The notes beneath the pieces are model-generated. The model searched no databases and was not told where the DNA came from. It saw nothing but the letters and a program-made list of their open reading frames with translations. Of a DNA stretch of 64,000 nt, positions 1-64,000 are shown piece after piece (within the stretch, counting starts at the first letter, position 1; each line of letters starts with the position of its first letter). Source of the stretch: a virus; the IMG/VR virus record IMGVR_UViG_3300032323_000670, positions 51,977 through 115,976 of that record; one strand, 5' to 3'. Both the position numbers and the translations under genes were made by a program.

Positions 1-1
1 T

Positions 2-982
2 GTAGATGATGATTCAGTAGAAAAGATTAATGCACTCCTCAAGGGGGGTGCATTAGTTTCTCTACCTGCTAAATCTAAAGGGTATGTTATACCCGGTTGT
101 AAATATAGTGTTGGTCAATTGAGAGACATTGCTCGTATAAATAACTGGATCATTACTAATGATGCTTCTAAAGCAGATTTCTTTATTGGTCACAGTAATA
201 ATGTAAGTATAGGTAATGCAGATCAGCAAGTTCCTAATGCTCTTATAGCTAGTAATTGTCCTGCACTAAGGTATGATATGCCTGATGATTTTAGTAGAGA
301 GAAGATAAAACTAAAAGGTGGTGTCTTCAATACTATAATGGATACTGAGAACTATATGGTATTTTCTAGAGCATACTACCGGTATTATGATTCTTGGTCT
401 CCGTTGCATAATAATGAATGGACATATAACTTCCTGCACCCAAGAACTGTAGAGATGTTATACCGCATATTATCTATGAAGACACCTGTTATAGATGAGG
501 ACTTGATCTTTAATTCTATAGAGCGTATTACCATAGATGATTCTATATATAGGACTTTGAGCACTATGTTTAACTCTGATATGGAAAATCGTACAGTAGC
601 TGGAGAAATGTTATTCAATTGTAACTATGAGACCTCTATGTATTACATCTATAAGCTTCTTAAAGAAGATTATTATCAGGTAACAAATGCTATGAGCAAT
701 GCTAATGTTAAAATCATGTCTGATAAGTGTGACTTTAACGGTCTTAGATATACTAGTTACCCTGCAGCTATAAAGCTATTCCTAAAGAGGGGTTTGTTAA
801 CAGAGGAAATCTATGACAATCTTATTATGGATACTATTGAAGATCATGTTAAAGAGAATATGCCTGATGATGCAAGAAAGTATGTAAAGCTTACACCTTC
901 CTGGAGCAAAACTTATCAAGAGTTTATGGAGGAAAATAAACCTAAAGAGGAGCCTAAAACTGAGGGTCCATTACCATTTTAA
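2..982 (+). CDS. Hypothetical protein, 5'-truncated by the window edge; paralogue of the next gene, with a BRCT-like N-terminal segment
   Basis: The frame is open from nt 2 (VDDDSVEKINALLKGG...), upstream of the ORF-track start at 119. It shares two blocks with 985..2109 and ends in EGPLPF. Confidence 0.75.
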   Translation, partial: VDDDSVEKINALLKGGALVSLPAKSKGYVIPGCKYSVGQLRDIARINNWIITNDASKADFFIGHSNNVSIGNADQQVPNALIASNCPALRYDMPDDFSREKIKLKGGVFNTIMDTENYMVFSRAYYRYYDSWSPLHNNEWTYNFLHPRTVEMLYRILSMKTPVIDEDLIFNSIERITIDDSIYRTLSTMFNSDMENRTVAGEMLFNCNYETSMYYIYKLLKEDYYQVTNAMSNANVKIMSDKCDFNGLRYTSYPAAIKLFLKRGLLTEEIYDNLIMDTIEDHVKENMPDDARKYVKLTPSWSKTYQEFMEENKPKEEPKTEGPLPF

Positions 983-984
983 TT

Positions 985-2109
985 ATGATACAAGAACAAC
1001 TAACACTTACTGTAAGTAATAATGAGCTAGTACTTATACCTAGCCGTGTACTAGTAGATGATAAGAAGAAATACTTACACTATCGCTGGCATGAGAATGA
1101 ATATATAAAAGTATTCAAACAGGCAACTGCTGATAAGAAACTAGATCTTACTAATGTAAAAACAATATACTTTGCACCTAAGTGCAGTATTCCTAGAGAT
1201 AAGGCTAAGCCTTTCTTGGAGGAAAAGAAGATCAAGACTGTTAGAGATAGAGATACTGCAGATATTATTATTGCAGGTACAGATTCTATAGACGCAGGTC
1301 TAGATACAAAGCACCTTTATTACATAAAAACTTCTGATGTAAAACCGTTTGCAGATGGTTTTAAAATTGGAGGTAATGCGCATAATCTTGTAGAGCGGCT
1401 AGCCACTTATACAGGCAAGCATGTCATTCTAGATAGAAATGTTATTACACCATTTTATATAAATAATCACAATTCTCCTACTAAAAACATGTACGGTAGC
1501 ATCTTACATGGTAGTTCATTTAGAAGTGGAGAGTACTATGGTGACTATATAACAACTGTTATAGATGACTTCTTACTTACTAGTTCAAATCTTAGTAATG
1601 TTTATTCACAAGAAGTATTCAACAATCTTATTGGTGACACAGTTATTGATAGAGATGCCTTTGAATCTTTGAGAACTATGCTAAACAGTATGGATAAGGA
1701 TAATCACTTAGTTGCTATGACCATTATGGCCGGTTGTAACTATGAGAAAAGCTTTGTATACTTGGCATTGTTACTTGAAGAATTTGGTAGAAACGCTATC
1801 TATAATCATAAGTATAGAAACACTGTGGGTTTTAAGTCCCTGACTAACTGGCTTGGTTATAACAAGTACCGTTGGGATAAAGATGCTATCCTAGATGTAT
1901 CTATAGAGAAAGGGTTACTGACCCAAGAACTATTGGATACTGTTAAAGCTAGTGTATTAGATGGGGCTGTTACTTATAGTAACAACTTTGAAGTTGTAGA
2001 TGTTAGATTAACAGCGGATGTGCAAGCTAAGGTAGATAAACTTTTAAATAAACAAAATGATAGACTTCCAAGCGGAGGAGAACTTCTACAAGAAGAAGTT
2101 TCACTTTAG
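985..2109 (+). CDS. Hypothetical protein (BRCT-like N-domain plus helical C-domain), paralogue of the upstream gene
   Basis: 374-aa ORF starting 2 nt after the previous stop. TIYFAPKCSIPRDK...TADIIIAG and IDRDAFESLRTMLNS...CNYEKS blocks align with the upstream ORF. Confidence 0.75.
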   Translation: MIQEQLTLTVSNNELVLIPSRVLVDDKKKYLHYRWHENEYIKVFKQATADKKLDLTNVKTIYFAPKCSIPRDKAKPFLEEKKIKTVRDRDTADIIIAGTDSIDAGLDTKHLYYIKTSDVKPFADGFKIGGNAHNLVERLATYTGKHVILDRNVITPFYINNHNSPTKNMYGSILHGSSFRSGEYYGDYITTVIDDFLLTSSNLSNVYSQEVFNNLIGDTVIDRDAFESLRTMLNSMDKDNHLVAMTIMAGCNYEKSFVYLALLLEEFGRNAIYNHKYRNTVGFKSLTNWLGYNKYRWDKDAILDVSIEKGLLTQELLDTVKASVLDGAVTYSNNFEVVDVRLTADVQAKVDKLLNKQNDRLPSGGELLQEEVSL

Positions 2110-3025
2110 TTATTCCGGGTTCAACAAGTTGTTGTATGCCCCGAGTGCATTTTATAAACACTATATCCTGAATCAAAGAGAGGATAAGATGGAGCAGCAC
2201 CTGATTGAAGGTAGCCTGCTTCACTGTCTTCTCTTAGAGGAGGATAAGTTTCATGATAAGTATGTGGTGTCCCCGGTAAATTTGCCGGGTGACAGCATTA
2301 AGAATGTTGTTGACAAGGTATTCACAAGAGCTTGGGCTAATAACAATCTTGACTTATCTTTGGAGCAGAATGAGTTTGATATCCTTGAGATACTAAAGGA
2401 GATCAATCTGTATCAGAGTCTCAAGACTGATGCACAAAGAGTTGAGAAGGTAGTTACTGACGCAAGTATAAGTTACTATAACTTCTTAACTACAAAGGGT
2501 GACAAGGCTGTTATAGACGAGGACACCCTAAACAAAGTAAAAGGTTATGCTGAGATCGTAAGATCTAATGAGAAGATTACAAACTTACTCAATATAGGCG
2601 GTGCCTTTAGTATGAGTGAGGTGCCATTTGTAATGGACACAAAGTATGCCTTTGGCCTTAGAGGTTTTGTAGATAACGTTAACATTGATCACGGTGCCAA
2701 AGTGATTTATATTAATGATCTCAAGACTAGTGGAAAACTGTTACAAGATTTCCCGGAGACTATAGAATATTATAAGTACTGGTTGCAAGCTGCAGTGTAC
2801 TGTAAATTAGTAAGGGCTAACTATGGCTTAAGTGATTACAAGATTAAGTTTCATTTCATAGTGGTTGACAAGCTCACCCAGTGTTATGCATTTGAAGTTA
2901 GTACTGTAACACTTAATAGCTGGATGGATAGACTAGATGAAGTAATGAAAATTGCAGACTATCATTACACAAATAAAAAATATGACTTACCTTATGAGTA
3001 TGAGGTAGGTAATGTAATCCTGTAA
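2057..3025 (+). CDS. PD-(D/E)xK exonuclease (RecE/exonuclease VIII-like, PDDEXK_1 type)
   Basis: FSYS...GSLLHCLLLE at the N-terminus; E...LRGFVD...INDLKTS...YWLQAAVY nuclease motifs. Confidence 0.85.
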   Translation: MIDFQAEENFYKKKFHFSYSGFNKLLYAPSAFYKHYILNQREDKMEQHLIEGSLLHCLLLEEDKFHDKYVVSPVNLPGDSIKNVVDKVFTRAWANNNLDLSLEQNEFDILEILKEINLYQSLKTDAQRVEKVVTDASISYYNFLTTKGDKAVIDEDTLNKVKGYAEIVRSNEKITNLLNIGGAFSMSEVPFVMDTKYAFGLRGFVDNVNIDHGAKVIYINDLKTSGKLLQDFPETIEYYKYWLQAAVYCKLVRANYGLSDYKIKFHFIVVDKLTQCYAFEVSTVTLNSWMDRLDEVMKIADYHYTNKKYDLPYEYEVGNVIL

Positions 3026-3030
3026 ATTGT

Positions 3031-3591
3031 ATGATCAAATCCTTGTATACAACGTATACCCAGAAATCTAGAATGTTTTTATATCCATTTCTAGGGATTA
3101 AGCGTGGCATAAGTGTTACGCCATTAGAAAGCTATGTTTCTTGGACAGGCATGTCAGAGCCTGAGGATAAGAATCTAATCTGTGTTTATACGCTCAGAGA
3201 TGATGAAGAGTTTAAGTTATTTGAAAGAACAAAGCTTTTAGGTAATTCTAAGTTCTCATCATTTTATGAGCTTCCTGATAACAAAGGTGCGTATATATTC
3301 ACCTTTGAAGATGAGCCTAAGTTATGGAGCTCATTTATGCGGGGTAAGTATACCGAAATGCCAAAAGACAAGAAGGATTTAATCCTTAAGTTTTTTGAAG
3401 GTAATACTCAAAACCATTCTCTTATAGATAGCTATCTGAATCCAGATAGGTATTATCAGTTTTATGCTGATGAGCTTGGTGTTCCTGTAGAAGTATTGAA
3501 GGAAGTTGGTCAACTGTGTGAAGCTCCTAACATGGAAAAAGAAAAGTTAACCAGTGATATAAAGCAGATTCAGTTTTTAGACTATATTTGA
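3031..3591 (+). CDS. Hypothetical phage protein
   Basis: 186-aa ORF tightly packed in the operon. Confidence 0.75.
   Translation: MIKSLYTTYTQKSRMFLYPFLGIKRGISVTPLESYVSWTGMSEPEDKNLICVYTLRDDEEFKLFERTKLLGNSKFSSFYELPDNKGAYIFTFEDEPKLWSSFMRGKYTEMPKDKKDLILKFFEGNTQNHSLIDSYLNPDRYYQFYADELGVPVEVLKEVGQLCEAPNMEKEKLTSDIKQIQFLDYI
3583..3590 (+). promoter_or_regulatory. Possible Bacteroidota sigma70 -7 element (TAnnTTTG)
   Basis: TATATTTG about 25 nt upstream of ATG 3615; no clear -33 element. Confidence 0.3.
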
Positions 3592-3614
3592 CACTCTTAA
3601 AAAAATCAACAATT

Positions 3615-4028
3615 ATGAGCAACATGATGCTAATCACCTCTACTTGGAAAGAGGGTAAAACTTTCAAGATGATTCCTACAGATGCGGATTGCCCGTATGT
3701 AGAATGTATTTATGATCCACAAATCAAAGTCCTAGCAGTCATCGGTGCTATTACTAAGGATATCTTTCACATGATGCCTAAGCTTGATGCTAATGGTGAT
3801 CCTGAAACACGTAAGTCTCCAGCACGAGATGGTTCTCCATTCAAACAAGAGCGTAGAACTATTGAAACATTCCAAGAATACTATTTGGAAGAGCGTAGTG
3901 AGATTGAAGGTTTCATTAATCACTTTGCACACAACGCATCTACATATGACTACAAGACATATTTAGATATGGAGGCAACACCTGTAAGTGATATCCCTAA
4001 TTTTCCTACATTAAGCGTAACAGAATAA
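3615..4028 (+). CDS. Hypothetical phage protein
   Basis: In-frame ATG at 3615 after an A-rich leader (AAAAATCAACAATT) is more likely than the TTG at 3588. Confidence 0.75.
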   Translation: MSNMMLITSTWKEGKTFKMIPTDADCPYVECIYDPQIKVLAVIGAITKDIFHMMPKLDANGDPETRKSPARDGSPFKQERRTIETFQEYYLEERSEIEGFINHFAHNASTYDYKTYLDMEATPVSDIPNFPTLSVTE

Positions 4029-4029
4029 T

Positions 4030-6021
4030 ATGAAGCGATGGGTCATGGACTATGAGACCCTGATAAATTGCTTTGTAGCTGTATTTACTGAGTATAAAAC
4101 TAATGACACTAAGATCTTTGTAGTTCATGAACTGAAGAATCAGTATGATGAACTACTTAGTTTCTTAAATGATAATAAGTTAAACGAGGAGTATCATATC
4201 TCCTATAATGGTTTAAACTTTGACTCACAGATCACAGAGTTTTTACTCAGAGATGGAGAAGAACTTAGTGGCTTAGATCCTGAGACTATAGCGCACAGTA
4301 TTTATCTTAGGGCTCAACGTACTATTGAATTATCTAATGCTGGTGAGTTTCCAGAGTTTCCTGAAAGAGCTCTGCAGATTCCACAGTTAGATATATTCAG
4401 GTTGAATCACTGGGATAATCCTGCTAAGCGTTCTAGTCTTAAGTGGATTGAATTCTCTATGGACTGGAGTAATGTACGTGATATGCCTATACATCATAGC
4501 ACGTATGTCCAAACTGTACAAGAGATTGATACTATTGTTAAGTATTGTGTGAATGACGTAGCTGCTACTAAACAGATCATGAATCTAAGTAAGGAGCAGA
4601 TTATGTTGAGGAAAGCACTTAGCGAGGAGTATAAAATCAATTTACTCAGTGCTTCTGAACCAAGAATATCTAAGGAACTATTCCTTTATTTCTTAAGTAA
4701 GAAGACCGGTATAAGTAAGTATGATCTCAAACAAATGAGAACGATCCGTGAACAGATTACTGTTGGAGATATCATACTACCATACGTTAAGTTTAAACGC
4801 AAAGAGTTTATAGGGATTCATGAGAAGTTTAAATCTCTAGTTATTGATACCCAAAACACAAAGGGTGGGTTTAAATATTCTATTACTCACAAAGGTGTAA
4901 AGACTGACTTCGGTCTAGGTGGTTTGCATGGTGCTGCCAAATCTGGTGTATATGAAGCTAAGGATGGTATGATAATAATGACGTCTGACGTTACTAGTTA
5001 TTATCCTAATCTAGCTATTAGAAACCAGTGGTCACCTGCGCACATACCTAAAGAAGATTTCTGTGAACAGTATGAGTGGTTCTTTGATGAGAGAAAGAAG
5101 ATACCTAAGAAGGATCCAAAGAACTATGTATACAAGATTATTCTTAACAGTACTTATGGTTTAAGTAATGATGAGAATAGTTTTCTGTATGATCCAGAGT
5201 TTACTATGCGTATTACAATCAATGGTCAGCTCAGCTTAGCAATGCTATATGAGATGCTCTCTGATGCAATACCTGGTAGCATTCCAGTCATGCAGAACAC
5301 AGACGGTCTTGAGATGATGATTCCAGCATACATGAAAGATGTGTATATGGATGTGTGTAAGAAGTGGGAAGAAATGACCCAGCTACAACTTGAGCATGAC
5401 GAGTATAGTAAGATCATACTTGCGGACGTTAACAACTACATTGCTGTATTCAAAGAGAAAGAATTGAGTAAAGAAGATTGGGATGCAGCACAGAAGAAGA
5501 CTCCGCATTATGTTTATTATCAAGAGGGCGGTAAGTTCTTTATGAAAGCTACTAAGTGTAAAGGTAGATTTGAGTTTGCGGACTTAGCTTTACATAAGAA
5601 CAAATCCGCTCTTGTTGTGCCTAAGGCTATCTATAACTATTTTGTAAAGGATGTGGTTCCTGATAAATTTATTCAGCAGAACCGTAACATCTTTGATTAT
5701 TGTAAAGGTGTTAAGAAGAAAGGAGATTGGTTCTTTCTTGAGACCTGTTTTTCTAAAGGTCAGCGGATTAACAAAGAGCTCCAAGGTGTAGTGCGTTACT
5801 ATATCTCTAATAAAGGATGTAAGATCATCAAGGTGAATTCTGCAGATGGAAGAGAGATACAAGTAGAAGCAGGCAAGTGGATGCAGACTGAGTTTAATCT
5901 GTATGAAAACAAGCTATGGCCAGACTATGATATCAATGAAGACTATTACCTGGAACAGGTGTATAAGGAGATTGAGAACATATCTAAGACCAAGCAAACA
6001 GCTCAACTAACATTATTTTAA
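4030..6021 (+). CDS. polB: DNA polymerase family B with N-terminal 3'-5' exonuclease
   Basis: ExoI DYET and ExoII YNGLNFD; ExoIII YCVND; polymerase motifs DVTSYYPN, KIILNSTYG and NTDG; C-terminal QLTLF. Confidence 0.93.
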   Translation: MKRWVMDYETLINCFVAVFTEYKTNDTKIFVVHELKNQYDELLSFLNDNKLNEEYHISYNGLNFDSQITEFLLRDGEELSGLDPETIAHSIYLRAQRTIELSNAGEFPEFPERALQIPQLDIFRLNHWDNPAKRSSLKWIEFSMDWSNVRDMPIHHSTYVQTVQEIDTIVKYCVNDVAATKQIMNLSKEQIMLRKALSEEYKINLLSASEPRISKELFLYFLSKKTGISKYDLKQMRTIREQITVGDIILPYVKFKRKEFIGIHEKFKSLVIDTQNTKGGFKYSITHKGVKTDFGLGGLHGAAKSGVYEAKDGMIIMTSDVTSYYPNLAIRNQWSPAHIPKEDFCEQYEWFFDERKKIPKKDPKNYVYKIILNSTYGLSNDENSFLYDPEFTMRITINGQLSLAMLYEMLSDAIPGSIPVMQNTDGLEMMIPAYMKDVYMDVCKKWEEMTQLQLEHDEYSKIILADVNNYIAVFKEKELSKEDWDAAQKKTPHYVYYQEGGKFFMKATKCKGRFEFADLALHKNKSALVVPKAIYNYFVKDVVPDKFIQQNRNIFDYCKGVKKKGDWFFLETCFSKGQRINKELQGVVRYYISNKGCKIIKVNSADGREIQVEAGKWMQTEFNLYENKLWPDYDINEDYYLEQVYKEIENISKTKQTAQLTLF

Positions 6022-6022
6022 A

Positions 6023-7069
6023 ATGAGTAAAAGAATTCCAACTGGTATTACCAGAGAGTACTTAGAAAGTGTAGCGCTCCCCACTCACGGGGGGCGTTAT
6101 ACTCCTATTAGCCACAAGTCTATTATAGATAAAGTTCATGAAGAACTTGTTACTCGTGGCTTTAATGTAGAATCAGAATTATACCGTGCAAGTCTTGGCG
6201 GTAATGTTGCAAATGGAATCTATATCCTAGACCAGGGTACTGATCCAGACATGAAGATGATGTTTGTATGGGGTAACTCATATGACAAGTCTATGAGATT
6301 TAAGTGCGGTGTTGGTGTGTATATACCAAAAACTGGTAACTATATCTTTGCTGGTGATCTATCTAGTTATTCTAGAAAGCATACAGGTAAGGCAGATGAA
6401 GAAGCTATTGCTATGATTCAAACACAATTGAACATGGCTAATGCTCACTATGCTGATTTACTTGCATCAAGAGATATGCTTATTAATCAAACCGCTAGCT
6501 TGCATACATATTCACACTTAGTAGGTGAGATGTTTATTGAGAAGCAGTGTCTTAACAAAGAACAAGCATCTTCTGTAAGAGATAGTCTTATCAATGAGGT
6601 TGTTCTATTTGATGACATGACCCATAGCAATGCATGGAACTTCTACAACTGTGTAGCTAGTGTATTAAGGTTATCGCATCCTAAGAACTGGTTTGAGGAC
6701 CAATCAGAATGTCATAAAGTTATTAACAAATACTTTGCGTTAACTACTTTAACACAAATGGATTGTCCTATGGATACCCCTATGGAGTATGGAATTGTAC
6801 AAGATTCTGTACAGGAGGAAGTACAAGAACCTACTAACCAACTTAACATCTTTGATGTAATGGAAGAATCTCCAGTAGAATCATACCATGAAGTAGGTGG
6901 AGAGCTTGTACCTACATCAATTAATGATTTACCTGTAGAAGTTCAAGAGCAGATGTATGCTGATGACATCTTACAGGAAAAAACTTTAAGTGGTGAGGTG
7001 AATCCTGATGAAGAATTCTTTAACTTTGGTGGTGCGGAATTGCCCGTATTTGATTTACCAGACTTATGA
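6023..7069 (+). CDS. DUF932/DUF945-like protein with acidic C-terminal tail
   Basis: YTPISH, NSYDKSM, RKHTG and AWNFYN motifs typical of the family; acidic tail. Confidence 0.6.
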   Translation: MSKRIPTGITREYLESVALPTHGGRYTPISHKSIIDKVHEELVTRGFNVESELYRASLGGNVANGIYILDQGTDPDMKMMFVWGNSYDKSMRFKCGVGVYIPKTGNYIFAGDLSSYSRKHTGKADEEAIAMIQTQLNMANAHYADLLASRDMLINQTASLHTYSHLVGEMFIEKQCLNKEQASSVRDSLINEVVLFDDMTHSNAWNFYNCVASVLRLSHPKNWFEDQSECHKVINKYFALTTLTQMDCPMDTPMEYGIVQDSVQEEVQEPTNQLNIFDVMEESPVESYHEVGGELVPTSINDLPVEVQEQMYADDILQEKTLSGEVNPDEEFFNFGGAELPVFDLPDL

Positions 7070-7569
7070 CAAGAGAAGATTTTAGCAGAAGAGTAGAGAA
7101 GCGGATTGACCTAATCCGCCAGACTCTACTAACTAAGCATAAAGAATATGCTGCAGATGATAATGTATTCAGAAACTTTGATGAAGCTGCGGGGGGATTA
7201 TCCCTCCACAGCACATCAGCTGAAGTTCTCTGGAGTTACATGACCAAGCATTTAGTTTCTATAAAAGATATAGTATCTGACGATACACCTGTTACAAATG
7301 AGGTAGTGTCTGAGAAGATTGGAGATGTAATTAACTATCTTATCTTACTAGAAGCTATGTTAAATGAGAAAGGTGAAAGACACTGTAAGCTTAAAGAAGC
7401 ATACTCCAAGCATAAGCTCTATAATAAATCTGCGGATAGATTGTCTATGTGGACTAGTGACTATACTAAGAACACGGACATGCTAGGCTTAGTCAATATG
7501 ACTAAGAATGGTAGTGATAAGGACATAGACAAAATCAATTATAATACTAACGGAGATAAAGGATACTAA
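7066..7569 (+). CDS. Nucleotide-modification-associated domain 1 (Nmad1/DUF1599)-like helical protein
   Basis: K..EYA...NVFRNF...KH...EKIGDVINYLILL pattern. Confidence 0.55.
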   Translation: MTREDFSRRVEKRIDLIRQTLLTKHKEYAADDNVFRNFDEAAGGLSLHSTSAEVLWSYMTKHLVSIKDIVSDDTPVTNEVVSEKIGDVINYLILLEAMLNEKGERHCKLKEAYSKHKLYNKSADRLSMWTSDYTKNTDMLGLVNMTKNGSDKDIDKINYNTNGDKGY

Positions 7570-7952
7570 TGAAGAAGTATATTAATATGGTAGCGGAATT
7601 CCATACCGCGTTTAACATGCCAGACCCACAAGATTACAAACAACTAGGTAAGCAACAATATGAGTTACGTCACAGACTTGCAGAAGAAGAGAATAACGAG
7701 TACCTTCAAGCTTGTAACTCTGATGATTTGGTGGGTATTGCAGATGCTCTTGGTGACCAGCTTTATATCATTTACGGGACTATTCTTAAGCATGGCTTAC
7801 AAGACCGGATTGAAGAAGTATTTGAAGAGATCCACAGATCCAACATGAGTAAGCTAGATGAAAATGGAAAACCCATCCTACGAGAAGATGGGAAGATCCT
7901 TAAGGGTAAGAATTACTTTAAGCCTAATATCCTAAAGATACTAGACGTTTAA
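7569..7952 (+). CDS. MazG-like/PRA-PH-family nucleoside triphosphate pyrophosphohydrolase
   Basis: VAEFH..F, EEENNEY, IADALGDQLY, EIHRSNMSKL, REDGKILKG motifs. Confidence 0.88.
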   Translation: MKKYINMVAEFHTAFNMPDPQDYKQLGKQQYELRHRLAEEENNEYLQACNSDDLVGIADALGDQLYIIYGTILKHGLQDRIEEVFEEIHRSNMSKLDENGKPILREDGKILKGKNYFKPNILKILDV

Positions 7953-8086
7953 CCCTGACCTTTGTAACTTTTCTTGTATAACTTACTAGTTTTCAATCTA
8001 CTAGTTTTGGTTTTAGAATGTACTCCAGGGCGACTAACCTTAGTTCCCTTGGGTGCATTGCTACTTGCTGTTGCTAATTTAGCCAT
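7949..8086 (-). CDS. 45-aa basic microprotein (MAKLATASSNAPKGTKVSRPGVHSKTKTSRLKTSKLYKKSYKGQG)
   Basis: Manually translated, below the ORF-track cutoff. TAATG coupling at 8086; the stop overlaps that of the convergent + strand gene. Confidence 0.7.
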   Translation of the reverse strand: MAKLATASSNAPKGTKVSRPGVHSKTKTSRLKTSKLYKKSYKGQG

Positions 8087-8202
8087 TACTTTTTCTTTTT
8101 GGTTTGTTTTGTGTTTCCTCCTAGTTTAAATGGTACTAGGTTTTGAGGTTTGTTCTTTAACGCTCCCCAGTTACCAGCTGCTTTGTTAGGATTCTTTTTC
8201 AT
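8086..8202 (-). CDS. 38-aa Lys-rich microprotein (MKKNPNKAAGNWGALKNKPQ...KPKKKK)
   Basis: Manually translated; ATGA overlap with the upstream gene and TAATG overlap with the downstream gene. Confidence 0.6.
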   Translation of the reverse strand: MKKNPNKAAGNWGALKNKPQNLVPFKLGGNTKQTKKKK

Positions 8203-8348
8203 GATCCACAGTATAAACAGTCATCATCAGCATCCTCACTTTCTCCAGCCAGTATTCTTTTAATCTCCTCATCTATCTGCTCCTCATTCCAGTTAGGATG
8301 GAAGGCTTTTACCTGAGCTCTTAAAAATTGAGATTGATTGTCACTCAT
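8199..8348 (-). CDS. 49-aa acidic microprotein ending DDDCLYCGS (RNR alpha C-terminal-tail-like)
   Basis: ATG at 8348 lies 1 nt after the previous stop; C-terminal CxxCGS. Confidence 0.7.
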   Translation of the reverse strand: MSDNQSQFLRAQVKAFHPNWNEEQIDEEIKRILAGESEDADDDCLYCGS

Positions 8349-8349
8349 C

Positions 8350-8535
8350 TTAGCACATCCCTTTAGATCCACCACGCATAAGCTTCTGAAATTCATTCTT
8401 AGCTACAATATTATCTAAGGTAGAATTCTTATTAGCTCCACCCATTGAAAGCTTCATGCTAGATTTCTTTGAGTTAACTTTCTTACCCATCATATCCACC
8501 ATGCTCATTCCTTTTTTCTCAAGTTTGTTTTTCAT
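8350..8535 (-). CDS. 61-aa basic, Met/Lys-rich microprotein with GG motifs
   Basis: ATG at 8535 just after the upstream stop; LSMGG and LMRGG motifs. Confidence 0.6.
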   Translation of the reverse strand: MKNKLEKKGMSMVDMMGKKVNSKKSSMKLSMGGANKNSTLDNIVAKNEFQKLMRGGSKGMC

Positions 8536-8537
8536 AA

Positions 8538-9002
8538 TCAGTTTGTTACTATAAGTATACTTAATAAAAATACGGAGATTCCTCCAAATATCCAATTGTT
8601 TCTTCTAGAAGTCTGTAGTTTATTCTGTGTTATCTCTATTGAGTCTCTTGCTCCTACCAAGTCTGATTGTAGAATAAAGTTTCTATCAAGGCACTCTGTT
8701 GTTCTCTCGTTTGCTGCATCCAGGTATCCAGCCATCTTTTTGATTTCAAACTCCTTATCAAGAAGGCGGAGTTCTTGGGTCTTAATGATCTTGTCTTTAC
8801 CTGCAATACTTTTCTGCAAGTAGTCATAGTCCACAATAGATTTAAGCAAGAGCTCCTCTTGTTTATCTGTGAAGAAGATACCTTTGGTGTCATTATACTT
8901 AATTCTTTGGGGAGTAAGCTGCCCATATGCGGTCACGCTGCTCATCAGTTGCGTTAGGGATAATAGCAATAACAATATCCCGATTACCTTTGTCTTTGTC
9001 AT
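8538..9002 (-). CDS. Secreted coiled-coil protein with C-terminal TM segment; putative spanin component
   Basis: Signal peptide ending AYG|Q, coiled coil, C-terminal WIFGGISVFLLSILIV; overlaps the upstream gene by 104 nt. Confidence 0.55.
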   Translation of the reverse strand: MTKTKVIGILLLLLSLTQLMSSVTAYGQLTPQRIKYNDTKGIFFTDKQEELLLKSIVDYDYLQKSIAGKDKIIKTQELRLLDKEFEIKKMAGYLDAANERTTECLDRNFILQSDLVGARDSIEITQNKLQTSRRNNWIFGGISVFLLSILIVTN

Positions 9003-9270
9003 CTTGTTTGTTTATAGTGTTTATACTGTTAACTCTTTGAATATCAACAATTTCCAAACTATCTTGAAGAATCTTAAGCTTTAATGAATCTACTAAGATA
9101 CTATCTTGTACGGCATCAGCATAAGCTTGACGCTTAAGGTCCTCTATCTTAAGATCTTTTACCTTATTCTTATATTGTAATATTGCGATAAAGGTTACAA
9201 TTGCTACAAGAGCTACTATAACAGCTATATCACTGTACAGCTTCTTCAGTTGGCGGCTTGTCATTGGCAT
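8899..9270 (-). CDS. Putative i-spanin (Rz-like)
   Basis: Single N-terminal TM segment (IAVIVALVAIVTFIAIL) followed by a coiled coil; lies in the lysis cassette. Confidence 0.55.
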   Translation of the reverse strand: MPMTSRQLKKLYSDIAVIVALVAIVTFIAILQYKNKVKDLKIEDLKRQAYADAVQDSILVDSLKLKILQDSLEIVDIQRVNSINTINKQDDKDKGNRDIVIAIIPNATDEQRDRIWAAYSPKN

Positions 9271-9511
9271 CTTCTTTAGATTTAAACGGTATATTCATTT
9301 TTTGTGTAAAGACTCCCTCTATCATAGTACCTACAAATACCCCACCACCTATGAACATAATGGTGTTATACATGTACTCTGGAGTTTTGTACTCTGAGAA
9401 TGTAGCTATCCATGCTAAGGCAGACCCTGTAAGAATACAGTAGAGACCTACAAGTCTTTTAGAACTCTGGTCTCCGTCTTTACTTAATATGGATAGGATC
9501 CACTTTTTCAT
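9230..9511 (-). CDS. Putative holin (2 TM)
   Basis: SSKR followed by two TM helices and a charged tail; close to the endolysin. Confidence 0.6.
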   Translation of the reverse strand: MKKWILSILSKDGDQSSKRLVGLYCILTGSALAWIATFSEYKTPEYMYNTIMFIGGGVFVGTMIEGVFTQKMNIPFKSKEDANDKPPTEEAVQ

Positions 9512-9678
9512 TTCTTTAATTCTTTAATAGTGTCGTTGCACTCTTCCAGTCTTTTAATAAGTCTTTCTTTTTCAGCTCTATCTCTTTTCCAGTATTGCCA
9601 TAGTATAAATCCCATTGCTAAGGTCATTATTCCTAATGCTCCAAAGTCTATTAGTCTTTCTATAAACGCTTGTTCCAT
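9508..9678 (-). CDS. 56-aa single-TM plus coiled-coil protein (BhlA-like holin/antiholin)
   Basis: Manually translated MEQAFIERLIDFGALGIMTLAMGFILWQYWKRDRAEKERL...; starts 1 nt after the endolysin stop and has an ATGA overlap with the holin. Confidence 0.65.
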   Translation of the reverse strand: MEQAFIERLIDFGALGIMTLAMGFILWQYWKRDRAEKERLIKRLEECNDTIKELKK

Positions 9679-9679
9679 T

Positions 9680-10225
9680 TTAAAATTCTCTTAGTAATGT
9701 ATACGTAAATGTCTTTTTACCAGATGCTTTACAAGCTGCAATCAATGTACCATATTGCTTAGGATCATTAAGTACTTGACATCCTGCTGACCACTTATCT
9801 ATAATACTAGAGATAGCTGATGGGTTAGCGCGGTGTATGTTAATACCAAATAGACCGGTATCCTCTTTACCTTGCTCTTCAGCAGTATCATCTTTGTCAC
9901 CATCACGGTATACAGTTACAGGTTTACGTTGTACTAATGCTTCATACTTACCTTGGTGTAATCCTAATTGGTAAGCATCTACGTATTGTCCTGGCTTTAA
10001 TACTGCTGTACCTTTTGGGTTCAGTAAGTTCTTCAACCAGTGTGTACCTGGGTTAGTTGTACCAGAAAATATCTGTTGCATTGGACCATTGATCAAGTAG
10101 ATATGATCATCAAACTTGTTCTTCTCATTAGCTTTAGACCTGATACCTACAACATGTAGGGTTGGCCATTGATAACCGAATCTAGCAAATTCTGCTTCTA
10201 GTTCTGTGTAAGAATACTTTTTCAT
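9680..10225 (-). CDS. Putative endolysin with L,D-transpeptidase (YkuD)-like catalytic motif
   Basis: GINIHRA...WSAGCQV (H-x14-S-x-G-C); next to holin-like genes. Confidence 0.7.
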   Translation of the reverse strand: MKKYSYTELEAEFARFGYQWPTLHVVGIRSKANEKNKFDDHIYLINGPMQQIFSGTTNPGTHWLKNLLNPKGTAVLKPGQYVDAYQLGLHQGKYEALVQRKPVTVYRDGDKDDTAEEQGKEDTGLFGINIHRANPSAISSIIDKWSAGCQVLNDPKQYGTLIAACKASGKKTFTYTLLREF

Positions 10226-13200
10226 TATTTAATAGTTTGTATAGTTTCCATGTTTTTCAATCTCTGAATAGGATCCACCTGTGTACCAGTAAGACCAAAG
10301 AAGCTCTTAAGAAAATAGTTTGCTAGCTTAAGTCCGCCTTCATCTTGCCAAGCATATGGTCCAACAGACTTATCATAATAAGCACCTTCATCACCTGTCA
10401 CTAACATCCAAGCTCCATTAATTATCTTAACATAGTTAGTAATAGTATTACCAAATGCTATAGAGTCCATATTTAAAATGTTCTTGTAGTCATCTAAACC
10501 GTACCCTGGCCAAGGAATGAATGCTGTGTTCTCATTCAGTGTTGCTTTAGTTAAGAAGAGTAAGTGATTAGACATATAACCTGATAAGTTAAACTCTGTT
10601 CCTTGCTCTCTTGTCCAAGGTAATGGTAAGAATCCAGACTTAGCTTTTAGTTTTTTGAAACGGTCTTCATCATCCTCATCATAATTAAACAAAAGTTTGA
10701 TTAGTACACCCGCCATGATTGATACTACAAGCTCAGTTAGCATCTTCTTCATAGCTACTTTTTCATGCGGCAACATGAATTTAAAATCTCTACCTAATGT
10801 TTTGATACCTCTTACAAGATATGCTATAGATGCTGTGTAATAACCCAGTTGCATTTGATTTGCTCCAACATCCCATCTAGCTTCAGGTTCTAAGAAGTTA
10901 CCTCTGTATCCCCATCTGTTTATAAACATACCCACAAAGAAGCGCTTAAGGAAAGACATTGTACGGAATACAAGATATCTATCTCCCATACTTCTATCAT
11001 ATGATGCATATGCTCCATTCAACCTTCGGTTGGTAGACTGAATCTTTTTGCGCATCATTTTGTACTTCTTACCACCTACACCCCATTCAGGATCAATACC
11101 CTCTTTAAGTTGTATCTGACCATCTTTAACTTCCCAAGCTTCTATATAAGGAATAGTTTTAGTAACTCCGTTTATAGTTTGCTCTACAGTTTGATGGTGC
11201 ATCATACCTCCAAATAAACCTAGAGTAGCATTCATCTGTGTCCACTCTCTGGTATTAGTTAACCAGCTCCTGGACATGAAGTCTTTTGCAAATGTTCTAG
11301 ATATACCTTCAGTCATCTTACCTTTTCTACTATCTAACATCTTCTGGTCAGGATCAAACAGTTCATACATCTGAACGTTTAATGACTTAGGACCAAACTT
11401 ATATATCTGAAAGCTTACTTCAGCTGCAGTAATATTACCAAACAAAGTTCCTTTAGCTAAGCTAGTAGGTGTAATTGCGTCACCTCCTGCAGATTCAATC
11501 ATTGCCTGATACCTAGCACCAAAGGAGTTCTTAAGTGCAGAGTGTATATCTAATGCAAAGAAAGACATAGAGGATAATCCAAGAAGCTTATTAGTAATCT
11601 TGTTTAGTCCAACCATATCAACAGTTGCACCAGCTTGAGTCTTACCTTCAAACTCTCTTTCTATAAGTGAATTAATAACTTGAGCCCTTACTGAGTCACC
11701 CTTTTCAGTAGAAAAGCGCATAACACCTTTATTTAGAAAGTCTGACTTACTTGCTTTCTTCATGTTTCTGATAGCACCCTTCTTACCATTTACTACCTGT
11801 TGTAATGATCTTACTTCAGGACTAATCTCAATAAGTTTCTTTTGTCTTTCCGCACTCTGCATATAACGCATCATACCTTGGAGAACGTCTTCAGATGCTT
11901 CCTCTGGTGTGAAATCATACTTACCTGTAATAGGAATATCAGCCGTCTCATTATCAAATAAGTCTAGATTAACAAGTGCTACATCAGCCTGTGGAGGATA
12001 ACCATCTTCCAAGTCATCTTTTGCTCTACTGAATGTTGCTTTAATATTACTTGCCCAAGATGATAGCTTAGTTCTAGCATCTCCATTTAACATAGTCTCA
12101 CTAAACTCTTTACGGTATCTAGGTATGTATACACCTAGTTTAGCATTTGCGTTAAGACCTTCTTGGTTCTCTAAGTGATAATACAAAAGTTTATTAATCA
12201 GGTTAAACTGATTTAAGTTACGTGATTTAATGTTATAGTACTCTTCATTGCGGTACTTACCATTAGCTTTCGGTAACCATTTACCATTATGATCCACAGT
12301 AGCAAGTGAAAGATCTCCCTTATCAAGGGCTTCCTTCATTGTAACTTTTTTAGTCTTGTAGATTTCTTTAACGTCTCTCTTAAAGTAGTTAATGTTTGGT
12401 ACTACACCCCGTAGAGTTTCTGTTACCTTACCTGTTTCATCTAAGATATCTGTGTTCTCAAGATAGCTAGGATCATAGGGTACAGTAATACTCCATGCGG
12501 CAGTTCTTTTATATCTTCTTACTTGTTTACCATTAGGCATGTAGTACTCTTGTAAAACATGGTTAGCTAAGAACCAAGCTTTGAACTTAGAGCTCTGCTC
12601 CATCATCATATCAGCTATCTCAGGTTCAAGTAAACTATCTACAGTATTTACATCAAACTCACTTATGTTAAGAAGCTCTTTAAGTTTCTTAAGATCAATA
12701 GAATCTTTAGGATCTTCACCAGCTTTAAGAAACTCGTTTACTCTATCTACATAGTGTGTGGTAGCTCTCTTACTAGAAAGTTCTCCTAGTTGTTTTCTTA
12801 TATCTCTAAGCTCATCAATCTCACCGTCAGTAAGACCTAAGTTGTTTCTTCTATCTTGTATCTCATGATAAGCTTTCGCTCTTGCTGTATCCTCAAGAGG
12901 ATTTACTTTACTATAACCTAATTGGAATAGTCCAAGTTCTTCATCAAATCTATCTAGGAATTCTTGATCAGATCTACTTATACCTTGTAAAGTAGTTAAG
13001 TCATCCTTGATTAATTCATACTCAGCTTCTAACTCTTGAATTTTCTTAAGCTTTGCAGGAGTCATTATACTAGCATCAGGTTGACCGTTATCATCACGGA
13101 ATCCACCCAGCTGTTTGTATAACTCATCAAGTACTTCAATAGATCTTATATCAGCCTGCTTATCTTTTGGTAGCTGACTGAGTATTTCTTTCATCCTGTC

Positions 13201-15774
13201 AACAAGCGTTCTGCGCTTTTCATAGTAGGATGGTTTGATCTTTACTACAGTATTTCTATTAATCCAGTCTTGACGCAATCTTCTAAATTCAGTATCACCA
13301 TACTTTACAGCGGGGTTAGTATCTAAGATATACTGCTCATATGATTTGAGCGCACCTTGAAACATACCCTCTCTTTCATTCCACTGGTAATACTTATTAG
13401 TGACTTGTCTATGCTCAAGTAATCTCTGGGCAATGGCAAGGTCTTCTCCTTGTTTCATACTACCGTCAGGATTAGTAAGAGCATATAGTTCTTGGTATTC
13501 TCTCCAATAGATATTAAGTTCTGATAGGTAGTCAGGGTCATTTCTCTCATCTGGACTATTAAGAGAAGCGTTATGGTTAGTAATCTTTTGAAGTATTAAC
13601 CAACGTTTATTATAAGCCTTTTTACCAATATCATCTTTTAGTAAGACCTCATCTTTCTCATACACCTCATCAGAGAAATCTCTATAGAATTCTCTCATCA
13701 TCATCTCTCTTTCTATGTACAGTTTATCCAGCTCATCGCTGTTTCCTGTCTCCATTTGTTTAAGTTGAGCTTGTTTGATTTGTTCATTCTTTCTATCAAG
13801 CTCAATCTCATATCCTTTAACGTGGTGAATAAACGCACGTCTATCACGTTCTTCAAACTTACCCTCTTGAGTTCTTATACCCTGCTTGTCTATATAGCCA
13901 ACTAAAGCCATAAGACCTTTTACATCATTAGGATTATACCCAACTGCATCAGTAAGTTTTTTAATTTCTTGAACCTGCAGGTTGTATTTCTTCTGTACAG
14001 CATTCATTACATCAATGACATTGTCACTAATATAAGAAGCAAGACCAAACACAACAGGATCTTGTATATTCATATAAGCTTCTAACCAAGCACCAATAGC
14101 TCCGGTATCTCCCATCTCACCACCTAACCACTTCTTAAGAGTATCCTTGTTTACTTTAGCACCTTCATATTCTCTAAGGTAACGGTCAACAAGATCTTGT
14201 GGTGCGCCTTTCTTTTTAAGCTCACTTATAATTTCATTATAGTGTCTATCTACCTCAAGGGATAGGGGTTCTAATACATTAGCAAGTAACTCAGATGAAC
14301 CTTCAAGATTCATATTTTCTACAAGAGAGTCAGCAGTAGATAACTTAGCTTCTATACCACCAATAAGGTCAAGGATAGGACCAAGGACTTCTCCAGCTTC
14401 AGCAAATGCTTCACGAGATTCATCAAGGGTCTTCTTCCACTCATTGATTACTTGCTGGTAATAATAAAACTTTTTAACCTTAGTGGGGTCATTCTTACGC
14501 TTAGATAGCTCCTGCATGTGAAGAACCATCTTTTCACTCATAGCTTTAATACTAAACATAGTATTTACATAAGCCCGGGCTCTAGCATCAGTATACTCAA
14601 GTAACTCTTCTGTACCTGTAAATCTATCATTAAGTTCTTTCTGAAATCCTTTAAGATTATTCATGATAACTTCAAAGTCAGAACCAGAGAATTGAGACTC
14701 TAATATAAGAGCCATCTCATCTAGATTTTGGTTATCTTGAATACGTTTGATCTGAGTGCGTGCAGTACGGTAAATGTTATTGATACTCTCAGTAATAGCT
14801 ATAGCACCTTCATCAGTCTTAGACTTAACAAGAACATCATCAATGTATAGATTCTGGTCTTTAATGAAAGCAACAAAGTCAGCTTGATTCACAGAGTCTA
14901 TCTTAAATTCTACAGCTGCCTCAGTGAATATCTTAGACAGGTCGTCCAAGGTGGTGTACTCAGAGAGTTCAGAGATATTGATCTTCTTATCCCCAGAGCT
15001 CTTACGTATGAACTGACGTAGATTGTACAGCATTTCTTTCAACCATTCAAGGAAGCCTTTAGATAAAGGTTTACCATCACGCTTAGCCATAGCGGATTTG
15101 GTGAGGGATTTTACTATCACTTCTTCCTTAAAGTAATCTGACTCAGGGTCTAGTCTCCCAAACCCCTCGGTAACCATATCAATCATCTGCATACCTTCCT
15201 CTGTCTTAGATAACTGTTCATACAGTTTACTAAACAATGCTGGGTTCTCTACAGCAATAGCTCTTACAAACGGGTGAGCAAACTCATGGAAAGCTGTCTC
15301 CATGTTTAATTTATCCTTGATAAAGTATACTTGACCTCCTACAAAGAATCCAGCCTCTCCGCTATATGGGGTACCCGATGCTTTTAATATCTCTAGAGCT
15401 TCTTCCTCATTGATCATATTATATGCTATCCCGAGTCTTTGTGAGAAGCTACCTATAATAGCATCTAGTACAGCGTTACCTGAACTAGAGCTTATATCCA
15501 TAGGACTTATGTTAATTGGATTAAAGATTGTATTAAAGATGGGTATTCTGGCAGCTAACTCTTTTAAGTTATCCATTTCTGTTTTACCAAAAGCATCTGG
15601 ATTCTCTACGTCAGACTCCTCAGTATATTCTCCGCGGGCCATAAGCTTTTCTATAACATCTTCTACATTACGGACTTCTCCATTGTTTTCCAAGAAGTCT
15701 TTATAGGCTTGATACTCACCTACTGCAGATACTAAGTCATTCCAATTTTTTCCTGCGGGACAGCTATTTATCAT
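10225..15774 (-). CDS. Giant virion/ejection protein (1849 aa) with N-terminal zincin domain
   Basis: HEFAH at 15274-15288 with downstream EE; mostly helical; hydrophobic segment near the C-terminus; coupled to the RNAP gene. Confidence 0.8.
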   Translation of the reverse strand: MINSCPAGKNWNDLVSAVGEYQAYKDFLENNGEVRNVEDVIEKLMARGEYTEESDVENPDAFGKTEMDNLKELAARIPIFNTIFNPINISPMDISSSSGNAVLDAIIGSFSQRLGIAYNMINEEEALEILKASGTPYSGEAGFFVGGQVYFIKDKLNMETAFHEFAHPFVRAIAVENPALFSKLYEQLSKTEEGMQMIDMVTEGFGRLDPESDYFKEEVIVKSLTKSAMAKRDGKPLSKGFLEWLKEMLYNLRQFIRKSSGDKKINISELSEYTTLDDLSKIFTEAAVEFKIDSVNQADFVAFIKDQNLYIDDVLVKSKTDEGAIAITESINNIYRTARTQIKRIQDNQNLDEMALILESQFSGSDFEVIMNNLKGFQKELNDRFTGTEELLEYTDARARAYVNTMFSIKAMSEKMVLHMQELSKRKNDPTKVKKFYYYQQVINEWKKTLDESREAFAEAGEVLGPILDLIGGIEAKLSTADSLVENMNLEGSSELLANVLEPLSLEVDRHYNEIISELKKKGAPQDLVDRYLREYEGAKVNKDTLKKWLGGEMGDTGAIGAWLEAYMNIQDPVVFGLASYISDNVIDVMNAVQKKYNLQVQEIKKLTDAVGYNPNDVKGLMALVGYIDKQGIRTQEGKFEERDRRAFIHHVKGYEIELDRKNEQIKQAQLKQMETGNSDELDKLYIEREMMMREFYRDFSDEVYEKDEVLLKDDIGKKAYNKRWLILQKITNHNASLNSPDERNDPDYLSELNIYWREYQELYALTNPDGSMKQGEDLAIAQRLLEHRQVTNKYYQWNEREGMFQGALKSYEQYILDTNPAVKYGDTEFRRLRQDWINRNTVVKIKPSYYEKRRTLVDRMKEILSQLPKDKQADIRSIEVLDELYKQLGGFRDDNGQPDASIMTPAKLKKIQELEAEYELIKDDLTTLQGISRSDQEFLDRFDEELGLFQLGYSKVNPLEDTARAKAYHEIQDRRNNLGLTDGEIDELRDIRKQLGELSSKRATTHYVDRVNEFLKAGEDPKDSIDLKKLKELLNISEFDVNTVDSLLEPEIADMMMEQSSKFKAWFLANHVLQEYYMPNGKQVRRYKRTAAWSITVPYDPSYLENTDILDETGKVTETLRGVVPNINYFKRDVKEIYKTKKVTMKEALDKGDLSLATVDHNGKWLPKANGKYRNEEYYNIKSRNLNQFNLINKLLYYHLENQEGLNANAKLGVYIPRYRKEFSETMLNGDARTKLSSWASNIKATFSRAKDDLEDGYPPQADVALVNLDLFDNETADIPITGKYDFTPEEASEDVLQGMMRYMQSAERQKKLIEISPEVRSLQQVVNGKKGAIRNMKKASKSDFLNKGVMRFSTEKGDSVRAQVINSLIEREFEGKTQAGATVDMVGLNKITNKLLGLSSMSFFALDIHSALKNSFGARYQAMIESAGGDAITPTSLAKGTLFGNITAAEVSFQIYKFGPKSLNVQMYELFDPDQKMLDSRKGKMTEGISRTFAKDFMSRSWLTNTREWTQMNATLGLFGGMMHHQTVEQTINGVTKTIPYIEAWEVKDGQIQLKEGIDPEWGVGGKKYKMMRKKIQSTNRRLNGAYASYDRSMGDRYLVFRTMSFLKRFFVGMFINRWGYRGNFLEPEARWDVGANQMQLGYYTASIAYLVRGIKTLGRDFKFMLPHEKVAMKKMLTELVVSIMAGVLIKLLFNYDEDDEDRFKKLKAKSGFLPLPWTREQGTEFNLSGYMSNHLLFLTKATLNENTAFIPWPGYGLDDYKNILNMDSIAFGNTITNYVKIINGAWMLVTGDEGAYYDKSVGPYAWQDEGGLKLANYFLKSFFGLTGTQVDPIQRLKNMETIQTIK

Positions 15775-18700
15775 GATAATCCTTTACATTTTTTAAAAAA
15801 CTCTTTTACATCTGTATCTGTAACAGTTTGTGCTCCAATACCTTTATAGTAACCTTGCACAAACTCACTACCTGACTCTGTACCTAGTGTTGTTGTAACA
15901 CCAGGAGTTTGAGAAGTAAGTAAGCTTAACGTAGGATTCTGGTACGCAAAGTCTTGTAACAACCTCTTAGACAAATATACAAATAAACTAGGAGCAGGTC
16001 TATTATTAGTTCTAACATTTTCTGTTGGTTGAATGTCAAATCCTACAAAGGTCTGACCCAAACCTCTAGATGGAAATACTATCTCCATACCCTGTCCCTT
16101 CTTCTCAAGTAATCTATCTAAAGCTTTATCAATTTGAGCTTTAAGCTTATCATAGTTTTGATCTGTCACAGGTATAGCAGTAGATACGGGAGCAGCTAAA
16201 GTTGGTATACCAAGTGATATACCCATAGCTTTACCTGGCATCCAAGCTTGTCTTGTTTGACTCTTGTCAACAGCATCCATTGATACACCAGTCTCAGTCA
16301 AGAAGAAGTCATCAAATACAAATAGTTTACCTGGATTTGCAGCACCTATTTCTTGTACAGCTTTTGTATCAAGAGCGTATGTACCATTAGAGACAAACTT
16401 TAACTCATCATAGATCAGAGCAGGTTTCATAACCTCAGCAGTTTGTGTATTTACAACTGTAGGTACTCCCGGTTGATTCTTTATTAGTCCTGGGAATGGT
16501 CCACCTGTCTCACCAAGACGTTCTGTTTGCACTCTTTCAAATGAAGCAGCTTGTGTAGTGACTGGAGCTATGGTTGGTTGACTAGCTACAAAATTTTTAA
16601 ATCCTTCTAGATCTTGTTTAGTACCTAATATATGTGTCTGATCAGACTTTCTTACAACGTGTGTTGTATTTTCCATATCAGAATAATCCACACCAATTAA
16701 ACCATCATTATATTTATAATAACTTAATAAGTCTCTTGCATCTTGTGTACGACTTGGAGGTACGAAACCTGGTTTTAAACGTCTTCTGTTGAATTTTACA
16801 TTAGATATAACTACTGGATTTTTTACATTAATTATAACTGGAAGAACAATAGGTGATTCTGATGATCTTGTTCCAGCAAATTCTGTTGCATAATTCAGAT
16901 CAGCTAAAAATATAGCACCTGAACCAAAACCTTCTAACGAATCCCGATCATTAAATTTATCAAACTGAGCAGATGTACCATGGTAAACGATATCCTTAAC
17001 CTTACTGTCTGGGAATATACTGTCAATGTATTGAGAGTATTGTTGTGGTGTACCTATAGAAGAAAGTTCAGGATTAGAATCAAATAGTTCTGTCACACCC
17101 TCCTTAACTGGAGTTTGAGCAGTAGGTTGTATTACTTCAAACTCAATAGCAGCAGCACCATCTTTAAATCTATCTATTACACTTACATCATCATCTCTCC
17201 AACCTTCTTTTGTCCAAGTTCCTTTCCAACCTGCAGACCCTTTAGGATGAATAGAAGTTACTCTAGCATAAACAGTTTTAGTAGTACCATCTGCGGACTT
17301 ACCGTAGTGTTTAACAACATCTCCTACTTTGATACCATACTTACCCATTTCACCTTCACTTCTAGTAGTTCTAGTTCTGAACCCTGCTTCTATCATATCA
17401 ATAGAATGAGCGTTAGGACCGAGAGCTTCTATTACTTCAGGGTTAGCCGTTACTGTAGAACCGAATGAGTTTATACCTGATACTTTGTTCTGAGGTATAT
17501 TAGCTACAGCTTGTTGACTTACATCAACTTGAGTAGAAGTTTCAACCGTAGGCTTAGGAGATACTAGCTTATCAAACTTCTCATTAAATATAATGTTAGA
17601 AGGTATAGGTCCTGCAGCATTAAACATATCTGCCATCTCTTTACCACTATAACCATTAAGATTAGTTTCAGAGTAGTCCGATACCAAGAACTCCTTATTA
17701 GAGTTTTGTTTAGCATACTCATACAAACCTTTGATTTCATCTATGATTTCTTCAGGAGTACTAGACTTTTTTACATCATAGAACTTCTTAGTTACAATCG
17801 CATAAGACTGTCCTTGTAACCCTCTACTTTGACCTTGGATAGCTCCAAATCTATCTTTAGCTAGTTTTGCGGAACCTGATCCATGTGTAGGTTTACCTCC
17901 TTTAGAACTTCCTTCATTAGAACCAAATACAAATATCTGATTTGGTTGTAAACTATCTACTTTACCAGAATATGTTTTACGAGCAGCAGAAGCCTGTGCT
18001 GATTGACCAAAGGTCTTTTTGTATACATCTCTGATTGCTTGTTCAGCTTCAGCAGACATACCTCTACTACCAATAGCTGCAAAGTTTCTAGTAAGAGTTG
18101 GTGTTTCAATAGCTACAAACTGAGAACCATCCCATGTATACCATCCTTTTGGTAAATGTGATTGAGCTTTAGCATTAGGATCATTGTATACATAAACCGG
18201 TTTACCTGCTTGTATAGCCATCTCAACTGCATACCCAGTACCACCTTGAACAATTTCAGACTTGATTACTATTCTTTGTTCTTCTTTTTTCTTATTCACA
18301 TCTTCACTCCAAACGTCACCTACTTTACCAATAGGTGCAATAGCAAATACCGCATCAGAATAATACACCTGAGCCCAGTTTCTAATCAGTCTCTCGTCTT
18401 TCATTGTAGCATACGCATATGGTACAATTTTACCAACTTTCATCTTATTACCCCACATTTTATTAGCAGCTTCAGCTACTTTAGATGCTCCGGTAACAGC
18501 AACTTGTAATTCAGTTATGTCAACATTACCCTTAGGAGCATTCTTTTCAGAACGTGTTCCTGTATAGTAATGGTTAAACTTAACAGGTCCAAACTCTTGC
18601 CCTATCTCATCCCACTTAGTATCTGCACCCGCAGCTCCACCAGAATGACCTCTAACATTTGATGGTCTTAGTGCACCTGTCAAACTACCTATAGAAGAAC

Positions 18701-21700
18701 TCCAGTTTACAAAAACGGCACCTGGTGTATATTTACCAGTATCTGGATCAACCGAAGCTTGTTTTTGCTCAAACAACTCTTTATAATTTGCTAGTATAGC
18801 GGTACCTACATTAGAGTTGAGGTCATTAATAAATGTATTCAAAGCAGGCTCAAGCATCTCAGGTAGACCTGTTCTAGTCTGATCAAATATAGATCCCATA
18901 GATATACGGGAGTTTGGATCATTACCTGCTTGCATGAACGCTATAAGAGGTAGTTTAGAGAAGAATGCTGCAATAGCTTCTTTCTCCGCTTCTCTCTCTG
19001 CTATAACTTTTGATGGATCCATAAGATTCATCATCTGACTTGTGTAAGCTGTCAATTTATCAGGGTCCTTTTCTCTAAACTTCTGAGTTAAGAAAGTGTA
19101 ACCTTGTTCTGATTTAGAACGTAATGTCTTTAATACATCATAGTTCTCAGCAAGCGCTTCATTCTGACTTAAGATATAATCAAATCTATCAGCAATTGAG
19201 AATATACCTAACTGTCTATCTGTTTTAAATAAAGCATTTACATTAAATGTATTATCTAATGCTTTGTTTCTTATAAACTCCTCATACAATTGCGGTAAGT
19301 CATAGTTAACTACTTCACCCTCCTTTGCCATTGCAGATAGGTCTGTCATACGTTTTTGTGCAAAGTATCTAAACTCTTGATTCTTCTCAATTGATTTATA
19401 TGGCATACCATCTCTAAGCATCTCACGCTCATAAACAAACTGTCTATATATAGCGCGTGCTTTAGTATCTGGATATCCTGCAAACATATCTATTGGTAAA
19501 TTTGCCACCAATCCTAAACCATAACCTTCTTTAGCAAACGCTTTAGTCTTATAGTCATTATCAATTGCATAGTTATCTACAGCTAGCTTACCTGTTTTTA
19601 TATCATAGAATGCTCCAAATCCTAAGTTTGGTTCTTTTTCAATTGTAACTTCTTTAGAAATATCTGCAGACTTATATGTGGTAGCAGCAGGATCAAAAGT
19701 ATTATGGTAATTATAAAACATGTAAGATGTCAAGTTATTGACAAAGTCAGACTGATATCTTTCTCTTACATCCTTATCCATGAATTGATTACTTAGCACT
19801 CTAGCTAAGTAACTATTAATGTTTCTTACACCTCTTAAAGGAAGTAAAGCAGACACTGCATCCACCATAATATCAGATGCTATGAAGTTGTGAAGGACTG
19901 TCTTATTTAATAAGTTATTAATACTTTCTGTAGAGAATCTATCTGAAAGCTCTCTTAGATTAGCTTCTTTTTGAGTAGCTTCAAATAAAGACTGTTGCTT
20001 GTCTGTATCAAAGTTAAGATTTCTCTTAAGCTCAACATTACCTTTAGCCATGTTCTGAACTTCCAAGAAATGTAAAAACGTTGCTAAAGCATAATCACTA
20101 TCTGTGTTATCAGTCTTAGCTTGCTTCATTAACTCCTCTTGGGTAAAGAAGTAGTTCCCATCATTTAGGAATTCTTGAGCTAGCGATAATACTTCTCCGG
20201 TAGGTTTACTATAAATATTTCCTTTTTTGTCAATAGTAATTGCTAGATCAGGACGATACTTTTCTAATACATCAATCATAGCTTGATACTTAGCAAAATT
20301 TGGATTAGAGATCTCACCTTTTGCAAGTGGGAATACACCATTATACGATTGAACTAACTGTAAGTATTCTCTTACCATTGGTTGAGATGCAAGGGCAACA
20401 GCTGTTTTAATAGGCACCCCTCCCATAACCATGAATTCTACTTCACCTTCAAATTCTTTAACAGCGTTGATGTCAAACACCCAATCTTTTTTAGCTACGT
20501 CTAAGTAACCATTCATGATTTGAGATATTACATCTGCAATGTCATATTCATTATTAGCATCCAGAGTATGACTTAGTGATACAACTTTAGTACCATCATC
20601 TTCTACATAGTAGTTATGATCCATACGTATCACATTTTCTATACTCCAAGAGCTTGTACCTTTGGAGTTATACACAGTAGATACTGGTTGCATTGCTAGA
20701 CCCACACTCTTATATAAAGGAAAGAATGTAGCTCCTGAAGCTAACATACTAATACCTGTCTTACCAGAAGACATAGCAACCGCTTTATCAATATTGTAGC
20801 GGTTCTGCATTATCTTGGTGGGTGAGTTAATTACTTGCTCCTTTCTATTAATAGGACTGAAATCTTTTACAATACCTGTATCATCATCAGTAAAAATGTC
20901 TGTAGAGTTAGGTGTAGTTAAACTAACATAGTTAGCAGGTCTTAATAAAAGATCTGACCAGCTATCAAGTATATCATTTTGATATGCTCTAGGTTTAAAT
21001 GAGTTACTTTCTCTATTGAGTTCACGTAATTTTTTATTTTCTTCTTCAAGTTCAATGTTTCTTCTATCAAGTGTTTCATTCAAGAAGTTTTCTCCAAATG
21101 CTCTCTTTAAGAATTCTCTTTTAACAGTAGCTTCTTCTTCAGTTAATTTGTCTATCTGAGACTGAAAAGAGTCTTCTACATCCTGATAGCTTGCATTTGA
21201 AGCATTTGGATCAGCTATAAACTTATCATAAGCTGCATTTAATTCTTTTCTTAATGTGTTTATAGGTTTTCTATACTTATTTTTTATAGCATTAAACTCC
21301 TCTTCCTGCTCAGGTGTGAAAGGTAACTTTTGTTTTCTCACCTCATCTATATACTCATTATAATCATCATAGATACTAGCAATATAGTCTTTAATCTTTT
21401 TCTTCTCTTCTACTATTTCTTCAAAAGTTTTAGTAGTAGCCTTAGGTCTAGTTAGTTCTATAACACCTTTATTATCACTGATAACAGGTCTGATTACAAT
21501 CAACTTATCAATGTCAAAGTCACCACCTGATTTAGCTACAATCTCTGAAGGTACAATGATTATGTTACCCGCTTCTGCAGGTAAGAACTCAGCAACCTCC
21601 ATTGATTCAATGTAGTTCATACTAGCTGTTGGAATACGAGTACCTCCCATAGTAAGCATCTTGCGATGGTCACCAGTGTTTAACCATTCCTCATCATATT

Positions 21701-24700
21701 TTATTAACTCATTGAGTCTTTCTCTCGTACCTATGACTTTTCCATCAAGATCTTTTAATTTTAGTAACTTAACAAAGTCTCCTTGTAAAGCTACCTTAAC
21801 TTGCATTGATCCAATAGATACAGTTTTTTTAGGGTCATCTGTTACTTTACCTTTCTTATCTAGAGGTCTATAGAATAATAAACCATTTGTACCATACTTT
21901 TCTAGATCTTTTTCAGTTGGTTTAGTAAACTTCTCAAAACCAATACCTGACCCTTGAATGTAAGCTTCACCATAGATCATCTGATCTATAATTCTTTTAT
22001 TTACAAGAGAGTTTACAAGCTTTTCAATTTTTGCTGGATCATTAGCTAGATCTAATGGTAAAAGAATGTTTCCAGTAGAACTAAGCTTTATATAATCTAT
22101 ATCATATAGTGATATGTCTCTCTTAGCTAAGTTAGTTTTAATAAACTCAATGAGCTTTTGCTTATTGATTTTACCATCTGCATAGCCAAGTTCTTTCTTA
22201 AGATCTTCTTTAGCTACATCAATCATCTTAGAAATTGCTCTCTGATAACGTTGCTCTAATGCATATGCTGGTGACTCATTTTCCTTTTCAGTTTCATCAG
22301 TAATTGAATTCCAAAGCTTACGTCTTTTTTCATCACTCATATTAGGTTTGAAATCAACAGGGAATCCTTGCTCTAATACACCAGACGTAATAAGCTTACG
22401 AGCTTGAGTTGGGAACTTCTGTTTGTTATTCCATGTATCATGTGTAGCAAGCTGCTCTTTTAAATACTGTAGGAATATGTCATTTTTAGTAAAGGTGTAA
22501 CCTGGTTTAGTGTATGCAGGCTCAGCACTACCATTACGTTCAGTATAGAAAAGATCTAACTTTCCGTTCTTACCAAGAGATGCTAACTTAGAACCTGAAT
22601 GCATTACAGCATAGGCGATACCTTGAGAAACCATTTTATTATGAAGCTTCTCTAAGTGACTATCTTTAATAACACTAGGTATTAAAGGCATTACTGAATA
22701 CTTGTGGAAAGCATTCACTGGGAAATTACTAGTAGATAGTGCACCACCATACTGCAATTTTTTAACAGGGAAGAATATAGCTAGCCTATCAGCATCTACC
22801 TCAACACCATTAATAATATCTTCATATAGTTTTTGCTTAACTGGTCCCCAGTTACCAAATCTCATCTCTAAAGCACGGTATGCATCAAAGCTAATCCAAG
22901 CTTGAGCATCTGCAGACTTCATGTTTTTATACTCACTATACTTCTTACTATAATACTTTATAGCAGAAGCTTCATCTTGAAATTGTTTTTTGTTAACAGC
23001 TACACCTGCAGCATACTTCACCATTGTATCAAAGTAGATAGAATCTTCAAATGCGTCTTCTAGTACTGCAGTTGATAGAACCTCTCCTTCTAATGCACCT
23101 TTCTCTGGTTCTGGTAAACCCGTATTCTTAAACCAAGCACTAGATGTATATATGCCAGGATTATTAGCAATCACAGATTGTGTTGTGGCACCTGTTACAG
23201 GAATCTTACCTGTTGCAAAGAATGCAGCCACACGTTTCATGTGCTCATCCTTATTATGATTATAAATAGCAGGATCACCATAGACAAGAGTATTCATCTC
23301 CACTCTATGGATAAAGCTAGTGTATACAAAGTTTTCTACTGCAGCAGGGAAAATAGTATCTATCTCAGCATAGACCCTTCTACTTACTTTTTTACCGTTT
23401 TGTAACTCTTCAACATTGTAATCAAATTTCTTTTTTACTTCTGATAGCATTCCTGATCTTTCAGATAAACCATAAGATCTAAGAGTCTCGGTATCTTTAC
23501 TGATCTCGTTGTTAAAATAGTTATTAAGATCTGTCTCTATTCTGAACTTTAAATCAGCATTACTTCTAATAGCACTTCTAAACTCTTCTACAGTATTTAT
23601 ATTACTGTTTATTAATTCATTTTTAACCGCATTACTAAGTATGCCATCAAATACTGTAAACTTAGATCCTGCATCTTCATATGTTACATACTTACCGTCT
23701 TTAAGATAAAGTATGATGTCTGATGCTTTTTCCCCATAGACATTGTTCTTACTAGCCTTTACCTTTTTGATACGCTCAAGTTCTGAACCAACATAATCCA
23801 GTATAATAGCATTAGCTGCATCTCTACCTAGAGAAGCGTTGTTTCCAGATCTAGCTTGAGCAAATAGTTCAGGACGCACATAATAGTTAATACTAGGATC
23901 TCCGATAAGCTTAGCAATATAAGCTGAACTTTTATCAGCATGTTTGTAAGCTTCAGTAGCACCATACATATTTGTAAAGAAGAAATCTCTTAACCATGCT
24001 GTTTGCTTATCAGAATCAGAAGACTTAATGCCTTTTACCATTGATTCTATTTCCGCAGTTAGATTTATTAATTGAGTTCCTTCTAAAGACTTTAAGTCAA
24101 GAGTTGCTCTTACTCCCTTATATCTCATTCTACCTTGAAGATTTGCTCCAAACATTCTCTGGAATATCTGAGATGTTTTTACAGCAGGATTGATGGCAGG
24201 ATTGAAATGAGCTAAGTGAGGTTGAGCTGTAGCACTTTCTAGTGAATCGCTATTATTTAAATCTAATATTACATTACCTGCAGAGCTAGGATTACTTCTT
24301 TCACTTTTTGGTTTCTCCTCAGCTGTCTTAGACATGTAATTAGCATACAGAGGGTTTACTCTTGACTCAATCTCATAAAGCTTTTTAAAATTACCCTCAT
24401 GATTATATACAAGAGAATCTTCTCTCTTTTGCCCGGAATATCTAGTTATATATTCTACATTGCTATTGAAAAGACCTTTTTGCTTATCCTCTAATCTAAA
24501 TTTTAATATTGTATCTACAATACCAGATTCATTAAGATTAGCAATGTTTTCCTCTGTATTAGTTAAGCGTATACCTAGATCCCCAAAGAATTCTATTGGA
24601 TTAATATTTTCTATTGATTTACCAGCATACTTGTTTTTTAAAGCTTTTACACTGATTCTCACATTACCTTGAGCATCATAGCTTTTAAAAGGTGACGGGT

Positions 24701-27700
24701 TATAAGATATAAATTGATTAGCAAAGTCTCTTCCTAAAGCCGCAGGTGCTGAATCAGCAACACCTACAACTACTTCAATACTACTGTCTCTTTTTTTAAC
24801 AAGCATCTTCATGCCCTGTATTCTATCATACCTAACACTATGAAAAAGTAAAACCCATAACGAGTGAGCACCTAGAGATGTATCTGTAGGTTTACCTAGT
24901 TTCCCTAAGAACTGCTGAAGCATTAAAGAGTTAGGATCAAGTTCACCCTTTGTTTTCTTTTCAGAGGCTAGAGAGAGCTTTTCGTACATATCATCTATAG
25001 TATTACTACCCTCAACAGCTGCTGACACAAGATTATATATAACTCTCGGATCAGCTAGTTCTATTCCGCCTATAATATTATACTTGTAACCATCTGGATT
25101 TTCATCAGTTACCTCAACTCTTTTGTGCACAGATCCCATAAGGAATCTCATTTCAGGATTTACCCTTTCATAGTCAGTCTTCTTAGTTCCGTCATTTGAT
25201 TCAAGTTGATTAGTTACAGGATCACCATCTTCTGCATTCTCAGATGTACCTTCAACATATGAAAGCTCCTCATCATTAAGAATAGATTCTGTAGTATCTA
25301 GAAAACCTGTACGCTGATTATAGTAAGCTATTACACCTATTTCTTTGTTGTTATTAAGATTCTCTAAATCTCCAAATTTATCAATAGCATCTTGAATATA
25401 AGAAAGTCTTTTTTCAATAACCTGTTGCTCAACACTACTTGTAACATTATCTAATTGATTAAGGAGCCTATCTCTGTTTGCAACAAAACTATTAAATGCA
25501 TAACGTAAAGCTATCTTCTTTGTCTCTGGATCATAAAGCGTACTAAGAGTATACTTACTACTAGCTTCTCCCGCTAATCCTTCACTTAGCATATCTACAT
25601 AGTCAGATATGTATGAGCCCATTGCTTCTGAAATAGCTAGTGAAGCATCAACATCTATCGTTTTTCTAACTCCCTTTTCATCAATGTTTAATGTTATACC
25701 TGAGTATAATACATCAAACTGAACATTCTCCTGGTTATAGGTTCTATCAACAAAGTCACCAGTATATAATTCATTAAATGCACTATTTAATAGCTCACTT
25801 TCTGTAAGGTGTACAGCTAAAGAGTTATTATCAGCTTTTCCAAATAAAGCTTTGAGTGCTTCCCATAATTTCTTAAAGAAAGATCTGAACTTGCTTGACT
25901 CTGTCTTTTGAGTCTTTGCATATTCACGGAACTCATCTGCTAAGTATTCCTCAGCATAGAGTATATGTTGCATATTACTAAAATCTAAGTCACCGCTGTT
26001 CATAGTTTCCCACTTAGCAGTACCGTGATTATAGTAAGTAATTGTCTTGTTTAGTTTCTTTACCTCATTGTACAATACCTCTCTTTCCTCATTAGTCATA
26101 AACAACTGAGTGAAAGCATGCCATGCTTCATGGTAAAGATCAGTGCTATCAGAGCCTTTGAAAAGAGTTATACCACTCTTTGTAAACTGAGCTTTGATTT
26201 TAGGATTAGTATTAGCATACTTAAACAATACTTGGTAGGGTACAACCTCAGACAGCTTCTTTGTTACTTGCTTTCCCTTACTGTCTCTAAAAGTAATTTC
26301 AGTAGTGTTATACCACTTGTCACCATCTTCAACTTGTTTAGCTGTAGCTTTAACGCTATCATCTCGCATACTGTAAAGTTTGCTAGGATCAATTCTAGCT
26401 TTGGTGGCTTCAATAGCAGCTTTACGAGCATCTTCTGAGAAGGTCATTCCCAAATTAGATAACTTTGGTTTAGACATCTCCTCAATTTCTTCATTAGAGG
26501 TTTCTTCAACCTCTTCTGATTCAGGTGTAATTTTAGACAGAGTCTCAATATTAGCATCATACTTAATGTATCCATTAAGCATCATAACATCTCCATTCTC
26601 ATCTACTTCAGCTTTGATATATGCATTATTAACAAGCCATTCTTTATATGGAATCGGATTGCTTACATATTCAAATTTACCATTACCTAATGGTGTAAGG
26701 CTGAACATGTCTATAGTTCTATTAGGAATTATATAAGACGGTTCATTATATGAAAACTGATTTTTAAATGTCTCAGTTTTACCATCTTCATTTGTTGCAG
26801 TTACGTTTCTGGTAAGAAAGTTTATAATCTTACTTTTTACATCAGGGTCTTTAGGATTTAAAGTTTCACCTTCTAGGTAAATTTGACCTGTTGTAGTATT
26901 AATTGATATACCACCGTCAGCTCCAAGAATAGTAAAATCTCTAATAGCAACATACTTTTGTTGAGCTGAAAGAGGTTGACCATCTGCACCAATGACATCT
27001 CCTGTAAGTAGATCAGCAACTGTATTTGCCATTTCAGGTGTATAGGCAGCCATTGCCAGCCTAACAGCAGTGCCATCAGAAAGTCTTATTAGTTTGGTAT
27101 CCTTCTTACCTACACGACTTATCTCTATTGAGTAGTTAGTTTTTAAATTACTTAATAGCGTTACTGCATCAGAATTATAATTAATGGTACCTTCACTATA
27201 TCCTGTTATATTTAATGGTAGTATCTCTCCTGGATTCTTATCCAAGTACTCCTTCATATTAGTTATGGCATCATAGGCCATTGAGTACTCATTAATAACC
27301 TTTTGTTTAGTTAGACTACTGTCTTTTTTAAGACGGTCTGCAATTGTTTGAACTGAAATACCTAACTGCTCTTCAAGATTATACTCACGGATACCATTCT
27401 CATTAACTTTAAATGAAGGAACGGTTCTTATAGGAAAGTATATAAGCTTTCCATTTTCTTTAGTAGTAACGTTGTAACCGTTATCAAAATAAACATACTC
27501 ACCATTTTTATTAGTAACTACAGCATGAAACTGTTGAGAAGTAATATCCTCTATGTTTTTAACAGACTGCATGTCAGGATAAAGCTGGTCAATAGAAATA
27601 CCACCTTTAACAAGTGATAAACGTACACCGCCTGGGACTCCTTGAAATGAAACTGTCCCCTCATTACTTCTACCAGTTAAGGTCATGATTTTACCTAGCT

Positions 27701-28262
27701 TTTTAATAAAGCCGTAATACCATTCTCTACCTGGTTTACTTTCATTACCTGTAGTACTTAAAGGATTGTATGGTAAGTCAGCACTTACTTTTTTATTAAT
27801 TACTATGACAGGTAACGGACTAGGGTTTGGTTTAGGTTGTAGTCTTTCTCCCTCATCAACACTATTGATTTGTCCAGCTAAATCTTTAGCGCCTTTAGAT
27901 CCTGATTGCTCAGCTATAAAGTTAGCTACATCCTGTAAAGAATTATTGAACCGGTCTAAAAGATTATCTACAGCAGCAACGTCATAACCCTTACCTTTAA
28001 GAGCAACCTTAACATCAGGGAATGACATCATAGTCATCTGTAAAGCGGATGGTACTTGACGAGCAAAGGTGATAGCTTGCTGCGGATCACCTGTCTTCTT
28101 TTCAATTAAGTCATGGATATACTTTACAAACTTTTCTGTATTAAAAGTTTTAATCTTATCATCATTAGCTCTTTCAGTTACAATCTTAGCTACAATAAGA
28201 TTTAAGTTATCAATGTCCTTGGACTCAAGTGTCCATGTACCGTCTGCTATGTTACAAATCAT
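15771..28262 (-). CDS. Virion-packaged crAss-type DNA-dependent RNA polymerase polyprotein (4163 aa)
   Basis: Catalytic GGDFDIDK (DFDID at 21507-21521) preceded by RIPT and IIVPSEIVAKSG; zincin HEAWH at 26118-26132; C-terminal accessory domains. Confidence 0.88.
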   Translation of the reverse strand: MICNIADGTWTLESKDIDNLNLIVAKIVTERANDDKIKTFNTEKFVKYIHDLIEKKTGDPQQAITFARQVPSALQMTMMSFPDVKVALKGKGYDVAAVDNLLDRFNNSLQDVANFIAEQSGSKGAKDLAGQINSVDEGERLQPKPNPSPLPVIVINKKVSADLPYNPLSTTGNESKPGREWYYGFIKKLGKIMTLTGRSNEGTVSFQGVPGGVRLSLVKGGISIDQLYPDMQSVKNIEDITSQQFHAVVTNKNGEYVYFDNGYNVTTKENGKLIYFPIRTVPSFKVNENGIREYNLEEQLGISVQTIADRLKKDSSLTKQKVINEYSMAYDAITNMKEYLDKNPGEILPLNITGYSEGTINYNSDAVTLLSNLKTNYSIEISRVGKKDTKLIRLSDGTAVRLAMAAYTPEMANTVADLLTGDVIGADGQPLSAQQKYVAIRDFTILGADGGISINTTTGQIYLEGETLNPKDPDVKSKIINFLTRNVTATNEDGKTETFKNQFSYNEPSYIIPNRTIDMFSLTPLGNGKFEYVSNPIPYKEWLVNNAYIKAEVDENGDVMMLNGYIKYDANIETLSKITPESEEVEETSNEEIEEMSKPKLSNLGMTFSEDARKAAIEATKARIDPSKLYSMRDDSVKATAKQVEDGDKWYNTTEITFRDSKGKQVTKKLSEVVPYQVLFKYANTNPKIKAQFTKSGITLFKGSDSTDLYHEAWHAFTQLFMTNEEREVLYNEVKKLNKTITYYNHGTAKWETMNSGDLDFSNMQHILYAEEYLADEFREYAKTQKTESSKFRSFFKKLWEALKALFGKADNNSLAVHLTESELLNSAFNELYTGDFVDRTYNQENVQFDVLYSGITLNIDEKGVRKTIDVDASLAISEAMGSYISDYVDMLSEGLAGEASSKYTLSTLYDPETKKIALRYAFNSFVANRDRLLNQLDNVTSSVEQQVIEKRLSYIQDAIDKFGDLENLNNNKEIGVIAYYNQRTGFLDTTESILNDEELSYVEGTSENAEDGDPVTNQLESNDGTKKTDYERVNPEMRFLMGSVHKRVEVTDENPDGYKYNIIGGIELADPRVIYNLVSAAVEGSNTIDDMYEKLSLASEKKTKGELDPNSLMLQQFLGKLGKPTDTSLGAHSLWVLLFHSVRYDRIQGMKMLVKKRDSSIEVVVGVADSAPAALGRDFANQFISYNPSPFKSYDAQGNVRISVKALKNKYAGKSIENINPIEFFGDLGIRLTNTEENIANLNESGIVDTILKFRLEDKQKGLFNSNVEYITRYSGQKREDSLVYNHEGNFKKLYEIESRVNPLYANYMSKTAEEKPKSERSNPSSAGNVILDLNNSDSLESATAQPHLAHFNPAINPAVKTSQIFQRMFGANLQGRMRYKGVRATLDLKSLEGTQLINLTAEIESMVKGIKSSDSDKQTAWLRDFFFTNMYGATEAYKHADKSSAYIAKLIGDPSINYYVRPELFAQARSGNNASLGRDAANAIILDYVGSELERIKKVKASKNNVYGEKASDIILYLKDGKYVTYEDAGSKFTVFDGILSNAVKNELINSNINTVEEFRSAIRSNADLKFRIETDLNNYFNNEISKDTETLRSYGLSERSGMLSEVKKKFDYNVEELQNGKKVSRRVYAEIDTIFPAAVENFVYTSFIHRVEMNTLVYGDPAIYNHNKDEHMKRVAAFFATGKIPVTGATTQSVIANNPGIYTSSAWFKNTGLPEPEKGALEGEVLSTAVLEDAFEDSIYFDTMVKYAAGVAVNKKQFQDEASAIKYYSKKYSEYKNMKSADAQAWISFDAYRALEMRFGNWGPVKQKLYEDIINGVEVDADRLAIFFPVKKLQYGGALSTSNFPVNAFHKYSVMPLIPSVIKDSHLEKLHNKMVSQGIAYAVMHSGSKLASLGKNGKLDLFYTERNGSAEPAYTKPGYTFTKNDIFLQYLKEQLATHDTWNNKQKFPTQARKLITSGVLEQGFPVDFKPNMSDEKRRKLWNSITDETEKENESPAYALEQRYQRAISKMIDVAKEDLKKELGYADGKINKQKLIEFIKTNLAKRDISLYDIDYIKLSSTGNILLPLDLANDPAKIEKLVNSLVNKRIIDQMIYGEAYIQGSGIGFEKFTKPTEKDLEKYGTNGLLFYRPLDKKGKVTDDPKKTVSIGSMQVKVALQGDFVKLLKLKDLDGKVIGTRERLNELIKYDEEWLNTGDHRKMLTMGGTRIPTASMNYIESMEVAEFLPAEAGNIIIVPSEIVAKSGGDFDIDKLIVIRPVISDNKGVIELTRPKATTKTFEEIVEEKKKIKDYIASIYDDYNEYIDEVRKQKLPFTPEQEEEFNAIKNKYRKPINTLRKELNAAYDKFIADPNASNASYQDVEDSFQSQIDKLTEEEATVKREFLKRAFGENFLNETLDRRNIELEEENKKLRELNRESNSFKPRAYQNDILDSWSDLLLRPANYVSLTTPNSTDIFTDDDTGIVKDFSPINRKEQVINSPTKIMQNRYNIDKAVAMSSGKTGISMLASGATFFPLYKSVGLAMQPVSTVYNSKGTSSWSIENVIRMDHNYYVEDDGTKVVSLSHTLDANNEYDIADVISQIMNGYLDVAKKDWVFDINAVKEFEGEVEFMVMGGVPIKTAVALASQPMVREYLQLVQSYNGVFPLAKGEISNPNFAKYQAMIDVLEKYRPDLAITIDKKGNIYSKPTGEVLSLAQEFLNDGNYFFTQEELMKQAKTDNTDSDYALATFLHFLEVQNMAKGNVELKRNLNFDTDKQQSLFEATQKEANLRELSDRFSTESINNLLNKTVLHNFIASDIMVDAVSALLPLRGVRNINSYLARVLSNQFMDKDVRERYQSDFVNNLTSYMFYNYHNTFDPAATTYKSADISKEVTIEKEPNLGFGAFYDIKTGKLAVDNYAIDNDYKTKAFAKEGYGLGLVANLPIDMFAGYPDTKARAIYRQFVYEREMLRDGMPYKSIEKNQEFRYFAQKRMTDLSAMAKEGEVVNYDLPQLYEEFIRNKALDNTFNVNALFKTDRQLGIFSIADRFDYILSQNEALAENYDVLKTLRSKSEQGYTFLTQKFREKDPDKLTAYTSQMMNLMDPSKVIAEREAEKEAIAAFFSKLPLIAFMQAGNDPNSRISMGSIFDQTRTGLPEMLEPALNTFINDLNSNVGTAILANYKELFEQKQASVDPDTGKYTPGAVFVNWSSSIGSLTGALRPSNVRGHSGGAAGADTKWDEIGQEFGPVKFNHYYTGTRSEKNAPKGNVDITELQVAVTGASKVAEAANKMWGNKMKVGKIVPYAYATMKDERLIRNWAQVYYSDAVFAIAPIGKVGDVWSEDVNKKKEEQRIVIKSEIVQGGTGYAVEMAIQAGKPVYVYNDPNAKAQSHLPKGWYTWDGSQFVAIETPTLTRNFAAIGSRGMSAEAEQAIRDVYKKTFGQSAQASAARKTYSGKVDSLQPNQIFVFGSNEGSSKGGKPTHGSGSAKLAKDRFGAIQGQSRGLQGQSYAIVTKKFYDVKKSSTPEEIIDEIKGLYEYAKQNSNKEFLVSDYSETNLNGYSGKEMADMFNAAGPIPSNIIFNEKFDKLVSPKPTVETSTQVDVSQQAVANIPQNKVSGINSFGSTVTANPEVIEALGPNAHSIDMIEAGFRTRTTRSEGEMGKYGIKVGDVVKHYGKSADGTTKTVYARVTSIHPKGSAGWKGTWTKEGWRDDDVSVIDRFKDGAAAIEFEVIQPTAQTPVKEGVTELFDSNPELSSIGTPQQYSQYIDSIFPDSKVKDIVYHGTSAQFDKFNDRDSLEGFGSGAIFLADLNYATEFAGTRSSESPIVLPVIINVKNPVVISNVKFNRRRLKPGFVPPSRTQDARDLLSYYKYNDGLIGVDYSDMENTTHVVRKSDQTHILGTKQDLEGFKNFVASQPTIAPVTTQAASFERVQTERLGETGGPFPGLIKNQPGVPTVVNTQTAEVMKPALIYDELKFVSNGTYALDTKAVQEIGAANPGKLFVFDDFFLTETGVSMDAVDKSQTRQAWMPGKAMGISLGIPTLAAPVSTAIPVTDQNYDKLKAQIDKALDRLLEKKGQGMEIVFPSRGLGQTFVGFDIQPTENVRTNNRPAPSLFVYLSKRLLQDFAYQNPTLSLLTSQTPGVTTTLGTESGSEFVQGYYKGIGAQTVTDTDVKEFFKKCKGLS

Positions 28263-31200
28263 TGTTTTTTACCTTTTTTACCTGTACAAAGTCCCTCTAA
28301 AAATTCATTAACTGTATCATCAACCGATTGATTTTTGGTATTTTCCATGTTATCTTTCAAACGTTGAGATACTTCAGTAGGAGTAGATTTAACCTCATTA
28401 TTAGCGGCATCAGATTGAGCTTTTACATCTGGATCTGGAGTTACTGGTGTTACTTCTTTCGCCATAGGGGATATAATGTTAGGTATCTGCTTTGCAGTAA
28501 AGGTACTGATTTCTTTACTATTAAACAAATCATCTTTGCTTTGAGTAGGTCCTCCATTTTCATTCAAGATAATTTTAGCTACCGTAATTCCATCTTCAGT
28601 TTTAGCTATTACCATTCCTGGGAATCTGCTAACGGTCAGATTAACCTGAACAATATCTCCAACACTTATCTCATTTATCTCTAATACATCTTTTAACAGT
28701 TCCTTTCTTTTAGCTAGTGCCTCCCTTACTTGGTCTGCAGTTAGGTTCTGTTGTTGAAGTATAGGATCTAATAAACCACGTGATCTAAGACCTTTTAATT
28801 CTGTATTAATAGCTTCAAGTTCAGATTTATTAGCAATGAAGATAGAATTCTTAAGATCCAGCATAGCGCTTGATACTTGAGGACCAGTTGTAGCCTTACC
28901 TTGAAGTATATCAAGTATACCTTTACCGCTAGGTGTAGGTATTACTTTACTTCGGCCAATCCCAGCCACAGCATTTTTATAGTTATCCTTACCTGTCTCT
29001 GTATAGTCATCTATAAGATCCGTGGTATCACTAACAAATGCTATATCTACTTGGTTAGAAGATGCTGCTTCATTGTTATCAAAGACTACTGTAAGTCCTT
29101 GTTTAGCAAGTTCTCTAGCTTGAGCCATAGTTTTAGTCCAAACCAAGTTAGTCATAACATATCTTAGAGTTGAGCTTAGACCCACAGGAACTCGATTTCC
29201 TTTAGCTGTTCTAATTACACTTATTGAATAGTTAAAAGCTTTAACTTTATCTGGAGTGAGTCCATTATCAATTACATTAACTATAGTTTCTGCTGCTGAT
29301 GAAAACTCATCAGTAATATCTGACTCAGCTAACTCTCTAAGTTTTTCTACTAGTTCATCACTAAACTCACCTGCTACCACTTTAGCATATATAACATTAC
29401 CGTATACAACACCCGGCATGTCAAATAACTTAGTGGTAGAATCTTTACTAGGACTAACATAAATAATCTTACCTTGAAGTTCAGGAGTAACTATAGACTT
29501 TGGAGCTTCTGTAGTAGTAGATGTTAGTTTAGTCAGATTCTTTTTCATGATCTGTCTACCGTCTTCTAGTAATACTTTATCTCCGCGGTCTTCTTTTATT
29601 ACACCTTCACCGTCTTTAAGAGTATTAACTTTAACTGTATCTCCTACATTAAGTGTAAGGTCTTCAAACTCCATCTGGGTTTGAGTACCTGTTTCACCTT
29701 GCTCAGTAGTTTCTTCAACAGGTTGAGTTTGAGTTTTAGATAGTGAACCGGGTCCATAAAAAGATTTAGCATCATATATTACATAAAAAGGATCCACCTT
29801 CTCAATACCAATTATATGATTTATAACTTTAACACCCTTAACCTCAGGATTTGATTTTTGAAAATCATTAAATAGAGATATGATAGCAGGATTAACGTTT
29901 GCTTTGTCAGCACTATCATACTCTGCATTAGGGTCATTCTTTATGTAAGAACCATTAGCTGGATTGTTAAACTTATAACCCTTTGCTTTAAGTTCTTCAT
30001 ACAACTCTTTTTCAGACTTGTTAGCATCTATAACTATAAATTTAGACTCATCTATTTCACCTGCAATAGGCTCTCCGTATCTTTTAACAAGAAATGGTGT
30101 AGTAGTAGATGATGCATTTAAACCATCTCCAAACTGACTGATCTGATCTTTACCTCTTTGGAAATTACCAAAATCAAAGTTTTGTGGAGCAACGCTTGTA
30201 TGATGGTATACAGTAACTATATTAGGTGCTTGTGCTGCCTTAGGTTGAGTACCTAATAAAGGACTAATGAGTTTATCATACTTATCATAGATCTGCTTAT
30301 ATAATTGACTCTCGAGAGGTGATAACTTACTCTTATCTAGTTTACCGTTTGCATCTTTATAGCTTTCTATATTAGGTATAGCATAAAGAAGCTCCGCCTG
30401 TTCTCTAGCTCTTAGATCAGCTACTACTTGCTCATTAGTTTCTTCAGTAGGTTGTTCTTCTGTTGTTTCAGTACCTTCTAAAGCAGCCAGCTCCGCATCA
30501 TACTTAGCATTGATAGCATCAGTTTTTTTACCTCCTCTGCTTTGTACTTCCTGTACTTCAGAGTACTCAAACTTATTAGGATTGATTACCTCATAAATCT
30601 TATCATTACTTAAATCTTTACTATACTCATTAGTGTAAGAACCTTTAGTATCAAGGTTGGTAACTTTAACTATCTTCTTATCTCCAGTGGTATGTATTTG
30701 AACTTCAAAAGTAGTTCCGTCATCTTCTGTGTATGTTCTTTTTTCCATTACCCCTAGCTCTTCTTGTCTTCTTCTTTCTATATCAGCTTTCTTAGTTTCT
30801 ATTTCAGATTGAGCAGGTGTTTCTGTAACTGGTCCTGCGCCCGTTAGCTCGTTAAGTCTTTCTTCAGATATAGGATTCTCAGGGTATTCAATAATTATAT
30901 TCTCTCTACCAGTAATGTCATAGATATCTGTACTACCGGGACCTTTTACATACATAGTATATTTACCCTTTCCATCTATCTGGAACTTCACTGATGTGAA
31001 TGTCTTACCAGTCTTAGTTACCTTAAGGGGAAAGATTACAATGTTTTTTACATCTATACCGAATACTTGTTTAAGTAACTCTCTATATGCGTTCTGTTGT
31101 GCCTCATCATCAGACTTATAGAAGTATACTTTAAACCCATATTTACCGTCTAGTTCTTGGAATTGAGGATTGTTTCTGAATTCTTTTAACTTTTCAAGTT

Positions 31201-34200
31201 GTTCAGGTGATACTCTTTTACCGTCTATTACTGTATCAATGTTATTTTCTGATTTGTTTATAGCATCTTTAACTTCAGGCCATTCTGCGCCAAACATATT
31301 CTCCAGTGCTTCTTCAGCTTTATACTGCAGTCTTCTGTCTTGAGTAGATGTCTTTAAGTCAATGATAAATACCTCACCTAAACTGTTAAAAGCTAATACG
31401 TCAATACTACCAGCTACATTTACAGGTTTGCCATCAGTTCCTATTTTAGGACCTAATACTCCATATAGGGTAGGTATACGGGCATCAACTCTTAAACCAA
31501 GAGATTTGATTTGTCTTTGTACAGTTCTGAAACTATCAAAAAGCTCATTCAACATTGCATCAGAGAATATAGCTGACGGGTACTGTTGTCTAAGTGAGTT
31601 ATATCTAGTTTTAAAATCAACTATGTTAGTGATCTCATTACTTAAGTAATCTCTTAGAAGTTCATCAATTACAGTTCCTCTATCCGCTGCTCCTGGAGCA
31701 AAGTCACCTTTATCTTTAACTACATTAGATACACGCTCATGTCTTGTACCAGGTATTTCATTACCGTATACATCAGCTTTAGCATACCAACTGTCTATGA
31801 CTTTACCCTTGTCATCTTTAAGTTCAAATACTTTAAAACCAGCTTTCTCTAACTTTATCTTAAGATCTTTAATAGCATTTTCTACAACAGCTTCTGCTGG
31901 TAAAAACTCATCAAATTCTATTTCAACATCTCCACTCTTTCTTCTTAGAGTTATCTTCTTTTTACGTTTCTCTTTGATGATTTCTTCTACCTCAGCTTCC
32001 CCCATGTTATTCATCTCAGCTACGGTGTAACCAAGATCTGTTATAACTCTTTTTCTTTCTTCTTCAGTAAGAGCGGGTACAGCAGCTGCACCTTGTTTAG
32101 CTACAGTCTGTTTTACTTTCTCAGCTTGATACTTCTTTCTTATATCTGCTGCTAATGGAGAAGTTAGTTTCCATGACTCATAGTTCATACCTAGTCTTTC
32201 ACTAGGATCTAGTTCACTTAGTGCTTGTTGGAAACCTTCTTTTAATAATTCTTCTAGTGCGGGTTCTTCTTCAGTTGTTACCTCTTCAGTCACCTCAGTC
32301 TCTTCAGCTGTAAGGTTTGGAGCTACACCAGGTTGTGATAACTTATTTGTAATAACAATAACAGCTTCATCATAAACAGATGGTGCTCTTTTATTACCAA
32401 ATAGTCTTCTGAGTAAAGTCTTTATCTCATTTATAAATGTATCCCATAGAGTCTTAGACTCTTCAGTTTGTTCAGTAAGATTATCTGTAAAAGGAAGACT
32501 TTCTAACTTCTGTTGTAATAGAGGACTCGTCATTACTTCTGCAACAAATCCTTCATTACTAGCTAATGCTAATGATAACAAAGTTTTTTCTACAGGATCT
32601 TTTGTATCTGCTTCCAGTTTAGCTCTAAGATTAGTTATAGCATTTGCAAATGCAGAGTCTGTTTGTAATGATTCTGATACAATCTTTTGCATCATAGCAT
32701 TCATTATAGAAAACTCAATAGGTACAACACCTATGTTATACCCTTCTGAACTAAATCTAGGATCTACAATGATACCGTTCTGGTCATCAAACGTACTATT
32801 AGTATGATGATCCATTTTAAATGTTACCTGTGTACCAACTGGTACCATTCCTGATAAAATCTGAGCTAGCTTCTTTAAATCTTTTTCTGCAAACTTGCTA
32901 TTGATAACAGCTTGTAAAACTTGACGAGCATCAACTTGTGTTGTTTGTGATGTAGGATCAAAACCAAACTCTTTACCTAGTTCATTTACAGTTCTTTTAT
33001 CATCTTTCAGCTTATCCCTAAATGACTGAAGATTACCTTCAACCTGTTTGATGTAACGCTTTCCAGTCTCTTCAAAGTAAGCTTCATCATACTCATCTAC
33101 TAAGGCCATGATGCCTTTATACTCTTCACTACCAAGCTCTATCTTTTCTAAAGTATCAGCGCTATAAAATGTAACAGGTATCTCATTATCATCTAAGAAA
33201 GCTTGTGCTTCATCTGGATCTACAAAAGCATTAAATTTTTCAAATAGATCATTCAAAAAGTTATTAGTTAAATACTTCTTTTTGTATGTAGCTAATGACT
33301 CTTTTAACTTTTCTTTTCTTACTGCCATTGCAGCTTTCATTGCATTTGCCACACGCCCCTTCATTTGAGCAAATTGTTGTGGATTAGCAAAAGCATTTAT
33401 AGCGTTAGCATATTCAGCTCTATCACCAAATAATTTCCAGTAATCTCTATATGCCTGATATGTTTTTTCAATGTCTTTATCTAATACAACTTGACCATTC
33501 TGTTCAGCAAGTAACTTGATATGATTAAAGAAGCTGTCTTTAAATAATGCTTCTGTTTCTTCAAGTACCTTAGAGTTTTCTGCAAAAGATTCTTCATTTT
33601 GAGAAACCTTTTGAGTAGTAAGATACTGACCTAAGTATAACCGAGAGAGTCCTGATAGAGACTCAAGGCTTTGTTTCTTTTTAGTAAGTTGTTCTTTTTT
33701 AGCAGCATTCTCAGGTCTATCACCTAATGCCTCAATCTCTTTAGTAAGCATCTCTACTTCAGCAAGCATGCCTGGTCTAAGAATAGGAGCTTCTGATGAA
33801 GGCATACCAATTGAGAACAAAGGTGCAAAGTCTGTTACATTAGCATTCTTGAAAGGTAATGAGTTTGTAAAATCATTATATATACTTTCCATACGTCCTG
33901 CTACAAACTTAAAGTGTATGTCATTGCTGATCATTACACTTCTCATTTGTTCAAACGCTAAATAGTCTTCAGGTTCATCTTTTAAAGAATGCGGATTTAT
34001 AGTATTCTCATACTCTTCATACACATCTCTAATCTCATTTGTTCTTGCTATAACTTTTTCAAGTCTTTCTTGAACGGTTCCTTTTTCTGCAGCGGGGTCT
34101 TCACCAAATGCTTCTTGTAATTCTTCTTTACTTAAATTTCTTAGACCTTTAAGCTGATCTTGGAATATATCAAATCTACCAGCATTCAATAACTGAATAC

Positions 34201-36070
34201 TATGACTTACTAAAGATGCATCTCTGGTGTCTCTAGCAAATTTACCATCTCCGTCTAATGCAGCTTGTTCTCCAGCAATAGCCAAGTCTCTTTGTATCTT
34301 AAGATCTTTCTCTAATGCATTAAAATATGCAATAGGATCTTTAGTTACCTCGTTCATTGCCTCAAGAGTCTTCTGATCAAACTCAAGCTCTCTGTCTATT
34401 TGGGCTTGGTAAGGATTCTCTTTACCTGCGTTTGAAGGATCAGCTGAAAACTTCTGAGCTTGATTCTTAAGCTTCTTCATTCTTACAGCATCATATCCTT
34501 TATAGAATGCACTCTGAGTCATTGTCATTGGCCCAGCCATCAAAAATCCAGACAAGAAAGTTTCAAGACCTTGATTAGATGCTTGTGACTTAAGACCGCT
34601 CTCCATCATTGTACGGAAATAGCCTGAGCCCGCTAAGTTTGGATTATTATATGTATTTACAAAATAGTCTGTAATACCTTTTCCTACAGCTTCTTGATAA
34701 ACCTCTTGTGTACCTTCCATTAAGTTAGCAGACAGATAGTTAAGTCCACCTTTACCTAAATTCTTAGGATTGAATACATGTTTATAATAAGCACGTTTAG
34801 TATATTTAGAAGCACCTTTTAACATAGAGTGTGGATCTACACCCATCTTTTTCCAATCCTTATTAAATATGAATGTAGCTTTACTTTTACCGGCTGCCTT
34901 TTCTAAATTCTTTAAACCTGGTATACCTTTAAGCGCTTTATCTAATACAATCTTATTGGATACATAGATACCAGCTATGTTAGCTTGACTAGATAAATAA
35001 CCTGCTTTAGTAGCTTGTGCTGCTATAGATTGTGCTTCAGCTAAGTTTGGTTCTCTACCGTTATCTTTTCTAAACTTAGCCATCAGTTGGTTAGCTACAT
35101 TATTCTGTGCTGTACCACCTTCCATTTTAGCTTCAGAGGTAACAGCATTTATCTCACGTAAGTCTCTATAAAAAGTACCAAAAGCTTTAGAAGTTTTAGC
35201 CATATTATCTAGAGAGTCCCATTTAGCAGCAGCTTTTCCTGTCTTTGTAAGTAAAGATGTTGTTTGACTAAGTGGTAAAAACTCTCTTACTCCACCTGCT
35301 GCTGTTTTAGCAATTTTCCAAGCTTGTCTAGCATCATCAACCTTAGTTAACATTTTAAGTGCTCTGAAAGCTCTACCTACATTTGTTCCTGTTCTGGCAA
35401 TTGCACCTACTGTTGCTGCACCACCGGTTGGTAATGCACCTACTGTCCCAGCAAAAAATAATGCTACTTCTTCAGCTAAGATCTCAGCCATCACACCATA
35501 AGTGTAACCAGCATTAACTCCAAAGTTTATTGCTTTAGCACCAAACCCTTCTCTACTAGATGAACCAATAGACATGAGTCTTTCCATATCCTCTGCCTCT
35601 TCTGTATTAGGTTTATCAGAAAGGAAACTTCCCCAGTTAGTAAATGTACTTGAAGCTCCTAGTCCCGCTAAACGTAAAGCTGTTCTTCCTCCTCTTGCTG
35701 CATCATTCCATAATGAAGAATTGTTATTATAAAACTCTTCATTGTTTCTAAATGGACTAAAACCTAACTGCTTGAATTTACCGTGTGCGTAATATCTTTC
35801 AAAGTTCTGACCGTAATGAGAAGAATTATAGGTAGTAAGTTTATTATACTTGTTTTCATCTGGCTTATACAGATCTAACATCATTCCATTAAGACGAGCT
35901 ACTTTTTGATCTACATAAGACATGCCAGCAGGCTTAGGGTTAGCTCCTGTTTTAGGAGTACCCGCCATCTTCTGAGCATTAGTAGAAATAGGTTCAGGGG
36001 TTAACTTACTACGTGTAGGAAGATTTTGAGCAGATTGTTGCCCAGTATTTGTGTTTTCTTCTAAAGCCAT
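28259..36070 (-). CDS. Giant virion/ejection protein (2603 aa) with PD-(D/E)xK nuclease and accessory domains
   Basis: N-terminal Gly/Ala-rich hydrophobic helices; GSIDVL...IIDLKTS...QNAY nuclease motifs; VYHHTS ART-like module. Confidence 0.8.
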   Translation of the reverse strand: MALEENTNTGQQSAQNLPTRSKLTPEPISTNAQKMAGTPKTGANPKPAGMSYVDQKVARLNGMMLDLYKPDENKYNKLTTYNSSHYGQNFERYYAHGKFKQLGFSPFRNNEEFYNNNSSLWNDAARGGRTALRLAGLGASSTFTNWGSFLSDKPNTEEAEDMERLMSIGSSSREGFGAKAINFGVNAGYTYGVMAEILAEEVALFFAGTVGALPTGGAATVGAIARTGTNVGRAFRALKMLTKVDDARQAWKIAKTAAGGVREFLPLSQTTSLLTKTGKAAAKWDSLDNMAKTSKAFGTFYRDLREINAVTSEAKMEGGTAQNNVANQLMAKFRKDNGREPNLAEAQSIAAQATKAGYLSSQANIAGIYVSNKIVLDKALKGIPGLKNLEKAAGKSKATFIFNKDWKKMGVDPHSMLKGASKYTKRAYYKHVFNPKNLGKGGLNYLSANLMEGTQEVYQEAVGKGITDYFVNTYNNPNLAGSGYFRTMMESGLKSQASNQGLETFLSGFLMAGPMTMTQSAFYKGYDAVRMKKLKNQAQKFSADPSNAGKENPYQAQIDRELEFDQKTLEAMNEVTKDPIAYFNALEKDLKIQRDLAIAGEQAALDGDGKFARDTRDASLVSHSIQLLNAGRFDIFQDQLKGLRNLSKEELQEAFGEDPAAEKGTVQERLEKVIARTNEIRDVYEEYENTINPHSLKDEPEDYLAFEQMRSVMISNDIHFKFVAGRMESIYNDFTNSLPFKNANVTDFAPLFSIGMPSSEAPILRPGMLAEVEMLTKEIEALGDRPENAAKKEQLTKKKQSLESLSGLSRLYLGQYLTTQKVSQNEESFAENSKVLEETEALFKDSFFNHIKLLAEQNGQVVLDKDIEKTYQAYRDYWKLFGDRAEYANAINAFANPQQFAQMKGRVANAMKAAMAVRKEKLKESLATYKKKYLTNNFLNDLFEKFNAFVDPDEAQAFLDDNEIPVTFYSADTLEKIELGSEEYKGIMALVDEYDEAYFEETGKRYIKQVEGNLQSFRDKLKDDKRTVNELGKEFGFDPTSQTTQVDARQVLQAVINSKFAEKDLKKLAQILSGMVPVGTQVTFKMDHHTNSTFDDQNGIIVDPRFSSEGYNIGVVPIEFSIMNAMMQKIVSESLQTDSAFANAITNLRAKLEADTKDPVEKTLLSLALASNEGFVAEVMTSPLLQQKLESLPFTDNLTEQTEESKTLWDTFINEIKTLLRRLFGNKRAPSVYDEAVIVITNKLSQPGVAPNLTAEETEVTEEVTTEEEPALEELLKEGFQQALSELDPSERLGMNYESWKLTSPLAADIRKKYQAEKVKQTVAKQGAAAVPALTEEERKRVITDLGYTVAEMNNMGEAEVEEIIKEKRKKKITLRRKSGDVEIEFDEFLPAEAVVENAIKDLKIKLEKAGFKVFELKDDKGKVIDSWYAKADVYGNEIPGTRHERVSNVVKDKGDFAPGAADRGTVIDELLRDYLSNEITNIVDFKTRYNSLRQQYPSAIFSDAMLNELFDSFRTVQRQIKSLGLRVDARIPTLYGVLGPKIGTDGKPVNVAGSIDVLAFNSLGEVFIIDLKTSTQDRRLQYKAEEALENMFGAEWPEVKDAINKSENNIDTVIDGKRVSPEQLEKLKEFRNNPQFQELDGKYGFKVYFYKSDDEAQQNAYRELLKQVFGIDVKNIVIFPLKVTKTGKTFTSVKFQIDGKGKYTMYVKGPGSTDIYDITGRENIIIEYPENPISEERLNELTGAGPVTETPAQSEIETKKADIERRRQEELGVMEKRTYTEDDGTTFEVQIHTTGDKKIVKVTNLDTKGSYTNEYSKDLSNDKIYEVINPNKFEYSEVQEVQSRGGKKTDAINAKYDAELAALEGTETTEEQPTEETNEQVVADLRAREQAELLYAIPNIESYKDANGKLDKSKLSPLESQLYKQIYDKYDKLISPLLGTQPKAAQAPNIVTVYHHTSVAPQNFDFGNFQRGKDQISQFGDGLNASSTTTPFLVKRYGEPIAGEIDESKFIVIDANKSEKELYEELKAKGYKFNNPANGSYIKNDPNAEYDSADKANVNPAIISLFNDFQKSNPEVKGVKVINHIIGIEKVDPFYVIYDAKSFYGPGSLSKTQTQPVEETTEQGETGTQTQMEFEDLTLNVGDTVKVNTLKDGEGVIKEDRGDKVLLEDGRQIMKKNLTKLTSTTTEAPKSIVTPELQGKIIYVSPSKDSTTKLFDMPGVVYGNVIYAKVVAGEFSDELVEKLRELAESDITDEFSSAAETIVNVIDNGLTPDKVKAFNYSISVIRTAKGNRVPVGLSSTLRYVMTNLVWTKTMAQARELAKQGLTVVFDNNEAASSNQVDIAFVSDTTDLIDDYTETGKDNYKNAVAGIGRSKVIPTPSGKGILDILQGKATTGPQVSSAMLDLKNSIFIANKSELEAINTELKGLRSRGLLDPILQQQNLTADQVREALAKRKELLKDVLEINEISVGDIVQVNLTVSRFPGMVIAKTEDGITVAKIILNENGGPTQSKDDLFNSKEISTFTAKQIPNIISPMAKEVTPVTPDPDVKAQSDAANNEVKSTPTEVSQRLKDNMENTKNQSVDDTVNEFLEGLCTGKKGKKQ

Positions 36071-36094
36071 AATCTAAATAGTGTTATACTTTAC

Positions 36095-39019
36095 TTACTG
36101 TAAACCTCTTATGGTTCTTAAGTTATCATTAGCCGTAGCTTGCAACATCATATTTGCTTTTAAAACTAATCTATCAAAGTCAGCATCAGTAGGTAATATG
36201 TCAAATGCTCCTAATCCACCATTAGATAATTGAGCTGGCTCAAAAGTTTTAGTTTCTGGATTATAAATCTTCATATTACTATTAAACAGGATAGACCCAT
36301 CTGCATTCTTACTTAGGGTAATTGAACCTGCGGATTTCTCATAAGCATTAATAGTATAAGAACCTTTCATGTTAAAGATAGCTTCTTGTGGTGAACCATC
36401 TAATTGCTTAAAGAAATTAGAATTGACATCCTTCCTATCCATTACAACAGTAATCTCATTACCTTCTATACCTTTTGTAAAACCGGCTGAACTATCACTT
36501 CCTGCATTTGCTTTTAAGTAAGCATCAGATATTTTAAAAGTTACACCAACTTGATCAGGATTACCTGCTACTATAGCAGTACGAGTTACACTCATCACAG
36601 GCCTATTAGCATCTGTACCTTTATACTGTGTACTGAACGCATCTCTTAAAGTTTGATCTAGTATTTTTCTTGCTGACATTGAACTTTCATCATCAACATC
36701 TATATCAAGATCATCAGCTGTAAGAGCTCCTACGCCTCCAAATACAACTTTATTATTAGCAAAAGAAGCATCAGCTAATGCTTTAGCTATATCACCTCTA
36801 TATAATTCTCTAATCTTTTCACGAGTACCACCTAAAACTTTTGTTCCATCTTCAAGAGTTACAACTTGTACATCAGCTGGATCTAGTGTATACATCTTAT
36901 TCTTTACAGCAAAACCTTCCTCACCTTCACCACCCATTGTACCGTATGGTGTTTTTAAAGTTACCTTACCGCTGTTAAAGGTTTCTTTGTGTTTTTCTTT
37001 TAATCTTTCATATGCATCATCGCCATCTTCCATAAAGGTATCCATTGCTAATGCGCCAAGCGTACCAATACCTGAAAGATACATCAAGTTATTATCAAGA
37101 GCAGTTCTTATATTATGTCTTTTTTCCCATTCTTTTACAAATGAAGATTCACTTCTTATATTTCCCGACTCATCATAAAATAAATCTACATCTGTTACAC
37201 CTTCAGCAATCATTTGGTTTCTTACAGCAGCATTATTAGCAGTTTTAGCATCTCTTTGAGAAGCAACAAGTTGACGATTATCACTTATCTGCTGTGTAAT
37301 ATTACCCAGCTCTGTCATTAACTCAGGGCTATCTATAAACAAGCCATTACCACTAGTTGCTACTAAACCATCTAGATTAGATTCAGTGTTCTTTCTAGCC
37401 TCAGCTATCTTTTTAATATTTCCATATATACCTTGACCATCTTTTGTTGAAAGTAAATCGTTAAGGCTATAGTCTTCAAGACTTTTACTGGTTATACTTT
37501 CTAATGCTTGTTTTGCAACAGCTCTTTGACTTTCTGATTTATTAGGATCATTAGCAACCTGCTGCAAAGCATTTTTCATCTTAGTTATTCTCTGATTACT
37601 AAGAGCATCTAGATTAGATTCATTTTCAGAAAAAACTGTTTCTATTTTTTGTTGCATGTCATAATCACCTGGTGTGACATTCTGACCGCCTGTTACATCA
37701 ATACCATCTGTACCATATGCTTGCGCCATTAGAGCTTTTTCAGCAGCTTCCTCTTCTTTTTCTTTCTTCTTAGCAGCTGCATCAAGAGATGCTTTATAAC
37801 CAATTTCAGACATTCTAAGACCATGTTCAAAATTAGCAAGAGCATACTTATCTTCAGTCATCTCTTGCTCCATGGTGTTCATAGCATAACTTGTAGCAGC
37901 GCCCTCCATATCATTAAATAATAACTCATTTGCTGTAGCTGCATCAATTCTTTGACGTAATGCTTGAACGCTCATGTTTTGGTAATCAATACCGTCTGTA
38001 TTATTTAATGAATCTGTAGCCATCGTACCTACAGCTTGAGCATTTGCTGCTTCTTCAGGTAAACCGTTAAGCATGTTTATAAATGCAGCATCAACCTCAT
38101 CATTAAGAGGTACATTCTTAGTTACTTCTTCTCCTACCTTTTGTTGATTATCAATCTGCTTTAACTGTTTTTCAGACTGTTGTTTAAGGGCAAGCATAGT
38201 CTGGTTGATTGTCTTAGCTTGATTAAATAGATATTCTTTCTCTGCAGCTAGTTTATCACCACCAAACTTTTCAGTATTAGCATATGTATAATCTTTTCTT
38301 TGCAAGTAAGCCTGTGTATTATACATTGCTGTAGTAGCAGGATCATTAGCAGAAAGTCTTATGAAAGCTTCAGTAAGACCGGTAACCATAGCAGGACCGT
38401 TCTTTGTAGTTATACGATATCTACCATCAGGAGTAAAGTCAATAGTCTTAATGTTAAAGCCCATATCCTTTGCAAAGTCCATAGCTTTCTTATATACATC
38501 TACGTAAGGAGTATAGGTAGGATTTTGAAAACCTAAAGATTCTTCAAGAGATGCATCCACAAAGTCTGCTCTCTGATAGTCTAATGCTCTTACACCACCA
38601 TCCCAGTATTTACCTCCACACTTCTTCTCATCAGTACAGTTTAAAAAGTACTGCGCCTTACCTTGCTCATCTCTATAAGTTCTGGTAAAAGACATGTCTT
38701 TTAACATGTACTTATCATCTATAAGTGGTTGGAAGATCTTACCAGCTGCGTTTACATTTTCACTGCGTGATAGATCAAGACCGGATACCTTTTGTATATT
38801 AGTCTGAATCTTATTAAAGAAGTCATCTCTTCTTTCAATATTATCACCTCTACTTAACTCAGAGTTAAGCAAAGTCCCGTACATGTTACTGATCTTATCA
38901 TAACCGGCCTGATACTGAGCCTGCTTGGTTTCAAGCACACCTTGGTAAAAATTCAGGTCCGGTTTAAATGGTTGGATCTGCGGGATATAATCGGTTACGC
39001 CTTGTAAGTAAGTTGCCAT
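36095..39019 (-). CDS. Virion cargo protein (974 aa)
   Basis: Long helical ORF in the cargo block preceding the giant genes. Confidence 0.7.
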   Translation of the reverse strand: MATYLQGVTDYIPQIQPFKPDLNFYQGVLETKQAQYQAGYDKISNMYGTLLNSELSRGDNIERRDDFFNKIQTNIQKVSGLDLSRSENVNAAGKIFQPLIDDKYMLKDMSFTRTYRDEQGKAQYFLNCTDEKKCGGKYWDGGVRALDYQRADFVDASLEESLGFQNPTYTPYVDVYKKAMDFAKDMGFNIKTIDFTPDGRYRITTKNGPAMVTGLTEAFIRLSANDPATTAMYNTQAYLQRKDYTYANTEKFGGDKLAAEKEYLFNQAKTINQTMLALKQQSEKQLKQIDNQQKVGEEVTKNVPLNDEVDAAFINMLNGLPEEAANAQAVGTMATDSLNNTDGIDYQNMSVQALRQRIDAATANELLFNDMEGAATSYAMNTMEQEMTEDKYALANFEHGLRMSEIGYKASLDAAAKKKEKEEEAAEKALMAQAYGTDGIDVTGGQNVTPGDYDMQQKIETVFSENESNLDALSNQRITKMKNALQQVANDPNKSESQRAVAKQALESITSKSLEDYSLNDLLSTKDGQGIYGNIKKIAEARKNTESNLDGLVATSGNGLFIDSPELMTELGNITQQISDNRQLVASQRDAKTANNAAVRNQMIAEGVTDVDLFYDESGNIRSESSFVKEWEKRHNIRTALDNNLMYLSGIGTLGALAMDTFMEDGDDAYERLKEKHKETFNSGKVTLKTPYGTMGGEGEEGFAVKNKMYTLDPADVQVVTLEDGTKVLGGTREKIRELYRGDIAKALADASFANNKVVFGGVGALTADDLDIDVDDESSMSARKILDQTLRDAFSTQYKGTDANRPVMSVTRTAIVAGNPDQVGVTFKISDAYLKANAGSDSSAGFTKGIEGNEITVVMDRKDVNSNFFKQLDGSPQEAIFNMKGSYTINAYEKSAGSITLSKNADGSILFNSNMKIYNPETKTFEPAQLSNGGLGAFDILPTDADFDRLVLKANMMLQATANDNLRTIRGLQ

Positions 39020-39032
39020 AGTTTATAATGTA

Positions 39033-39043
39033 AATATACTAAT
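39033..39043 (-). promoter_or_regulatory. Candidate late-promoter motif ATTAGTATATT
   Basis: Identical 11-mer also at 44252-44262; both lie 8-13 nt upstream of start codons in intergenic gaps. Confidence 0.4.
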
Positions 39044-39093
39044 AAAATCTGAGAAGTTTATAAAATTGTTTAAGTTTAAACTTTTAAGATTTA

Positions 39094-41718
39094 TTATGTG
39101 TTCTGCTCAGAAAACTGTCCTAACCTAGGGTCACCGGGATATACATTCTTCATCATCTCCATATAAGAACTAGCAAAGTCATCAGCTGGTGCTGATTTAC
39201 CCATAAGTTTTATAATAGCATCATCTGATACACCCGGTATAGTATTTCTGATTTCTTTGAATCTTTCAATATCATTAGCTTGAATATCAGCTGGTTTCAT
39301 CTCTTCACCTTTGTTGAAGTATAATCTACCACCTTTAGATGGATCAATCTGATAGTTAGGATACAATTGATTCATGGCATAAGCTTGCTCTTTATTAGTA
39401 ATAGCATCAATATAAGAACTACGTAACTCTTGACGAGCTTGCGCTTTAGCGTTATCATACTGCTGATTAGCAATGGTAGTCTGATCAAATAAGTTCTTAG
39501 TGATATCCGCATTAGAAGCATTAGCCTGGTTAACAATCTGTGCTTTTGTACCGGCAAATGTATTTGCTGTACTAACATTAAGATTGTTATATCTACCTAG
39601 TATATCTGCTGCTGCTTTAGCTCCTTGTCCTGCCATTTGAGATTGACGAGAGTTCAAAGCTTGAGATGGAGCATATGCTGCAGCACCTTGCATACCCATG
39701 TTATACTGTTCTTGGGTAGCCGCTAGTTCTCTAGTAGGATCATAGAATGTAGGGTCTGGTATATAAGGATTTAACTTAGGTGACCAAGGTAAACGTTTCT
39801 TAACTCTAGCCATATCACCAGCAGCTCCTGCAGTTTTGATTACATCTTGTAACCACCACTCTGGACCCATCTGAGGTTTTTTTGTTATATCTAACTCTTC
39901 AGTTGGTATCTCTGTACTACCTCCACCATCTGTAGTTTCATCCTCAGTGATTATATCACCCTCTGGGTTTCTATCAAAGTAGTAACGGTCTAAGTGTTCA
40001 AGACCAAACATGTTATCATCTCCAAGTCTAGATCTATAACCAGATGTTTCAAATTTCTCTTGGTTTCTTTTTACAAGACCGTTATCCTTATTAGTAATAA
40101 AGTCTTGTGTATAAAGTTTACTCGGATCTTTAAGTTTTTCATCTGTGAGTTCATCATCCTTATAACCATAAAACTTTAACATCATCTTACGGTTATTAAT
40201 TTTTTGATCTTCAGGAAGAGCTTCAAACTCAGTTATTGGTTTATCAGGATTAGCTGCTTGCCAGTATCTGAACTCAACCATTTCTGGATCAGCATAACCA
40301 TAAAATCCCTTTTTACTTCGTGTCTTTTTTGAAGAATCTTCATAGGATGATTGAGTAGCTACTTTAAAACCAGGAGCACCTAAGGACTTACCTGCTTCAT
40401 CTTTGTTGTAAGAACCTAAAGAAGTTAAAAAGTCTTTTTCTTCTACACTGAGTTCATCTGCAGCCTTTGTGTAAATAGTCCACCCAGATGCGCTACCTGA
40501 AGCATAACCTTTTCCCTTAAGTCTTTTCATTATTTCATTAGCCTTCTTAACATCTTCCTCTAATGAACCGTACCTAGGTTTATAGTTTTCTTTACCTGAT
40601 AATGATTGTCTTACTTTATCTTGAGTATATACTTTAGTTACTTTTCTTATTTTACCATCTTCATCCTTAAAGTAATCGCCTACAGCAAGTGTAGGATCAT
40701 CTTTCTTCTTAATCTTATCAGCTGGTATCTTTTCTTTTGCAGCAGTAGATTTTTCTACATTACCACCATCTTGATATCTCATCTGACCACCGTATCCAAA
40801 CACAGCTGGTATATCTACTTCACTGTTATCAGAAGAGTATATAGTACCGTTACCATCTCTGAATACAGGACCACCATTTTCCATAGTCATGTATATACCA
40901 CTCTCAGGCTTGAATCTTTTCTTAACCCCACCTAGTTTAGCATATACTTTTTTAAGCATGGGGTTATCCTTAATCTTATTTGCAATACCTCCATATCTAG
41001 CATATGGATTTTCTTGTGAAGCTTCAAATTGCTCTTCACTTGGATTCTCTTCCGCTTCCATAGCTTCTTCACCCTGCATCATTTGCTGGTTAGGTTTACC
41101 TTCTTTAAGGGGTAATACATCCTGGGGTTGAACAGCATTCATTGATAAGTAAGGTAATGCTACAGTAGGTATGCCATCTGGGAAACCTTTCTTAGACTCT
41201 TGTATAAGAGCTAACTTAGCTAGTTTTACATTGTAACTAGCTATCATTTTCTCAGATGTTTCTCTAGCCAACCTATCAGAAGTTGGATCAGCTAATACTT
41301 CTCTGTATTTATTTATATCATACTTCTCAGCAATCTGAGCAGGTGTATAACCACCCTTCTTCTTAGACATGTTAAACTCATCAAGAATCTTTTGATCTTT
41401 TATTTTCATACTAGAAGTATCACTGAATATAAAAGAGTCATCCGGTAAGTTCAAAGGTGTACCCCCAGCATAGTGACGTTGTCCACCTATTCTGTAGTGT
41501 GCTGGTAAACCATCAACATCTGGAATAAGTGCAGTCTCGCCTTTCTCTGCTTCAAGATTAGCTTCCTCTCTTGGCACAGGTCTTAATGTCTTCTTACCTT
41601 TTACAGGTGTTTCAGACAATGAGTCTGACATGTAACTAGGTGCAATCTGTTTATACAGACTTGACATGCTACCGCCTTTATATGCTTGGGGTAAGCTTTT
41701 GATCTTTACTCGTCTCAT
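39094..41718 (-). CDS. Virion cargo/structural protein (874 aa)
   Basis: EAEKGE...H..GG.....FIFSD motif characteristic of crAss-like cargo proteins; multiple xxxGG motifs. Confidence 0.72.
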   Translation of the reverse strand: MRRVKIKSLPQAYKGGSMSSLYKQIAPSYMSDSLSETPVKGKKTLRPVPREEANLEAEKGETALIPDVDGLPAHYRIGGQRHYAGGTPLNLPDDSFIFSDTSSMKIKDQKILDEFNMSKKKGGYTPAQIAEKYDINKYREVLADPTSDRLARETSEKMIASYNVKLAKLALIQESKKGFPDGIPTVALPYLSMNAVQPQDVLPLKEGKPNQQMMQGEEAMEAEENPSEEQFEASQENPYARYGGIANKIKDNPMLKKVYAKLGGVKKRFKPESGIYMTMENGGPVFRDGNGTIYSSDNSEVDIPAVFGYGGQMRYQDGGNVEKSTAAKEKIPADKIKKKDDPTLAVGDYFKDEDGKIRKVTKVYTQDKVRQSLSGKENYKPRYGSLEEDVKKANEIMKRLKGKGYASGSASGWTIYTKAADELSVEEKDFLTSLGSYNKDEAGKSLGAPGFKVATQSSYEDSSKKTRSKKGFYGYADPEMVEFRYWQAANPDKPITEFEALPEDQKINNRKMMLKFYGYKDDELTDEKLKDPSKLYTQDFITNKDNGLVKRNQEKFETSGYRSRLGDDNMFGLEHLDRYYFDRNPEGDIITEDETTDGGGSTEIPTEELDITKKPQMGPEWWLQDVIKTAGAAGDMARVKKRLPWSPKLNPYIPDPTFYDPTRELAATQEQYNMGMQGAAAYAPSQALNSRQSQMAGQGAKAAADILGRYNNLNVSTANTFAGTKAQIVNQANASNADITKNLFDQTTIANQQYDNAKAQARQELRSSYIDAITNKEQAYAMNQLYPNYQIDPSKGGRLYFNKGEEMKPADIQANDIERFKEIRNTIPGVSDDAIIKLMGKSAPADDFASSYMEMMKNVYPGDPRLGQFSEQNT

Positions 41719-41723
41719 AGTAA

Positions 41724-44243
41724 TTAGTCTAAGTATTCTATTTGACCACCAGCTGCTAAAATAGCATTGATAGTTTCATCATCTAAATATAATTCATCTC
41801 CTTCATTAAACCCACCACCCATCTGAGCAAGAGGACCCGCTCCTGTAAATTGAGTAGGTATCATATCATTAGGTCTCATGTAACCTTCATTAACTGTCCA
41901 GTCACCTTGACTACCTGATGTTTGTGGTACTTTAAATCCGATTTGATCAAAAGCAAGTCTACCTCTTAACTCTCTCTCTTTTTGATTAGCATCTCTGTTT
42001 TGAGCAGTACCTGCTAAAGCATCTAGACCAGCCATCATAGCAGGAGCTAAGAAAGGATTATCCCTACCAAACTTATATTCTGCCTCTTTAATGTCTTTAA
42101 AGAAACGATTATCTTTTTTACCTGCTTTAGGTATAGCACCTGGTGCATTATATGCATCATCAAATACTTTCATCATTGTAGCATCTGACGTAGGCTTATC
42201 TAAAGATGATTCAATTGGTAATCCTGTATCTGGATCTATAGGTCCTTGATCTGCTAATAACTGGTCACTCTCATCTAAGAAGTTACCTAGGTTTGTAGCA
42301 GGTGAAGTACCTGGACCACCCCCAGCATATTGTTTCATAAATTTGCGAAGCTCCCCACCTTTCTTATAACCTAACTTAGAAAGCTCTTGATCTACAGCAT
42401 CTTGTTGACCGCTATTTAATAGATAAGCTAACCTCTGTTGCACATTAGGAAACCCAGCACCAAACTTAGTATAACCTGACGTAGGTAAATTAGCTAGTCT
42501 TTCATCTAAAGATGCATTTTGATTTTGCGACTGTTGCTGTGGGTTCTGTATATTCTGTACATCTTGATTTATATCACCTACTCTACGCTGAGTTCTTGCA
42601 TTAATTTTATCAATCTTTGCTTGTTGCTCTGGGGTAATAGGAGGACCTTGTGGTGTAATTGTAGGTACTACACTAGGTTTTGCACCTTGTGGTCCTACAG
42701 TTATACTACCTGGAGCTAAATCATCCATTGATGTAGTAGCTCCAGGTTTAATAGTAATAGGCGTAGTACCTGGAGCATAGCTTGGTGTAGGCATTTGTTT
42801 TCCGGTTGACCATGTTGTATCGTATACAGGATTAGGTTTAAGACCAGTAACTTCTTTAGCTCCTGTTGTATCATTTACATTAGGGCTCTGCATAATAGGA
42901 GGTTGCTCAATAATGTTACCTTGTGGATCTATTGGTACTTGAGTACCATCATCAAGCGTACCGTATCTTACAGTAAAGCTTTTTAAAGAACCTCTTTTCT
43001 TCTTGTCCTCACCTCTAAATATATTACCCAATGGGTTTCTGAAATCAGAAGTTGTAGACATGACTCTAAGATTAGGGTCATAGAATGCCATAGGTACTTG
43101 ATTACCGTTTTTATCAGTAGTATAAATAGCACCCGCCTGCATAGAATTAGGATCAGCAAGACCTCTTAAGTAGTCATAACCATCACCAACATTCTTTTTA
43201 TCTTTCTCTGTTGTTGTTTCTGTTTCTTTTTCTTTTTCTGTTGTTTCTGTTTCTTTAGCTTTTGCATCAGCTTCAGCTTTCTTTTTCTCTTCTTCCTTTT
43301 TCTTTTGTTCTTCAGTAGAAGTTGTTGTAGTAGTGGTTGTAGAAGCTGGAGGAGTTGTAGTAGTACTTGATGTTGTACCTGTGCTAGTAGAGTTATCCTT
43401 TTTAGGATTGCTTTTTGGTTTAGGAGGTGCTGGAGCAGGAGTTGTCTGTGTGCCTGCTGCCTGCTGTCTGTATTCAGGTAACATAAAAGATTCACCAGTA
43501 CCCGGTCTAAAACTAGGAACTTGAATGTTAGAAGCTTGAGGCTGAGAACTAGGTATACCTTGAAATAATTCTTGTTGCCAAGTACGAGGTTCAGCTTTTG
43601 CTACTGGACCACCTGGATTAAACATTTTAGTAGTGCTTAACTGACTAGGTTGTTCTATAGGAACAACAGGTTCTGTACCTTTTACATCTTTGTATTTAAC
43701 TTTTTTAATATACTGCTCATTATAAGGGTTAGCTGCAAAAGCATTATCATCACCCCAATATCCTTTAAGTCCTGTAGCTAATGAAGCAGCCCCCATAATA
43801 GGCTCAATAGTATTAGTTCTTTTCTTGGATGCTTCTTCCCATGCTTTTGCTGCATCTAGACCAGGTTGATTATATTGAGCTCCATACTGAGCCATAGGCA
43901 TACCTGAGATCTGATCAGCTTCTTCTGCATAAGCATCATTAGTCTGAACCATCTCATCTTGAACAGCACCCATAGCTTGTTCTTTAAGACTATTTAAAAA
44001 GTCTGATACTCTCTGACTATAGGAATTCATAGGTGATAAGTATTCCTGATCTATTTCTTCTTGGGAACCTCCCTCTTGAAAATAGCCATAATGAGATGCT
44101 TGTCTTTTATTCATTTTCTGAATATCATTACCCATTTGCATCATAGGCAGTTGTCCGCTTTGAGCTTGTTGTCCCATCTGTGGTGATACATTACCTCCTT
44201 TCTGCATAGCTAAGAAGAGAAAGTTTTTTAGCTGTTTATTCAT
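41724..44243 (-). CDS. Low-complexity virion cargo protein (839 aa)
   Basis: Q/P/T/K-rich with many xxxGG motifs. Confidence 0.7.
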   Translation of the reverse strand: MNKQLKNFLFLAMQKGGNVSPQMGQQAQSGQLPMMQMGNDIQKMNKRQASHYGYFQEGGSQEEIDQEYLSPMNSYSQRVSDFLNSLKEQAMGAVQDEMVQTNDAYAEEADQISGMPMAQYGAQYNQPGLDAAKAWEEASKKRTNTIEPIMGAASLATGLKGYWGDDNAFAANPYNEQYIKKVKYKDVKGTEPVVPIEQPSQLSTTKMFNPGGPVAKAEPRTWQQELFQGIPSSQPQASNIQVPSFRPGTGESFMLPEYRQQAAGTQTTPAPAPPKPKSNPKKDNSTSTGTTSSTTTTPPASTTTTTTTSTEEQKKKEEEKKKAEADAKAKETETTEKEKETETTTEKDKKNVGDGYDYLRGLADPNSMQAGAIYTTDKNGNQVPMAFYDPNLRVMSTTSDFRNPLGNIFRGEDKKKRGSLKSFTVRYGTLDDGTQVPIDPQGNIIEQPPIMQSPNVNDTTGAKEVTGLKPNPVYDTTWSTGKQMPTPSYAPGTTPITIKPGATTSMDDLAPGSITVGPQGAKPSVVPTITPQGPPITPEQQAKIDKINARTQRRVGDINQDVQNIQNPQQQSQNQNASLDERLANLPTSGYTKFGAGFPNVQQRLAYLLNSGQQDAVDQELSKLGYKKGGELRKFMKQYAGGGPGTSPATNLGNFLDESDQLLADQGPIDPDTGLPIESSLDKPTSDATMMKVFDDAYNAPGAIPKAGKKDNRFFKDIKEAEYKFGRDNPFLAPAMMAGLDALAGTAQNRDANQKERELRGRLAFDQIGFKVPQTSGSQGDWTVNEGYMRPNDMIPTQFTGAGPLAQMGGGFNEGDELYLDDETINAILAAGGQIEYLD

Positions 44244-44251
44244 AATGTGCT

Positions 44252-44262
44252 AATATACTAAT
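44252..44262 (-). promoter_or_regulatory. Candidate late-promoter motif ATTAGTATATT
   Basis: Second copy of the 11-mer, upstream of ATG 44243. Confidence 0.4.
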
Positions 44263-44282
44263 TATTTATAAGATACTGATTT

Positions 44283-45044
44283 TTACTGGCTTTTCCAATT
44301 GTTAGGTAAGGACTTTATCTTAACTCTCTTTACCGATCCACCATCTTTTTCTTGCATTAAACCTAATCTTCCTATTTGCTCATAAAAGTTACTATAAGAT
44401 CCAGGATCAGTCATTGTTTTAAATCTTTCTCCTGTAAGATTATATCTATCATAAGCTTGATTACCTATGTACTGTCCTGAAACAATACTAGGCACATCAA
44501 CATCTCCCTCATCTAAACCATAGGTCATCTTATATTCTGTAGCTCCTGTATCCATGCCTAAATTAGGTCTTCTTGGATCAGGTAATATCTCACCAGTTTT
44601 AGGATTTCTCGGTTGATTATACTCAGGTAGTGTATATATGTTTTGTTCTTTCAATGGTAACCCAAACGGCATGTCTCCACCTTCTTGTCTACTAAGATTA
44701 GGGACTGAGATATCATATGATACCAACTGACCGCCTACTTGTTTAAATCTACCTAAGAACATTCCTTTATCTACGGGAGTCTCCATAACTGATTCACCTT
44801 TGAATTTATAATTTTTACCTGGTATCATTAACTTCTTATCCCCGGTATTACTTACTCCCAGTAAGGGCATGTCCATACCCTCCATAGTTATTTCATTGGA
44901 GGGTATAATATTAAAGTCATTATCCCTATCTGGACTATCTGGCCAGTAACCTGTTGTAGTTACTGAACCCATCATTTCTGATACTTGATAGTTCGGTCCA
45001 CCTCTAAGACCACGCTCTTCTTTTTTATAAAGTTTTCTTTCCAT
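44283..45044 (-). CDS. Virion-associated protein (253 aa)
   Basis: IIPSNEITMEG...M.PG..Y.F.G..V.E.P module; xxxGG motifs; TAATG-coupled to the muzzle gene. Confidence 0.7.
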   Translation of the reverse strand: MERKLYKKEERGLRGGPNYQVSEMMGSVTTTGYWPDSPDRDNDFNIIPSNEITMEGMDMPLLGVSNTGDKKLMIPGKNYKFKGESVMETPVDKGMFLGRFKQVGGQLVSYDISVPNLSRQEGGDMPFGLPLKEQNIYTLPEYNQPRNPKTGEILPDPRRPNLGMDTGATEYKMTYGLDEGDVDVPSIVSGQYIGNQAYDRYNLTGERFKTMTDPGSYSNFYEQIGRLGLMQEKDGGSVKRVKIKSLPNNWKSQ

Positions 45045-48000
45045 TATCTAGGAGAGTTAAGATTCTTTTCATTAGAAAGTCTGAATAACATTTTTACAGG
45101 TCCGGACACATTTCTGTATAATAAAACATTTGTAAGATAGTGTCTGAATCTCTTATGTTGAAATGCAGGTTTCTGATAGTTTAAGTTATTAGGATTAAGC
45201 TGTCTAATATAACCATTATATTGAGTATTCCATATAGACTGTTGTACAGCAGGATAAGTGTATTCACCGCGGTCTCTAGTAATATCCCAGAACTGATTAA
45301 ATCTATATTTCTGTTCTACCTTACTATATAAAATATCAATGTTATTTAAGTTTACTATAGGATAGTTTACTAATGCTGGGGCATTATTCTTAGGTGAGAT
45401 GTTCAAGTTCAGTTGTCCGGACACTTGCTCTGTGTTAGATATAACAGCATGATCAAAGTTAAAGTCCAACACATGATAGACATCTGCAGAATTTTGTTTA
45501 TACGTATAACACTCTAGCTGATACTCAATGTTCTTAAGTGTATTTACTTGTTGACCAGTATTAGTTAAATATTCTAATTCAAACGGATAGTCTTGACCAT
45601 AGTAATTAGCAAACAAATCTGTTCTAGAATTATGTCTCCATATTTGACCGTTACCTTGAGCTCCGGTCTTAGTGGTTAAGAAATAACTTTTACTTGATAT
45701 TGCCAGCTCTGGGTGCCAGTCATGGAAAGATATCCAAGCTTCTGCTTTAGGATCATAGCTAACAGTCCATGATGTATTCTCAAAGTATATAGGATCTCCC
45801 AACTGTACTAAGTATGAGGTACCTGTTACACCAAAAGTAAGATCACCTTTTTTAGGTTCATATGTAAGCTGACCTTTGAACTCATCTTTTACTTTATAAT
45901 CTTTCTTACAGAAATAAAGTATAACATTTGTATTATCATAAACAGCTTGACATCCTATACCTACAACAGGATTATCTATAATCGGAAAGTCTGGGAAGTC
46001 TTCTAATAAAGTATAGGGTAAGTATTTATTAAACCACCATCTCATACCTGCAGAAGATATCTCTTGAATACCTTGTCCACTCACTTGGAAAATCTTACCT
46101 TGAGACTGACTCATGTAATATATTCCAACCGGAGTATTAATTACAGCTAGTCTGTTTTGACAAGATCCGTGTTCAAACTCAGGATCAGCATTAGATAGGT
46201 TCTGCATTGCTTGTGAGAACAATGAACCGTCACCTACTGTGATCTTAGTACCCATATCTAATTCTAAAGATTCACTACCTAAGAATTGAACAGGCGAATC
46301 ATGATTAAATAATATCAATGATCCGGTTTTACCAATAGGCTTAATAGATGAAATTCTTGAAGGAAAGTCTTTATAGTTATTAGCTAAGTAAACCTGCCAT
46401 GCATCTCTTACAGCGTCTTGAGTTTGTGGTAATGAATATACAGCTCTATTTTTATAGAATGTGTAACAAGTCTCAGCTATGAACGGAGAGTACACTCTGG
46501 CCTGCATATTACCCCAAGAGATAAAGTTATTAAACACTCTTGATACACCAAGTGATAGATCATACTTAAAGAAGTTACCAGACTTAATGATATCAGGTGC
46601 AAATAATGTCTGAAGGTTTGTCATTCTGTAAGCATCATAGTGCCACTCAAATGGTTGTGTTCCATAATCTCTTAGGTCCACATTGATCTCAGATTCTACA
46701 AAGAAGTCTCTTACACCTGATTGGAATAAATAGAACCAGCAGTCATTTTTTATAAACTTTAAAGACGCTGCAATAGTATCAAGGTTTATAGCACCACCTC
46801 CACCAAAGCTATTAGTACCAGGTGACTGATCTAAGTTAGACATTGCTGACGGTAAGGCTGATGCTATCTGACCAAGTACAGAAGGGTTTGTTATTGAACC
46901 AACTATAATTGATATAACTCTTTGAATAAAAGTGTTTGTATCAAACTTAGTAAAGTCTGCCCAGAACCTTGGGTTGTTGATCATAGATCTAAGTCTATAG
47001 TCATACTCAGTCCCATCCGGTTGATTCATTAACCAGTCATAGAAATAGAAGAATGTATTTTTTTCAGTATACCTTCCTACGTAAATGTCTCCACCAAATA
47101 TAGGTTCTGTTGAAAATCTAGATTGCAGTGTTGTGTTATTAGGATTAATTCTAGTAATACATCCTGTAGTAAGTTGTCTTACTGAATCTAACTGACCATA
47201 CTGATTACGTATTCTAATCTTCATACCAGCGTAGTACGAGTATGCTGATGTATTAAATGAATCAAATACTTTTTTATCTCGTGGTGATTCTACAAATGGG
47301 TTTGTACCAGGGGTATTATTTAATAAACCAGCTGCTCTTGCTGTACCTACAGTTTGAGCTGTATTGTCTCCTATTAAATCAGCATACGGATCTACAATAT
47401 CAGCATGTACGTCTAAGGTTACACAGCGCCCTCTGAATGCATTGTTTATAGTATTAGTTTCAAACTGTTGAAGTTGATTCTCTAGATAACTATCATTTTG
47501 AATATATCTTCTTGAGTTACCAATGCTATGTCTTGCATTACCTCTAGCGTGTCTGTGCATATCTCCATGAGATACATAGCTTAAAGCATACTGTCTGTAT
47601 TTGCTAAATCCAGTTATAATATCAAGGGTAGCATCTGTACCCTGAGTCATATACTGAGCATATGTGATAATACCACCAAATGCTTTAATTACAGGTGACA
47701 TATAATCAGCATCTGATTTTTCAACACTTATATCAGCAGGACTTCCTCCATTAGCACCACCTGGTACACCAATTGGCGGTATACCTGTGATAGATGCATC
47801 CGCTGCTGCATATGTAGTTTGTAAACCACTTGAAGCGTCAGGTGATCCTATAGCTGAAAGAAAAACATTAGCTGTTGTACTTGCAGTAGCTTGATAAGAA
47901 CTATAAGCTGTGTTTGTAGCAGTTGTTATAGTTGAGTTACCATTTGATACAACCAACCCTGGAGTAGTTACAGAATTTATACCAGCATTAAATATCTTTG

Positions 48001-50230
48001 GTGCTATAATAGCTTTTGTTTCTTTACCTTGAATAGCTTTACCCGCTATACCAATACCAACAGCTAATGATATAAAGAATGCCATGTTAGTAGGTAGCTT
48101 TTGTTTAGGGTGACCATCCACTTCTTGGAAGTTACCTTTAACATTACCTCTTGATCCAACCTCACCATATAATCTTAATTCCTGAGCAGATAGAAATGGA
48201 TTTCTAAACTGAGTATCAGGGGAGTGAAAAGTAAATAATTGTTTACTGTATCCTCTTAAGAAATTATTAGAATCATTCCAATCATTCCAGGGTTCACCAC
48301 CTACACTACCTGCAGGATCACTCCATGACACACTGGTTAAACTAGCATCAGGAGTTAAATCATTATAAGGGTAGTTTTGGTAATAGATATCTTCATTATC
48401 AATACTCTTATACTTACGCATGTTATTGATAATACCTTTAGCTATTACAGTCTTATTACCTTCACGTGAACTTCTTAATATTTCATAACCTACAATACCA
48501 GGTATTAAGTTACCGTCATTATCTACAGGTGGTCTAATATTATCAAACGCTACACCTAAAACTCTAATAGCTTTTGGTGTGCTACCATCAGTTCTAATTC
48601 TAGAATAGTTAGAAGAAGAACCATCAGGGTTAACCGGAGTGATATTTATTATATCACCAGGCATCTTATGATGTCTAATAGGTTTACCACATAGGTCATG
48701 GTTAATGTTTCCAGTATTTGACCAAGGGTGAGCACTAGCATCCCATATCTCGTTCTTGTCTGCAGGATATGTTTCAGTTGATTCCCAGTAACCCATTTTA
48801 CCACGAGCTACAACTTGGTTAGGAATAACATTTGCAGTAGCAGTTGGTAAGCTACTTGATGTAACATAAGCTGTATTAAGCATCTCCCAAACTCTCGGTG
48901 CTACATAGGTTGTACTCTCTGCTTGAGACTGAGCCCATTCTACATCATCCTGACCATATAAACCATAACCTGTATATTCAAGTCCAGTTGCAGGATCTAT
49001 CTCTCTATTAAATTCTTCTGCTCTTCCAGGTATGTGATATGAGCTTGACTTATCACCTGTATTATAAATCCATCTGATCCAGAATGCATATTGTTCATCA
49101 CGCATGTATCCAGTTTGATTACCACCTCTGCGGTAATAGTCTGGGGCTTGCTCCACCATTACCCATTCAGTATTAATCTGATTAGCTAAAGGCTGGTAAT
49201 TAAAATCAAACTTACCTGTGGGAGCAACTCTTAGCGCGTATGCACCGTTTCTATAAATAGCTTCAGACTTTTCATATACAGGTGTTCTTAAAGGAATTGT
49301 CTCAATAGGTACAGTTACTAAAGCTTCATTAATATAATCAAGTGATATATTAATTGATGTTTCAGTAGTATTATAATACCCTATTCTTTTTGCGCTAGTC
49401 TGTTGGTTTATGGTTCTTACAATCACCAACTCAAACTCCTCAAACACAGACGTCTCCATATTGTCCACAGTAACCAAAAGAGAACCTGATAAATTATCAT
49501 GCTCAAACAAAGCTTGCACTTGACTAGGATTAAAATAATCAGTTGCTTTTTGTTGGTTAACCGTATATGCAATAACCGCATAGTATGACCCATTCTGTAA
49601 TGTTCCACCTGCTGGTCCCTTACTAATATTAACACAAGGTGTTTTTATAATCTTTGCAAGACGCAGTCTATCACAATCTAATTGTAGTGGTTGGATAGGT
49701 ACACAGTTTTCACATGGACCGTTTAGAGTATCTCTACATACATAAGGTACACCTGGCCAAGGATCTGAATATGGAGCATTGTCCACATTACCAACATTCA
49801 TTGTTCTATCTGGATTCAAGCCATCTGCCCAGTACACTTGCCAAGAACAATCAAAGTTCTCTTTAGCAATACCAATTATAAGATTAGTCTTCTTAAATCC
49901 TAAACAAGGATCATTAACTATCTTACTATACTCACATCTATCTTCTTTAAAGAATCCTATCTCAGAGTTTGTATCATCTGTTGAGTAGATAACCCATTCA
50001 TCATTTCTTAAATTGATAGCACCTATAACAGTGTATGGAGCTTGAGAACAAAGTACATTCCCAGGCTCATTACCTATAACACCTACCTTACCTAGATTAC
50101 TATTGTTGATAGCATTACGGGCATGTGACCATACCCCATCAGGTTGATAGGCACTATCTAGGTCTTTCATCAGACCCTTAGCAAATGTTTCAGTTTGAAT
50201 ATTTGCTCCGCTTTGCATTCCTTCAGCCAT
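45044..50230 (-). CDS. Tail stabilisation/muzzle protein (P22 gp10-like, crAss-type)
   Basis: N-terminal F.KGL.KD...W.HARNA, YWADGLNPDR and C-terminal WTVSY...WISFHDW beta-propeller signatures; syntenic after the ring proteins. Confidence 0.78.
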   Translation of the reverse strand: MAEGMQSGANIQTETFAKGLMKDLDSAYQPDGVWSHARNAINNSNLGKVGVIGNEPGNVLCSQAPYTVIGAINLRNDEWVIYSTDDTNSEIGFFKEDRCEYSKIVNDPCLGFKKTNLIIGIAKENFDCSWQVYWADGLNPDRTMNVGNVDNAPYSDPWPGVPYVCRDTLNGPCENCVPIQPLQLDCDRLRLAKIIKTPCVNISKGPAGGTLQNGSYYAVIAYTVNQQKATDYFNPSQVQALFEHDNLSGSLLVTVDNMETSVFEEFELVIVRTINQQTSAKRIGYYNTTETSINISLDYINEALVTVPIETIPLRTPVYEKSEAIYRNGAYALRVAPTGKFDFNYQPLANQINTEWVMVEQAPDYYRRGGNQTGYMRDEQYAFWIRWIYNTGDKSSSYHIPGRAEEFNREIDPATGLEYTGYGLYGQDDVEWAQSQAESTTYVAPRVWEMLNTAYVTSSSLPTATANVIPNQVVARGKMGYWESTETYPADKNEIWDASAHPWSNTGNINHDLCGKPIRHHKMPGDIINITPVNPDGSSSNYSRIRTDGSTPKAIRVLGVAFDNIRPPVDNDGNLIPGIVGYEILRSSREGNKTVIAKGIINNMRKYKSIDNEDIYYQNYPYNDLTPDASLTSVSWSDPAGSVGGEPWNDWNDSNNFLRGYSKQLFTFHSPDTQFRNPFLSAQELRLYGEVGSRGNVKGNFQEVDGHPKQKLPTNMAFFISLAVGIGIAGKAIQGKETKAIIAPKIFNAGINSVTTPGLVVSNGNSTITTATNTAYSSYQATASTTANVFLSAIGSPDASSGLQTTYAAADASITGIPPIGVPGGANGGSPADISVEKSDADYMSPVIKAFGGIITYAQYMTQGTDATLDIITGFSKYRQYALSYVSHGDMHRHARGNARHSIGNSRRYIQNDSYLENQLQQFETNTINNAFRGRCVTLDVHADIVDPYADLIGDNTAQTVGTARAAGLLNNTPGTNPFVESPRDKKVFDSFNTSAYSYYAGMKIRIRNQYGQLDSVRQLTTGCITRINPNNTTLQSRFSTEPIFGGDIYVGRYTEKNTFFYFYDWLMNQPDGTEYDYRLRSMINNPRFWADFTKFDTNTFIQRVISIIVGSITNPSVLGQIASALPSAMSNLDQSPGTNSFGGGGAINLDTIAASLKFIKNDCWFYLFQSGVRDFFVESEINVDLRDYGTQPFEWHYDAYRMTNLQTLFAPDIIKSGNFFKYDLSLGVSRVFNNFISWGNMQARVYSPFIAETCYTFYKNRAVYSLPQTQDAVRDAWQVYLANNYKDFPSRISSIKPIGKTGSLILFNHDSPVQFLGSESLELDMGTKITVGDGSLFSQAMQNLSNADPEFEHGSCQNRLAVINTPVGIYYMSQSQGKIFQVSGQGIQEISSAGMRWWFNKYLPYTLLEDFPDFPIIDNPVVGIGCQAVYDNTNVILYFCKKDYKVKDEFKGQLTYEPKKGDLTFGVTGTSYLVQLGDPIYFENTSWTVSYDPKAEAWISFHDWHPELAISSKSYFLTTKTGAQGNGQIWRHNSRTDLFANYYGQDYPFELEYLTNTGQQVNTLKNIEYQLECYTYKQNSADVYHVLDFNFDHAVISNTEQVSGQLNLNISPKNNAPALVNYPIVNLNNIDILYSKVEQKYRFNQFWDITRDRGEYTYPAVQQSIWNTQYNGYIRQLNPNNLNYQKPAFQHKRFRHYLTNVLLYRNVSGPVKMLFRLSNEKNLNSPR

Positions 50231-51132
50231 TATACAGCGTTATTAATAGTAAAGTTAGTTGGTTGGAAATAAGACTTGAACATATCATAGTACTTAGAGT
50301 ACATTGCTTTACGGTTCATAGCCCATACTTTCTGCATCTCAGAGAAGTTAGGAGTATTAACAATTGACAGTGCATAGTTTCTAGCAGTTCTATATTCACC
50401 CATAACCAGTTGTAACTGAGCTGATACATTAGAACCATCCATTACTAAATTCTCAAGTATACGTTTCTTTACAGCATACTCATAGTATTCATTAATCATT
50501 GGGTGATCTGGTACCATTAATTCTCCCTCATCATTTTCCATAGCTCCTTGATAGTTAATATACATCTTAGCATCTTGCATGTTAAGATATATCCAACCAT
50601 CTTTTATATAAGCTACATTCTTTCCTCTATACTGCAAGTTTGGACAATCGCAATCTACAAACTCTGAGTTCTTAAATACAACAGGTTCAAGATAATCATA
50701 TCTACGTTCTTCTGTCTTAATGACTTGGATAAGTGAATAGCTTTTACCACATTGGGTAAGGCAAACCTTTTCTCCTTCATTTGATTCATTAGTGCAAGGT
50801 AACTGATCAATCCAAGGTCTGTACTCAGGTACAACTTCTTGTACTTGTGTACCTTGAGGTACAATCACACTTCTGGTCTCGCTTCCGCATAGGAGAGCAA
50901 AGTTCATTACAAAAAAATCATCCGGGAGTCTAGTCCGTCCTTTTTCAACAGTGAGCAATACTTCTTTTGTCATAGCCACTCTAAGACCCAGATCATAGTT
51001 AACCCGCATAGCTACCTTAAATAGTTGTGCGGGATCAATAGAACCTTCTGTAGTAAGACTTTTAAGATCTATACGTACATCTTCTAATAAGGAAGTAAAT
51101 GTTCTGTATTTAAGTGTATAGTTGTAATTCAT
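50230..51132 (-). CDS. Tail ring/tubular protein
   Basis: 300 aa; DEGELMVPDHP...EYYEY motif; immediately upstream of the muzzle gene. Confidence 0.65.
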   Translation of the reverse strand: MNYNYTLKYRTFTSLLEDVRIDLKSLTTEGSIDPAQLFKVAMRVNYDLGLRVAMTKEVLLTVEKGRTRLPDDFFVMNFALLCGSETRSVIVPQGTQVQEVVPEYRPWIDQLPCTNESNEGEKVCLTQCGKSYSLIQVIKTEERRYDYLEPVVFKNSEFVDCDCPNLQYRGKNVAYIKDGWIYLNMQDAKMYINYQGAMENDEGELMVPDHPMINEYYEYAVKKRILENLVMDGSNVSAQLQLVMGEYRTARNYALSIVNTPNFSEMQKVWAMNRKAMYSKYYDMFKSYFQPTNFTINNAV

Positions 51133-51797
51133 TATGATCTAAGTTGAGATTGATTATCACCTTGTTGATTGTCAGGATTGATCTGAGACATTCTAAGGAA
51201 GTCATTTACCACTTGTTGCTCGACTTGAGCAAACAAATCAGATGGTATGTTTAAGTACTGATCTTGAACCGGTTTACATGGATCCTCACATGTAGGCATA
51301 AGTTTACTTTCAAATATACCTTCTATTGCAATAGAATCCCAATCAACGTTAGGTATATATAAGTAACCATTTAGGTACCAATAGTATTTTGTTTTATTAT
51401 ATCTAGCTCCTGATGTTTTTTGTTGAGCATTGTAAAACTGAGGTGTAGTTCTGAAGACTTCTTCTGAACCATCTACAGATGCAACTGTTCTCAACAGCAA
51501 TCCTCCATTACCTTCTAATATACCAGGTAACTTATCTTTAGTTCTTTTAATAAGAATTCCAGATTTAACATCGCAACATGCTTCTACTTTGTCTACTTCT
51601 ATAAGATCAACGCAAGGAAGTTTAACATACAAACTATTAAACCGGCTCTGTAAATTCTGAGCAGTTTGCTGTTTGATGTATAGCTTAGCATATTTAAGTA
51701 TGTTACTGTAAATTAATCGGTCTGTGATAAATGAATCAGTATCAACAGCCTTGATGTTGTTACGAACCCTTGATATAGCTTCTCCTATTGTGTTCAT
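51132..51797 (-). CDS. Tail ring protein
   Basis: TDRLIY, KRTKDKLP and YYWYLNGYLY motifs; synteny with the crAss tail block. Confidence 0.62.
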   Translation of the reverse strand: MNTIGEAISRVRNNIKAVDTDSFITDRLIYSNILKYAKLYIKQQTAQNLQSRFNSLYVKLPCVDLIEVDKVEACCDVKSGILIKRTKDKLPGILEGNGGLLLRTVASVDGSEEVFRTTPQFYNAQQKTSGARYNKTKYYWYLNGYLYIPNVDWDSIAIEGIFESKLMPTCEDPCKPVQDQYLNIPSDLFAQVEQQVVNDFLRMSQINPDNQQGDNQSQLRS

Positions 51798-51802
51798 GTT
51801 AC

Positions 51803-52390
51803 TTAATTAAAATCAAACTCATTATATGTTTTCATTGCATCTACTGCAAATTTTATTCTAGCATCTCTTGTTTTTACCATCTGTTGTATCAAAGCAGAAA
51901 CCTTTTCATTTCTATTAAGCTCCATATACATCTTCCAGTTTTCCACATAGTACTTAGAAACAGTTCTTTTAAACTTTCTAGCAGGTTTGAATCCCCACAT
52001 AGCACTATCCTTAAACTTATACTTGGAATTGTAGTTAGTATAAACTATTTTACCAAGAGCTCCATCTGTTTCCCAATTCTTATGAGAAACCTTAACACCG
52101 TATAATCTTGACTTATGATAATCTATATTATCCTTAGGTTTTGATTTACATGTTGCTACAAACATATATCCCAAGCTCTCGGGTAGTTCTACACCTTCCC
52201 TATTTTCCATAACATACTGAGCTATAAGTTCATTAAACTCTTTTATAATAGCTCTTGTTTCACTTATACCTAGTGCCGTTGCACCGGGTACCTTTTTGCA
52301 CAGGGCTTTGTAAAAACTAACACTGTCTGCTTGCTTTGCTTCAACTCTATATCTGGGTTGATTTAAGTCTGGTTTTCTAAAAGTTTCCAT
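51803..52390 (-). CDS. IHF/HU-like DNA-binding protein (crAss-type)
   Basis: Helix followed by GVELPESLGYMFV and WGFKPARKFKR; conserved position in the tail block. Confidence 0.6.
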   Translation of the reverse strand: METFRKPDLNQPRYRVEAKQADSVSFYKALCKKVPGATALGISETRAIIKEFNELIAQYVMENREGVELPESLGYMFVATCKSKPKDNIDYHKSRLYGVKVSHKNWETDGALGKIVYTNYNSKYKFKDSAMWGFKPARKFKRTVSKYYVENWKMYMELNRNEKVSALIQQMVKTRDARIKFAVDAMKTYNEFDFN

Positions 52391-52465
52391 AGCCCTTACT
52401 ATAATTTACAAAATTTGTTGGATGTTTAAAAGTAATACATTACTGAATACTAAACAAATATAGTA

Positions 52466-52493
52466 GAAAACCCCCGAGCCATTGCCCAGGGGT
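52466..52493 (-). terminator. Rho-independent terminator
   Basis: ACCCCUGGGC-AAUG-GCUCGGGGGU stem followed by UUUC; the G-U pairs form only on the - strand. Confidence 0.75.
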
Positions 52494-52532
52494 CCTCCTG
52501 TTTAGTCACGCTAAACCAACAAACGTGGACTA

Positions 52533-53078
52533 TTATGCTGTTAATGTCTTTATCATAATGAGTGCGCTAATAGCACTAGCTCCATCACAATCAGGTCTAA
52601 CTCTAAAATAATAGTTAGTATTAGGATTTAAAAGAGTAAGAGTAAAAGTAGGAGTTGTTAAAGTAGGTGAAGTTGTATAAACTCCTTCTACAGTTCCATA
52701 ATCTACAGTGTAACTATCAGCACCAGTATCTTCCCAGTTAAGTATAATAGCTGTTGTACCTACATAACTAGGATGAACATTAATTGGAGGAAGACAGTCA
52801 TCATCCCAGCTTTGCACAGACATAGCTTGGTAAGCATTTTCTAACGATGCTCCTGCTGGTAATGCTGGGTAAGAGTTACCACCTGCAAATAGTTCTCCAA
52901 AGTTAATGATGCTATAGTTACCATGTTTTACACAAGTATCTTGAATAGTCTCATAGCACGGAGTTGGATCCGGGCATTTGATATCAGGAGGACATGTATA
53001 TACAGGTGCAGTTGTAAGGGGGAGATCCTTACAACCACACGTTGTGTTATTTGTACAATTACAAGTTGAGCAAGCCAT
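52533..53078 (-). CDS. Cys-rich protein with C-terminal fibronectin type III domain
   Basis: CSTCNC N-terminus; ILNW...YTVDY...LNPNTNYYFRVRPDC FN3 signature. Confidence 0.7.
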   Translation of the reverse strand: MACSTCNCTNNTTCGCKDLPLTTAPVYTCPPDIKCPDPTPCYETIQDTCVKHGNYSIINFGELFAGGNSYPALPAGASLENAYQAMSVQSWDDDCLPPINVHPSYVGTTAIILNWEDTGADSYTVDYGTVEGVYTTSPTLTTPTFTLTLLNPNTNYYFRVRPDCDGASAISALIMIKTLTA

Positions 53079-53082
53079 TTAA

Positions 53083-54546
53083 TTAGGGTTTAGTAGTTAC
53101 TGAAGTATAAGGGCAATCTCTGATAGTTGAACCAATGATTGTTCTTAAACGTAATTGATATGTAGTTGCTGCTACAAGACCTGTTACAGTTCCTATTACA
53201 GCACCCGCTGCAGGATTAACCACAGTGCTTGATGAAACAATACTTGTAAGAGCATTATTCCAACACTCTACAATATATGTTACAGGACTTGACAAAGGAT
53301 TTGTAAAGCTGTAATCAATTGATGTATTCTCAGTAGCATAAAGCATAGAAGGACACAGTGCTGTATTCTCAACAGTTTGAATAAGACTATCGCTACACTT
53401 AAGATCTACTGCATCAGCACATATAGTTAACTGAACAGTATAATTAGTAAATAGACTTAATCCTGAAACTGACAAATCTACAGTTTGTGCAGCCCCGCCT
53501 AAGTTAGGAATCACTGATACTTGAGTTGTATAAGATACACCATACGCATCTGTAATAGTTACATACATACCTGCAGGATAGCAGTCTGAGAAACCAGGAG
53601 CAGATCCAGCAAAAGTTAAACTGATGTTTGGATTAGTGTAAGCTACAGTCATAGTAATATCTACATCTGCGCATGATACATTACAACAGTTGTTTATAAC
53701 ACTTTGTACAGCTGTTCTAATATCACAGATAGTGATCCACATATTGTTTACAGCATCCGCCATAGTACTATATGAACCAGCATTTATCCAACCAGGTAAT
53801 GATCCGTAGTTTACTCCAGCATTATTTAATGTAGGAGTAGTATCTAAATTAATACATTGCTGTGCAATACCAATTCCAATCTGAGTAGGATTTCCTGTAG
53901 CAGTCTGTAATGCACAGAATGCTGATTCTAGGTCTTCCACAAAAGTTTCAATTGGAATATTAGTAGCAGGTGATAGACAACTGGTAGGTATTTCAATTGG
54001 TGGAATAACAGGGTTACATGCATCACAATCTTCAAACACTTCAATTCTATCACTTAATGTAATAAGTGTAGCATTGATTGTTGTAATATCATCTACAATC
54101 TCACACACTTTAGTAGCAATAGCTGATGCATAATCCTGTAAGGACATTTGAGTAACTAAATCACCAAACGCATTAGTATATTGAAAACAAGGTGCAATTG
54201 AAATCTGACAGTTTAAAGCATCAGTACAATCAAAACCTGTGTTAGATTTAGCTGTACCTATCTCACCTTGTTGTGTGCAAAGCTGATCTAAGATAAACTG
54301 AATAAGATCATGAATGTTCTCAGGCTTAGGGCAAATAGGAGGAAAGCATGATACATCAAAGCCGGTAATATCTAACTGATCAACTAATGTACAAAGCTCT
54401 GTTGCTACCTTATAAGTAACATCAGAAATACTATCTCCTCTGCATAATGTAATGCATGGAATATCTGGTCCCTGCCAGATTACGCAGTTACTTGAAACAG
54501 GATTACATCCTGCTTGTGTATCTGATGGTTGAATTGGAAGTGCCAT
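53083..54546 (-). CDS. Cys-rich structural protein (tail/fibre-associated) with C-terminal FN3-like domains
   Basis: CNPVSSNCVIWQG domain, coiled coil, GLVAATTYQLRL. Confidence 0.65.
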   Translation of the reverse strand: MALPIQPSDTQAGCNPVSSNCVIWQGPDIPCITLCRGDSISDVTYKVATELCTLVDQLDITGFDVSCFPPICPKPENIHDLIQFILDQLCTQQGEIGTAKSNTGFDCTDALNCQISIAPCFQYTNAFGDLVTQMSLQDYASAIATKVCEIVDDITTINATLITLSDRIEVFEDCDACNPVIPPIEIPTSCLSPATNIPIETFVEDLESAFCALQTATGNPTQIGIGIAQQCINLDTTPTLNNAGVNYGSLPGWINAGSYSTMADAVNNMWITICDIRTAVQSVINNCCNVSCADVDITMTVAYTNPNISLTFAGSAPGFSDCYPAGMYVTITDAYGVSYTTQVSVIPNLGGAAQTVDLSVSGLSLFTNYTVQLTICADAVDLKCSDSLIQTVENTALCPSMLYATENTSIDYSFTNPLSSPVTYIVECWNNALTSIVSSSTVVNPAAGAVIGTVTGLVAATTYQLRLRTIIGSTIRDCPYTSVTTKP

Positions 54547-54583
54547 ATATATAATTTACTGTTTTTTTATCTATTATCAAAAT

Positions 54584-55708
54584 TTATGATGGACAATACT
54601 GACAAGGATCTGGATCATAGTTACTGTCTATAATATTAGAAGACTGTAATGCGTAGGTATAGGTGTATGATGGATCTATACCTGCCGCAATCCAAGCACC
54701 ACTTACCAAAACACATCCACCATTATAAGTAAATACATAAGTTTGTTGAAAATCAATCATTGGTAAGATATCGTAATCTAATGTAAAATTGAAAGCAGGA
54801 CAGGCTTGTTGAATAGGCACAGAACTACCATCTAAACAGTTGCCTCCACAACTAAAGTTTGTTCCCGCACCACCATCATTAACATGAAATGAATATGTTA
54901 TAGGCGGAGCCGGAGGTATAAAAGGATTACCTGAAGGTTCTGGACAAATAACTGGTGTAACCGGTGTAGTTATAATACAAGCTGTAGGATCATTGATCAT
55001 AGCTAAGTCAGATAGATTCTTTCTTATCCACAGTCTCTCTAAGTTAACACCATCACATTGATTACTTATACCATACTTTAACTGTTTAAAAAGTCTATAG
55101 TAACCATCTGCAAATCTTATGTTAGCAGTTATATCACACTGGCTTTGTTGAATCTGATAAAACTTTCTATCAGGCTTAGGTATAACTCTAGTATACTTGA
55201 TAGGAGCAGGTTCAGGAGCGGGTAAGCAACATTCACAGTCATCAAATATCTGAGGTACATCAGCTTCATTAGTAGCTATTGTAACATCAGTAATGGTTTG
55301 CTCATTGAATACTACTGTTGATACACCCCAGCAAACATCCGATCCTTCAAGTTTTACAACTTGCTCTACAGCATCTGCTAGTTCAGAAGTAAAAGAATAG
55401 ATAGGATCTTCAACCTCTAAACAATCTGTTAGGATATACACATTAACTACAGGAGGTTCGGGTATGGCTTCTATACAAGTAACACATTCTGGAAATGTAT
55501 TTAATACATTATAAGGTAATATAGCAGCGGGCCCGCCTGATTTTGAAACTCTCCAGCAAGTCTCAGGGTACTCAGCAAGATAAACAATAAATGGAACAAC
55601 ATCAGGATTGCTAGGAAAAGTTGATAAGGCAGGAGTTGCTCCTACGCTTGTACGCAAGTCAGGCAATGCCTCATTACAATCTATAAAAAAACAACCTGAT
55701 AGTGCCAT
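54584..55708 (-). CDS. Cys/Pro-rich structural protein with internal repeats
   Basis: Repeated CW.VS...F..C..C units. Confidence 0.62.
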   Translation of the reverse strand: MALSGCFFIDCNEALPDLRTSVGATPALSTFPSNPDVVPFIVYLAEYPETCWRVSKSGGPAAILPYNVLNTFPECVTCIEAIPEPPVVNVYILTDCLEVEDPIYSFTSELADAVEQVVKLEGSDVCWGVSTVVFNEQTITDVTIATNEADVPQIFDDCECCLPAPEPAPIKYTRVIPKPDRKFYQIQQSQCDITANIRFADGYYRLFKQLKYGISNQCDGVNLERLWIRKNLSDLAMINDPTACIITTPVTPVICPEPSGNPFIPPAPPITYSFHVNDGGAGTNFSCGGNCLDGSSVPIQQACPAFNFTLDYDILPMIDFQQTYVFTYNGGCVLVSGAWIAAGIDPSYTYTYALQSSNIIDSNYDPDPCQYCPS

Positions 55709-55720
55709 ATTTACTTTTAT

Positions 55721-55849
55721 TTAATTTTTGTTTTGAGCCTTCTTGGCTTCATAAGTATGTATACATTTTGTACATACTTGTTTACCATCTTTGCTTGTTC
55801 TCTTTTGGCAACCACAGCTTAGGTTTGCTCCACAATTTGCACATTTCAT
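55721..55849 (-). CDS. 42-aa six-Cys microprotein (MKCANCGANLSCGCQKRTSKDGKQVCTKCIHTYEAKKAQNKN)
   Basis: Manually translated; fills the gap between genes; A-rich leader; CxxC-CxC-CxxC. Confidence 0.7.
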   Translation of the reverse strand: MKCANCGANLSCGCQKRTSKDGKQVCTKCIHTYEAKKAQNKN

Positions 55850-55870
55850 AATATGTTGGTTTTTAAATTA

Positions 55871-56425
55871 TTAACATGATCCACAACCACATCCGCAAGC
55901 TAACTTTCTAAGTTTACCTACAACATATGTATACATAGCCATACCCTCTGAAGGATTATGACAATACTCTACACGTGCTTTAGCAGCTTGTAGCATAGTC
56001 CAGAGAAGTTGTACTTCTTGTAATTTCTTTCTGAGTGGTCCTTGAGGCTCACAATCAGAAACATCAAGACAACAAAGCAATTCATTTATTTGATTTAATG
56101 CTTGAGTAATACGTAAGTGGTTATACTCTACATATACTGTATCATTAGGAGCCACGCTGTATCTAACAACATATACGCCATCAGGGATAGCATTACGTGT
56201 AGTTGCGCAGTTGGTTAGCTGTAAACCTAATTCACAGGCATTATAGTTAACTGAGAAATCTGTACCAGGTTGCAACTCAATTGCAGTAGTAAATCCCGGT
56301 GCTGTTATCTGAAGCTTTGGACAATCCAAAGGTACGTTCTCATTGTATGTACTTGTATCAATAACTCTAAAGATACATGTAGTAAGAACATCAGGAATTT
56401 CTATTGATAGTGCGTGTTGTGCCAT
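55871..56425 (-). CDS. Structural protein (tail hub-like)
   Basis: DTSTY and IPDGVYVVRYSVAP motifs; syntenic after the auxiliary capsid gene. Confidence 0.6.
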   Translation of the reverse strand: MAQHALSIEIPDVLTTCIFRVIDTSTYNENVPLDCPKLQITAPGFTTAIELQPGTDFSVNYNACELGLQLTNCATTRNAIPDGVYVVRYSVAPNDTVYVEYNHLRITQALNQINELLCCLDVSDCEPQGPLRKKLQEVQLLWTMLQAAKARVEYCHNPSEGMAMYTYVVGKLRKLACGCGCGSC

Positions 56426-56457
56426 AGTACTAAGTTACAAAGATATAGTGTAAAAAT

Positions 56458-56496
56458 AAAAAAGAGGAGGGGATTTTTTATCCCACCCCTCTTTTT
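56458..56496 (-). terminator. Rho-independent terminator (possibly bidirectional)
   Basis: AAAAAGAGGGGUGGGAU...AUCCCCUCCUCUUUUUU hairpin flanked by A/T tracts. Confidence 0.8.
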
Positions 56497-56513
56497 ATAA
56501 GTTTTAATTAAGA

Positions 56514-57791
56514 TTAGTCGTTAGTAGGTTCTACTGGAGTACATGGTGTTGGGCAAGTGTATGGTACTAAACCTACACAGTCAGAACCAGCGTTAGTCAA
56601 CCATGCTGCAACAAATGCTTCAAAAGCTAAATCTACACCATCAGTAACAATCTCTAACAAGTACTGATCATTGTCAAATGTTCCAGTTGGGTTGTTAAAG
56701 CGTGGTACACTGTGTTGTAAGTAGTAACGAGTGTAGCTAGAGAAACGATCAATTGCATTGTACACATCTGTACCGTTAGTGATCTCACGGATACGCAAGT
56801 CAGTTCCAGTATAGAAAGGTTGTTGCATGTAACCTTCAGTTAAGATAAGATCACGGATGATGTTTTCACCAGTTCCTTTTAATTGATTAGGTTCGCAAGT
56901 GTTATTTACACAGATTCCGCTAAATGCACATGGATCACCATTAAGATCTACTTCAGAAGCATAGATTTTAACTGGCTCTAAGAATGCAATGATAGAATCA
57001 TTTGGGTAGAAAGTACAGTTATCAAAACGTGTATCTACATAAGCTCCATTGATGATGATACCAGCTAAGGTATTCTCATCTCCAGGAAGTGATGCTGGAT
57101 CTTGGATGTATCCTAACAACAAATCTAAGTTTGTTTGTGAAGAAGTACCATCTCCCAACTCTAACCAAAGAATACCGTCACCAAGAGTATTATAAGTAAT
57201 CTCAACTTGAATGAATGGGTTGATCAAAGGTGAGTTCAACAATTGGTAAGCCCATTGTACATATACAATTAATGGATTAACTGGTATTGGAGCAATTGAA
57301 TCATCTGGGCAACATCCTGTGTAAGCAGCTGCGGTATAGTAAGTGTTACGAGTTAACGTACGCAATACTGGAGAACCTTTGATGTCTACACGTAAGTTGT
57401 AAGTTTCACCACACAAGAAATCTTTAGTGCAAGAAGCAGTCTCAAAGTTATCTTGGTTAGCACCTACAGTAAGCTGTGCTTGTTGAGCAGGGCAGTCATC
57501 TACACGATAGAAAGCTGATACATACTTTGGATTGATAGTCTTAGACTTTACAGTCTCAGCATATCCACCGTGGTAAGGACCAATTTTGTCGTTAGGGTGA
57601 ATAGAACCTGATACAAGTACCAATGGGCACTTAACAGTTGTAGCAGGGATTAAATCTGGTGTTGTCCAAGTTTTAGGATCCACAAATGTGAACTCTCCTA
57701 AACTAAGACTAGTCGTAGACGCTCCAGGAGCTGTTTGGAAACCATCGGTTCCAACAAACATCTTTTGAAAGGCATGATTAAAATAAGCCAT
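56514..57791 (-). CDS. Putative auxiliary capsid protein
   Basis: 425 aa with codon usage resembling the MCP, its own terminator, and crAss-like synteny. Confidence 0.6.
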   Translation of the reverse strand: MAYFNHAFQKMFVGTDGFQTAPGASTTSLSLGEFTFVDPKTWTTPDLIPATTVKCPLVLVSGSIHPNDKIGPYHGGYAETVKSKTINPKYVSAFYRVDDCPAQQAQLTVGANQDNFETASCTKDFLCGETYNLRVDIKGSPVLRTLTRNTYYTAAAYTGCCPDDSIAPIPVNPLIVYVQWAYQLLNSPLINPFIQVEITYNTLGDGILWLELGDGTSSQTNLDLLLGYIQDPASLPGDENTLAGIIINGAYVDTRFDNCTFYPNDSIIAFLEPVKIYASEVDLNGDPCAFSGICVNNTCEPNQLKGTGENIIRDLILTEGYMQQPFYTGTDLRIREITNGTDVYNAIDRFSSYTRYYLQHSVPRFNNPTGTFDNDQYLLEIVTDGVDLAFEAFVAAWLTNAGSDCVGLVPYTCPTPCTPVEPTND

Positions 57792-57855
57792 GTTTTTTGT
57801 TTTTAAGGGTTATAAATATATAGTTAATATAAGAAGAACTTTTAGATTCTCCAAA

Positions 57856-58359
57856 TTATTTCAAAAAAAGTAGTTTGTACTTAGCGGAGTTTATAGCATC
57901 TTTCACGAGATCAAGGTTGTTGACTATCTCTGAGTAAGGCATCATACCCTGAAGTTTATTGATAGAGTTATACATGTCTCTAAGATATGCTACAGCATCT
58001 GATGTATCATCTAATGTACGTATTGACATGTCCTTGTAAGCTAAAAGCTTTTCAGTTGCTCCTTGATAACCTTCTATAAGAGTATCTGCAAAATCATGCA
58101 GACCATCATAAAAATCACCCAAAGCTTTGTGAGCAGCATAAGAACCGTCTCCTTTTATCTTTAGGTGTAATCTATGAAAACTTATAGCAGCATTCATCAT
58201 CTCTGTTGCGCATGCTGCTGTCATGTTATCTAATGAGCTACCACCAACACCTTTATCTTGAGCAGGTTCTGCTTTTGGAGATTCAGTTTTAGTTTCACTT
58301 ACCGCAGCCTCTTTTTTAATAGTTGCTGCCGGACGTCTTAAAGTTCTAGTTTCTACCAT
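57856..58359 (-). CDS. Ferritin/Dps-like protein (DUF5856-like)
   Basis: FHRLHL...SYAAHKALGDFYD...D.LIEGYQG...KYKLLFL. Confidence 0.7.
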   Translation of the reverse strand: MVETRTLRRPAATIKKEAAVSETKTESPKAEPAQDKGVGGSSLDNMTAACATEMMNAAISFHRLHLKIKGDGSYAAHKALGDFYDGLHDFADTLIEGYQGATEKLLAYKDMSIRTLDDTSDAVAYLRDMYNSINKLQGMMPYSEIVNNLDLVKDAINSAKYKLLFLK

Positions 58360-58364
58360 GAGTA

Positions 58365-59072
58365 TTAAGTATTAGTTTGAGAACTGCTTTGTGCAATCTG
58401 ATATTGAGTAATAGACTCTATATCACCTGCAAGTATTTGAACAGCCTCATCAATTAGTATTTCTGCTATATCATCTTTAAACTCACACTCTACATCTGCA
58501 GCAGACGTTTGCAAGGTGTAAGGATCCACACATCCTGCAAGTTGAATCTTTACAGGAAATCTATAGTACATTAAAATAGAGTTTGCTACATCAAAGTCAT
58601 TTCCGGTATACACTCTAAGTCTATTTCCAACAAATGTACAGAATGTTTCTCCCCACTCAAAGCTCGGTTGTTTAAGAGCGTCACCTAGTAAAAGAGCAAT
58701 GTTTTCTTCCTCAGCTAAGTAAGTAACTGTCATATCATTCTTTGTATCACAGCAATCTTTGTGAGCATGTATGTTAACTCTTTTAAAATACATGAAGTCA
58801 GAAGGTATGATCTCAGATTGTGCATAGGTATCCATTGAAGTCATAGGAAGCAATTCAGTCTTTAATAAGATCTGTAGATCACTTATACGCATGCGGGTCT
58901 GCTCATCTCCAGTTTTGGTAATGTTTGTACCTTGGATCTGACGTCTCACCCACTCAACCTGACCTTTATTAAAAGCCTCAACTATCTGCCAACATTCAAA
59001 GTTGTCATAGTCTTGGCTATCAAGCTTGTTTAACCGTTGCTTAATCTTAAGCTGTAGGGTTGTATTGTTCAT
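58365..59072 (-). CDS. Head-tail ring/adaptor protein
   Basis: LNKLDSQDY...IVEAFNKGQ, PSFEWGET and C.F...I.E.LID.AV motifs. Confidence 0.65.
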   Translation of the reverse strand: MNNTTLQLKIKQRLNKLDSQDYDNFECWQIVEAFNKGQVEWVRRQIQGTNITKTGDEQTRMRISDLQILLKTELLPMTSMDTYAQSEIIPSDFMYFKRVNIHAHKDCCDTKNDMTVTYLAEEENIALLLGDALKQPSFEWGETFCTFVGNRLRVYTGNDFDVANSILMYYRFPVKIQLAGCVDPYTLQTSAADVECEFKDDIAEILIDEAVQILAGDIESITQYQIAQSSSQTNT

Positions 59073-59677
59073 TATCCTTTAACTCTCTTAAGTCTTGGGT
59101 TAGCAGCTTTAGCTTTAGCAGATGCCTTACGTGCACCAGCAGCTAAGATGGCACCAGCAGCTTTTTTAGATACTCCTTGTTTAGCAGCAATCTTAGATTG
59201 AACAGCTTTAAATCCAGGATGAGCAGCTCCGCCTTTCTTTTTAATAACACCACGCCCCTTAAGAATATCTTTCTTAGTTACTTTTCCATCTCCTGTAAGA
59301 TCTGGAAACTTCTGCCCACCTTTAGCCATGTTAGAACCAGCAGCACCACGTCTCCCCATAGTTCCTTGTATAGGAGCAGTTGCAATAGGTTTTGCTGGAA
59401 TCATACCACCCATTTGTTTTTTGGGCGTATTAAATGTTGTACTTTTCTTTTTGTTCTGAGGAGCCATCTCCATGAACTTATCCATAGCTTTTTTCTTTTC
59501 AGCAGGTGTCATTGGTTTAGTAGTACCCACTTGAATCTTAGAAGGATTCATTCTCATCTTAGGGTCTTTAATAGCACCTTTTTTAAAAGCATCCATAACA
59601 GCTTTAGAATCTACTTTGGATCCACCAGCTTGGTACTTCTTCTTAATAGCGCCACCCATCTTAGTTGAATTTCTCAT
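59072..59677 (-). CDS. Highly basic modular protein (201 aa)
   Basis: K/A/M-rich; five xxxGG motifs; FPDLTGDGKVTKKDIL and HPGFKAVQSKIA modules. Confidence 0.7.
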   Translation of the reverse strand: MRNSTKMGGAIKKKYQAGGSKVDSKAVMDAFKKGAIKDPKMRMNPSKIQVGTTKPMTPAEKKKAMDKFMEMAPQNKKKSTTFNTPKKQMGGMIPAKPIATAPIQGTMGRRGAAGSNMAKGGQKFPDLTGDGKVTKKDILKGRGVIKKKGGAAHPGFKAVQSKIAAKQGVSKKAAGAILAAGARKASAKAKAANPRLKRVKG

Positions 59678-59698
59678 GATATATATAAGTTTTAATAA

Positions 59699-59971
59699 TT
59701 AGCAATTCCATTTTCTAAGTGATAAGGCTTTTCTTGTAGGTTTGCCTTTCTCATCTTTCATAGGTCCGGGCATACCAGACATTCTAGCACAAAAGCTCTT
59801 TCTTCTGTTAGCATCTTTGCTACCAGGTTTTAACTTAGATGGTTTAGTAGTTACAGCTGTCTGTAACTTAGAACCAGGGTTAGCTGCTCTGTAAGATGCA
59901 ACTCCTTTTTTGTTAAGTCCGCCTTTAGGATCTTTACCTTCTTTGCGGGTCCATGCTGGTGTCTTTGCCAT
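59699..59971 (-). CDS. Basic protein, DUF6321-like
   Basis: MAKTPAWTRKEGKDPKGGLN...RRKSFCARM...LRKWNC; start re-assigned to ATG 59971. Confidence 0.72.
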   Translation of the reverse strand: MAKTPAWTRKEGKDPKGGLNKKGVASYRAANPGSKLQTAVTTKPSKLKPGSKDANRRKSFCARMSGMPGPMKDEKGKPTRKALSLRKWNC

Positions 59972-59972
59972 G

Positions 59973-60311
59973 TTATGCTTTTTTAACTCTTGCACCCATT
60001 CCAACTCTAGACTTCTCAGCTTTCTTAGCAGCTAGTTTAGAGGGTGTAAGTTCATATTTAGTTTTGGGTGTATCCTTAGATACTTTCTTAGTAGGTCTGC
60101 AGTATTCATTCTTACCACCAGCACCACAAGCTTTACCTGATTTGGTATCTTGCCACTTCTCAGCTTGCCATCTTTTTAGATCAGAACCAGCTTTTGTCTT
60201 TCTGACATTACCAGATCCTTTTCTACATTTAGCAATAGCTTGAGAAGCCCTCGCTGAAGGAAACACAGCGTACTGTGCTTTTACTTTACTATAGCAAGCA
60301 TCTTTAGGCAT
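59973..60311 (-). CDS. Basic protein (DACYxKVK...FPSA.AS and LKRW..EKW..ACG..YCRP modules)
   Basis: Start at ATG 60311, TAATG-coupled to the upstream microgene. Confidence 0.72.
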   Translation of the reverse strand: MPKDACYSKVKAQYAVFPSARASQAIAKCRKGSGNVRKTKAGSDLKRWQAEKWQDTKSGKACGAGGKNEYCRPTKKVSKDTPKTKYELTPSKLAAKKAEKSRVGMGARVKKA

Positions 60312-60445
60312 TACTTCTTGCTGCAACCACAGCCGTCTTTTTTAGTAGGGTAAATAGATGCCAAAGCCCCACCTTGTTTATAAGCTGGGGACTTTGAAGC
60401 ACCAATTAATTTACTAGCCTCTTTTTTATCTAGTATAGTATTCAT
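60311..60445 (-). CDS. 44-aa basic microprotein (MNTILDKKEASKLIGASKSPAYKQGG...DGCGCSKK)
   Basis: Manually translated; fills the gap and abuts neighbouring genes at both ends. Confidence 0.62.
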   Translation of the reverse strand: MNTILDKKEASKLIGASKSPAYKQGGALASIYPTKKDGCGCSKK

Positions 60446-60446
60446 C

Positions 60447-60662
60447 TTAGTATCCTCTACGCATTTGTGTAGCACCTGCTCTCTTAGGCATAGCTACTGG
60501 TTTATTTACACCTCCAGAAGATTTACCGGCAGATACCTTAGTATACTTAGCATTAGCATTAACACCACCAGATGATTTACCTAATGATGTAGGAGTGTAG
60601 TTAAATACTGATTTGTTGTTTGGGTTGGATTTTCCACCAATCCCTTTTCCTGAAGCTTTCAT
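60447..60662 (-). CDS. 71-aa basic protein with duplicated GKSSGGVN
   Basis: Internal peptide repeat; packed in the operon. Confidence 0.62.
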   Translation of the reverse strand: MKASGKGIGGKSNPNNKSVFNYTPTSLGKSSGGVNANAKYTKVSAGKSSGGVNKPVAMPKRAGATQMRRGY

Positions 60663-60670
60663 GTTATATA

Positions 60671-61369
60671 TTATTTACGTTTAGTGTACATAGATTTCTT
60701 AATAGCTCCTCCTTTCTTTTTCATAGAGGTTCCTCTATATAGATTTTTTTTCCAATCTGGATCTGATGCAGCAGGATTACTTTTTTTAGCAGGTTCTTTG
60801 CGATCAAATAACTTACTATTAATCATATCCGTAGTCTTTTTTACAGCATCAACAGCTTCTCTTTTTTTAATTTGTGCAGGTGAAGCAAAAGGAGTTGTGT
60901 TAGCTCGAGTTTCACCAGGCTGTAAGAACATATCCTTTACACGTTGAGCTTCAGCAGCAGCCTCATCTGCTTTCTTTTTATCAGCAGCTTCTTGCTTTTT
61001 ACGTGCTGCCTCCTGTTGTTTTTTCTTAGCTGCATCTTGAGCTTTTTTCTTGTCTGCAGCAGCTTTTTTAGCAACAGACGCTGGTACAACAGATTTATAA
61101 GGAGCTCGTTTAATATCAACTGATTTTGTAGGAATCTTTTTCATTCCTTTAGATTCCATTTTCACCATTGGTTCTTCAACCTTTCTGGTTGTAGTAGCAG
61201 CTGCAGGAGTAGATTTAGCAGCAGGTTTAGGTGTTGATTTACCACTGATCTTAGCTACTTTACCCGCAACACGGGATTCAATCTTAGCTACTTTACGAGT
61301 ATCTTTAGCAGCTCGTATTGCTTGTCTACCTGCCTGTCTGGCAGCTCGGACTGGATTTTTTGGAGGCAT
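60671..61369 (-). CDS. Histone H1-like Lys/Ala-rich protein
   Basis: Composition dominated by K, A and P; ends MKKKGGAIKK. Confidence 0.65.
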   Translation of the reverse strand: MPPKNPVRAARQAGRQAIRAAKDTRKVAKIESRVAGKVAKISGKSTPKPAAKSTPAAATTTRKVEEPMVKMESKGMKKIPTKSVDIKRAPYKSVVPASVAKKAAADKKKAQDAAKKKQQEAARKKQEAADKKKADEAAAEAQRVKDMFLQPGETRANTTPFASPAQIKKREAVDAVKKTTDMINSKLFDRKEPAKKSNPAASDPDWKKNLYRGTSMKKKGGAIKKSMYTKRK

Positions 61370-61411
61370 TGTGTATATAAATATTAAAGTTATTATCTAC
61401 TACTAAGTTAA

Positions 61412-62422
61412 TTAAGAATTCCAATACTTCTCAACTTTTTTTAATATATCGTTTAACATATCTTCATTAGTTGGGTTTTTCAGATACTCTACTATGTCAG
61501 ATTGTGTTCTACCTAACAACTGATTGTTATCTTTATGATAGATAAATCCATCAGGTTTTGCAATCACAACCTTATAATACACAGCATCCTTTACAACAGC
61601 CTTTAACTTTAATGACTCCATGTCTAAAGCAGAGGCCTCTAAGAATGCTTGAGATGCACGTGTTGAACTCTTTTCAGAACCTTCACCGTTAATAAAACCA
61701 TCCATGTTATCATAGATGATATCATTAGGTGTAGACTTCTTATACTGAGCACCACCAATGTCAACTACCTTAGCTACATATAGAAGTTTGTTTGTATTCT
61801 TATCAAACAACTGCTGTAGTTCAGAAAGAGCTTTGTTACGCAATTTCTTACTTTCAGTCTTACTAGATACAGTTTGTTCAAACTTATCTAAGAAGAACTT
61901 AGGAGCTCTTTGTCTAGATCTAGCATCCTCATAACTTTTAGCTATGATGCTAAACCCACCTGCATTAATAGCATAAATCTTGACTAGATCATATGGATCA
62001 TCAGGATTTAAAAAGATAGGGTCATTACCACACTTAAGTTCAATCTTTGACCAAAATTCATCATTATTAGGTTTTAGCAATTGAACCTTATTCCAGAAGT
62101 CTTTATCTTCAGGATCAATAACATTTGCAGCTAATGATCTTTCAAGATCTGCTACAGCACTACGGATCTCCTTGATCTTAGCTTCTCTCATTTCAGGATC
62201 AGGAATGTTCTTCACATCAGGAGCAAACTCATTAAGCCCTGTAACATAACGCTTAATACCGTTCTGTTCAACACAAGCTAATTGCTCATAGTGTGTTACC
62301 CCTTCAAAAAGAGATAGTCCGTAATTCTCAAGACCCATGTTTGATAGTCTTCCGTCAAAATAAGGTTTAATTGCTAGAGGGGTACGTTTGCCCGTCTTGG
62401 TTTCTACAAGTGTAAAACTCAT
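61412..62422 (-). CDS. Conserved hypothetical protein downstream of the major capsid gene
   Basis: 336-aa ORF; TGL, FW and LNP.DP motifs; crAss-like synteny. Confidence 0.7.
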   Translation of the reverse strand: MSFTLVETKTGKRTPLAIKPYFDGRLSNMGLENYGLSLFEGVTHYEQLACVEQNGIKRYVTGLNEFAPDVKNIPDPEMREAKIKEIRSAVADLERSLAANVIDPEDKDFWNKVQLLKPNNDEFWSKIELKCGNDPIFLNPDDPYDLVKIYAINAGGFSIIAKSYEDARSRQRAPKFFLDKFEQTVSSKTESKKLRNKALSELQQLFDKNTNKLLYVAKVVDIGGAQYKKSTPNDIIYDNMDGFINGEGSEKSSTRASQAFLEASALDMESLKLKAVVKDAVYYKVVIAKPDGFIYHKDNNQLLGRTQSDIVEYLKNPTNEDMLNDILKKVEKYWNS

Positions 62423-62466
62423 AATCTGTTGGTTTTTTAAAAGTTATTGGTTTTTGTAAAGGTAGT

Positions 62467-62496
62467 AAAAAGGGGGAGGCTTTCAACTCTCCCCCA
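62467..62496 (-). terminator. Rho-independent terminator after the major capsid gene
   Basis: GGGGGAG...CUCCCCC stem followed by UUUUU. Confidence 0.82.
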
Positions 62497-62515
62497 GTTT
62501 ACAGGTTATTTATGA

Positions 62516-64000
62516 TTAGAATGATCCACCAGTGATTGGGTTACGCATAACAATCTTCAATACTTTGGTTGGGTCTTTAACCCAGATCGCAGGCATTGTT
62601 TGTGTCATGAATACACGGTATCCGTTGAACTGTCCAGAAGACGCAAATCCTTGAGTACGTCCCATGTAGTCCATAGTACCGTTTTGGTACCACCACTTCA
62701 ATTGATTATCCCAAGACAACTTCAACAAGTAAATGTTATCGTTAGTGTTGTCAGTGATATCAAAGATGATGAATGAATAAGAAGACAATGGGAAACCATC
62801 AATGATTGGGTTTTCAATGTCATTGGTGTGTAGGTTATCAAACGCTGGGTTCAACACAAACTTAACGTTAGCCAAGAATGGGATAACATAAGAAGTGTAA
62901 GCAAATCCAAAGTTCAAGTCCATACCTTTACCAGTGATTGCTCCGATGTCAGCAGCTTGAATTAACAATCCAGAAGACATTGCTTCACGCTTGATTGCTT
63001 CATTAACCATACGCATACCAGCCATACCAGTTTGTACAATCAACTGACGCTTAGGATCTGGTCCTTGGAAGTCAACCTTACCAGCATAGAAGTTATAAAG
63101 TTCTGAACGGAACAAGTCAAGATTGAAGTTAGACTTGTTGTAGATACGCTTGAATGAGTTGTCAAGTTGTCTCCAAAGACCCACAGACAAACGCAAGTCA
63201 TCTGGACCGTCTTGACGTACACGTCCACCTTGTCCCCACATTAAGTAAGTCTCAATGTCATTAGCTACTTTACTCAAGTGAGCTGCTTCCATTGCAGTCA
63301 AGAATGTACGAGACAATGATCCATTGTTCATAGCACGCTTAACATAATCCTTACCCATACGTGAAACCATAGTCTCAAGACTAGTTACAGCTGGATCGCT
63401 TGATTTGTCAAAGTTACGCCAGATCTCTACTACTGGAACAGTACCATCAGCGTTCATTCCACCTTTGATCATCAAGTCTGCGCGAGATGAGATAGAGTAG
63501 TGAACGTGAGCTTCAGCACCACCTACGAAGTTGTAGTACTCACGGTATCCAGTTGCAGTGATGATGTCAGAGAAACGCTCTCCGTACTCACCACGAGCAG
63601 AACCTTTACGGAAGATCTTAGTACCAGGAGCAAGGATGTTAGTATCTAAACCATAAGTAGAATCATTGTTTACCAATTGAACTGTGTAAACAAATCCATC
63701 ACCTACTGGGATGATATCCTCGGTTGGTACAATGTACATCTCCGCACCGTTGTACTTGTCATAAGTGATGATATCACCATGACCAAATTCTCTACGTGAC
63801 AATTTGATTTGGAAGGTAGTACCATCTGAACCAAGAGTGTCACCATCTGTTAAGATGTCATCAACAATGTAAGGAAGATCCATTACAATTGGCGTTTGCC
63901 ACTTGTACTCTCCACGAGCATTGTCTACATTAATAACGTTCTTTCCACCAAAGCTAGACATTTGGTACAAAGGCATTTCTACCTTTTGTGCCATAGCCCA
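62516..64000 (-). CDS. Major capsid protein (crAss-like, HK97 fold), 5'-truncated by the window
   Basis: Frame open to the window edge; strong codon bias; followed by a terminator; C-terminal WVKDPTKVLKI motif. Confidence 0.8.
   Translation of the reverse strand, partial: WAMAQKVEMPLYQMSSFGGKNVINVDNARGEYKWQTPIVMDLPYIVDDILTDGDTLGSDGTTFQIKLSRREFGHGDIITYDKYNGAEMYIVPTEDIIPVGDGFVYTVQLVNNDSTYGLDTNILAPGTKIFRKGSARGEYGERFSDIITATGYREYYNFVGGAEAHVHYSISSRADLMIKGGMNADGTVPVVEIWRNFDKSSDPAVTSLETMVSRMGKDYVKRAMNNGSLSRTFLTAMEAAHLSKVANDIETYLMWGQGGRVRQDGPDDLRLSVGLWRQLDNSFKRIYNKSNFNLDLFRSELYNFYAGKVDFQGPDPKRQLIVQTGMAGMRMVNEAIKREAMSSGLLIQAADIGAITGKGMDLNFGFAYTSYVIPFLANVKFVLNPAFDNLHTNDIENPIIDGFPLSSYSFIIFDITDNTNDNIYLLKLSWDNQLKWWYQNGTMDYMGRTQGFASSGQFNGYRVFMTQTMPAIWVKDPTKVLKIVMRNPITGGSF

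Follow-up and report, generated by a model that had tools for sequence, protein, structure and literature searches.

The polyvalent proteins of phages and conjugative elements were described in 2017 by Iyer, Burroughs, Anand, de Souza and Aravind (PMC5512222). Injected members of this group are already in the literature, including N4-type virion RNA polymerases, which are fused to zincin-like peptidase, ADP-ribosyltransferase (ART), lysozyme or PBECR domains (PMC5512222). As the idea of an injected polyvalent protein has been published, the present finding extends it and adds no new one. We found no passage on SLOG, A1S_2505/macro or ASCH domains in the text of the 2017 paper, and crAss-like phages are not mentioned there (PMC5512222). 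The model invoked for the ARTs of polyvalent proteins is T4 Alt, an ART that is packaged in the virion, injected, and active on host proteins from time zero; Alt is a head protein in its own right and of the R-S-E type, whereas the ART predicted here is part of a polymerase chain and of the H-Y-D type, Phe replacing the Tyr.

Two further systems bear on this locus. In Cellulophaga phage phi14:2, early genes are transcribed by gp66 and the proteins encoded beside it, which are carried in the virion and enter the cell (bioRxiv 10.1101/2020.03.07.982082); their homologues in crAss001 are cargo of the capsid (PMC10172136). Moreover, viral associations of SLOG, Macro and NADAR domains have been proposed to counter ADP-ribose-based immunity, with ADP-ribose-derived immune signals or toxins being processed early in infection (Iyer, Burroughs, Anantharaman and Aravind 2022, PMC9503650).

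The giant polymerase gene and its setting

The window (the whole 64,000-nucleotide stretch of DNA analysed) belongs to an uncultured crAss-like phage with a 116-kb genome. It contains a giant gene with the following features, listed in the direction of translation:

15771..28262, minus strand: giant-protein gene (virion-type RNA polymerase and add-on domains, by homology), one uninterrupted ORF of 4163 aa
26118..26132, minus strand: HEAWH, a zincin-like HExxH motif in the N-terminal region, residues 711-715 (motif search)
21507..21521, minus strand: DFDID, catalytic motif of a two-barrel RNA polymerase, residues 2248-2252 (motif and gp66/6VR4 homology)
18009..18653, minus strand: module M1, predicted SLOG-superfamily Rossmann-like domain, residues 3204-3418 (phrog_768 and fold match)
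17979..18008, minus strand: linker 1, residues 3419-3428 (pLDDT below 50 at positions 222-225 of model A)
17562..17978, minus strand: module M2, A1S_2505-family domain with predicted macro fold, residues 3429-3567 (NCBIfam and fold)
17505..17561, minus strand: linker 2, residues 3568-3586 (pLDDT below 50 at positions 370-388 of model A)
17127..17504, minus strand: module M3, predicted small ASCH (PUA-like) domain, residues 3587-3712 (fold match and family conservation)
17109..17126, minus strand: linker 3, residues 3713-3718, within ..QPTAQTP.., a recombination breakpoint (comparison with contig L003)
16563..17108, minus strand: module M4, predicted ART-PolyVal (H-Y-D) type ADP-ribosyltransferase, residues 3719-3900 (Pfam PF18760 and weak fold matches)
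16500..16562, minus strand: linker 4, residues 3901-3921 (pLDDT below 50 at positions 183-198 of model B)
15780..16499, minus strand: M5, conserved C-terminal region, residues 3922-4161 (Pfam PF25176 and relatives)

The first-pass annotation had called this protein a virion RNA polymerase, and homology agrees. Beside carrying the DFDID motif, it matches g066 of phi14:2, annotated as 'catalytic RNA polymerase subunit', in tblastn (E 9e-17), as well as many crAss-like 'cr' phages, and in phmmer it matches PDB 6VR4 (E 7.2e-17); its identity to gp66 is 23%. The ORF is accordingly assigned, by sequence similarity, to the crAss-type, phi14:2 gp66-like, two-barrel DFDID RNA polymerases. Among 120 relatives, DFDxD is found in 115, and 113 have an HExxH within their first 1200 residues. 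Despite the HEAWH motif, a Pfam scan of the 4163-aa protein gave no peptidase match, and the region around the motif resembles crassvirus 'RNA-polymerase subunit' proteins (E 1e-5 to 1e-7). Megablast of the region against GenBank phages returned no match, and a search with the polymerase core against viral contigs found no relative.

The gene is flanked by giant ORFs at 28259-36070 and 10225-15774, each overlapping it by 4 nt, for neither of which a Pfam scan found a family. The resulting block of three giant ORFs (2603, 4163 and 1849 aa) adjoins the structural module and shares its strand with the major head protein and other virion genes. A homologous core and three giant genes beside structural genes are also features of phi14:2 gp66 (6VR4) and crAss001 gp47/gp49/gp50, whose proteins have been shown in virions. 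Furthermore, gp66 comprises 2180 aa and is without M3-M5 by tblastn, the present protein being about twice as long.

The likeness to N4-type polyvalent proteins lies in a giant, presumably virion-associated early-transcription polymerase joined to unrelated enzymes, with an ART of the same predicted ART-PolyVal family, an HExxH in the chain, a location among late/virion genes and a domain content that varies between relatives. The carrier differs, being of the two-barrel crAss type and unrelated to the T7-like N4 enzyme, as does the layout, in which the modules occupy a defined slot before a conserved DUF7831 end domain. With SLOG, macro-fold, ASCH and ART domains and a polymerase in one polypeptide, the polyvalent trait is present, and we infer that the 4163-aa protein is a polyvalent protein built on a crAss-type rather than an N4-type polymerase.

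Domains of the C-terminal region

In AlphaFold models, the last ~960 residues form five separate domains with short T/Q/P-rich linkers between them. The domains lie where the first-pass annotation had placed five modules, with borders agreeing to within about 20 nt, and the four linkers it quoted are present in the translation and coincide with low-pLDDT stretches of the models; a low-pLDDT stretch at positions 514-517 of model A likewise coincides with a linker. The linkers carry a recurrent T-Q-P-type motif, the likeness being at the peptide level, and a search for direct DNA repeats between linkers that might serve as recombination microhomology gave none that was convincing. The profile matches given below for M1, M2, M4 and M5 lie well beyond chance expectation, and at E<=1e-3 as many as 4214 library proteins match the 963-aa piece, each across single-module ranges. 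The same modules also turn up by themselves and, variously ordered, within other giant proteins. Sequence and profile searches of the PDB with the whole train, M1, M2 and M5 returned nothing meaningful, and therefore the fold labels rest on predicted structures. The labels proposed earlier for four modules (SLOG, A1S_2505/macro, ASCH and ART) were borne out by fold searches together with Pfam and NCBIfam.

M1 is, by its predicted fold, a member of the SLOG superfamily. Its model aligns with 3imk, a cpYpsA-type protein, over 139/158 aa (Z 11.3, rmsd 3.3), it matches the DprA-like phrog_768 (E 2e-6), and the Atlas clusters nearest to it all have SLOG families; a Pfam scan of M1 gave no match at E<=1. 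Of its Gly-rich loops SGGAAGAD and QGGTGY, the patterns SGGA.G.D and GGTGYA are nearly invariant in the family. A similar SLOG domain lies inside the virion RNA polymerase of the N4-like Klebsiella phage Pylas, a carrier unrelated to the present one, which points to convergence.

M2 belongs by profile to the A1S_2505 family, covering the full NCBIfam profile NF049995 (A1S_2505_Nterm; positions 1-109, E 9e-26, 90.3 bits against a cutoff of 45) and matching phrog_2072 (E 2e-27). Its model, with a pLDDT of about 90, has TARG1 (2l8r, Z 11.4; 4j5q, Z 11.0, rmsd 3.0, 130 aa), DarG (Z 10.2-10.3) and Poa1p (Z 9.9) as best structural matches, with 125-134 residues aligned at Z 9.9-11.4. The fold search reached 108 chains at Z>=8, and nearly all of those listed for M2 are macro domains or designs on a macro-fold scaffold. 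Unlike these proteins in sequence, the M2 family has its own FVFGSN...HGxGxA signature and no detectable similarity to TARG1, DarG or Poa1p, and sequence profiles of M2 run against the PDB found no solved macro domain; the macro label applies to M2 at the level of the predicted fold only. TARG1 and DarG remove ADP-ribose from DNA. The M2 family conserves a Thr-Lys pair, T3491-K3492, which we take to resemble the ITKK segment that holds Lys84 of TARG1. An A1S_2505-like domain also lies near residues 1900-2030 of the 2385-aa 'putative RNA polymerase' of a cultured relative, Kolpuevirus 'frurule', which grows on Bacteroides cellulosilyticus.

M3 is assigned from its predicted structure to the ASCH domains, of PUA-like fold. 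The closest matches are PH0355 (2z0t, Z 8.8, 94/109 aa, 22% identity) and YqfB (9kyf, Z 8.4, 97/102 aa, 21% identity), with further ASCH matches to 3iuw, 5guq, 1t62 and 3s9x. We know of no established NAD or ADP-ribose role for ASCH domains. ASCH proteins remove the acetyl group of ac4C, both in nucleosides and in tRNA (PMC6972931; bioRxiv 10.64898/2026.02.27.708502), and the catalytic residues of YqfB are a Lys-Thr-Glu triad, including the catalytic Lys21, and an Arg oxyanion hole (PMC6972931). M3 has the conserved motif AGFRTRTTR; in a by-eye alignment of GFRTRTTR (residues 3627-3634) with the published sequences (PMC6972931), the Thr and Arg positions are kept and an Arg appears to stand at the position of YqfB Lys21.

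M4 is a predicted ADP-ribosyltransferase of the ART-PolyVal type. It matches Pfam PF18760 with 33.0 bits (cutoff 31.2, E 1e-7) when the 963-aa piece is scanned and with only 25.2 bits in a scan of the whole 4163-aa protein, profile positions 8-67 of 140 being matched. ARTs make up almost all of its fold matches (Foldseek PARP4, probability 0.93; VIA exotoxin A, Z 5.3). Owing to a poor model (pLDDT 43-73) these matches are weak, so the assignment rests mainly on Pfam. Candidate site residues are H3761, F3785 and D3853, of which H3761 and D3853 are conserved in the family alignment, their geometry being provisional with so poor a model; the strand-2 aromatic is F3785 here and Tyr in many relatives. 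Searching the M4 profile across the 116-kb genome revealed no second ART.

M5 contains DUF7831 (PF25176, E 3e-7, 30.6 bits against 27 for the C-terminal piece), the Pfam stretch spanning 16050-16337, and has a strongly conserved helix, FVYLSKRL..F.YQNP. The Atlas clusters nearest to it are stand-alone viral DUF7831 proteins. The first-pass annotation had read M5 as a diverged relative of M2, a kinship that is weakly backed: hhalign gives a probability of 37%, collinear over 131 columns, and the macro-fold matches are weak (Z 3.3-4.0).

The exchange slot among relatives

The same annotation had counted M5 among five swappable modules, which the relatives contradict for M5 and confirm for the other four. 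Of the 120 relatives, 103 have DUF7831, and in 101 it forms the very C-terminus; in 41 of 100 it comes straight after the polymerase body, and the train is therefore a four-module insert. We rejected the five-module description in favour of four modules and an end domain: DUF7831 is a conserved C-terminal domain of this polymerase clade and not swappable, and the four modules are an insert in a hot spot, or slot, rather than a free C-terminal tail. In the present phage the polymerase body ends near residue 3200 and the slot measures ~720 residues.

Across the relatives, the slot between the polymerase body and DUF7831 holds 0-1273 aa. The gap from core end to DUF7831, surveyed in 100 relatives, is below 60 aa in 41, 60-300 aa in 21, 300-700 aa in 22 and at least 700 aa in 16. 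M4 occurs in 15 and M2 in 10 of the 120, most relatives being without an ART or macro domain. Other fillers include an AlkB-like 2OG oxygenase with NADAR (P0026), an SF1 helicase (P0036) and an AAA_33/zeta-type kinase (P0110). An attempt to define slot-content families by de novo clustering collapsed into a single component because the proteins are multidomain, and was not used.

Close relatives display the exchange directly. For example, P0002 has flanks of ~100% identity, a different ART and ~520 extra residues; its M3 is 13-50% identical, the drop from ~100% beginning just past linker 2. No Pfam family was matched by the ~520 residues added in P0002/P0004. In P0003, M2 is missing, and the gap runs exactly from linker to linker, starting at linker 1. 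At the DNA level, the metagenome contig L003 (which, like L004, came from one metagenome scan) follows the window at 94% identity between 17129 and 9774 but is unrelated to it upstream of 17129, placing the breakpoint in the QPTAQ linker. Whole modules are thus gained, lost or replaced through recombination at linkers, even where the phage flanks are ~100% identical, and the conserved core with a variable train predicted by the first-pass annotation is seen in P0002, P0003, L003 and the 120-relative survey. Modules can also exceed cores in likeness, P0093 having a core identity of 32% but an M3 identity of 84%. A tblastn search of M3+M4 and M5 against GenBank phages gave no match; at the similarity level of that search, M3-M5 appear to be known from metagenomes only.

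Delivery and possible roles

The reading we prefer, at a probability of roughly 0.6, is that the polymerase bears a slot of four recombining modules that it would carry into the host, there to act on nucleotide-derived marks or signals. Packaging, injection and an anti-defence function rest on homology and published hypothesis, from which we infer the delivery and counter-defence role. By analogy with packaged relatives, the modules probably enter the host with the DNA; riding on the polymerase, they would be in place ahead of all phage gene expression. They might stay tethered or be cut loose at the linkers, a step in which the zincin-like HEAWH module may have a part. The macro domain could then remove or bind ADP-ribose, such as DarT-type DNA ADP-ribosylation, the SLOG domain could bind or cleave NAD-derived signals, the ART might modify a host protein, as T4 Alt does, and the ASCH domain might act on a modified nucleoside or RNA. 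The slot recalls the SLOG-Macro-NADAR associations in that SLOG lies beside a macro fold and NADAR appears in the slot of a relative, whereas those associations are typically of stand-alone proteins (PMC9503650) and the present domains are fused inside a polymerase. Against an injected kit, packaging is drawn from distant relatives, gp66 being without these modules, and a writer (ART) and an eraser (macro) in one chain have no obvious common purpose. Further points against it are the macro label of M2, which holds at fold level only, the poor model of M4 together with its Phe at the usual strand-2 Tyr, and the Arg that M3 appears to have in place of the catalytic Lys21 of YqfB. The AlkB, helicase and kinase fillers suit nucleic-acid repair as well as counter-defence.

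A rather unlikely alternative is that the modules care for template and transcript in cis, cleaning the entering DNA and early RNAs of host-inflicted or spontaneous lesions while tethered, and are not free effectors on host targets. Most of the enzymes that fill the slot in relatives erase or repair (AlkB-like oxygenase, NADAR, SF1 helicase), the closest folds to M2 are TARG1 and DarG, ASCH proteins deacetylate ac4C (PMC6972931; bioRxiv 10.64898/2026.02.27.708502), and the modules are internal, ahead of a conserved end domain, rather than a detachable tail. However, an ART is a writer and not an eraser, and phages also encode the modules as genes of their own and within giant proteins that are not polymerases, so that tethering is not required for their function. 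In its fullest form, which we regard as speculative, a dedicated exchange slot, evolved in this clade between polymerase body and DUF7831, would tether eraser enzymes (DarG/TARG1-like macro, NADAR, AlkB, ASCH) to the polymerase as the first enzyme to meet the incoming genome, and host-inflicted marks on template DNA and early RNA would be removed in cis, where transcription takes place, before phage gene expression; the T-Q-P linkers would be standard joints or cleavage sites for timed release, and DUF7831 possibly a degenerate macro-like domain.

It is improbable that the modules are not delivered at all, being removed before or during packaging and acting late in the producer cell, or serving as mere folding or packing mass. 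The recurrent T-Q-P-type linker motif could be a protease site, a zincin-like HExxH lies in the chain, and DdrB of phage P1 undergoes processing before it is packaged (PMC5512222). The N4 virion RNA polymerase, in contrast, goes unprocessed into the virion (PMC5512222), rapid module exchange and conserved enzyme-like motifs argue for selected activities, and, as the modules sit between two conserved protein parts, excising them would detach the conserved end domain too. Least probable of all is self-regulation, in which ART and macro domain would write and erase a mark on the polymerase itself or on the giant proteins that partner it, so that the enzyme is kept off in the producer cell and switched on after ejection: gp66 is packaged self-inhibited, its activation route being unknown (bioRxiv 10.1101/2020.03.07.982082), and a writer and candidate eraser share one chain, but 41 of 100 relatives have no insert, and M4 and M2 are limited to 15 and 10 of 120, and therefore a core regulatory role is unlikely.

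The analysis gives the widespread phage A1S_2505 family a fold-level assignment as predicted macro domains, gives DUF7831 a setting at the conserved end of the polymerases of one clade, and explains through the slot-and-linker layout by which route the cargo is exchanged. Few known viruses are as abundant as the crAss-like phages, yet to our knowledge little has been established about how they act on their host just after infection begins. If a packaged polymerase does carry fast-changing ADP-ribose and nucleotide enzymes, its cargo would amount to a list of counter-defence and repair candidates, all of them small, separately folding domains that may be cloned and assayed singly.

Polymerase scaffold and genomic setting

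Sequence comparisons assign the central part of the 4163-aa protein to the crAss-type RNA polymerases. A DFDID motif lies at residues 2248-2252; the polymerase region is similar to g066 of Cellulophaga phage phi14:2 ('catalytic RNA polymerase subunit'; E 9e-17) and to sequences from about 15 crAss-like 'cr' phages; and the gp66 crystal structure (6VR4) matches the protein with E 7e-17. Towards the N-terminus, HEAWH (residues 711-715) sits in a region common to crassvirus 'RNA-polymerase subunit' proteins. The gene is carried on a single contig of 115,976 bp (G+C ~36%), with the major head protein and other virion proteins encoded on the same strand. It overlaps each flanking ORF (2603 and 1849 aa) by 4 nt, which suggests translational coupling of the three giant genes; the two neighboring proteins (28259-36070 and 10225-15774) contain no Pfam family at E<=0.01.

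Features of the polymerase gene (window positions)
15771-28262, minus strand: ORF of 4163 aa (ORF listing)
28259-28262 and 15771-15774, minus strand: 4-nt overlaps among the ORFs of 2603, 4163 and 1849 aa
18009-18653, minus strand: module M1, SLOG
17562-17978, minus strand: module M2, A1S_2505/predicted macro
17127-17504, minus strand: module M3, predicted ASCH
17109-17126, minus strand: linker at a border with enriched tripeptides
16563-17108, minus strand: module M4, ART-PolyVal
16500-16562, minus strand: linker at a border with enriched tripeptides
15780-16499, minus strand: module M5, DUF7831 region

Identity of the C-terminal modules

The C-terminal 963 residues were scanned in one piece against Pfam, PHROGs and NCBIfam. 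PHROGs returned phrog_2072 (E 2e-27) and the DprA-like phrog_768 (E 2e-6); the other matches are listed below.

Family matches (residues of the 4163-aa protein)
3443-3563: A1S_2505_Nterm, NCBIfam E 9e-26, score twice the cut-off
3758-3830: ART-PolyVal, Pfam E 1e-7
3976-4071: DUF7831, Pfam E 3e-7

Among 1.8 billion representative proteins, 4214 matches at E<=1e-3 fall into five discrete blocks of this piece (4-222, 222-378, 379-517, 518-700 and 701-963), each of which also exists by itself, in different arrangements and as part of other giant proteins. The predicted structure of M1-M3 (model A, mean pLDDT 84.5) comprises three compact domains, and its disordered stretches lie exactly at the Q/P/T/S linkers proposed in the first-pass annotation. 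The model of M4-M5 (model B, 67.9) is weaker, poor for M4 and fair for M5.

M1 is structurally closest to 3imk, a cpYpsA-type SLOG protein (Z 11.3, rmsd 3.3, 139 aa), and among the nearest Atlas clusters, those with a Pfam family all have SLOG families (DprA, LDcluster4, YAcAr, cpYpsA, YpsA). M2 is predicted to adopt a macro fold: of 108 chains at Z>=8, the best are TARG1 (11.0-11.4), DarG (10.2-10.3) and Poa1p (9.9), after which come macro domains of viruses and bacteria, together with designed hydrolases built on a macro-fold scaffold. M3 is modeled as a small ASCH domain, with PH0355 (Z 8.8) and YqfB (Z 8.4) as top matches at 21-25% identity.

For M4, ADP-ribosyltransferases (PARP4, tankyrases, PARP14, exotoxin A, ParT, RES) make up nearly all of the structural matches, which are weak (Z <=5.3), in agreement with the poor model. 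In the family alignment H3761 and D3853 are conserved, and the strand-2 aromatic is F3785 here versus Tyr in many relatives, a pattern that appears compatible with the family's H-Y-D site (PMC5512222). In a few homologues (P0092, P0161, P0216, P0093), Arg replaces the strand-1 His (..YRGS..). An ART profile built in this analysis found no second ART in the genome.

M5 had been read as a diverged relative of M2. Profile alignment (hhalign) is collinear over 131 columns with the main motifs paired, but its probability is 37% and macro structures match M5 weakly (Z 3.3-4.0); kinship is thus plausible, not established.

A slot ahead of a constant end domain

A word-indexed search with the polymerase core retrieved about 120 giant relatives (2419-4722 aa), which differ in precomputed Pfam content. 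By module profiles, M5 occurs in 103 of 120 and forms the C-terminal extreme in 101, with M1 present in 19, M2 in 10, M3 in 14 and M4 in 15. The spacing between the polymerase body and M5, compared across 100 relatives, is below 60 aa in 41, 60-300 in 21, 300-700 in 22 and at least 700 in 16 (maximum 1273). This makes DUF7831 a constant end domain, with M1-M4 occupying an insertion slot ahead of it. Of the five-domain train proposed earlier as swappable, the variability holds for M1-M4 but not for M5.

Domains at insertion sites of related proteins
P0026, slot: AlkB-like oxygenase and NADAR
P0036, slot: SF1 helicase
P0110, slot: AAA_33/zeta-type kinase
P0013, slot: AlkB-like oxygenase and ART
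P0036, second site, 667-843: M1
P0037, second site, 874-1069: M1
P0029, second site, 714-840: M3
P0057, second site, 564-682: M2

The second site, seen in a few relatives, lies in the N-terminal third near the HExxH region. In P0013 (residues 4073-4491), an M2-type domain separates DUF7831 from the final ~50 residues, so the conserved C-terminal region also tolerates insertions.

Module exchange is recent and located at the linkers. The related protein P0002 is ~100% identical in the sequence flanking the slot and across M1-M2; within its slot, the ASCH module is 13-50% identical, ~520 residues are extra and the ART is distantly homologous. P0003 lacks M2, with a gap running exactly from linker to linker. 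At the DNA level, locus L003 (contig Ga0181352_1001576) is 94% identical from window position 17129 down through M4, M5 and the entire next gene and unrelated upstream, the breakpoint being the QPTAQ linker after M3. Modules can also be far closer between proteins than cores, as in P0093 (core 32%, M3 84% identity). In place of the ASCH module, L003 (1-495) encodes 165 residues with a GFHGG...LMLFFTD pattern and zero Pfam matches, which may represent an undescribed module.

Across 266 related proteins, QPT, TQP, QPS and QAP are ~20-fold enriched within 25 residues flanking module borders, and may represent a common flexible joint or a site for proteolysis. No DNA repeats joining linkers were found within the gene.

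Proposed working and parallels

The analysis shows a polymerase scaffold whose exchange slot holds four enzyme-type domains. The virion proteins gp66 and its neighbors pass into the cell, where they transcribe early genes (bioRxiv 10.1101/2020.03.07.982082); their homologues in crAss001 are cargo of the capsid (PMC10172136). By analogy, the modules would probably be delivered with the polymerase at time zero. The families to which they belong suggest ADP-ribose and nucleotide chemistry, as has been proposed for SLOG-Macro-NADAR sets of viruses (PMC9503650) and for ARTs joined to virion polymerases of the N4 type (PMC5512222).

Enzyme domains on a virion polymerase are a published concept for N4-type polymerases; our literature search found no description of it for crAss-type polymerases, Yutin 2021 referring only to 'large, multidomain proteins'. 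Klebsiella phage Pylas (NC_049444.1; N4-like Schitoviridae) carries an M1-like SLOG inside its virion RNA polymerase (locus L001 6001-6540, residues ~987-1167; 37% identity to M1, E 2e-26), which places the same add-on on a polymerase scaffold unrelated to this one. In a cultured crassvirus, the polymerase-block protein contains an M2-like domain. Given both cases, the add-on domain theme is convergent and widespread. To this theme the window adds a constant DUF7831 end domain delimiting the slot, a nucleotide-level breakpoint within a linker, and firm fold support, from structural modeling, for A1S_2505 as a macro domain.
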